Shown: piece after piece, positions 1-38,542 of the stretch
Layout of the letters: each line of letters begins with the position of its first letter
Numbering within the stretch: the first letter of the stretch is position 1
Source of the DNA: Nemertoderma westbladi
Lineage: Eukaryota; Animalia; Xenacoelomorpha
NCBI GenBank assembly: GCA_032718475.1
Contig: JAUCBJ010005235.1
Span: forward strand, 1 to 38,542
DNA: 38,542 nt
Reading direction: 5' to 3'
Notes under the pieces: generated by a model
Database searches by the model: none
What the model was told of the DNA's origin: nothing
What the model saw: only the letters and a program-made list of their open reading frames with translations
Position numbers and translations under genes: made by a program

Positions 1-329
1 TAACATTATTAAAAAATACATTAGGTGAAATTGTTTCAGAGAAAGCTCTAACTTTTTGACACATGAAATTGCGGTGGATGCAATCAATAAAAATTAATCA
101 AAATCGGGACAATAATGTGGAATAATTCCAGACCACTTGAGACACAACGAATAATTAAATTAAAAGCAAATCGTGTCTCTTGGGAGTCCAAAGCAAATAT
201 ATCAAGGACCAAGAAATCCACCAACCATGACCCACATCCCTATATCAAGCAGCCGCCAAGCGCAACCAACGTAACTCCATCGTCAACGGTATTTGAATAT
301 ACCACGATAAGGTTAGTTCTACGTTCCGA

Positions 330-640
330 AATTGATCTCACGCTCACTTCACACAGGAGCAGAGGACAGAAACGAAAGAATCAACCAGGACGGAATGAGG
401 ACTCACACACGGCACATATCACGTACCATCGAACCACCGCGCCCTAGGAATTCCCTCCCCGGTACTCATATAGTCGGAGATCTAATTGCAATGTACGCCC
501 ACACATTACTGGACTGGGCACTGCACTGGGCAGGATACCAGCGGTGCACTGACGGCTGCCACATCGACATCCTCATTAGCAGAAGAAAGCAGGAAGTCTG
601 AAGAACAATATCACAGCCATTCAAAACACAAAATCTAATG
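330..640 (+). mobile_element. Possible decayed LINE AP-endonuclease fragment
   Basis: RTIEPP...HIVGDLIAM...CHIDILISRRK resembles the APE motif order YRPP / GDFNA / IDHIL, but the match is degenerate. Confidence 0.35.
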
Positions 641-1190
641 AGAGTTGGCCATGGCCATCAAATATATGAATGCTCACTGCACGCACTACCTACAATGTGT
701 CTGTATGATTTCAAAGGCTTAGTAGTTAGCATCAAGTACTCAAGAAACACAACACTCTAACTGTCTTGTACAATAATGTGAGATACACTACTTGGAACTG
801 GACCAGCCTCAAAATAAATATTCATAACATAACCCCGCCCGTCACACTGCAACTATTATTCGAAGGCATGGTCAACACGATCATATATAGCTCCTGACCT
901 TTATATCCACAACTCGAAAGCATAAAGGTGAAGAATAATTTATTATTATACTTGTTTGGAGGGCCGGTACTCGGGTTGCGCTTCATCGATGTGTGATGGA
1001 CTAATAATACCCATAAAGAATATTAATATGTAACTTAAGTACCAAAACCATTCAAACTACTTCACAAACCACACGCAAACATTATTACAAATTATATGAG
1101 TTCGTGGTATCAGCATTATTTTAATATTAATAGTGGCGGCAGCAGGGTTGAACAATAACGAACAAACAGTGGCAGTAGAAGTGCTAGGTT

Positions 1191-1560
1191 AGTGATAATG
1201 GACATCGGGAGCTATGGTAGTGATAATGGACATGGGGAGCTAGGGAAGTGTTAGTGATGGATGGTGAAGATTGCGACATTGGGAGCTAAGGTAGTGATGG
1301 GTGACATTGGGAGATAGGGAAATGCAGATATGGGAGGACTTTCGAAGCAATAAAAATTCAGCCGTCTCCAAAATTAATCGCTCCTGCTCCTTTCCCTAAA
1401 TTAAGAATTTAACATTGAGGCAGGATAGTAATCCGTCGAGATGGGATTTGCGTACAGTTTCCGCCACTATACGCGGGTAGTGATGGTGGACATTGTGAGC
1501 TATGGTAGTGATGTGTGATGGTTGACATTGTGAGCTATGGTAGTGATGGTTGACATTGGT
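1191..1560. repeat. Degenerate ~28-bp minisatellite interrupted by a dispersed repeat
   Basis: GGTAGTGAT(G/A)(G/A)TGGACATTGGGAGCTA-like units at ~1191-1330 and ~1476-1560. Confidence 0.8.
1383..1472 (+). repeat. Dispersed repeat fragment, copy 1
   Basis: CCTGCTCCTTTCC...AACATTGA...CGAGATGGGATTTGCGT.C.GTTTCC matches the reverse complement of 30221-30312. Confidence 0.75.
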
Positions 1561-4500
1561 AATTAGAAGCAGTGGTGTTGGACTAGTTGGAAGTGAACTT
1601 CCATGGTCGATAATGAAAAAAATATATAAAAATCCCTCTAGGAGAAAACTTTGATTTAAAAATATAAGAATTACTGATTATTATTATTGACGTCAGTCAA
1701 ATGTGTGCTACGGAAGTTTATAAGAAAACAAGATTCGTACATCATGAAATAATAAAATAAATACATTGTTAATTCGGTACATTAATTACATCTTAACGTC
1801 CGCAAACAAAAGCAAAACTCCCATTTACCGAAAACGTTCTGCGTATAAGACGAACGTGGGCGAAGGGGAATATGTCCTTCGTTTATTCCGCCCAAATAAA
1901 ACAGCTTCTGAGAAATACGACATTAACAGCGGGGAAACACACGTACATGTCGTCTTGTTAATTTCCATTACAGAAGGTTATTATTTTTTAATGACACACT
2001 TTACATGAGAAGTAGGGGGCAAACAGTGGGGAGCCGTGCTGTAGGCGTCAATTACTGAGATTGTAAGAATTCAAATAGAGCGCACAGTGTTATCATATTG
2101 ACAAAGTATATGGGGGGGGGGGGGGGGGACTAACAACGGCCATATCACCCTCGGGGTAAATAATTTAATTACAACCCAGCTTGACCTATTAATATTTTTA
2201 ATGTTTCGACATAATTATTATTCAATAAAAAGGCCCAGTCTTAGAGAAAACTATAGTAAATAATAATTAAATCCTATGTGTGAGTGAGAGTGATACTATT
2301 TCAAGACCTGGCTCAACTAAAAATAAGGTAAGATATCCGAATGAGTGATTTGAAATCATATTCTAATGAAGGGTTTCATTTCAAGACTATAACTACACAC
2401 CAAGATCTTCGGCACCCAAATCTGCTCTTCAGGGCAACACGATAGGATTTCTGTAAAGTTTTCAGCACATTCTCCCAAATGTGCCTGCCGAAAGGCAATG
2501 ACACCAGTGCAAACGGCAGAGGCGAACAATTTAAAAAGAAACTTAAAGAGTACAGATCAAGTGGGTATCGTTTGAAAACCAATCTCACTGGAGTATAATA
2601 AATACGCCTGTCCCTCTGTGTGGTAAGGTTAATATATTCATTGGCAACTGTAACATGAGCATTCTCGGAGGATAATAAATTCAGATCACTGTGCCCTATA
2701 GTCCATGCACGGCCTTGCTTCTCAAGACATGAATAATAGAAGCTGTTTTCAAGTTATCGCAAGTAACTGAAGAACGTATACTCCGTATTAGATAACTCCT
2801 CAAGGAATATACGCGTTTACGATCCCAACCCATAAACCAATTCCCGCGGATCCGAACACACGAAACCCAAGTTTCTCGTAAGTGGCAGTCGATACGGTTC
2901 CACATCAATTATTAGCTCCCTGATGCGAAGAACGAATGTAGGAGTTTATGATGCACGAAAACTACGGGGATGCGGGATATCTAACCACCCAGATACACAA
3001 CCGACGGATAGCTGGCGATAAGCAATAAATTACCAACAAAAGAAAGCAAGAACCTTATCTTATATAGTCTGGTTGCCTGACGGTAATTAACCCCCGGTAT
3101 TAGCCGGGGAGTCCTTAAACACCTTTATCAGATGTAGGAGACGGTGGAGGGACTTATGAGTGAGTTCCTGGAAAGCTCTCCATTAATATTATACTGCGCG
3201 ATCAATACAACGGGAAACCCAGTGGAGGGGGGTGGAGGGAGGTGGGGGGGGGGGGGGGGGGGGGGGGGGGTGGAGGGAGGTGATTTCGGGATAGAGAGTC
3301 GGAACGCAGCTGGCTGCCGCAGTTGTTATCCATCGCTAATGAAAGGCCGGCCATGCAGAAAGCTGCCCCCTATTGGCTCCAACAAATCATGGCGTATTAA
3401 GAGCTCACAGAATCCTAATGGATCGCAGGTGTCGGATGAATACGAAAATAGTAAGTCGGTAACTCTGTTGGACAGCATTCGAAAAGCAGACGAGGAAGAA
3501 ATAATGCTGGAATGATAGAGGAGGTTTTATGGTTGCCGGATTTATAATCCAAAGGATTATAAGAATGTTCCACGAGATTCATGTTAACTAGTGGTTTTTA
3601 ATTCCACATTTCAATGTCTCAAATATTGTCGCAGAAACTTGACGTGCGTCAAACTTGCGCGAAAACTATTAGCAACAGGGGGGGGGGGGGGGGGGGGAAT
3701 CATATTCCGCCATGGGATAACTGATTTTCGTTGGCGGTATAAATTCAGGCCGTAGGGGAAACTCAAATACACAAAACACCCAAAGTATGCGGTTAAGTCT
3801 GTCATGAACTTCATTCAGTCTAAAGTATAATAATAATTAAACCGATAAAATCACATAATAAGTTCCGTAAAGTGCTTAAAGGTTAAGTTGGAACAATAAA
3901 AATAAATATTATATATAAGAAATATATTTTACAAGAACTAGTTCTCATAAAAGATTCTCAAAAGATCTGCTATTTGTCAGACCTTGTCTATTTCAGCTGT
4001 CTGGTCTCGTTTCACTCGGTCAGTAAACCACTAGTGCTGCCATAGTTTTTAGACACGCCCTTTTACATTGATAAGTTTGATAGGCCATTTTCAGGAAGGA
4101 TTTAACTATATTGACATTGACATCCTTCCGTGCGAGCAGGTGGCGGGGATGGGTAGCAGATTAATAGCATATTCATCAGCGCGCACCGCTACAATGGCGC
4201 CGCTGTAATGGCACTGCTTTCTTCCAACCGGGAACTGCGCTAAATAAAATATACCATCAATAAGTAATTATGTTTACCAAGCGAAGCCCGTTTCCCGCGA
4301 CGCCACCACACACATTATTTCCCCCCGTACAATAAGCCATGATTTCCCCGGAGCATTGGGAACCATTAATTGCATTATTGTGACATCCCAACAATATATT
4401 TACGCATAGCAACGCAGTTTGAAATATATCGACTTTCAATGAAATTCCTAAAATTAACAGACCGACGACGGGCTAGGCCTATAGTCATGGCGTTGACAAT

Positions 4501-5629
4501 AATTAAGTTACTAAAGGCCTCAGCTACAGGCATAGCGGCGCATTGTGCGCCAAAATCGATCTGGGGGCAACACATGCGGAGCGCACAAATAAAATATTAA
4601 TAACGCCGACCAAATACTGTAAGATTAATCAATCACACGAACCATGTCCTCGAACTGGAGGGAAACCTATATGAATTATACATTGAGAGAGAATCCGACC
4701 CGGATAGATAATATACATATCGACGATGCTAAGAGGAATCGATATTGTCGAATTCCCGCTCATTCCCGGGCCCGAAATGTTCCAACACATACTCGAACGC
4801 ATTGAATAATTTTTGAGTAAGATTTTAGTGTAACCATGTCTCAAACAAAAATAACGTGTTAACAATAATATATATTACAGCCCTTGAATAATAAGCGCTG
4901 TATAGAGATCAGCTTCACGTCATAACGGTTTTACGTACATTAATTAATTGTGAAGTATTTAACACTATTTTATTGAAAGTAAATAAGTTTAAATTCGATA
5001 ATATTTACGTTAAAACGAAAGGAGCATATTTTTGCTTTGATTACGGCATGGTGGATCCGGTGGAAGTCACACGTATTATGCTTCGAAATTCTCCAACAAC
5101 CGCAGGACAAATAATTTCCAATTATAAAATCATCGGGTGAAGTCCTAGATAAGAGGAAATTGAAAGAGTTCCAAGAGATAAAGTCGATGCTGGGGGCATA
5201 CAAACCACTCAGCACAAAATGGTTCGTCAACATCAGAAATCAATCAATTTGTAAGAAATAATAAAGAAAGGGGCGTTGACCTTAAGGTCACACACTTACA
5301 CAATGATACGCAACTGTGAACCGCAACCACTTAGTAACTAATCTATGTACAATAACTAACTATATGTACAACGTGAGGGGTGCAGGATATAAATATTAAT
5401 GAGGTTTTTGCTATAGCCTATGGGAACAAATGCAAAATTCATAATTAAAAGTAAAACTCAATATTTTCTCTTAGTGAACACGAATTTATTCATAGAATGG
5501 AATTCAATAAATAATAAATCCTGAATAAAGACTGATGTCCATAAATTTGAAGGAATTGCATATGATATTAATGATATCCGTACTAACGTCAGTGTCAAGT
5601 ATACAGAGAATGTAAAATGTAACGCAGAT

Positions 5630-7125
5630 CTTACTTGGGACAAAGAACAATGACCCCAGTGGAGTAGATTGTGTTCCCCCTGAGGTCTTTAAAATACCTG
5701 AGTGTTTAAAGCTCATCTATCCCATCATAGTAGACATGTACCGAACAACAAGAGTCCCACAAGAAATGAAAACAAATAAGTTGGTGCCAGTTCCCAAGAA
5801 GGGCAACCTAACACTCTATGGTTCTTTTCGGGGAATCTCATTGATCTCGATTGCTGCAAAGCTATACAATAGAATTCTATTAAATCGCATCAGTGATCCC
5901 ATTGAGAGACTGCTCCGTGAAAATCAGAATGGGTTCCGTAAAGGTCGTGGGACCATGGAGCCCATTTTGGCACTTAGAAGGATAATTGAAGAGTTATCAA
6001 AAAAGAAAGACAGGCATCTGGCTGTTATCTTTGTTGACTTCTTCAATGCCTTTGATTCAGTCTCTCGCTCACGTATGTTCAGCAACTTTCATTATATGGG
6101 ATTCCTGATGAAATTATTGCGCAATCAGATAAGTATACGATGGTTCGACAAAATTTGTGTCTACTGTTGATGGTGACACAGAACTATTTGAAGTGTTATG
6201 GGGCGTCCTCCAAGGAGACACACTTGCACCATTCTTGTTCATAATTGTGGTTGACTGTTCTACGCATGTCCTTAGATCATCATAATGATGATGGGGTAAT
6301 GGTAACTCCACCTACTGGCTCCAGAAGTCGAGGAAATCCTGCCAAATACCTAACTGATCTAGACTTTGCTGATGACTTAAGAGTACTCTCAGAATCACTA
6401 GAGGGAGCCCAACGGCTCCTCAGCTCATTAGAACATGCTGCTTCTAGTGTTGGTCTTTTTATTAACTCCAAAAGACCAAAATTTTGACAGTTAACTTTGA
6501 AAGTCCTCGGCAAGTCTCTGACCGGATGAGCATAAGCTCAAAGGATGGTATGCTTAAGCATGTGGACGACTTCTGTTACCTGGGATCATTGATCCGGAAG
6601 TCAGATGAGGACCTTCGAATACGCAAGGGAAAGGGATGGGCAACCTTGAATAGGCTTTCCAGGATTTGGAAGTTACAGAAAATTAATCGGAAACTTAAGG
6701 TCCGATTATTTAGAGCAGCAGTAGTTCCAGTACTCCTCTATGGGAGTCCATGCTGGGCTCTAACTGTCTGAGGATACCAAATCTCTGGATGGCACATTCA
6801 CAAGAATGCTACGCCGGGTTCATTGTGTCAAGTACAATGCACACATCTCCAACCAGACACTATATAACATTGGAGGTGTTTCATTGGATATTATTATTAT
6901 ATATTATTATTATTATAGATTATTATTTCATATATTTCAACATTGGAATGTTTTCGCCGTGAGGACCAGCCAGTGCATAATCTTGTGCTTTGGCAGCCTC
7001 CTGGAGTGAATAAGCATGGTGGATAGCCCATGACTGCGGCGGCGCAATTTTGTCGACAAGCCGGCACAGCATTCTTAAAAATACAGCTGCAATGCAGCAT
7101 GCCGATACTAGTAGTAGTAGTAGTA
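5630..7125 (+). mobile_element. Degenerate RTE-like non-LTR retrotransposon, antisense to mex3
   Basis: PKKGNL...FRGISL, QNGFRKGR, FVDFFNAFDS, GVLQGDTLAPFLF, TDLDFADD, FCYLGS, LLYGSPCW and later NLVLWQP across several frameshifts. (TAG)n tail at ~7109-7125. The 5' boundary is approximate and no TSD was found. Confidence 0.92.
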
Positions 7126-7448
7126 CCCCTCTCCACGGGCTGCGATACGTCACGCCGTCCTCACACGCTACGCTACGCGACTAAAACACAACGCTGATAA
7201 TTATTGTTCGCTCTAAGTATCCATGAAAGTTAGCCGTATAGTAATGCTATTGCTTTACGGCGGCTGAGCTTTATAATGCTATGACGTTTCGTTCGAGATA
7301 ATTATTATGTAGTTACATCCCAAATCGCATCGCAACTAACTAAAGTTATCGCTGGCACCACATCGGCTAATAAGTAACGATAATTTATGGATATTATTAG
7401 CATTGGGTTAAAAAAGTTCGGTTCATCAAATTAATAAAATTAACTTAC

Positions 7449-7634
7449 CTAAAGGGTCTGAGAGTATACGACGGATGGAGGTATGATCCGCTGAGACCGG
7501 AGGTAGACAGGTCCCAGGGGACAGGAGAGGTGTAGTGGAGCCGAGACTATTAGTTCGACGGACCCAGTCCGAGGACTGGGAAGAGAAGTGGGAAGTCGGT
7601 GGTCCCAGGTTGGTGGGACTAAACCCTGAGAAAT
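7449..7634 (-). CDS. mex3: Probable MEX3 coding exon 5 (Ser/Pro-rich)
   Basis: Strong acceptor TTTATTTCCTTCCTTCCAG|AT and donor TTA G|GTAAGT. 186 nt, open, phase 1 to 1. Peptide DFSGFSPTNLGPP...HTSIRRILSDPL. RRILSDP resembles the RRxxSDP motif I recall from vertebrate MEX3B. Confidence 0.8.
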   Translation of the reverse strand: MSQGLVPPTWDHRLPTSLPSPRTGSVELIVSAPLHLSCPLGPVYLRSQRIIPPSVVYSQTL

Positions 7635-7692
7635 CTGGAAGGAAGGAAATAAAGTGTCTATATTCGTGGGTTGGAGAAACAGAAGTGGAGGG

Positions 7693-7850
7693 CAAACAAC
7701 ATTCACGCCCATAAACAACAGTACACTACTACATACATAATTACACGACAACAAACAGCAACAACTGCAGTACACAACAACAAACATCAGTACACGACCA
7801 CAGACATCAGTACACCCACAAACAGTTGTACACGACCACAAACAAGTTGC
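7693..7850. repeat. AC-rich low-complexity tract (UG-rich on the mex3 sense strand) just upstream of the exon 5 acceptor
   Basis: ACAACA/CAGTACAC repeats, including ACATCAGTACAC and ACACGACCACA duplications. Confidence 0.7.
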
Positions 7851-10456
7851 AAAACGTGATAAAAATAGTTTCCTAGTGGTGGGAGGAAAGGCAAAAAAAA
7901 TAATATATTCCAATAAATAACGGGGGGGGGGGGGATTATAGTTACTAATTTACTGTATGAATAAATATAATCCTTAAAACCGTACCACCGACTGTTTAAT
8001 AATACGTTATTTATTGTCTTTTGATGGAATTGGGTATCATAAATCCACCTATGCTGGAATGCCGAGCTAATTATTATTAATGCCATATATTTAATAGTGT
8101 CATTTAAAATAGCAGAATGCTATCATAGTATAATTAATTTTTTGGGAGGTATACTACCCTATGCTATAATAAAAGGTAAATTGTACCTTGGAGAATTATT
8201 ATTGTTGAGAGAGCGAGCGCTGTAGGGTAAATAGCAGGACAGTGCTCAGCTTCGCTTCAGTGGATTTGGGTAAAATAATTACTATGTCTGGAGCCCTCTG
8301 AGACTACAGGTAAAATCTCAAACCCACAGGAAAGCTAAGCAAGTTTGGAAAATATAAAAAGATTGCTTGAGGCTGACAATTCCCAAACACTCGACTACCT
8401 GTCTATGGGGAATGAGGCCTATTCTAGGGTAGGAGACTATAAGTAGAATATGAGGTTTGATTGACAGGGCCTCAAGGTTGCTTACAGATAGGGGATGGGG
8501 TAATAGATAAGCCAGGCAGGAGTAATCGAAGGTGATGGGCAGTGACAGGTTAGAAGATGAGATATGCCGTAAGCAACAAAAATATGTAGGAGAAATGAGT
8601 CATATAATAATAATTCATAAAGTCCGGATTCAAAAATATGTACAGTCCCTCCAATAGTCTGACTCGGGAATTATTTGAAGTTCTGGATTTCCAGGGCATG
8701 CTTTCAACAAAAAGAACATATTGGTTGGTTGGGAACTTGTAATGGTAAATGTTAGATCAATGTGCTCGCCTTGCGCTTGCGCTTAGTTTTATATGAAAAC
8801 AACATAATTTAGTTATGTTGAACAAAAACTTATAGTTGTTTGTTTGTTGAGCTGTCGTGTCCAATGGACGGCACTTATACTTCTTCTGGGCCAAATTGGC
8901 GTATTACCGTGTCCGTCTGTCTGTCAGTCCGACTGCTTGACTGGCTCTGACAATGTAGAGATTTACGGCCATGGGGGGATTTCAAAAAACGAGATTAGAG
9001 TTTAGTTGAGTTTCAGCTCAATATCTAGTGTATTGGAATATACTAAAACTTTATACTAAAGTTTTTTCGACGGCCGAGTTCCCATAACATGTTAAACATA
9101 TTTCAAGACGCCGGCAACGTTGCAATGCAATGAGTGCGTTGCAAATCAATTTGCTCGACTTCCGAGAAACCAGAATTAATCGACCGTAGAATAACATGAT
9201 GACCGTTGCTGAGATGCCAGTGCAGTATAGTAAACACAGACATACAGGCGTGTATGCTGCGTAAATCAATAACATACTCAAAGAAACAATTCCATAACAA
9301 AAAAACATTTCCGGTAAAATCGCGCGAACTAATCAATAAAAATTGTCGACACACACGAAATAAATCACCACGCCAACATTATAATGTAAAAAAATGCTGT
9401 GTGCATCTCGTAATGCGCCCCCTAACGGGTTAATTGAGAACCTAGACTTCACTTACTGTTATAGACAACTCACACGTCGTGAAACGTCAAAGGTTAATCC
9501 AGTGATATAAGGTTAGTTAGTTAGTATGTGCGACAGAGAGAAGGCCTCCCCGGGGTATATAACTATCTCTGTCTCTCTGAGGAAATAAAGTAACCCGTGA
9601 CTAAAAGCCTGGTCGAAACATATTAAGTGCATCGGCCAAATGAATTGGGTTCATTAGTATTGCGGGGGGCGACCGGCGGGGAAATGGAAATGGGCCGAGA
9701 TCACGGCCGTGTCATTCAATCAGGACTAATGGACAATGGCCATACAACGCAAACCAAATGGCAAACTAGATTTACTTTATTGGCAGGCTAAATACCAAGG
9801 GAAAAAATACTTGAAATAGCCCATTCAAGGAAGCGAGGTTGCATCTTTTCATCTATGAAATCCACGCAAGTTCAACAATAAGCTAAAACAAATACGGCCC
9901 GGTGGAATTTTCACTGCGGCAGTATATATAAGGTTAGAATGTAGGTGGGCATCTTACTCAAACTTTTATTCAAGGAGGCTTAATGGAGCGGGAATGACAA
10001 TTAGAGAGAACGCGCCACATCTGAGACCAGAGAGGAACTGCGTTTACTTTAGCCGAAGTTTGATTACATTACAGGCATGGTGGACAGGAAGTAGTTTCAA
10101 TGTGAGCATAAGGCCGACTAAAATAATAATAAGTGGCATTCATTTCCCATATGGCCATTTATACTGAGCGGGTCCGTGGGTGGGGCTATGGGGAGTGAGA
10201 GTTGGTATAAAAGAGTTAAGAGCCTTCTATATGGGAATCCATACAACTATTATTGACAAGCTACAAGCTTTAATGATACATAACGTACGTACACTAACTA
10301 CACTATTTTTATTTTTCGAGGCGTATTTCAAACACCCGGTATGTAATTGGTATAACGAATGATAAAAAAAATCTATGACAAAATCGCTCTTGGATTGAGC
10401 ATTAATAACTATATATATACGAAGTTTAACATAAACCAACCTGCTATCTAAAAAAT

Positions 10457-13400
10457 ATAATAAATACCGTCGGTGCATGTACCTTACCTTCAGTTAAATA
10501 ATAAATACCGTCGGTGCATGTACCTTACCTTCAGTTCAATAATAAATACCGTCGGTGCATGTACCTTACCTTCAGTTCAATAATAAATACCGTCGGTGCA
10601 TGTACCTTACCTTCAGTTCAATAATAAATACCGTCGGTGCATGTACCTTACCTTCAGTTCAATAATAAATACCGTCGGTGCATGTACCTTACCTTCAGTT
10701 CAATAATAAATACCGTCGGTGCATGTACCTTCCTTACCTTCAGTTCAATAATAAATACCGTCGGTGCATGTACCTTACCTTCAGTTCAATAATAAATACC
10801 GTCGGTGCATGTACCTTACCTTCAGTTCAATAATAAATACCGTCGGTGCATGTACCTTACCTTCAGTTCAATAATAAATACCGTCGGTGCATGTACCTTA
10901 CCTTCAGTTCAATAATAAATACCGTCGGTGCATGTACCTTACCTTCAGTACAATAATAAATACCGTCGGTGCATGTACCTTACCTTCAGTTCAATAATAA
11001 ATACCGTCGGTGCATGTACCTTACCTTCAGTACAATAATAAATACCGTCGGTGCATGTACCTTACCTTCAGTTCAATAATAAATACCGTCGGTGCATGTA
11101 CCTTACCTTCAGTTCAATAATAAATACCGTCGGTGCATGTACCTTACCTTCAGTTCAATAATAAATACCGTCGGTGCATGTACCTTCCTTACCTTCAGTT
11201 CAATAATAAATACCGTCGGTGCATGTACCTTACCTTCAGTTCAATAATAAATACCGTCGGTGCATGTACCTTACCTTCAGTTAAATAATAAATACCGTCG
11301 GTGCATGTACCTTACCTTCAGTTCAATAATAAATACCGTCGGTGCATGTACCTTACCTTCAGTTCAATAATAAATACCGTCGGTGCATGTACCTTACCTT
11401 CAGTTCAATAATAAATACCGTCGGTGCATGTACCTTACCTTCAGTTCAATAATAAATACCGTCGGTGCATGTACCTTACCTTCAGTTCAATAATAAATAC
11501 CGTCGGTGCATGTACCTTACCTTCAGTTCAATAATAAATACCGTCGGTGCATGTACCTTCCTTACCTTCAGTTCAATAATAAATACCGTCGGTGCATGTA
11601 CCTTACCTTCAGTTCAATAATAAATACCGTCGGTGCATGTACCTTACCTTCAGTTCAATAATAAATACCGTCGGTGCATGTACCTTACCTTCAGTTCAAT
11701 AATAAATACCGTCGGTGCATGTACCTTACCTTCAGTTCAATAATAAATACCGTCGGTGCATGTACCTTACCTTCAGTTCAATAATAAATACCGTCGGTGC
11801 ATGTACCTTACCTTCAGTTCAATAATAAATACCGTCGGTGCATGTACCTTACCTTCAGTTCAATAATAAATACCGTCGGTGCATGTACCTTCCTTACCTT
11901 CAGTTCAATAATAAATACCGTCGGTGCATGTACCTTACCTTCAGTTCAATAATAAATACCGTCGGTGCATGTACCTTACCTTCAGTTAAATAATAAATAC
12001 CGTCGGTGCATGTACCTTACCTTCAGTTCAATAATAAATACCGTCGGTGCATGTACCTTACCTTCAGTTCAATAATAAATACCGTCGGTGCATGTACCTT
12101 ACCTTCAGTTCAATAATAAATACCGTCGGTGCATGTACCTTACCTTCAGTTCAATAATAAATACCGTCGGTGCATGTACCTTACCTTCAGTTCAATAATA
12201 AATACCGTCGGTGCATGTACCTTACCTTCAGTTCAATAATAAATACCGTCGGTGCATGTACCTTCCTTACCTTCAGTTCAATAATAAATACCGTCGGTGC
12301 ATGTACCTTACCTTCAGTTCAATAATAAATACCGTCGGTGCATGTACCTTACCTTCAGTTCAATAATAAATACCGTCGGTGCATGTACCTTACCTTCAGT
12401 TCAATAATAAATACCGTCGGTGCATGTACCTTACCTTCAGTTCAATAATAAATACCGTCGGTGCATGTACCTTACCTTCAGTACAATAATAAATACCGTC
12501 GGTGCATGTACCTTACCTTCAGTTCAATAATAAATACCGTCGGTGCATGTACCTTACCTTCAGTACAATAATAAATACCGTCGGTGCATGTACCTTACCT
12601 TCAGTTCAATAATAAATACCGTCGGTGCATGTACCTTACCTTCAGTTCAATAATAAATACCGTCGGTGCATGTACCTTACCTTCAGTTCAATAATAAATA
12701 CCGTCGGTGCATGTACCTTCCTTACCTTCAGTTCAATAATAAATACCGTCGGTGCATGTACCTTACCTTCAGTTCAATAATAAATACCGTCGGTGCATGT
12801 ACATTACCTTCAGTACAATAATAAATACCGTCGGTGCATGTACCTTACCTTCAGTTCAATAATAAATACCGTCGGTGCATGTACCTTACCTTCAATTCAA
12901 TAATAAATACCGTCGGTGCATGTACCTTACCTTCAGTTCAATAATAAATACCGTCGGTGCATGTACCTTCCTTACCTTCAGTTCAATAATAAATACCGTC
13001 GGTGCATGTACCTTACCTTCAGTTCAATAATAAATACCGTCGGTGCATGTACCTTCCTTACCTTCAGTTCAATAATAAATACCGTCGGTGCATGTACCTT
13101 ACCTTCAGTTCAATAATAAATACCGTCGGTGCATGTACCTTACCTTCAGTTCAATAATAAATACCGTCGGTGCATGTACCTTACCTTCAGTTCAATAATA
13201 AATACCGTCGGTGCGTGTACCTTACCTTCAGTACAATAATAAATACCGTCGGTGCATGTACCTTACCTTCAGTTCAATAATAAATACCGTCGGTGCATGT
13301 ACCTTCCTTACCTTCAGTTCAATAATAAATAACGTCGGTGCATGTACCTTACCTTCAGTTCAATAATAAATACCGTCGGTGCATGTACCTTACCTTCAGT

Positions 13401-16400
13401 TCAATAATAAATACCGTCGGTGCATGTACCTTCCTTACCTTCAGTTCAATAATAAATACCGTCGGTGCATGTACCTTACCATCAGTTCAATAATAAATAC
13501 CGTCGGTGCATGTACCTTACCTTCAGTTCAATAATAAATACCGTCGGTGCATGTACCTTCCTTACCTTCAGTTCAATAATAAATACCGTCGGTGCATGTA
13601 CCTTAACTTCAGTTCAATAATAAATACCGTCGGTGCATGTACCTTCCTTACCTTCAGTTCAATAATAAATACCGTCGGTGCATGTACCTTACCTTCAGTT
13701 CAATAATAAATACCGTCGGTGCATGTACCTTACCTTCAGTTCAATAATAAATACCGTCGGTGCATGTACCGTACCTTCAGTTCAATAATAAATACCGTCG
13801 GTGCGTGTACCTTACCTTCAGTACGATAATAAATACCGTCGGTGCATGTACCTTACCTTCAGTTCAATAATAAATACCGTCGGTGCATGTACCTTCCTTA
13901 CCTTCAGTTCAATAATAAATACCGTCGGTGAATGTACCTTACCTTCAGTTCAATAATAAATACCGTCGGTGCATGTACCTTACCTTCAGTTCAATAATAA
14001 ATACCGTCGGTGCATGTACCTTCCTTACCTTCAGTTCAATAATAAATACCGTCGGTGCATGTACCTTACCTTCAGTTCAATAATAAATACCGTCGGTGCA
14101 TGTACCTTACCTTCAGTTCAATAATAAATACCGTCGGTGCATGTACCTTACCTTCAGTACAATAATAAATACCGTCGGTGCATGTACCTTCCTTACCTTC
14201 AGTTCAATAATAAATACCGTCGGTGCATGTACCTTCAGTTCAATAATAAATACCGCCGGTGCGTGTACCTTACCTTCAGTACGATAATAAATACCGTCGG
14301 TGCATGTACCTTACCTTCAGTTCAATAATAAATACCGTCGGTGCATGTACCTTCCTTACCTTCAGTTCAATAATAAATACCGTCGGTGCATGTACCTTAC
14401 CTTCAGTTCAATAATAAATACCGTCGGTGCATGTACCTTACCTTCAGTTCAATAATAAATACCGTCGGTGCATGTACCTTCCTTACCTTCAGTTCAATAA
14501 TAAATACCGTCGGTGCATGTACCTTACCTTCAGTTCAATAATAAATACCGTCGGTGCATGTACCTTACCTTCAGTTCAATAATAAATACCGTCGGTGCAT
14601 GTACCTTACCTTCAGTTCAATAATAAATACCGTCGGTGCATGTACCTTCCTTACCTTCAGTTCAATAATAAATACCGTCGGTGCATGTACCTTACCTTCA
14701 GTTCAATAATAAATACCGTCGGTGCATGTACCTTACCTTCAGTTCAATAATAAATACCGTCGGTGCATGTACCTTACCTTCAGTTCAATAATAAATACCG
14801 TCGGTGCATGTACCTTACCTTCAGTTCAATAATAAATACCGTCGGTGCATGTACCTTCCTTACCTTCAGTTCAATAATAAATACCGTCGGTGCATGTACC
14901 TTACCTTCAGTTCAATAATAAATACCGCCGGTGCATGTAACTTACCTTCAGTTCAATAATAAATACCGTCGGTGCATGTACCTTACCTTCAGTTCAATAA
15001 TAAATACCGTCGGTGCATGTACCTTACCTTCAGTTCAATAATAAATACCGTCGGTGCATGTACCTTACCTTCAGTTCAATAATAAATACCGTCGGTGCAT
15101 GTACCTTACCTTCAGTTCAATAATAAATACCGTCGGTGCATGTACCTTACCTTCAGTTCTATAATAAATACCGTCGGTGCATGTACCTTACCTTCAGTTC
15201 AATAATAAATACCGTCGGTGCATGTACCTTACCTTCAGTTCAATAATAAATACCGTCGGTGCATGTACCTTACCTTCAGTACAATAATAAATACCGTCGG
15301 TGCATGTACCTTACCTTCAGTTCAATAATAAATACCGTCGGTGCATGTACCTTACCTTCAGTACAATAATAAATACCGTCGGTGCATGTACCTTACCTTC
15401 AGTTCAATAATAAATACCGTCGGTGCATGTACCTTACCTTCAGTTCAATAATAAATACCGTCGGTGCATGTACCTTCCTTACCTTCAGTTCAATAATAAA
15501 TACCGTCGGTGCATGTACCTTACCTTCAGTTCAATAATAAATACCGCCGGTGCATGTACCTTACCTTCAGTTCAATAATAAATACCGTCGGTGCATGTAC
15601 CTTACCTTCAGTTCAATAATAAATACCGTCGGTGCATGTACCTTACCTTCAGTTCAATAATAAATACCGTCGGTGCATGTACCTTACCTTCAGTTCAATA
15701 ATAAATACCGTCGGTGCATGTACCTTACCTTCAGTTCAATAATAAATACCGTCGGTGCATGTACCTTACCTTCAGTTCTATAATAAATACCGTCGGTGCA
15801 TGTACCTTACCTTCAGTTCAATAATAAATACCGTCGGTGCATGTACCTTACCTTCAGTTCAATAATAAATACCGTCGGTGCATGTACCTTACCTTCAGTA
15901 CAATAATAAATACCGTCGGTGCATGTACCTTACCTTCAGTTCAATAATAAATACCGTCGGTGCATGTACCTTACCTTCAGTACAATAATAAATACCGTCG
16001 GTGCATGTACCTTACCTTCAGTTCAATAATAAATACCGTCGGTGCATGTACCTTACCTTCAGTTCAATAATAAATACCGTCGGTGCATGTACCTTACCTT
16101 CAGTTCAATAATAAATACCGTCGGTGCATGTACCTTACCTTCAGTTCAATAATAAATACCGTCGGTGCATGTACCTTACCTTCAGTACAATAATAAATAC
16201 CGTCGGTGCATGTACCTTACCTTCAGTTCAATAATAAATACCGTCGGTGCATGTACCTTACCTTCAGTTCAATAATAAATACCGTCGGTGCATGTACCTT
16301 ACCTTCAGTACAATAATAAATACCGTCGGTGCATGTACCTTACCTTCAGTACAATAATAAATACCGTCGGTGCATGTACCTTACCTTCAGTACAATAATA

Positions 16401-18446
16401 AATACCGTCGGTGCATGTACCTTACCTTCAGTACAATAATAAATACCGTCGGTGCATGTACCTTACCTTCAGTACAATAATAAATACCGTCGGTGCATGT
16501 ACCTTACCTTCAGTACAATAATAAATACCGTCGGTGCATGTACCTTACCTTCAGTTCAATAATAAATACCGTCGGTGCATGTACCTTACCTTCAGTTCAA
16601 TAATAAATACCGTCGGTGCATGTACCTTACCTTCAGTACAATAATAAATACCGTCGGTGCATGTACCTTACCTTCAGTTCAATAATAAATACCGTCGGTG
16701 CATGTACCTTACCTTCAGTACAATAATAAATACCGTCGGTGCATGTACCTTACCTTCAGTACAATAATAAATACCGTCGGTGCATGTACCTTACCTTCAG
16801 TACAATAATAAATACCGTCGGTGCATGTACCTTACCTTCAGTACAATAATAAATACCGTCGGTGCATGTACCTTACCTTCAGTACAATAATAAATACCGT
16901 CGGTGCATGTACCTTACCTTCAGTTCAATAATAAATACCGTCGGTGCATGTACCTTACCTTCAGTTCAATAATAAATACCGTCGGTGCATGTACCTTACC
17001 TTCAGTTCAATAATAAATACCGTCGGTGCATGTACCTTACCTTCAGTTCAATAATAAATACCGTCGGTGCATGTACCTTACCTTCAGTTCAATAATAAAT
17101 ACCGTCGGTGCATGTACCTTACCTTCAGTTCAATAATAAATACCGTCGGTGCATGTACCTTACCTTCAGTTCAATAATAAATACCGTCGGTGCATGTACC
17201 TTACCTTCAGTTCAATAATAAATACCGTCGGTGCATGTACCTTACCTTCAGTACAATAATAAATACCGTCGGTGCATGTACCTTACCTTCAGTACAATAA
17301 TAAATACCGTCGGTGCATGTACCTTACCTTCAGTACAATAATAAATACCGTCGGTGCATGTACCTTACCTTCAGTACAATAATAAATACCGTCGGTGCAT
17401 GTACCTTACCTTCAGTACAATAATAAATACCGTCGGTGCATGTACCTTACCTTCAGTTCAATAATAAATACCGTCGGTGCATGTACCTTACCTTCAGTAC
17501 AATAATAAATACCGTCGGTGCATGTACCTTACCTTCAGTTCAATAATAAATACCGTCGGTGCATGTACCTTACCTTCAGTACAATAATAAATACCGTCGG
17601 TGCATGTACCTTACCTTCAGTACAATAATAAATACCGTCGGTGCATGTACCTTACCTTCAGTACAATAATAAATACCGTCGGTGCATGTACCTTACCTTC
17701 AGTTCAATAATAAATACCGTCGGTGCATGTACCTTACCTTCAGTACAATAATAAATACCGTCGGTGCATGTACCTTACCTTCAGTTCAATAATAAATACC
17801 GTCGGTGCATGTACCTTACCTTCAGTTCAATAATAAATAGCGTCGGTGCATGTACCTTACCTTCAATTCAATAATAAATACCGTCGGTGCATGTACCTTA
17901 CCTTCAGTTCAATAATAAATAGCGTCGGTGCATGTACCTTACCTTCAGTTCAATAATAAATACCGTCGGTGCATGTACCTTACCTTCAGTTCAATAATAA
18001 ATACCGTCGGTGCATGTACCTTACCTTCAGTTCAATAATAAATACCGTCGGTGCATGTACCTTACCTTCAGTACAATAATAAATACCGTCGGTGCATGTA
18101 CCTTACCTTCAGTACAATAATAAATACCGTCGGTGCATGTACCTTACCTTCAGTTCAATAATAAATACCGTCGGTGCATGTACCTTACCTTCAGTTCAAT
18201 AATAAATACCGTCGCTGCATGTACCTTACCTTCAGTTCAATAATAAATACCGTCGGTGCATGTACCTTACCTTCAGTACAATAATAAATACCGTCGGTGC
18301 ATGTACCTTACCTTCAGTTCAATAATAAATACCGTCGGTGCATGTACCTTACCTTCAGTTCAATAATAAATACCGTCGGTGCATGTACCTTACCTTCAGT
18401 TCAATAATAAATACCGTCGGTGCATGTACCTTACCTTCAGTTCAAT
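10457..18446. repeat. 41-bp tandem satellite, roughly 190 near-identical copies, inside the mex3 intron between exons 4 and 5
   Basis: Unit AATAATAAATACCGTCGGTGCATGTACCTTACCTTCAGTTC repeated head-to-tail for ~8 kb. Variants are 45-bp units (extra CCTT), CAGTAC for CAGTTC and rare substitutions. Confidence 0.99.
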
Positions 18447-18469
18447 GCCAATGTCAAACAGATATCTAA
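18435..18469 (-). other. Candidate 35-nt micro-exon whose 3' end seeds the 41-bp satellite
   Basis: The 86-nt intron after exon 4 has a CACTAAC branch point and TTTATTTAG acceptor. The exon reads (G)TT AGA TAT CTG TTT GAC ATT GGC ATT GAA CTG AAG (VRYLFDIGIELK), then GTAAGG. A second AG 4 nt downstream would give DICLTLALN-stop. No transcript evidence. Confidence 0.4.
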
Positions 18470-18555
18470 CTAAATAAACCTATGTTAGTGTACATACAAA
18501 TATACTGTAGTAGGTGTGTGTGTACTGTTGTAGTTGTGCACATTAATTAACTTAC

Positions 18556-18783
18556 CGGCTTCGTTGAAACCAAAGGACTGTGTGTGGTGTCCGGAATGGC
18601 CCCCACTGCTCCCAGGGGACGAGAAGTAGGCCATGGGATGATTTGGATGGTCTGGGGGTGAGCCTTGTGGTTGAAACAAGGTTGCTGAGGTACCGTTGTC
18701 ACCTGGTATATTCAAACCAGCCTTGAACAACAATGCGGAGATGATATTGTTATCTGTGTTGTTTGAATTCAAACCATTCATAT
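18556..18783 (-). CDS. mex3: Probable MEX3 coding exon 4 (low-complexity region after KH2)
   Basis: Acceptor ATATTACAG|AT ATG and donor GCC G|GTAAGT. 228 nt, open, phase 1 to 1, matching exon 3. S/P/G/H-rich peptide NMNGLNSNN...QSFGFNEA. GC content is higher than the flanks. Confidence 0.8.
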
Positions 18784-18922
18784 CTGTAATATTATTGGTA
18801 ATAATAAAAAAATATAGAAAGTTAAGTTATCGGTAGTAAATAAACAAAAAAATATTTGTTGAAATTTGATCTACGTGTCAAAGATAACAAGTTTCAAAAA
18901 TATAAATAATAGTTTCACCGCG

Positions 18923-21340
18923 CCAATACTAGACAATGCCTGGACCGAAGCAATACTGGACAATATCTATGTACCAATACTGGACAATATCTATGTACCA
19001 ATACTGGACAATATCTATGTACCAATACTGGACAATATCTATGTACCAATACTGGACAATATCTAAGTACCAACACTGGACAATATATGTACCAATACTG
19101 GACAATATCTATGTACCAATACTGGACAATATCCATGTACCAATACTGGACAATATCTATGTACAAATACTGGACAATATCTATGTACCAATACTGGACA
19201 ATATCTATGTACCAATTACTGGACAATATCTATGTACCAATACTGGACAATATCTATGTACCAATACTGGACAATATCTATGTATCAATACTGGACAATA
19301 TCTATGTACCAATACTGGACAATATCTATTTGGACCGTACCAATACTGGACAATATCTATTTGGACCGTACCAATACTGGACAATATCTATCTATGTACC
19401 AATACTGGACAATATCTATTTGGACGTACCAATACTGGACAATATCTATCTATGTACCAATACTGGACAATATCTATCTATGTACCAATACTGGACAATA
19501 TCTGTACCAATACTGGACAATATCTAAGTACCAACACTGGACAATATATGTACCAATACTGGACAATATCTATGTACCAATACTGGACAATATCCATGTA
19601 CCAATACTGGACAATATCTATGTACAAATACTGGACAATATCTATGTACCAATACTGGACAATATCTATGTACCAATTACTGGACAATATCTATGTACCA
19701 ATACTGGACAATATCTATGTACCAATACTGGACAATATCTATGTATCAATACTGGACAATATCTATGTACCAATACTGGACAATATCTATTTGGACCGTA
19801 CCAATACTGGACAATATCTATTTGGACCGTACCAATACTGGACAATATCTATTTGGACCGTACCAATACTGGACAATATCTATCTATGTACCAATACTGG
19901 ACAATATCTATTTGGACGTACCAATACTGGACAATATCTATCTATGTACCAATACTGGACAATATCTATCTATGTACCAATACTGGACAATATCTATGTA
20001 CCAATACTGGACAATATCTAAGTACCAACACTGGACAATATATGTACCAATACTGGACAATATCTATGTACCAATACTGGACAATATCCATGTACCAATA
20101 CTGGACAATATCTATGTACAAATACTGGACAATATCTATGTACCAATACTGGACAATATCTATGTACCAATTACTGGACAATATCTATGTACCAATACTG
20201 GACAATATCTATGTACCAATACTGGACAATATCTATGTATCAATACTGGACAATATCTATGTACCAATACTGGACAATATCTATTTGGACCGTACCAATA
20301 CTGGACAATATCTATTTGGACCGTACCAATACTGGACAATATCTATTTGGACCGTACCAATACTGGACAATATCTATCTATGTACCAATACTGGACAATA
20401 TCTATCTATGTACCAATACTGGACAATATCTATCTATGTACCAATACTGGACAATATCTATCTATGTACCAATACCGGACAATATCTATGTACCAATACT
20501 GGACAATATCTATGTATCAATACTGGACAATATCTATGTACCAATACTGGACAATATCTATTTGGACCGTACCAATACTGGACAATATCTATTTGGACCG
20601 TACCAATACTGGACAATATCTATTTGGACCGTACCAATACTGGACAATATCTATCTATGTACCAATACTGGACAATATCTATTTGGACGTACCAATACTG
20701 GACAATATCTATCTATGTACCAATACTGGACAATATCTATCTATGTACCAATACTGGACCATATCTATGTACCAATACTGGACAATATCTAAGTACCAAC
20801 ACTGGACAATATATGTACCAATACTGGACAATATCTATGTACCAATACTGGACAATATCCATGTACCAATACTGGACAATATCTATGTACAAATACTGGA
20901 CAATATCTATGTACCAATACTGGACAATATCTATGTACCAATTACTGGACAATATCTATGTACCAATACTGGACAATATCTATGTACCAATACTGGACAA
21001 TATCTATGTATCAATACTGGACAATATCTATGTACCAATACTGGACAATATCTATTTGGACCGTACCAATACTGGACAATATCTATTTGGACCGTACCAA
21101 TACTGGACAATATCTATTTGGACCGTACCAATACTGGACAATATCTATCTATGTACCAATACTGGACAATATCTATCTATGTACCAATACTGGACAATAT
21201 CTATCTATGTACCAATACTGGACAATATCTATCTATGTACCAATACCGGACAATATCTATTTGGACCGTACCAATACTGGACAATATCTATCTATGTACC
21301 AATACTGGACAATATCTATCTATGTACCAATACCGGACAT
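18923..21340. repeat. 24-bp-based minisatellite with 22-30 bp variants and higher-order repeats
   Basis: Core TACCAATACTGGACAATATCTATG, with variant linkers CTATCTATG and CTATTTGGACCG. The landmark ATCTAAGTACCAACAC recurs at 19061, 19522, 20016 and 20787. Confidence 0.99.
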
Positions 21341-24300
21341 TGTACACAACTTGTATATAATTTTCTCTTAGATTAAAATTACTGTTGACATTTTGTATTC
21401 TTATTCCAATTAAGCCTAACCAGAATCTAATTAAAATAATAAGTGCCCAAAGTTTTTATGGGAAAAAAACGCAGTAATGACAGAGTACAGATAGCTCATT
21501 AGTCCTTAAACATGGGTAATTAGCGATGTCGATATATACAGTGTTGTGTTGCCTAACAGTAACTACTATGAAGCGAAGCTTCTTTATATTCAGCCTATAA
21601 TGATCGCATAATAAATCATTTTGAGTACGGTAATCCAATTGCTTTACTGCTGCCAATGAGTCATTCACATCATAGTAAGACAACAACTTACTGGCACTGG
21701 TGTGGATAGTGGGAGGAGATAGGTGGGTGGAATTGTTGCCGCCCAAGGTTAATGTACGACAGAGCATTGAAAAAATTGCTTGAGGAAAATTTAAAATATT
21801 TCCAGGAGCTATCATACAGATTGATTCGTTACCCGTAGAAATATTTCTAAGTTAGATAATGCACTTTGTGAATAAAAACACCATCGGCAATCGGATATAT
21901 TTTCTCATATTTCAACGGCTAAGACGAATTCCATAATAGTAACATTATAACTTTGATGCATCCAACAGTGCCGAGAACATACAATGGACGGCATCTGCTT
22001 TACCCAACAAACGTCCAAGGATCATCCCAGTTGCATATTGGAAAGCAAAAACAAATGGTGGCAGGTAATTATCAATTCCACTGTTCGTGGTTCTTGGGTT
22101 CAGAAATGCGATTAAAATAGGTAATTTATGCTTAGTTAATATGCAGGTTGGCAGATGGTGAATGTTCTTCAGCACTACTCATAAATATTCAACGCCGTTC
22201 GGAACGACATTGTTTCGGCAACTATAACGCTAATCGAACGTCCCGACCAATAACTCATATCAGTACATCCCCGTCTCAATATTGTGGACTATCCTCTTTC
22301 AAATCCAGAGAAGACCAAAGAGAAACAAAGCGATACGTATAGAAGATGGTAACGTTTCCTGAACGAGCCCTCAAGCAAAGTGCTGCCTCAAAGGAGGAAA
22401 TGGGGTATCCGAGACGTAATAACATCCATTGAATGAGATAAAAGCAAATACGAATGCCAAGAATTCAATATTAATTAGAATCATACCGTCAGTGTTCTAT
22501 TACGTGCGGGGTAAAACTGCGAAGACAGAAAATATTATATACCGCTTCGTCTCAAATTTCTCCAATAGTAATATTCGATCCAACGTCAATCATATGGAAT
22601 TCCAGACAATATTATGGTTTTCTACACATTGGGCAATGCCTGACTCACTCACTCAATATATATATAAATAATTAGGCCCGTGCTAATGACCAAAATACTA
22701 GGCGATAGACGTAGACACTCTGGATATCTTGGTGTACAACAATTTACCTCAGGATTTCATGTGTAATTTTCCAACTGACATATTTTTTTATATTTTCTTG
22801 ACATGTCCTGACCCCCAATTAATAACACAGTCTAGAAGTCGAGCCGGCATTGGAGAAGCTGGATTAACCCCTGGTACCTGGCTGCTGAAGCATTAACCAA
22901 GGGGTTGAAACTGATTCTAGGCTTTGAAAATATATGGGGATGATGGACTCCCACGGTGAGCCATGTCGTCTGGGATTTACTATACTATTATTGACCAGTT
23001 GGTTGTGAAACCCAAATTTCCAGGCACACAGCTCCCAGGCCTTTACTACACACCGCGCAGGCAGAAGAATCAATTTGGAACGATCATCCTGGCATTGCAA
23101 ATTACTCATATCTTCTTGTCACATTCTTTTTAATCTGGAAGATATTATTTCATTAAATCGAAGCACATCTCTACCATATGGTTTCAGTCAAATGTCGATA
23201 TTGGCTTTGTGTGTCTACTATAGCGCCAAGCAATTACGCGTAATGGGAAACCAGTTGTTTGCAAGGGGGATAGCGGAAACCAATTAAAATCAACGATCTA
23301 TAAATAACAGTCAGATGCTCCGCTTTTATGCTTTTAGACGAAATTGAAAGTTAGTAGGTAATAGGGGTGCTGTGTAGCTGTGCGCTCGTGCGTTTAGGGT
23401 ATTTTAATCATACCTTTGCTTTGTTTGATCTCTTTGTGAAGCTTGGAAAGTTCATACAAAGTACAGCGGAAGCGAATCTACATCACAAGGTGTTCAATTT
23501 AGACGGATATCTGCTTAAATAAACCTTCTATAGTGTTTATTTATGGTGGCAAAACCAATGCATTAGGCGCGCGGGCAGACATAAAATACATCATGCGTGC
23601 CTCTCTGTAAGGGCAACATGAATACAAGGTATCCATACTTTTACAACAATACCGTAATAACGACGAGTTTAGGGTAGAATAATATATTATATGGGTTATG
23701 TTACTGAGTTATTTAAAAACAAAATTAAATGATCAAATTTCACAGTATTATCTGAGCTTCGATATTACGGTTGTTAGAACTATTGAAAACAATTTTAAAC
23801 GATTCACAATAAAGTTGTGGAATGTTTCGGTGGGAGTGATAGCTGAGTCCCTTAAAATGTAGACAGAAATCTGAAAGATTTTTTCACACACAAATTAATC
23901 TGCACAGCACACACACGATGCAGAAAGTAATAGTGTTGAATTCCCTTTCAATTAACATTTTTAACTGTTGTTTCTGGATAAATCCAAATACGATATTCAT
24001 AGTTCACAATAGAAGCTGAAGCAACAACAAAAAAAAACTCTTTAAAGATAACACGCCCGAATGACTCATCTTTGATCAACTAATGTTCTGAAATTAACGT
24101 GCCTTTATGCGAAAAGTACATTGAACTCGAACACTGTGCTAGATGACGTCATCAACCATTTTTCTACGAAGCAAGGGTGACGCCTACCACACACCCCTGA
24201 CAACAACCAAGCAACCCACATTACGATAAAATACATTAATTACATCAACAAAGATATTATGTTTTAAATGCATCTGGACCAGATATATTCTGGCAATCTG

Positions 24301-26136
24301 GATCACGAAAAACAAACACATTTGAATAGCAAGCTGCAGCATACAGTGTAAGGCTAAATGGCATGCGCCCTCAATTTACTTCTAATAGCCAAATCAATCA
24401 AAACGGATAATAAGTGACGTGGTGGAAATTGATGAATACAGTCATAGTAAGGTGTGTGCCGTTACCCCTGATCCAAAATACGTCATACCCAGCTCAAAAT
24501 CAAAATGTCACAACATGTTTAAAGGATATAGAGATAATACATCAATCGATTTAGTAACTTTCATTATATTACTATCGAGTTAAAGGCAAGATATCTAATT
24601 GCTTCGTGAATGTTAACCTTGAAAGAAAGCTTAAACCTCAAAGCTTGCGTTGCAAATAATAGTAATTAATCAGCTTATCCCATGAAGCAGGAACTACGCC
24701 GTTTTCCGTACACCGGAAATTGCGATTCGTAGCTAATAAACCTCTCTGTGTGAAACAATAGATGTGTGAATATAACAGGATCAATATAGCCTTATTACGC
24801 CGAATGTGACTGTTTGTGGGACCAGTGGATTTCGAGCAATCACCTCGATATATCGTAAATTTATTCGATTGGTGTTATCAAATATAGAGAGAGACCTTGC
24901 GATGTAAGTTTTTAAATTCAGAGGAATTCCTACGCCGCCGGCGTTATTAAATGAGCAACGAAAAGGAAATTCCCCACAACAACTAAATTAGGTTTTACAC
25001 CCACGCAATTAAACATAAATCCATTATAAATAGGTCCCACACAACCCTCAAGGCGTCACTATTTCTAGTTTGGGTTTCTTTTAGCCTATATAAACGAGTT
25101 GCATTGTTATTAAATAATTAATTGGATTATGGAAGATAACAACTCCCACGAAATGAATGATAAATATTTCAACAGGCAGATTGGTAAGGGACCTTTGGAT
25201 GGGTTGGGTTGGGTTGCGGATAAGACGGCAGCTATAAATAGATATACGGGTAGCGGTGCGGGTGAGCGTAAGCAGTGATAGCCGGCGGCTACTATATAAC
25301 CACTGGTGGCAAACACAAAGCCATCCGCTCAGCGGCCGACCCACGGAGATATTGAGCGGAGAGACAAATATTGAATCCGGGATCCGAACAGATAGAATAT
25401 TTGCTCACCAACGTGAATCACTATCACTTCCGTATCTATCTATCTGCCTATAGAACACGTTAACAGAAACAATAGAACTTGTATAGCCGGTAGTAATATA
25501 AATTGATCCAGGGAGGGCGGCCTCGCATATCCGGGGAACATCGATTATCGAAGCTCAGGCCGGTGCTCGAGTGCTCATATAAGTTCCTTACTACAACTAC
25601 AATTAATAAAACATTTCAGAGTGACAGATACATCCACACATCCGCTACCACCGGCTGTAGGTTGGGTTCGAGTCTGCCCAACAATATTAATTTAACAATA
25701 CATTGGCCGTTATTAGCTTTTATGTCTGTTGAGGCCCAAGTGAAGAATACCAGGTTTTCACTAAAAACATACAGGTTACAGAAGGGCTGAATCTAACCAA
25801 AACAATAAACGAATTAGTATATGTACAGGTTATAAGACAGAAATAAGCGCTAAAAGCACTTAATAAAGATAAAATAAAAAAAATAAAAAGTCGACCGAAA
25901 ACTTGCTACACTAAATAACGCAATATTCTATAATCCTGAATTATTTATTAATCGGCCTAAATCGCATCATTTTAATGTATTTTCGGTCGCATAACCAAAT
26001 TTTTAGTTTTTATAACATTTTTTTTTAGTATTTAGTAAAAATTTCACATCAAATTAAATTTAATGGAAAAGTGAACCAGTTCGCTCCAGGATAATTTCAT
26101 AATGACAGAAATGATAAATTATACTAATAAACTCAC

Positions 26137-26437
26137 TGCCTAGATCTTTGGTTATCCCGTTGCTATGGAAGTCGTTGACAACGTCCCCTGACAACACCCC
26201 GTTCCCCCCGACTACGCCATTAGGAACGGCCGAGTCCAGTCCCGTTCGCATCGCTATATAGGATTCGATCTCGGCCCGGGCGCGGTCTACGTTGCTAGGC
26301 AACCCGGATATCTCGAAGACCGGGTCTTTGTCCCGGGAAGGGGTCACTATGTAGGTGTTGGACTGCTGTTGGATTCTCTTAATTGTGGCGCCTTTGGGGC
26401 CGACGACCAAGCCAACAACACGTAGCGGCACAGTGAC
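26137..26437 (-). CDS. mex3: MEX3 coding exon 3 (KH2)
   Basis: Acceptor ATTTATTTTAG|GTC. Translates [66 protein letters not shown]...NDFHSNG, with the GPKG GxxG loop. Donor GGCA|GTGAGT. 301 nt, phase 0 to 1. Confidence 0.97.
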
Positions 26438-26529
26438 CTAAAATAAATTGAAAAAGGTTTAAGTGACAAAAACTATAATTATCAAAAAACACGATTTATT
26501 TTCTTAATAATCAGACGATATACATTTAC

Positions 26530-27910
26530 TACTACTACTAGGTCGAGCGAACTCGGACAGTGGAAATGAGATCCTTCCAGGCTTCCCGATTCTCCATAGT
26601 TGTCGCAATTTCGTTTCTCCCAAGTTCAGTATTTCAAGTTGATCTATATATGTTATGGCCGGTCGTCCACGACTACGCTTTCCATGAGTTGGTTGCCAGA
26701 GAAGTAGATCTGGTATGACCTCGTCTTTACTTCGCCAGCAGTGCCAACTGAATCTTAATCTGCGTCCACGGAGGGTGGTTGATACAGGTGGTATTGTACC
26801 ATAAAGCTCGGCGTTTGTCATGTGTTGTCTCCAGCAGATGTTTAGGGCTGCCCTTAGTAGACTTGTGTAGCAACCATCAATTCGTTGTTCAAGTGATTTA
26901 GTCAGTGTCCAGGTCTCGCCCCCGTATAAAAATACACTTTCCACTGTGGCTCGAAAGAACTTAGTCTTCGGGTGCCTGGAGAGATCTGATTTCCAGATGG
27001 TATCCATTTTTGATAGAGCTACCCAAGCCTTTGCTTTCCTAACTTCTCTATGTCCTTTTTGCTACTCTCTATCCATGATCCTAGGTACTGGAAGTCGTCA
27101 ACCTTCCTTAGTTGATTATTATCAATGGTTGTCAAGTTTCCATCAACATTAAAGGTCATGAATTCGGTCTTTGTAGCATTTATATGCAATCCAACCTCCT
27201 TAGCAGCCCTCTCCACTTTATTTAGTAGAAGCTGTGCATCTGCTAGCGTATTAGAGAGCAGGGCGATGTCATCCGCAAAGTCGGTGTCTGTGACTGTAGT
27301 TGCCGGATATCTACTACTTCTGCGTTCTTGAAGTGTGAATCCCAGGTCTTCACCCTTTGTGGCTGTCCTCATTGCGTAATCCAGTACAATTACAAATAGT
27401 AATGGTGCTAATGTGTCACCTTGCAGTACGCCAGCCAGGATTGAGAAAAACTCAGTTTCACCATCTGGTGAGAGTACCTGCGCTTCTGTGTCACAATATA
27501 ACAATCCAATGCCAGCAACAATTACTTCTGGTATTCCATAAGCTCTTAGGATTTCAAGCATTTTGCCTCTATTGATGGAGTCGAATGCCTTCTTGAAGTC
27601 CACAAAAGTCATGACTGCGGGGAGATTCTTTGACTTAATTCCTTCAATCAGTCTCCGTAGTGCAAGTATCTGAGCTATTGTTGATCTACTTGGTCTAAAT
27701 CCGTTTTGGCTCTTACGCAGTAGTTTCTCTATGTGAGGCTTCTAATCCTATATAGAATCATTTTATTGTATATTTTGGCAGCTACCACAAGCAGACAGAT
27801 CCCACGATAGTGTGTTGGTATACCGAGGTCTCCTTTCTTGGGGAGAGGCTTTAGTTGACCTTTAGTCCAAATTGGTGGTGGCTTTTCCCCTTTTAACATC
27901 CGGTTATATC
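26530..27910 (-). mobile_element. 5'-truncated, frameshifted RTE-like non-LTR retrotransposon (RT plus C-terminal region) in mex3 intron 2
   Basis: RT motifs PKKGDL...YRGICL, FVDFKKAFDS, GVLQGDTLAPLLF, DTDFADD, FQYLGS, LYGGETW and RSRGRP spread over three broken ORFs. Has a (TAG)n tail. Perfect direct repeat CGATATACATTTAC at 26516-26529 and 27911-27924. Confidence 0.95.
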
Positions 27911-27961
27911 CGATATACATTTACGATATAATAATTATAATATGAAAGATGAAACACTCAC

Positions 27962-28182
27962 CTTTGTGGTTATTTGTCCCGGTATGTTTGAGTTGGGAGA
28001 CGGCATGCTATTCTTCCGTTGCGCCCGTATCTGGCTGAAGTGTTCCGCCGCCAATAGTATCTCTTTCTCTACATCGTGGACGGCTTCCGGTCTCCCGGTC
28101 ACTTTGAACGCCGGCTCTTCGCCACGCACTGGCGTCTTGATGTATGTGTTGGTTTTGGCGCGAAGTGCTTTGATCTTACACC
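27962..28182 (-). CDS. mex3: MEX3 coding exon 2 (rest of KH1 and linker)
   Basis: Acceptor ...CCCCTTCCTCCCGCAG|GG TGT completes the split Gly. Translates [35 protein letters not shown]...[14 protein letters not shown]...PGQITTK. Donor AAG|GTGAGT. 221 nt, phase 1 to 0. Confidence 0.97.
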
Positions 28183-30220
28183 CTGCGGGAGGAAGGGGGG
28201 GGGGGGTTATAATAATTCCTAGAAATTTTATTAATATTGCTTTATGTCTGTCGGCGTTCAACCGTACAGCGTTTTATTATTATAACGTGGAACAAACTGA
28301 TCGAATCTTATCAAATGAGCCGCCACCAATCCACAGCCCTAACAACCACCAGTGACTAAAGTAAATTAATTTCAGCGTTGGAGGGAGTCCGGTGTGTGGA
28401 AGCTGGTGTGTGTTGTGTAGGTTAGGGGGGGGGGGGGGGTAAGACGGGTTGTATTCCATTAAACTTCCTATGCAACGATAAGAGCTAAGCGAAAACGGGA
28501 GTATCTCAATCGCACATAATTCATATAAATGACTCAGAGGCTTTATTTTCAGCTTTAACTCATCCAATTTAAGCATAATAGATATGGGGCATTCGTTTAG
28601 CAATACCTCATGACATCTTAGGGTATATCTTCTCAATATACGCGATATGTGTTTTACATGAGGAGTACGCCACTAATTCATTACCAATCCACAACCCACA
28701 TACGCATAACTTATAAAACGGAAAAACACATATATATATAAACTTTATGGAATAAACGACTTCAGTTCAGTTCTATGGCTAGTTGTATTTGGCGTCCGAC
28801 ACACACACACACCCACCACAACCACAAAGAGATTTGGAAAACGACAATACATACAGTTCGCTGAAATGGCTTGAAGTTTTGACAAGCCCCACCCCCACAC
28901 CAAAATATTCGATACCAAAATTCAATAGCCATCACATAGCCTAGTTCACCTTCCTGTTTAATACGTTTAGTGTTAATGATGAACTAATAACATTAATAGG
29001 CCTAGTTTAACAGGATATAGTTAATCTGCGAACTACCTAATTATATTATAAATGTTGTGTTCGAAGAAAATATAGGCGGTTACTTAATATGAATGAATTA
29101 TAATAAGTCACCTTCAAGAATAAGTAATAACAACGCCTCATATTTCTCGAGGTCAGTGAATATACCGCCGTCCGATATATTGTGAGTCACTTAAAGCATA
29201 GTGTATACCAACGCGGCAAGTAAGTAAATCATAGCGTGTGTGTGCACTCCCTCCCATAAACAAACAACGCAGACGTAAAGCCAAAGACACGGGTTGACGT
29301 CAGTCATACCAGGGTGTGGTTGAACAGATCCATCGAGCGCGATATACATCAGAAGTAGCCCTTAGAAGCTCAAATAATAATATGCTTTGCTCTACAACAG
29401 TGATGTAAGGCGTGGCATATTATATTCTATGTGTATCCAGTTCAATCACAAGCATCATGTGAAAAGCGATACACTTCTACGATTACGGCGCACTCCGTAT
29501 TATACACCTGGAAACTTTCGAAATTTATAACTTTTGTACTTAACCTGCCTGAGTGCAAGCTGAGCTGTAATTCCCTCCTGAAATGAAACACTGCGATAAC
29601 GCATATATTGCTATAGTAGCATAGGCCTTCCTTACCTTACAGCTATACTCATTCATAGTTCAGAGAAAGAAATACAAAGTGATTGAATACGTTGTGTCTT
29701 TCGCAAGCATTGTTTGCGTTGAATTGTTATGCAACTATCAAGTACCATCGACTCTATACAGGCCTATATAAAATCAATATTGACAGAATTGTGGTTAATA
29801 TCTGATTTCCATGTATTCTAAAGATAAATCTTTGTTATGTAGGACACAATATATAACAATTTAAACAAACACAGGTTAATCTGATGAACAAACTGTTTCC
29901 ACATGTCAAAGTCAAGAAATTTACCATATCGAAAAAATGGAGTTTGGCGAGTCTACAGCAGACCTATGTTTCTCGCCAACCGACATAGATTAGATTGTCC
30001 AACACATTGAGAATAAAAATGAAATCGGCATAGACCACTGCCATAATAATATATATTAATTGCCTTTCAACAAAACAATGAACCAGATAAAACATTACTC
30101 AAAGCCAAAGGCGGTAATGATGGATCATAGTCTAGCTATATTAATGGATGGATACCATTAACATTATGAAAAATATTTAAACTATATTCAAGAAAAAAAA
30201 TTAAATAGACGATACACTGC

Positions 30221-30312
30221 CTATAGTTAGGTGGAAACAGGACGCAAATCCCATCTCGGTTAATTCATTTATCATTTCAATGTTCGAATCTCAATATATG
30301 GAAAGGAGCAGG
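30221..30312 (-). repeat. Dispersed repeat fragment, copy 2
   Basis: GGAAACAGGACGCAAATCCCATCTCG...TCAATGTT...GGAAAGGAGCAGG is the inverted counterpart of 1383-1472. Confidence 0.75.
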
Positions 30313-31157
30313 TTACAGTGGCACGTTATCAGCAATTATTAGGGTTGATTTTCCCGTAGAGAGGGATGCGTTGAATTATTCCCACTATTTGCCGTGGTAG
30401 CCTATACTTTCTTGATATATAGTTAGGTATCGGTCCAGAAAACAGGGGTGGCAACTCTAAGGGATATTTCTCTCTCTCTTGGCTATTACCTGTATGCATG
30501 AAGGATGGCGTCACTTTAACTCCCAGGGTTGAACGCTGTGAAACTCTAAATAAACTACAGATACGCCATAGCAGAGACATCTATATTTATTATCTGATTT
30601 AGTACAGCGCGGCCATTAAACTAAGTTCGTCCACCGTATGAATCAAGCTGAATTATACCCCATGTAGGGATCGTCAGAAACTGTAATAAGGCCCATCCCT
30701 ACGGACAACCCTCTATAACTTATATAAGTCATGGATATGATCCTCGCCCATGCATGCCTAGCCTAAGGCTGCATGTACACTGTACATCACGACTTCGTTA
30801 TAGATCCAGATGGACTGAGACTCGTTACACTGTCACATATTGGAAGGCACCGGCACTGCAGAGATATAACAACTCAAAAATGTTAACAGATTAATAAGTA
30901 AATCAGCGATGCGATATGCCCAAGCCGCAACCGCAGCTTTACATTCTATACCACTTTGCTATAAATTTATAGAAATACCAATGGTAATATAGGCCTATTG
31001 CCTTTACTTAATTAACAACATTCGCATTCCCTTAGGAGCCCCATATAATAAAGCCTAAACGTGTAAGTTAGTTAGTAGGGTACCGGAAAAGAAATAGGCT
31101 ATAAAAATGAGACATGGTCTGATTGTTCGATATCATTCATTACGTTACGTAGGCCTA

Positions 31158-32180
31158 CTGTATGCATGTTTGTGTTTCATCACCATGTCAGGAAATCGTA
31201 ACTCAGTGACATGGACCACCCCCCCCCCCCCCCCCCCCCCAGAACCCCATCCCATTTTTTTTACAGATTTTAAATATAATGCACGAAATTAACTTCCCGA
31301 CCACCTACTGGGTAAGCCAGAATTTTTAATTTTGCTTTCATCCTTTAGCTACAAGCATTTTATAAAAAAATGTATTTCCAGCGATTTTGCACCAGTTACA
31401 TCGCAGCAGTTATTCCTTAACCTATAAATATAGCTGGCCGTGCAATGATTCCAAAAATGTAAAATATATTTGAATTTGGTTGGGAAATACCTGACATATG
31501 GGCATTCGAATGTTGCATGTATTTGCTTCCGCTGCAGGCTATTTATTCGATTTAATAAATAACATTGTTCTAGAACATTTTGTTTAAGTATGAATATCGA
31601 CGAACTAGTATTATTATTATAGTCATTATATAGTTGCCCAGCTACTTAAACAACATGTTTCATAATATTGAGTATATAATTTATTAAATAGGCCTAGAGC
31701 ATTAATGAGGTGGTTACAAAGATAATATGGGCATTAAATGCCCATATCTCAGCAAAGGCTACTGATCGGACCCATCGCTCAATTGACCGGACCCGTTGAC
31801 TGGACGAGTAGTCCCTTCTCCATATCTCAGCTATTCCTCAACCAAATTCAAATTCATTTTTACACATTTGCAATCCTTGCACGGCCAGCTTTCCATTGTT
31901 ACCAACAAATAACGGATAAACAAAAAAGGTTGAATAATAACTGCGTGTTGAAGAATAACTATACGACTGGTGCAATATAGATGGAGATGATTGAACATTG
32001 AAAGCGAAAATACAAATTCTGACTCACCCAGCAAGGGGAGGGAGATGAAACTAACTCTGTTTCAAATTTCATGCAATCTCATTAAGACGTGTAGAAAAAT
32101 TGGGGGTGGGGGGTGGGGGGCGGGGTGGTTCATGTCACTGAATTATGATAGGGCATTGTGAAATTGTTATAAGAACACTG
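31158..32180. mobile_element. Old inverted-repeat element, ~1 kb, in mex3 intron 1
   Basis: ATCGTAACTCAGTGACATGGACCACCCC plus poly-C at ~31195-31265 is a diverged inverted copy of GGGGTGGTTCATGTCACTGAATTATGAT with its preceding G-runs at ~32091-32149. The right end CACTG|TA looks Tc1/mariner-like. Outer boundaries are uncertain. Confidence 0.55.
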
Positions 32181-32360
32181 TAGACGTTGTAGACAGGATA
32201 TTTCATCGTAATTTTAACTTTAACATAAATAACAAGAAAAATATATGAGAAAAAAAGTTGAGACAACTGGAAATTACACACGGTAATACGGTTTCTGGGG
32301 AAAAACAACCGGAAAATCTACTACCAAAAACCAAACATAACTAAGAGGCCTATAACTAAC

Positions 32361-32580
32361 CTTGTCTCCCAACAATTTCTGCAACATGTTCTGATGTGGG
32401 AACCTTCACGGTTATTGTTGTGTTCTGGCTTTTACATTTGAGTGGGTGGTTATATGTGATAGTTTCATCATCAGCACCGAGTCCTAGCGAGGACAATGTG
32501 TCAGCGAACGAAACAGGATGATCGGCAAAGTCTAGAGCACCGTTTGTGATTGATTCGGGTGGGAACAACGAGGACGGCAT
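32361..32580 (-). CDS. mex3: MEX3 RNA-binding protein, first coding exon (N-terminus and start of KH1)
   Basis: Translates MPSSLF...KSQNTTITVKVPTSEHVAEIVGRQG. MPSSL and VPxSEHVAEIVGRQG are characteristic of MEX3. Ends CAAG|GTTAGT, a phase-1 donor at 32360. Confidence 0.95.
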
Positions 32581-33970
32581 TGCAAAAAATATATTTAAGT
32601 ATCAAAATACAATTTATTGTAACAAAATTATAATATATACTATAGAACAAAATAACTAAATATACTAAAAAAAAACGTCAATATGAAGGGAATGCAGACA
32701 AAAAATGCTTAGGACCCTATACTATTTCTCTATATTTCAGAATTGTTGATTACAAAGAGGACATAAACATGCATGGCATGATGGCAGGAGACAGCATGTA
32801 CTGATGTACAACAACATTGTCCTATTCAGCTTTTGAAGTAGGCCTACCGTAATAAAGTAACTGCAAACGTATTGCATATTAGTATATGTATATACGCCTA
32901 TGACTTCATCGTCAATTTTGATCTGTGCAATTATTTAATTGTAATTTGATGTCTTTATGATACCGGTTCTTAAAGTGCAATTTTATGTCAATATTATTGG
33001 ATTAAAACAATGAAATGAAATGTAATGGATACACAACCGCTCTGGTACCGACTGTTCGGGTTCACCTAGTACCCTGTCATATGCTTAACACAAAAGAGCA
33101 ATATGTTCGGCTTATGGCAGTGAGGCACCGCACAATAACATATCCGCTCAGCATATTGCGGAACGGTATGAAAGCTAAGCTAAAAAAGACAATATATCTT
33201 GCGCGTGAGCCACTCACACACAACGCATATCAAAACTCTGGGACAATTTAGCCGTGTTGGTACCAGTACTGATGTACTGGGCTGGGACGTTCAGTTCAGA
33301 CGTTTTAGTTTTAATGTTTTCTGCCTTCTATAGCAGCGGAAGTCTGTAAGTAGTCAGGTACCGGTAGCGGTAGGCATGTATTGCAATCACTTGGAAATTG
33401 CAAATAGGGCGCATGGGATAGGTACCGCACTACGGTATGCCATGCGCTACATTTGCAATCTGCGGTATTACCGCAGTGCTACCGGCCACCTGGCAGCCTG
33501 GTAGCACGAACTTGGAAATTAAAAAGTAGTGTCAGAGTGCAGGAGTGTGTAGTAGCGGGTGAAGCCTATGCTGCTATGCAGTGCCAGTGCTGCAGTGCCA
33601 GGGCAGGCTATGCAGCTATGCCAGTGATACATTGTATGTCTGTATGTAGAAATGTAGTAAATTGTTAATTCAGTAATTAGTAGGTAGGCTACCTCTGTCT
33701 GTCTGTACTTGACCTCTGTACACTGCTGCACTGTACTGCTGTATCTATCTGCACCTGCAATGCTGCACTACTGCACTACCGGTAGGCCAAATGCATCACC
33801 GTTCTGCAGTTTACTAATAATACTGTACTACGGACGGCTAGACGGTGACGGTACGGTACCGGTACTGTTTACAAGTTCTTCCGTTAGTCAGTTCTTGCTT
33901 CTTGGCACCGTACCCCGTGCCGTACCAGGAGCTGAGGCGGTACAGCAAATGTAAAATTGCGGTTCCAATT

Positions 33971-34679
33971 GGTAAAACGAAGTTAGATCCTGCAAGGCCT
34001 GACTTTGATGAACTTAGATCTTTCCGAACTTAGGTCCTATGTATGCGAACGTAGATCCTACCTAGGTGAACTTAGATCCTACCTAGGTAATAAACTTAGA
34101 TCCTAACTTGGTGAACTTAGATCCCAGTTTATCCTATTAAAGCCATTGGTAATCATCATCCTAATCGTGAAGCGAACTTGGATCCCACGTTAAAGCAAAG
34201 CGAACTTAGATCTTAGGTGAATTTAGATCCCAATTTATACAAATTCCTTAGCACACGCTAGAGGATAAGCGAACTTAGATCCCACGTGTCGTGTACTTTG
34301 CGTTTAAAGTAGTTGCGATCCCGATCAGTGACTCACCAACAAACTACAATTTGCCAATTTAGGCCTATAGCTAATTCGTTGCATTGTATTATGGTGGCTA
34401 TGGCTAAGTTCGCTTCCCTTCACACAGACACAATAACACAGCTACGGCCTACGGTACAGCAAAATATGCAAGGTGGGATCTAAGTTCGTATGTTTAGGAT
34501 CTAAGTTCCTATGGGAAGGATCTAAGTTCGTATGGGAAGGATCTAAGTTCCTATGGGAAGGATCTAAGCTCCTATGGGAAGGATCTAAGTTCGTATGGGA
34601 AGGATCTAAGTTCCCCAAGATCTAACAGTCTAAGTTCGTTCAGGATATAAGGTCCTCTAGGATCTAAAGCCGGGGAACC
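33971..34679. mobile_element. Foldback/MULE-like non-autonomous element, 709 bp, 9-bp TSD
   Basis: GTTCCAATT at 33962-33970 and 34680-34688. Imperfect termini GGT...TTAGATCCT. Many GAACTTAGATCC motifs in the left arm and inverted GGATCTAAGTTC motifs in the right arm, including a 21-bp tandem run at ~34497-34615. Confidence 0.85.
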
Positions 34680-34982
34680 GTTCCAATTTCAGTGTATTAA
34701 AATTATTAATTTCGTTACCGGTACCTATATGTTTTTATAATTTTAATAAGAAAGAGAGTTCAATTCATTCATTCAGCACACCAGCGCAGCGGTAGCCGGT
34801 AGGTTGGTTTTGGTTTGATAATGACTGAATATCCTGAATCGAAATAGGGCCTAATGAAAATAACAGCGATAGTTAATACTTTAAATTTGTGAAAATTTTG
34901 TACGGTATTACAGTATTCTGTTAGGCCTATCTGCCTTTCTGCCTATGGCATATTGTGCTGGTTGTGCAGTTGTGGGGATGTG

Positions 34983-35130
34983 GGGGCGAGTCGATTCGTC
35001 TTCGCCCCTCGACCTATTCGCCCCAATTATTTTCGCCACAGATTTTTGGGGCTTATGGACCTGGCACCTGGGGCGAATCGACTTTGTCAGTTGACCGATT
35101 CGCCCCACCTTCCAAGTCTATTCGCCCCAT
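34983..35130. mobile_element. Short foldback/MITE-like remnant
   Basis: Clustered GGGGCGA(A/G)TCGA motifs and inverted ATTCGCCCC motifs in both orientations. No termini or TSD resolved. Confidence 0.5.
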
Positions 35131-35459
35131 ACTGCCATATCAATTTATTTAATGTTTTGTCTTTTGACTAATATTAGGCCTAATGATTCCGGTAAATGAA
35201 CAGTCTCAGTACCGGTACATTTAATTTACAAAGTTAGCCTACAACTTGCAACTGTCTTTACAAAGTTAATTTTATCAAGACGTTTCGAATTAATACAGAA
35301 TTCATCATCAGTAAATTAATAGTGGAATAGACCTAAGCCTATTGGTAAAATATAACTAATAGAGTAGGCCTAAACGAGAAAACGGCACGATAACCAGATA
35401 GAGATAACGGAATACAAAAATTGTCACAAAAATACAAATAATTTATCAGGGAAAATACG

Positions 35460-35975
35460 TAGGCCCACATGCCACATAAAACAGTACACAAACTGACATA
35501 CTGACAAACACAGGTCCTGAGGTCAGGTCACCGGTCAGCCGGTACACAGTGCTCAGTCGGCAGTCTGTCAGTACCGGTACTGCCAACTGCAGTACTGCTA
35601 CTAAAACTAACTGACTGCGGTCAGGCAGTACCGGCAGTGGCAGACAGACTCTGCTTCATACTGTCATACTTTCACACTATTTACACTGCCAGACCGCAAG
35701 ACTGCGGAGTACATTGTTTGTGTTTCACTCACACAGCGGCACAGCCCAACAGCCCTAACCAAAAATTATTAATTTATTAAACCTAAGTCTTAACCCTGAC
35801 AGCTGGAAACAAGGAATATGCCATTATCAGCGCCCTGACATTATCTTTTGAAAGCTTGAAGCTTTTAGCTGAATAATTCCACCTATCCTCAGCTGGACAA
35901 AAATTCGGCGATGTGATTGGTTGCTTGTCTTAATTTCCTTTGGGTTCTCTGGTTGGCAAGGAAAGTTATTGGTCA
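35460..35975 (-). promoter_or_regulatory. Possible mex3 promoter or non-coding first exon region
   Basis: Two CCAAT boxes on the minus strand (~35916-35920 and 35968-35972), followed in the direction of transcription by a GC-richer segment with a GTGAGT donor-like site near 35727-35732. Motif-only evidence. Confidence 0.25.
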
Positions 35976-37128
35976 ATAGTTTCTGGAGCCTTGTACAGTT
36001 GTAGTGTAAACGTATTCATGTTTATAACACTAGGAGACGTAGCTGTATTTTATTACCACTGCACTGTCCATGGTTAGTATTGATTGTAGAGATATGTAAT
36101 TAGCTAAGGTCAAACAGTACACGCAAATCGCCCATGCTTTACCACTGCCTCATCTGCACCCCCTATGTGGGGATTCTTATGTGAAAGGTACGGTCAAAGA
36201 TGTAACAGGGTCGAAACTCGAAGCTTCCGCACATTATTTTAACAATTTTAACACGCATCAAAACTTACACAAAATGGGTCAAAGAAACCAAAGGTTCGAG
36301 GTTCCATAGTTGGTTGGGTAAAATGTTACGTGTAAACTAGTTACATAGACACGTGCAGAACTCAGCTGCACGTCTAATTTCTGATTGCCGCAATTAGGGA
36401 AAAAGGTAACCCATAGAATATTGCATTGATTTTATACCTTTTTCCCGGCGAAACAGTAAAATAAAATATTTTTTGGAATTTCTTAAACTTCATTACATGT
36501 GTGATGAATTACATGTGGGATTGCACGTACTGCAATATGAGCTAAATCCTAATAGAGCACACACTCAAAAGTTATTACAACTTCATTGCTTCCAAGGCGT
36601 GTTCCAAAACGAACTCTATATCCAATATTGTTTTTTGTAGTTAAGCGGCTCTCTACTGTAGTTACGTAGGCCTAATAGAATATTCGAGAATACTAAATTT
36701 TTTAACATTAAGTAAGGCAGCATCAGGAGTTTTGAAGAGTATAATGATTGGAATCGAAGTAACTATGGAAACAATATACAGTTGTAAATTACTGCAGTTC
36801 AATTTCTTCCAAAACTTCCATCTTTTTTTTATCGTTCTATCTTTCATTAAAGAATTATGTAAGCAACAAAAAGGTACTAAATTAAGAATATAATTTAAAA
36901 CGAGCGATAAATTATAGTATTTAGATGAAAATGAAGGAGGAGAAGTAAATTTGAAATGAAATATAAAAAAGTATGTACTACTGAAATTCCAAAACGCAAT
37001 TTCCTTTCAAGTTTTAAACCATATAATCCGCTCAAAACTGTCGTACTCGGAGCTGTCATTCGGTAAGTAACATTTGGTACTAAAGGCTACACACCATCTC
37101 AATAAAATTATCATAATGCGGGTTTTCG

Positions 37129-38252
37129 GGGTAAATCTTTTCGACCTACGCGTAGGCCTACGCGTAGCTACGCGTAGTTTGTAACTTCCATTCCTGTCAT
37201 TTACCGGTAGGGCCAGACTTACTGCCTTTTTAACAACTACGCGTAGGTGTTTTAAAACTACGCGTAGTTATTTTGGAACTACGCGTAGATATTTTGAAAC
37301 TACGCGTAGGTGCTACGCGTAGCAGTCCTGATAACAATGATTTTTCATTTCAGGTCCGGTAGGGTTGAGTTGTTAGGCAAGTATCGGTACATGTCAGGTA
37401 TCTGATTATCAGACAAATGTAATATCAGAATCGGAAACTCATATCACACATACAGCACTGGTAATAAATAATATTCGGCTCTTTCACATACAAACACAGA
37501 GGATGAATAAAAAGTAAACTTAAAATTCACGTCTCATGATTCAAGTATCTTTGTTTCCATTGGATTATTTAAATATTGAACAGTAGTAAATAAAGCGACC
37601 AGTCTACCGGTGAAGAGGTTAAGCGAAAGCTGATAAATACTGCATATAATCAAATTGTTTGGTCAAATGACAAGTGCAACCAATCATGGTAGACAATTTA
37701 GTCTCCCCCTTCCCTTGTCAAGGGGTTAACATATTAAAAACAGTATATCCTAGTTGCCCTATCGTGAACAAAGGCAATAAGAAGCATAGAGAATCGATAA
37801 GAACCATCGGCCTATTTCCTTTGTAAACTATTTTTGAACTCTAAACATTAATTATTAACACATTTTACCGCCCGCAACGCATGAAGTGAAGAATATGTAG
37901 TTTTCGCGTATTCCTCTATATAGAGTATACAGGTATAGGATACATTACTGTTGAAAGCATTTGATGGTTGTGGGTTGTTTATTGAACATACCGTATTGTG
38001 TCTTATTTTAGTACTGACTCGCTTGGAATACGTAAGCCTACTAATGATAAACGACGTATAGGCATAGTTATGGGTAGCACCTATGCGTAGGTCGCGTAGG
38101 ACCTACGCGTAGCTACGCGTAGCACCTACGCGTAGTTATTGTTAAAACTCTGAAACTGGTGATATATGACCCAATGTTGCGAACTACGCGTAGCTACGCG
38201 TAGCTACGCGTAGCTACGCGTAGGCCTACGCGTAGGTCGAAAAGATTTACCC
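37129..38252. mobile_element. Non-autonomous DNA transposon (MITE-like), ~1.1 kb, with TIRs and 8-bp TSD
   Basis: Left end GGGTAAATCTTTTCGACCTACGCGTAGGCCTACGCGTAGCTACGCGTAG is the reverse complement of the right end. Flanked by GGTTTTCG at 37121-37128 and 38253-38260. No internal ORF. Confidence 0.93.
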
Positions 38253-38542
38253 GGTTTTCGGGGTCTGTGATTTAATTTCCGATGTCAGGTTTAATATTTG
38301 GTCGTTTGGTGGAATCTACTATAGTCTGTCTGCACAACAGTCTGTATGTATTCTTAGCTCTTAGCAGCATGTTGACGGACAACTGTTAGACGGAAAGACA
38401 GCGATAACTGGAGAACTATTGTACAGTAGGAGACCTACAGTAAAAAAGATCTCACTAAGCCTTTTTAAGATTTGATATGAAATCCTCATTAAATAATTCT
38501 TAACAGCTCGCCCATTTAGGAGTTAGGCCTACATAAGTGTAC

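What the first reader, a model, noticed from the sequence alone, without database searches (positions are those of the whole stretch)
10441..18480. An 8-kb satellite built from a splice junction: ~190 tandem 5' splice donors in mex3
Seen: on the sense (minus) strand the unit is ATTGAACTGAAG|GTAAGGTACATGCACCGACGGTATTTATT. The array starts inside unique sequence at 18446, so its first 12 nt are the end of a candidate micro-exon (IELK) preceded by a CACTAAC branch point and AG. Each register of the unit therefore reads GT...AG: a 41-nt intron-shaped cassette with AG|GTAAG at every junction. Known: AG|GT junctions are the signature of recursive (ratchet) splice sites, and tandem duplication of AGGT proto-splice sites is a proposed route to intron gain. 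Inference: the pre-mRNA carries ~190 U1 snRNP sites that could act as a decoy, a recursive-splicing ladder or a copy-number-tuned splicing control. Use of any internal donor would read KVRYMHRRYLLLN-stop, producing an NMD-type product. It may equally be a neutral slippage expansion that happened to start at a donor.
Basis: partly seen in the sequence, partly recalled or inferred. Interest (0 to 1): 0.85.

Follow-up and report, generated by a model that had tools for sequence, protein, structure and literature searches.

The report
Skipped splice-donor repeat in mex3 intron
In an animal's mex3 gene a 41-base piece holding a splice signal is repeated 193 times inside one intron, but the one RNA assembly seen splices straight over it, so it is likely a harmless, oversized relative of the "mirage" repeats known from lancelets and humans, possibly grown from a rarely used stop-introducing mini-exon.

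Summary
The array is real: 193 units at 10457-18446, 188 with AG|GTAAG, in mex3 intron 4. Its words and upstream border are also in a second individual's DNA. A spliced 4,577-nt contig joins exon 4 (ends 18556) directly to exon 5 (starts 7634), so the main mRNA uses no repeat donor (one RNA sample). The ladder reading is weak: the unit's acceptor is AAG with no branch motif, and donor bases are not protected from mutation. The variant pattern is that of an ordinary minisatellite. The upstream 31/35/45-nt candidate exon has a branch motif, TAG acceptors and a strong donor, and every version stops or frameshifts. Contigs drop rare isoforms, so a minor poison exon stays open (about 0.4). Closest known: lancelet 'mirages' and the F7/CBS donor VNTRs. 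The scan found this kind before on other DNA: 11 notes in this genome (unchecked), described as built from their gene's own junctions. What differs here is that the main mRNA skips the seed donor.

The parts
10457..18446 (-). 41-bp minisatellite, 193 units, 188 with AG|GTAAG on the sense strand; lies inside mex3 intron 4
   Evidence: unit words and upstream border in DNA runs of two samples
18429..18437 (-). First (seed) donor AAG|GTAAGG, GT at 18434; U1 pairing -10.0 kcal/mol, within the range of the five real donors (-5.7 to -12.6)
   Evidence: not used by the spliced contig
18435..18479 (-). Candidate skipped micro-exon, three possible starts (18479, 18469, 18465 = 45, 35, 31 nt); every form gives an early stop or a frameshift
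   Evidence: inclusion not seen and not testable with contigs
18484..18490 (-). Branch-point-like CACTAAC, 16-20 nt before the two distal TAG acceptors; its CTAAC core is unchanged in the two S2 contigs although 5 changes fall in 18479-18494
18556..18783 (-). mex3 exon 4 (228 nt), phase 1 at both ends; joined to exon 3 and exon 5 in RNA; 3 of 4 SNPs synonymous
7449..7634 (-). mex3 exon 5 (186 nt), directly follows exon 4 in the spliced contig
7635..18555 (-). mex3 intron 4, 10,921 nt (2,972 nt if the array were one unit); removed whole in the observed mRNA
26137..26437 (-). mex3 exon 3, second KH domain; its end joins exon 4 in RNA
27962..28182 (-). mex3 exon 2 (part of first KH domain), borders predicted from sequence
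32361..32580 (-). mex3 first coding exon, borders predicted from sequence
   Evidence: hit to a MEX3B-like protein, E 1.9e-4

Best explanation
The array is a local minisatellite of 193 copies of one donor-bearing 41-mer inside mex3 intron 4, the observed mRNA removes it whole by joining exon 4 to exon 5, and it is likely a passenger whose internal donors stay silent. Shown: the array, the gene structure and the exon 4-exon 5 join in one RNA sample. Inferred origin: a first duplication by slippage (the array ends in a 2-nt overlap) at the donor of a skipped, stop-introducing micro-exon-like piece, then growth by block duplication or unequal exchange. Inferred silence: a donor is used only when it closes a defined exon. 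Copies 2-193 have no good acceptor in front of them, and in the F7 array only the most upstream of identical donors is chosen. The first copy closes only a weak-acceptor, non-coding candidate exon that the main transcript skips.
For: One X4 contig (4,577 nt, depth 184) holds exon 4 at record 3524-3751 and exon 5 at 3336-3524, with loose ends equal to exon 5's start and exon 3's end; the direct join is in frame and open. The unit acceptor is AAG with no YTRAY motif in 60 nt, whereas 4 of 4 real acceptors are YAG. 5 of 16 distinct substitutions hit the 9-nt donor (3.5 expected; P for depletion 0.88), and both indel types lie in it. Variants are polarised (B: 30 of 35 in the first half; C: 16 of 20 in the second), and blocks of 18, 17 and 12 units recur. 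No 12-mer of the unit occurs elsewhere in the window, and the only loose ends on unit words in 3 DNA runs are this locus's own flank. Precedent: identical repeated donors normally stay silent in F7, LMNB2 and PDGF (PMC1557585, abstract and introduction), and mirages do not disturb splicing (PMC3087553 and PMC3902484 passages).
Against: Only one RNA sample, kept as contigs that drop rare variants; nascent RNA was not seen. The donor is as strong as real ones (3 of 1,264 intronic GTs outside arrays match it). It has a branch motif and YAG upstream, which only 2 of 23 intronic GTRAG pseudo-donors have, so the seed may be a used exon. In the 6-16 and CBS arrays two pseudo-sites are used as well. 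The unit's pyrimidine count (10 of 17) is no lower than exon 4's real acceptor (9 of 17; others 14, 16, 16).
Confidence: 0.8

Rival explanations
1. Compatible with a passenger array, not exclusive of it: the first donor belongs to a real minor poison exon (31, 35 or 45 nt, 76-90 nt after exon 4's donor). It would be included in some tissues or stages and send the mRNA to decay; the 35-nt form would instead give a KH-only, RING-less protein. The array would then be a true mirage of that exon.
For: Complete architecture: CTAAC at -16/-20, TAG acceptors, strong donor. The branch+YAG pattern occurs at 85 of 791 intronic positions and 2 of 23 pseudo-donors, and AG|GTRAG occurs once in 20,969 intronic nt, so the combination is rare by chance. 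All three forms stop or frameshift; the 35-nt form stops at the last three bases of exon 5. The CTAAC core and both distal AGs are unchanged in two S2 contigs. Unchecked notes say arrays in this genome grow from real junctions (a lead only).
Against: The only spliced contig skips it. The acceptor is weak (9 of 17 pyrimidines). 0 of 4 real acceptors have CTRAC within 60 nt, so the motif is not this gene's norm. The proximal AG is lost in one S2 contig. No related species was found to test conservation.
Confidence: 0.4
2. The array itself regulates mex3: about 190 U1-binding sites act as a decoy or silencer, and their number tunes exon 4-5 splicing, micro-exon inclusion or premature polyadenylation.
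For: 188 donors of real-site strength lie on the sense strand. Repeat length can associate with splicing in humans (PMC10078293, listing and passages). Contig depth hints that the second sample has fewer copies (weak).
Against: Donor bases are not protected. Normal splicing gives an abundant contig. An unrelated 2.4-kb array without a strong donor lies in the next intron. Known arrays of this kind are tolerated.
Confidence: 0.08
3. Recursive-splicing ladder or intron-gain intermediate: each AG|GT is a ratchet point, or each 41-nt register is an intron.
For: The letters AG|GT stand at every junction, and a second donor follows 41 nt later, which resembles the roughly 50-nt cryptic RS-exon of fly ratchet points (PMC8605326 passages). 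The final mRNA would look the same, so the contig cannot exclude it.
Against: The acceptor is AAG after a purine-rich stretch, with no branch motif; that ratchet acceptors need YAG and a pyrimidine tract is recalled, not from a call. Ratchet points are described as ultraconserved and in long introns, whereas this intron would be 3.0 kb without the array and its donors mutate freely. The Rogers model needs a duplicated exonic segment with the peptide unchanged (PMC4974935 passages), but this array lies inside an existing intron.
Confidence: 0.03
4. Assembly artefact, or a copy of a dispersed satellite or transposon family unrelated to this locus.
For: No long read spanning the array was seen. 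Most border contigs reach only 29-30 letters into the array, below the tool's 31-letter rule for bridging.
Against: Unit-to-unit contigs have depth 4,043-4,446 (X1), 1,729-1,812 (X2) and 644-775 (X3) against unique flank contigs of 8-57. An X3 contig bridges the upstream border with 53 letters in the array, and the 45-nt variant is also in X3. No foreign flank is attached to unit words. No Rfam match.
Confidence: 0.02

Closest known systems
Lancelet 'mirage' minisatellites (Adh3, globins BflGb6/BflGb9, troponin C, PGBD5); PMC3087553 and PMC3902484, matching passages read
   Same: Head-to-tail copies of a piece carrying a splice signal, unit within the 10-160 bp range, normal mRNA undisturbed.
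   Different: Mirages span a used exon border; here the main mRNA skips the seed donor. There are 193 copies, against 2-7 for the globin and PGBD5 cases in those passages.
Human donor-spanning VNTRs: F7 intron 7 (37 bp, 5-9 copies), CBS intron 13, 6-16 intron 2, LMNB2, PDGF intron 4; PMC1557585, abstract and introduction read
   Same: Identical 5' pseudo-sites repeated down an intron and mostly silent.
   Different: There the first copy is the authentic donor; arrays have 5-26 copies.
Ratchet points / recursive splice sites; PMC8605326, passages read
   Same: AG|GT juxtaposition with a second donor a short way downstream.
   Different: Ratchet points are single conserved sites in long introns; here the acceptor half is poor and the sites are unconstrained copies.
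Intron gain by tandem duplication of AGGT (Rogers model); PMC4974935, passages read
   Same: Tandem duplication of an AGGT-holding segment.
   Different: The duplicated piece is not coding exon in the observed mRNA, and no new intron results.

Membership tests
Mirage / junction-spanning minisatellite | Head-to-tail minisatellite whose unit holds a splice signal | tested here: met
   193 units, 188 with AG|GTAAG
Mirage / junction-spanning minisatellite | First unit spans an authentic (used) exon-intron boundary | tested here: inconclusive
   The main spliced contig skips 18435; a minor exon cannot be seen in contigs. Filed as 'works like', not as a proven member.
Mirage / junction-spanning minisatellite | Normal splicing is undisturbed | tested here: met
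   In-frame exon 3-4-5 joins in one RNA sample
Mirage / junction-spanning minisatellite | Length instability between haplotypes | tested here: inconclusive
   Depth per window copy is 31 (X1), 13 (X2) and 5 (X3) against flank contigs of 15-43, 8-57 and 19-25; the tool warns that depth is no copy number
Ratchet point / recursive splice site | Functional acceptor (YAG, pyrimidine tract, branch site; recalled) abutting the donor | tested here: not met
   AAG, no YTRAY within 60 nt; real acceptors 4 of 4 YAG. The pyrimidine count alone (10 of 17) does not separate it from exon 4's acceptor.
Ratchet point / recursive splice site | Site strongly conserved | tested here: not met
   Within the array 5 of 16 substitutions hit the donor, 3.5 expected; no other species available
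Ratchet point / recursive splice site | Splicing intermediates or saw-tooth coverage | not testable with these tools
   Only contigs; no nascent RNA
Intron gain by tandem AGGT duplication | Duplicated segment is exonic and the peptide is unchanged | tested here: not met
   The array lies within intron 4 of the observed mRNA; all entry frames stop or shift
Poison (NMD-coupled) exon | Inclusion creates a premature stop or frameshift | tested here: met
   31- and 45-nt forms stop inside the exon; the 35-nt form shifts the frame and stops at the end of exon 5
Poison (NMD-coupled) exon | Included in some transcripts and raised by NMD block | not testable with these tools
   No raw RNA reads offered
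Poison (NMD-coupled) exon | Conserved across species | not testable with these tools
   No close relative found; no genome held
Dispersed satellite or mobile-element repeat | Same unit at many loci | tested here: not met
   No other flank on unit words in 3 DNA runs, none elsewhere in the window; contig level only

The most novel reading that the evidence does not exclude
This is a mirage grown on a hidden poison micro-exon of an RNA-binding gene. The array marks an exon that annotation would miss, and its variable copy number (about 190 here, perhaps four to five times fewer in another individual) sets how often the exon is included, and so tunes MEX3 dose or the share of a RING-less form. 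Even without tuning, such 'orphan' arrays would test whether mirages are seeded by donor sequence or by real spliceosome use.
Probability: 0.07. Interest if true: 0.7.

Novelty: new variant of a known kind. Interest (0 to 1): 0.3.

Why it matters
As it stands it shows that an intron can carry about 190 strong decoy donors over 8 kb and still splice correctly, far beyond the 5-26 copies of the human cases read here. The kind is known and seems common in this genome. The useful twist is that the main mRNA skips the seed donor. If the seed is a real minor exon, arrays can reveal hidden poison exons. If it is never used, donor-like sequence alone seeds mirages. Either result bears on the unexplained origin of mirages (called unclear in PMC3087553).

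Tried and rejected
No genome is held for this window, so no genome-wide count was possible. The run search listed 6 runs and no holder on record as RNA; X4, labelled 'DNA?', turned out to be spliced. X4 shows no cover over 18365-18544 or 9153-10540; lack of cover in contigs is not counted as evidence. A 25-nt unit pattern found 0 matches in metagenome contigs, and the scan's index had 0 look-alikes and 0 notes near this place. Exon 4 found no homologue (47 candidates, none at E 0.1 or better), and the profile-free scan gave 2 repetitive multi-stretch hits that I did not pursue. Exon 1 gave one distant hit. The organism was therefore not identified and orthologues could not be compared. Rfam: 0 matches. 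No RING motif lies in the three minus-strand frames. A search for a second small exon restoring the frame after the 35-nt form gave 1 weak 7-nt candidate at 8334-8328, which I rejected; a 7-nt piece at 10447-10441 with a weak GT fits by arithmetic only. Folding three units gave no clear masking of the donor. One search had two real donors off by one base and an unconstrained duplex; one search corrected both and its values are used. No MaxEnt-type splice model was on hand, so U1 pairing energy with a recalled motif stood in. Literature: searches showed no listing for a mirage on a skipped or poison exon, or for a poison exon in mex3. Only titles and abstract starts were seen for most, the library lacks most subscription papers (the original Adh3 mirage paper was not read), and supplements were not opened.
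Full report
Observation. TRF finds a 41-bp array of 193 copies at 10457-18446. Unit-by-unit parsing gives 193 units plus a 2-nt leftover: 117 consensus, 35 with one A>T, 20 of 45 nt (a 4-base insertion in the donor region) and 21 rarer ones. 188 keep AG|GTAAG on the minus strand (motif counts). CACTAAC (18490-18484) and three AGs (ending 18480, 18470, 18466) lie just upstream. No 12-letter word of the unit occurs elsewhere in the window.

Host gene. The minus strand carries mex3: KH domains in exons 2 and 3, best hits MEX3 proteins at about 60-80% identity, and exon 1 hits a MEX3B-like protein. Exons are 32580-32361, 28182-27962, 26437-26137, 18783-18556 and 7634-7449; the first two are predicted from sequence. 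The RING exon is not in the window, and the spliced contig runs on for 3,335 nt past exon 5, likely beyond coordinate 1. No close relative was found, so the animal remains unnamed.

Is it real and local? Six runs were listed and four laid. In the DNA runs X1 (sample S1, possibly the source), X2 and X3 (both sample S2), unit contigs, including ones crossing a unit-unit junction, have depths of 4,043-4,446, 1,729-1,812 and 644-775, against 8-57 for unique flank contigs near the array. An X3 contig bridges the upstream border with 53 letters inside the array. The other border contigs end 29-30 letters (one 11) inside it, as 31-mer contigs do at a repeat, which is short of the tool's bridging rule. 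The 45-nt variant is also in X3. The only loose ends on unit words are this locus's downstream flank (X1, X2). So it is neither an artefact nor, at contig level, dispersed. Depth per window copy is 31, 13 and 5. Against flanks of 19-25 this hints at a four- to five-fold shorter array in X3, but the tool warns that depth is no copy number and X1 and X2 are uneven.

Is the donor used? X4 is labelled 'DNA?' but is spliced. One 4,577-nt contig of depth 184 covers 18556-18783 at record positions 3524-3751, with loose ends matching the start of exon 5 and the end of exon 3. The same record covers 7447-7635 at positions 3336-3524. There is no room for a micro-exon, and the direct join is in frame and open. 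The DNA runs show the intron continuous with exon 4, so the join is not a DNA form. Contigs drop rare variants, so minor use is neither shown nor excluded.

How good are the signals? With in-register U1 pairing (motif recalled) the unit donor scores -10.0 kcal/mol; the five real donors score -6.7, -12.6, -5.7, -9.3 and -10.5. Three of 1,264 intronic GTs outside the arrays are as strong, and 48 of 10,000 circularised random 41-mers carry one. So the donor is strong and unusual. As an acceptor the unit is poor: AAG, purine-rich just before it, with no YTRAY within 60 nt, while all four real acceptors are YAG. Against my reading, its pyrimidine count (10 of 17) is not below exon 4's (9 of 17). 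Donor positions are not protected: 5 of 16 distinct substitutions fall in the 9 donor bases (3.5 expected), and both indel types lie there. Variants are polarised along the array, and blocks of 18, 17 and 12 units recur, the usual trace of minisatellite turnover (PMC3087553 passages describe the same for mirages).

The candidate micro-exon. The three acceptors give 45, 35 or 31 nt, 76-90 nt after exon 4's donor. The 45- and 31-nt forms stop inside the exon. Extending exon 4 to the seed donor also meets a stop (ORF 18485-18826). A branch motif plus YAG at exon distance occurs at 85 of 791 intronic positions and at 2 of 23 GTRAG pseudo-donors, so strong donor plus this architecture is rare by chance. 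Against it: none of the four real acceptors has CTRAC within 60 nt, the acceptor is weak, and five changes fall in 18479-18494 in S2, one removing the proximal AG, though the CTAAC core and the distal AGs are kept (too few sites to test). I put a real minor exon at about 0.4.

Mechanism. Shown: the array, the gene, and the exon 4-exon 5 join. Inferred: a slippage duplication at a donor-like site, growth by block duplication, and silence of internal copies because none closes a defined exon and because, among identical donors, the most upstream is chosen (F7; PMC1557585 abstract and introduction). I give the passenger reading 0.8, a regulating array 0.08, a ladder 0.03 and artefact or dispersed repeat 0.02. 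The poison-exon reading is an add-on to the first.

Comparison. Junction-spanning minisatellites are known in human F7, CBS, 6-16, LMNB2 and PDGF, and as 'mirages' in lancelets. This array works like them, but the defining feature, a used border, is inconclusive, so I do not file it as a proven member. It fails the ratchet-point acceptor and conservation tests and the Rogers intron-gain test. The scan's notes (16 rows, 12 distinct notes of the 19 for this genome) include 11 on splice-junction arrays in other genes of this genome, described as built from their gene's own exon borders. They are unchecked AI notes. They gave me the word 'mirage' and pointed me to two papers that I then read in passages (PMC3087553 had already appeared in my own search). 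They raised my odds for the minor-exon rival, and they are not counted as support.

Verdict. A real, locus-specific, oversized mirage-like minisatellite that the main mex3 mRNA skips, likely neutral. New variant of a known kind only in that the seed donor is skipped. Interest 0.3.

Noticed in passing
window 18951-21339: A second, unrelated minisatellite (20-24 bp units, about 2.4 kb, higher-order period 494) in intron 3, ending 168 nt before exon 4's acceptor. It has acceptor-like CAG/TAG words but no strong donor, and does not copy a used junction. It creates long spurious ORFs on the plus strand.
   Followed up: partly
window 10457-18446, plus strand: Every unit carries AATAAA on the antisense strand (193 copies), none on the sense strand.
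   Followed up: no
window 27019-27920 and 26504-27061 (minus); 5616-7160 (plus): Two decayed reverse-transcriptase (LINE-like) fragments in mex3 introns 2 and 5 (Pfam RVT_1). The one at 5616-7160 belongs to a very high-copy family that also has cover in the RNA run.
   Followed up: partly
window 7960-10340: Intron stretch with little variation: an X2 contig differs at 1 of 2,381 letters and X3 contigs at 11 of about 2,470, while the 154 nt next to the array differ at 6 letters and 5 gaps. It may hold a conserved non-coding element, or merely be a shared haplotype.
   Followed up: no
window 10443-10456 and 10447-10441: The array ends in a T-rich stretch and TAG, so a single-unit ancestor would read as a 40-nt GT...AG piece followed by 7 nt and a weak GT; probably chance.
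   Followed up: partly
window 7449-32580: This mex3 has at least five coding introns; vertebrate mex3 genes have far fewer (recalled, not from a call), which suggests lineage-specific intron gain.
   Followed up: no
window 29635-29640: A lone pseudo-donor AAG|GTAAGG of the same strength in intron 1, with no array and no branch+YAG upstream; a natural control.
   Followed up: yes
window 34025-34614 and 37145-38235: Clusters of short 10-23 bp tandem repeats upstream of mex3.
   Followed up: no
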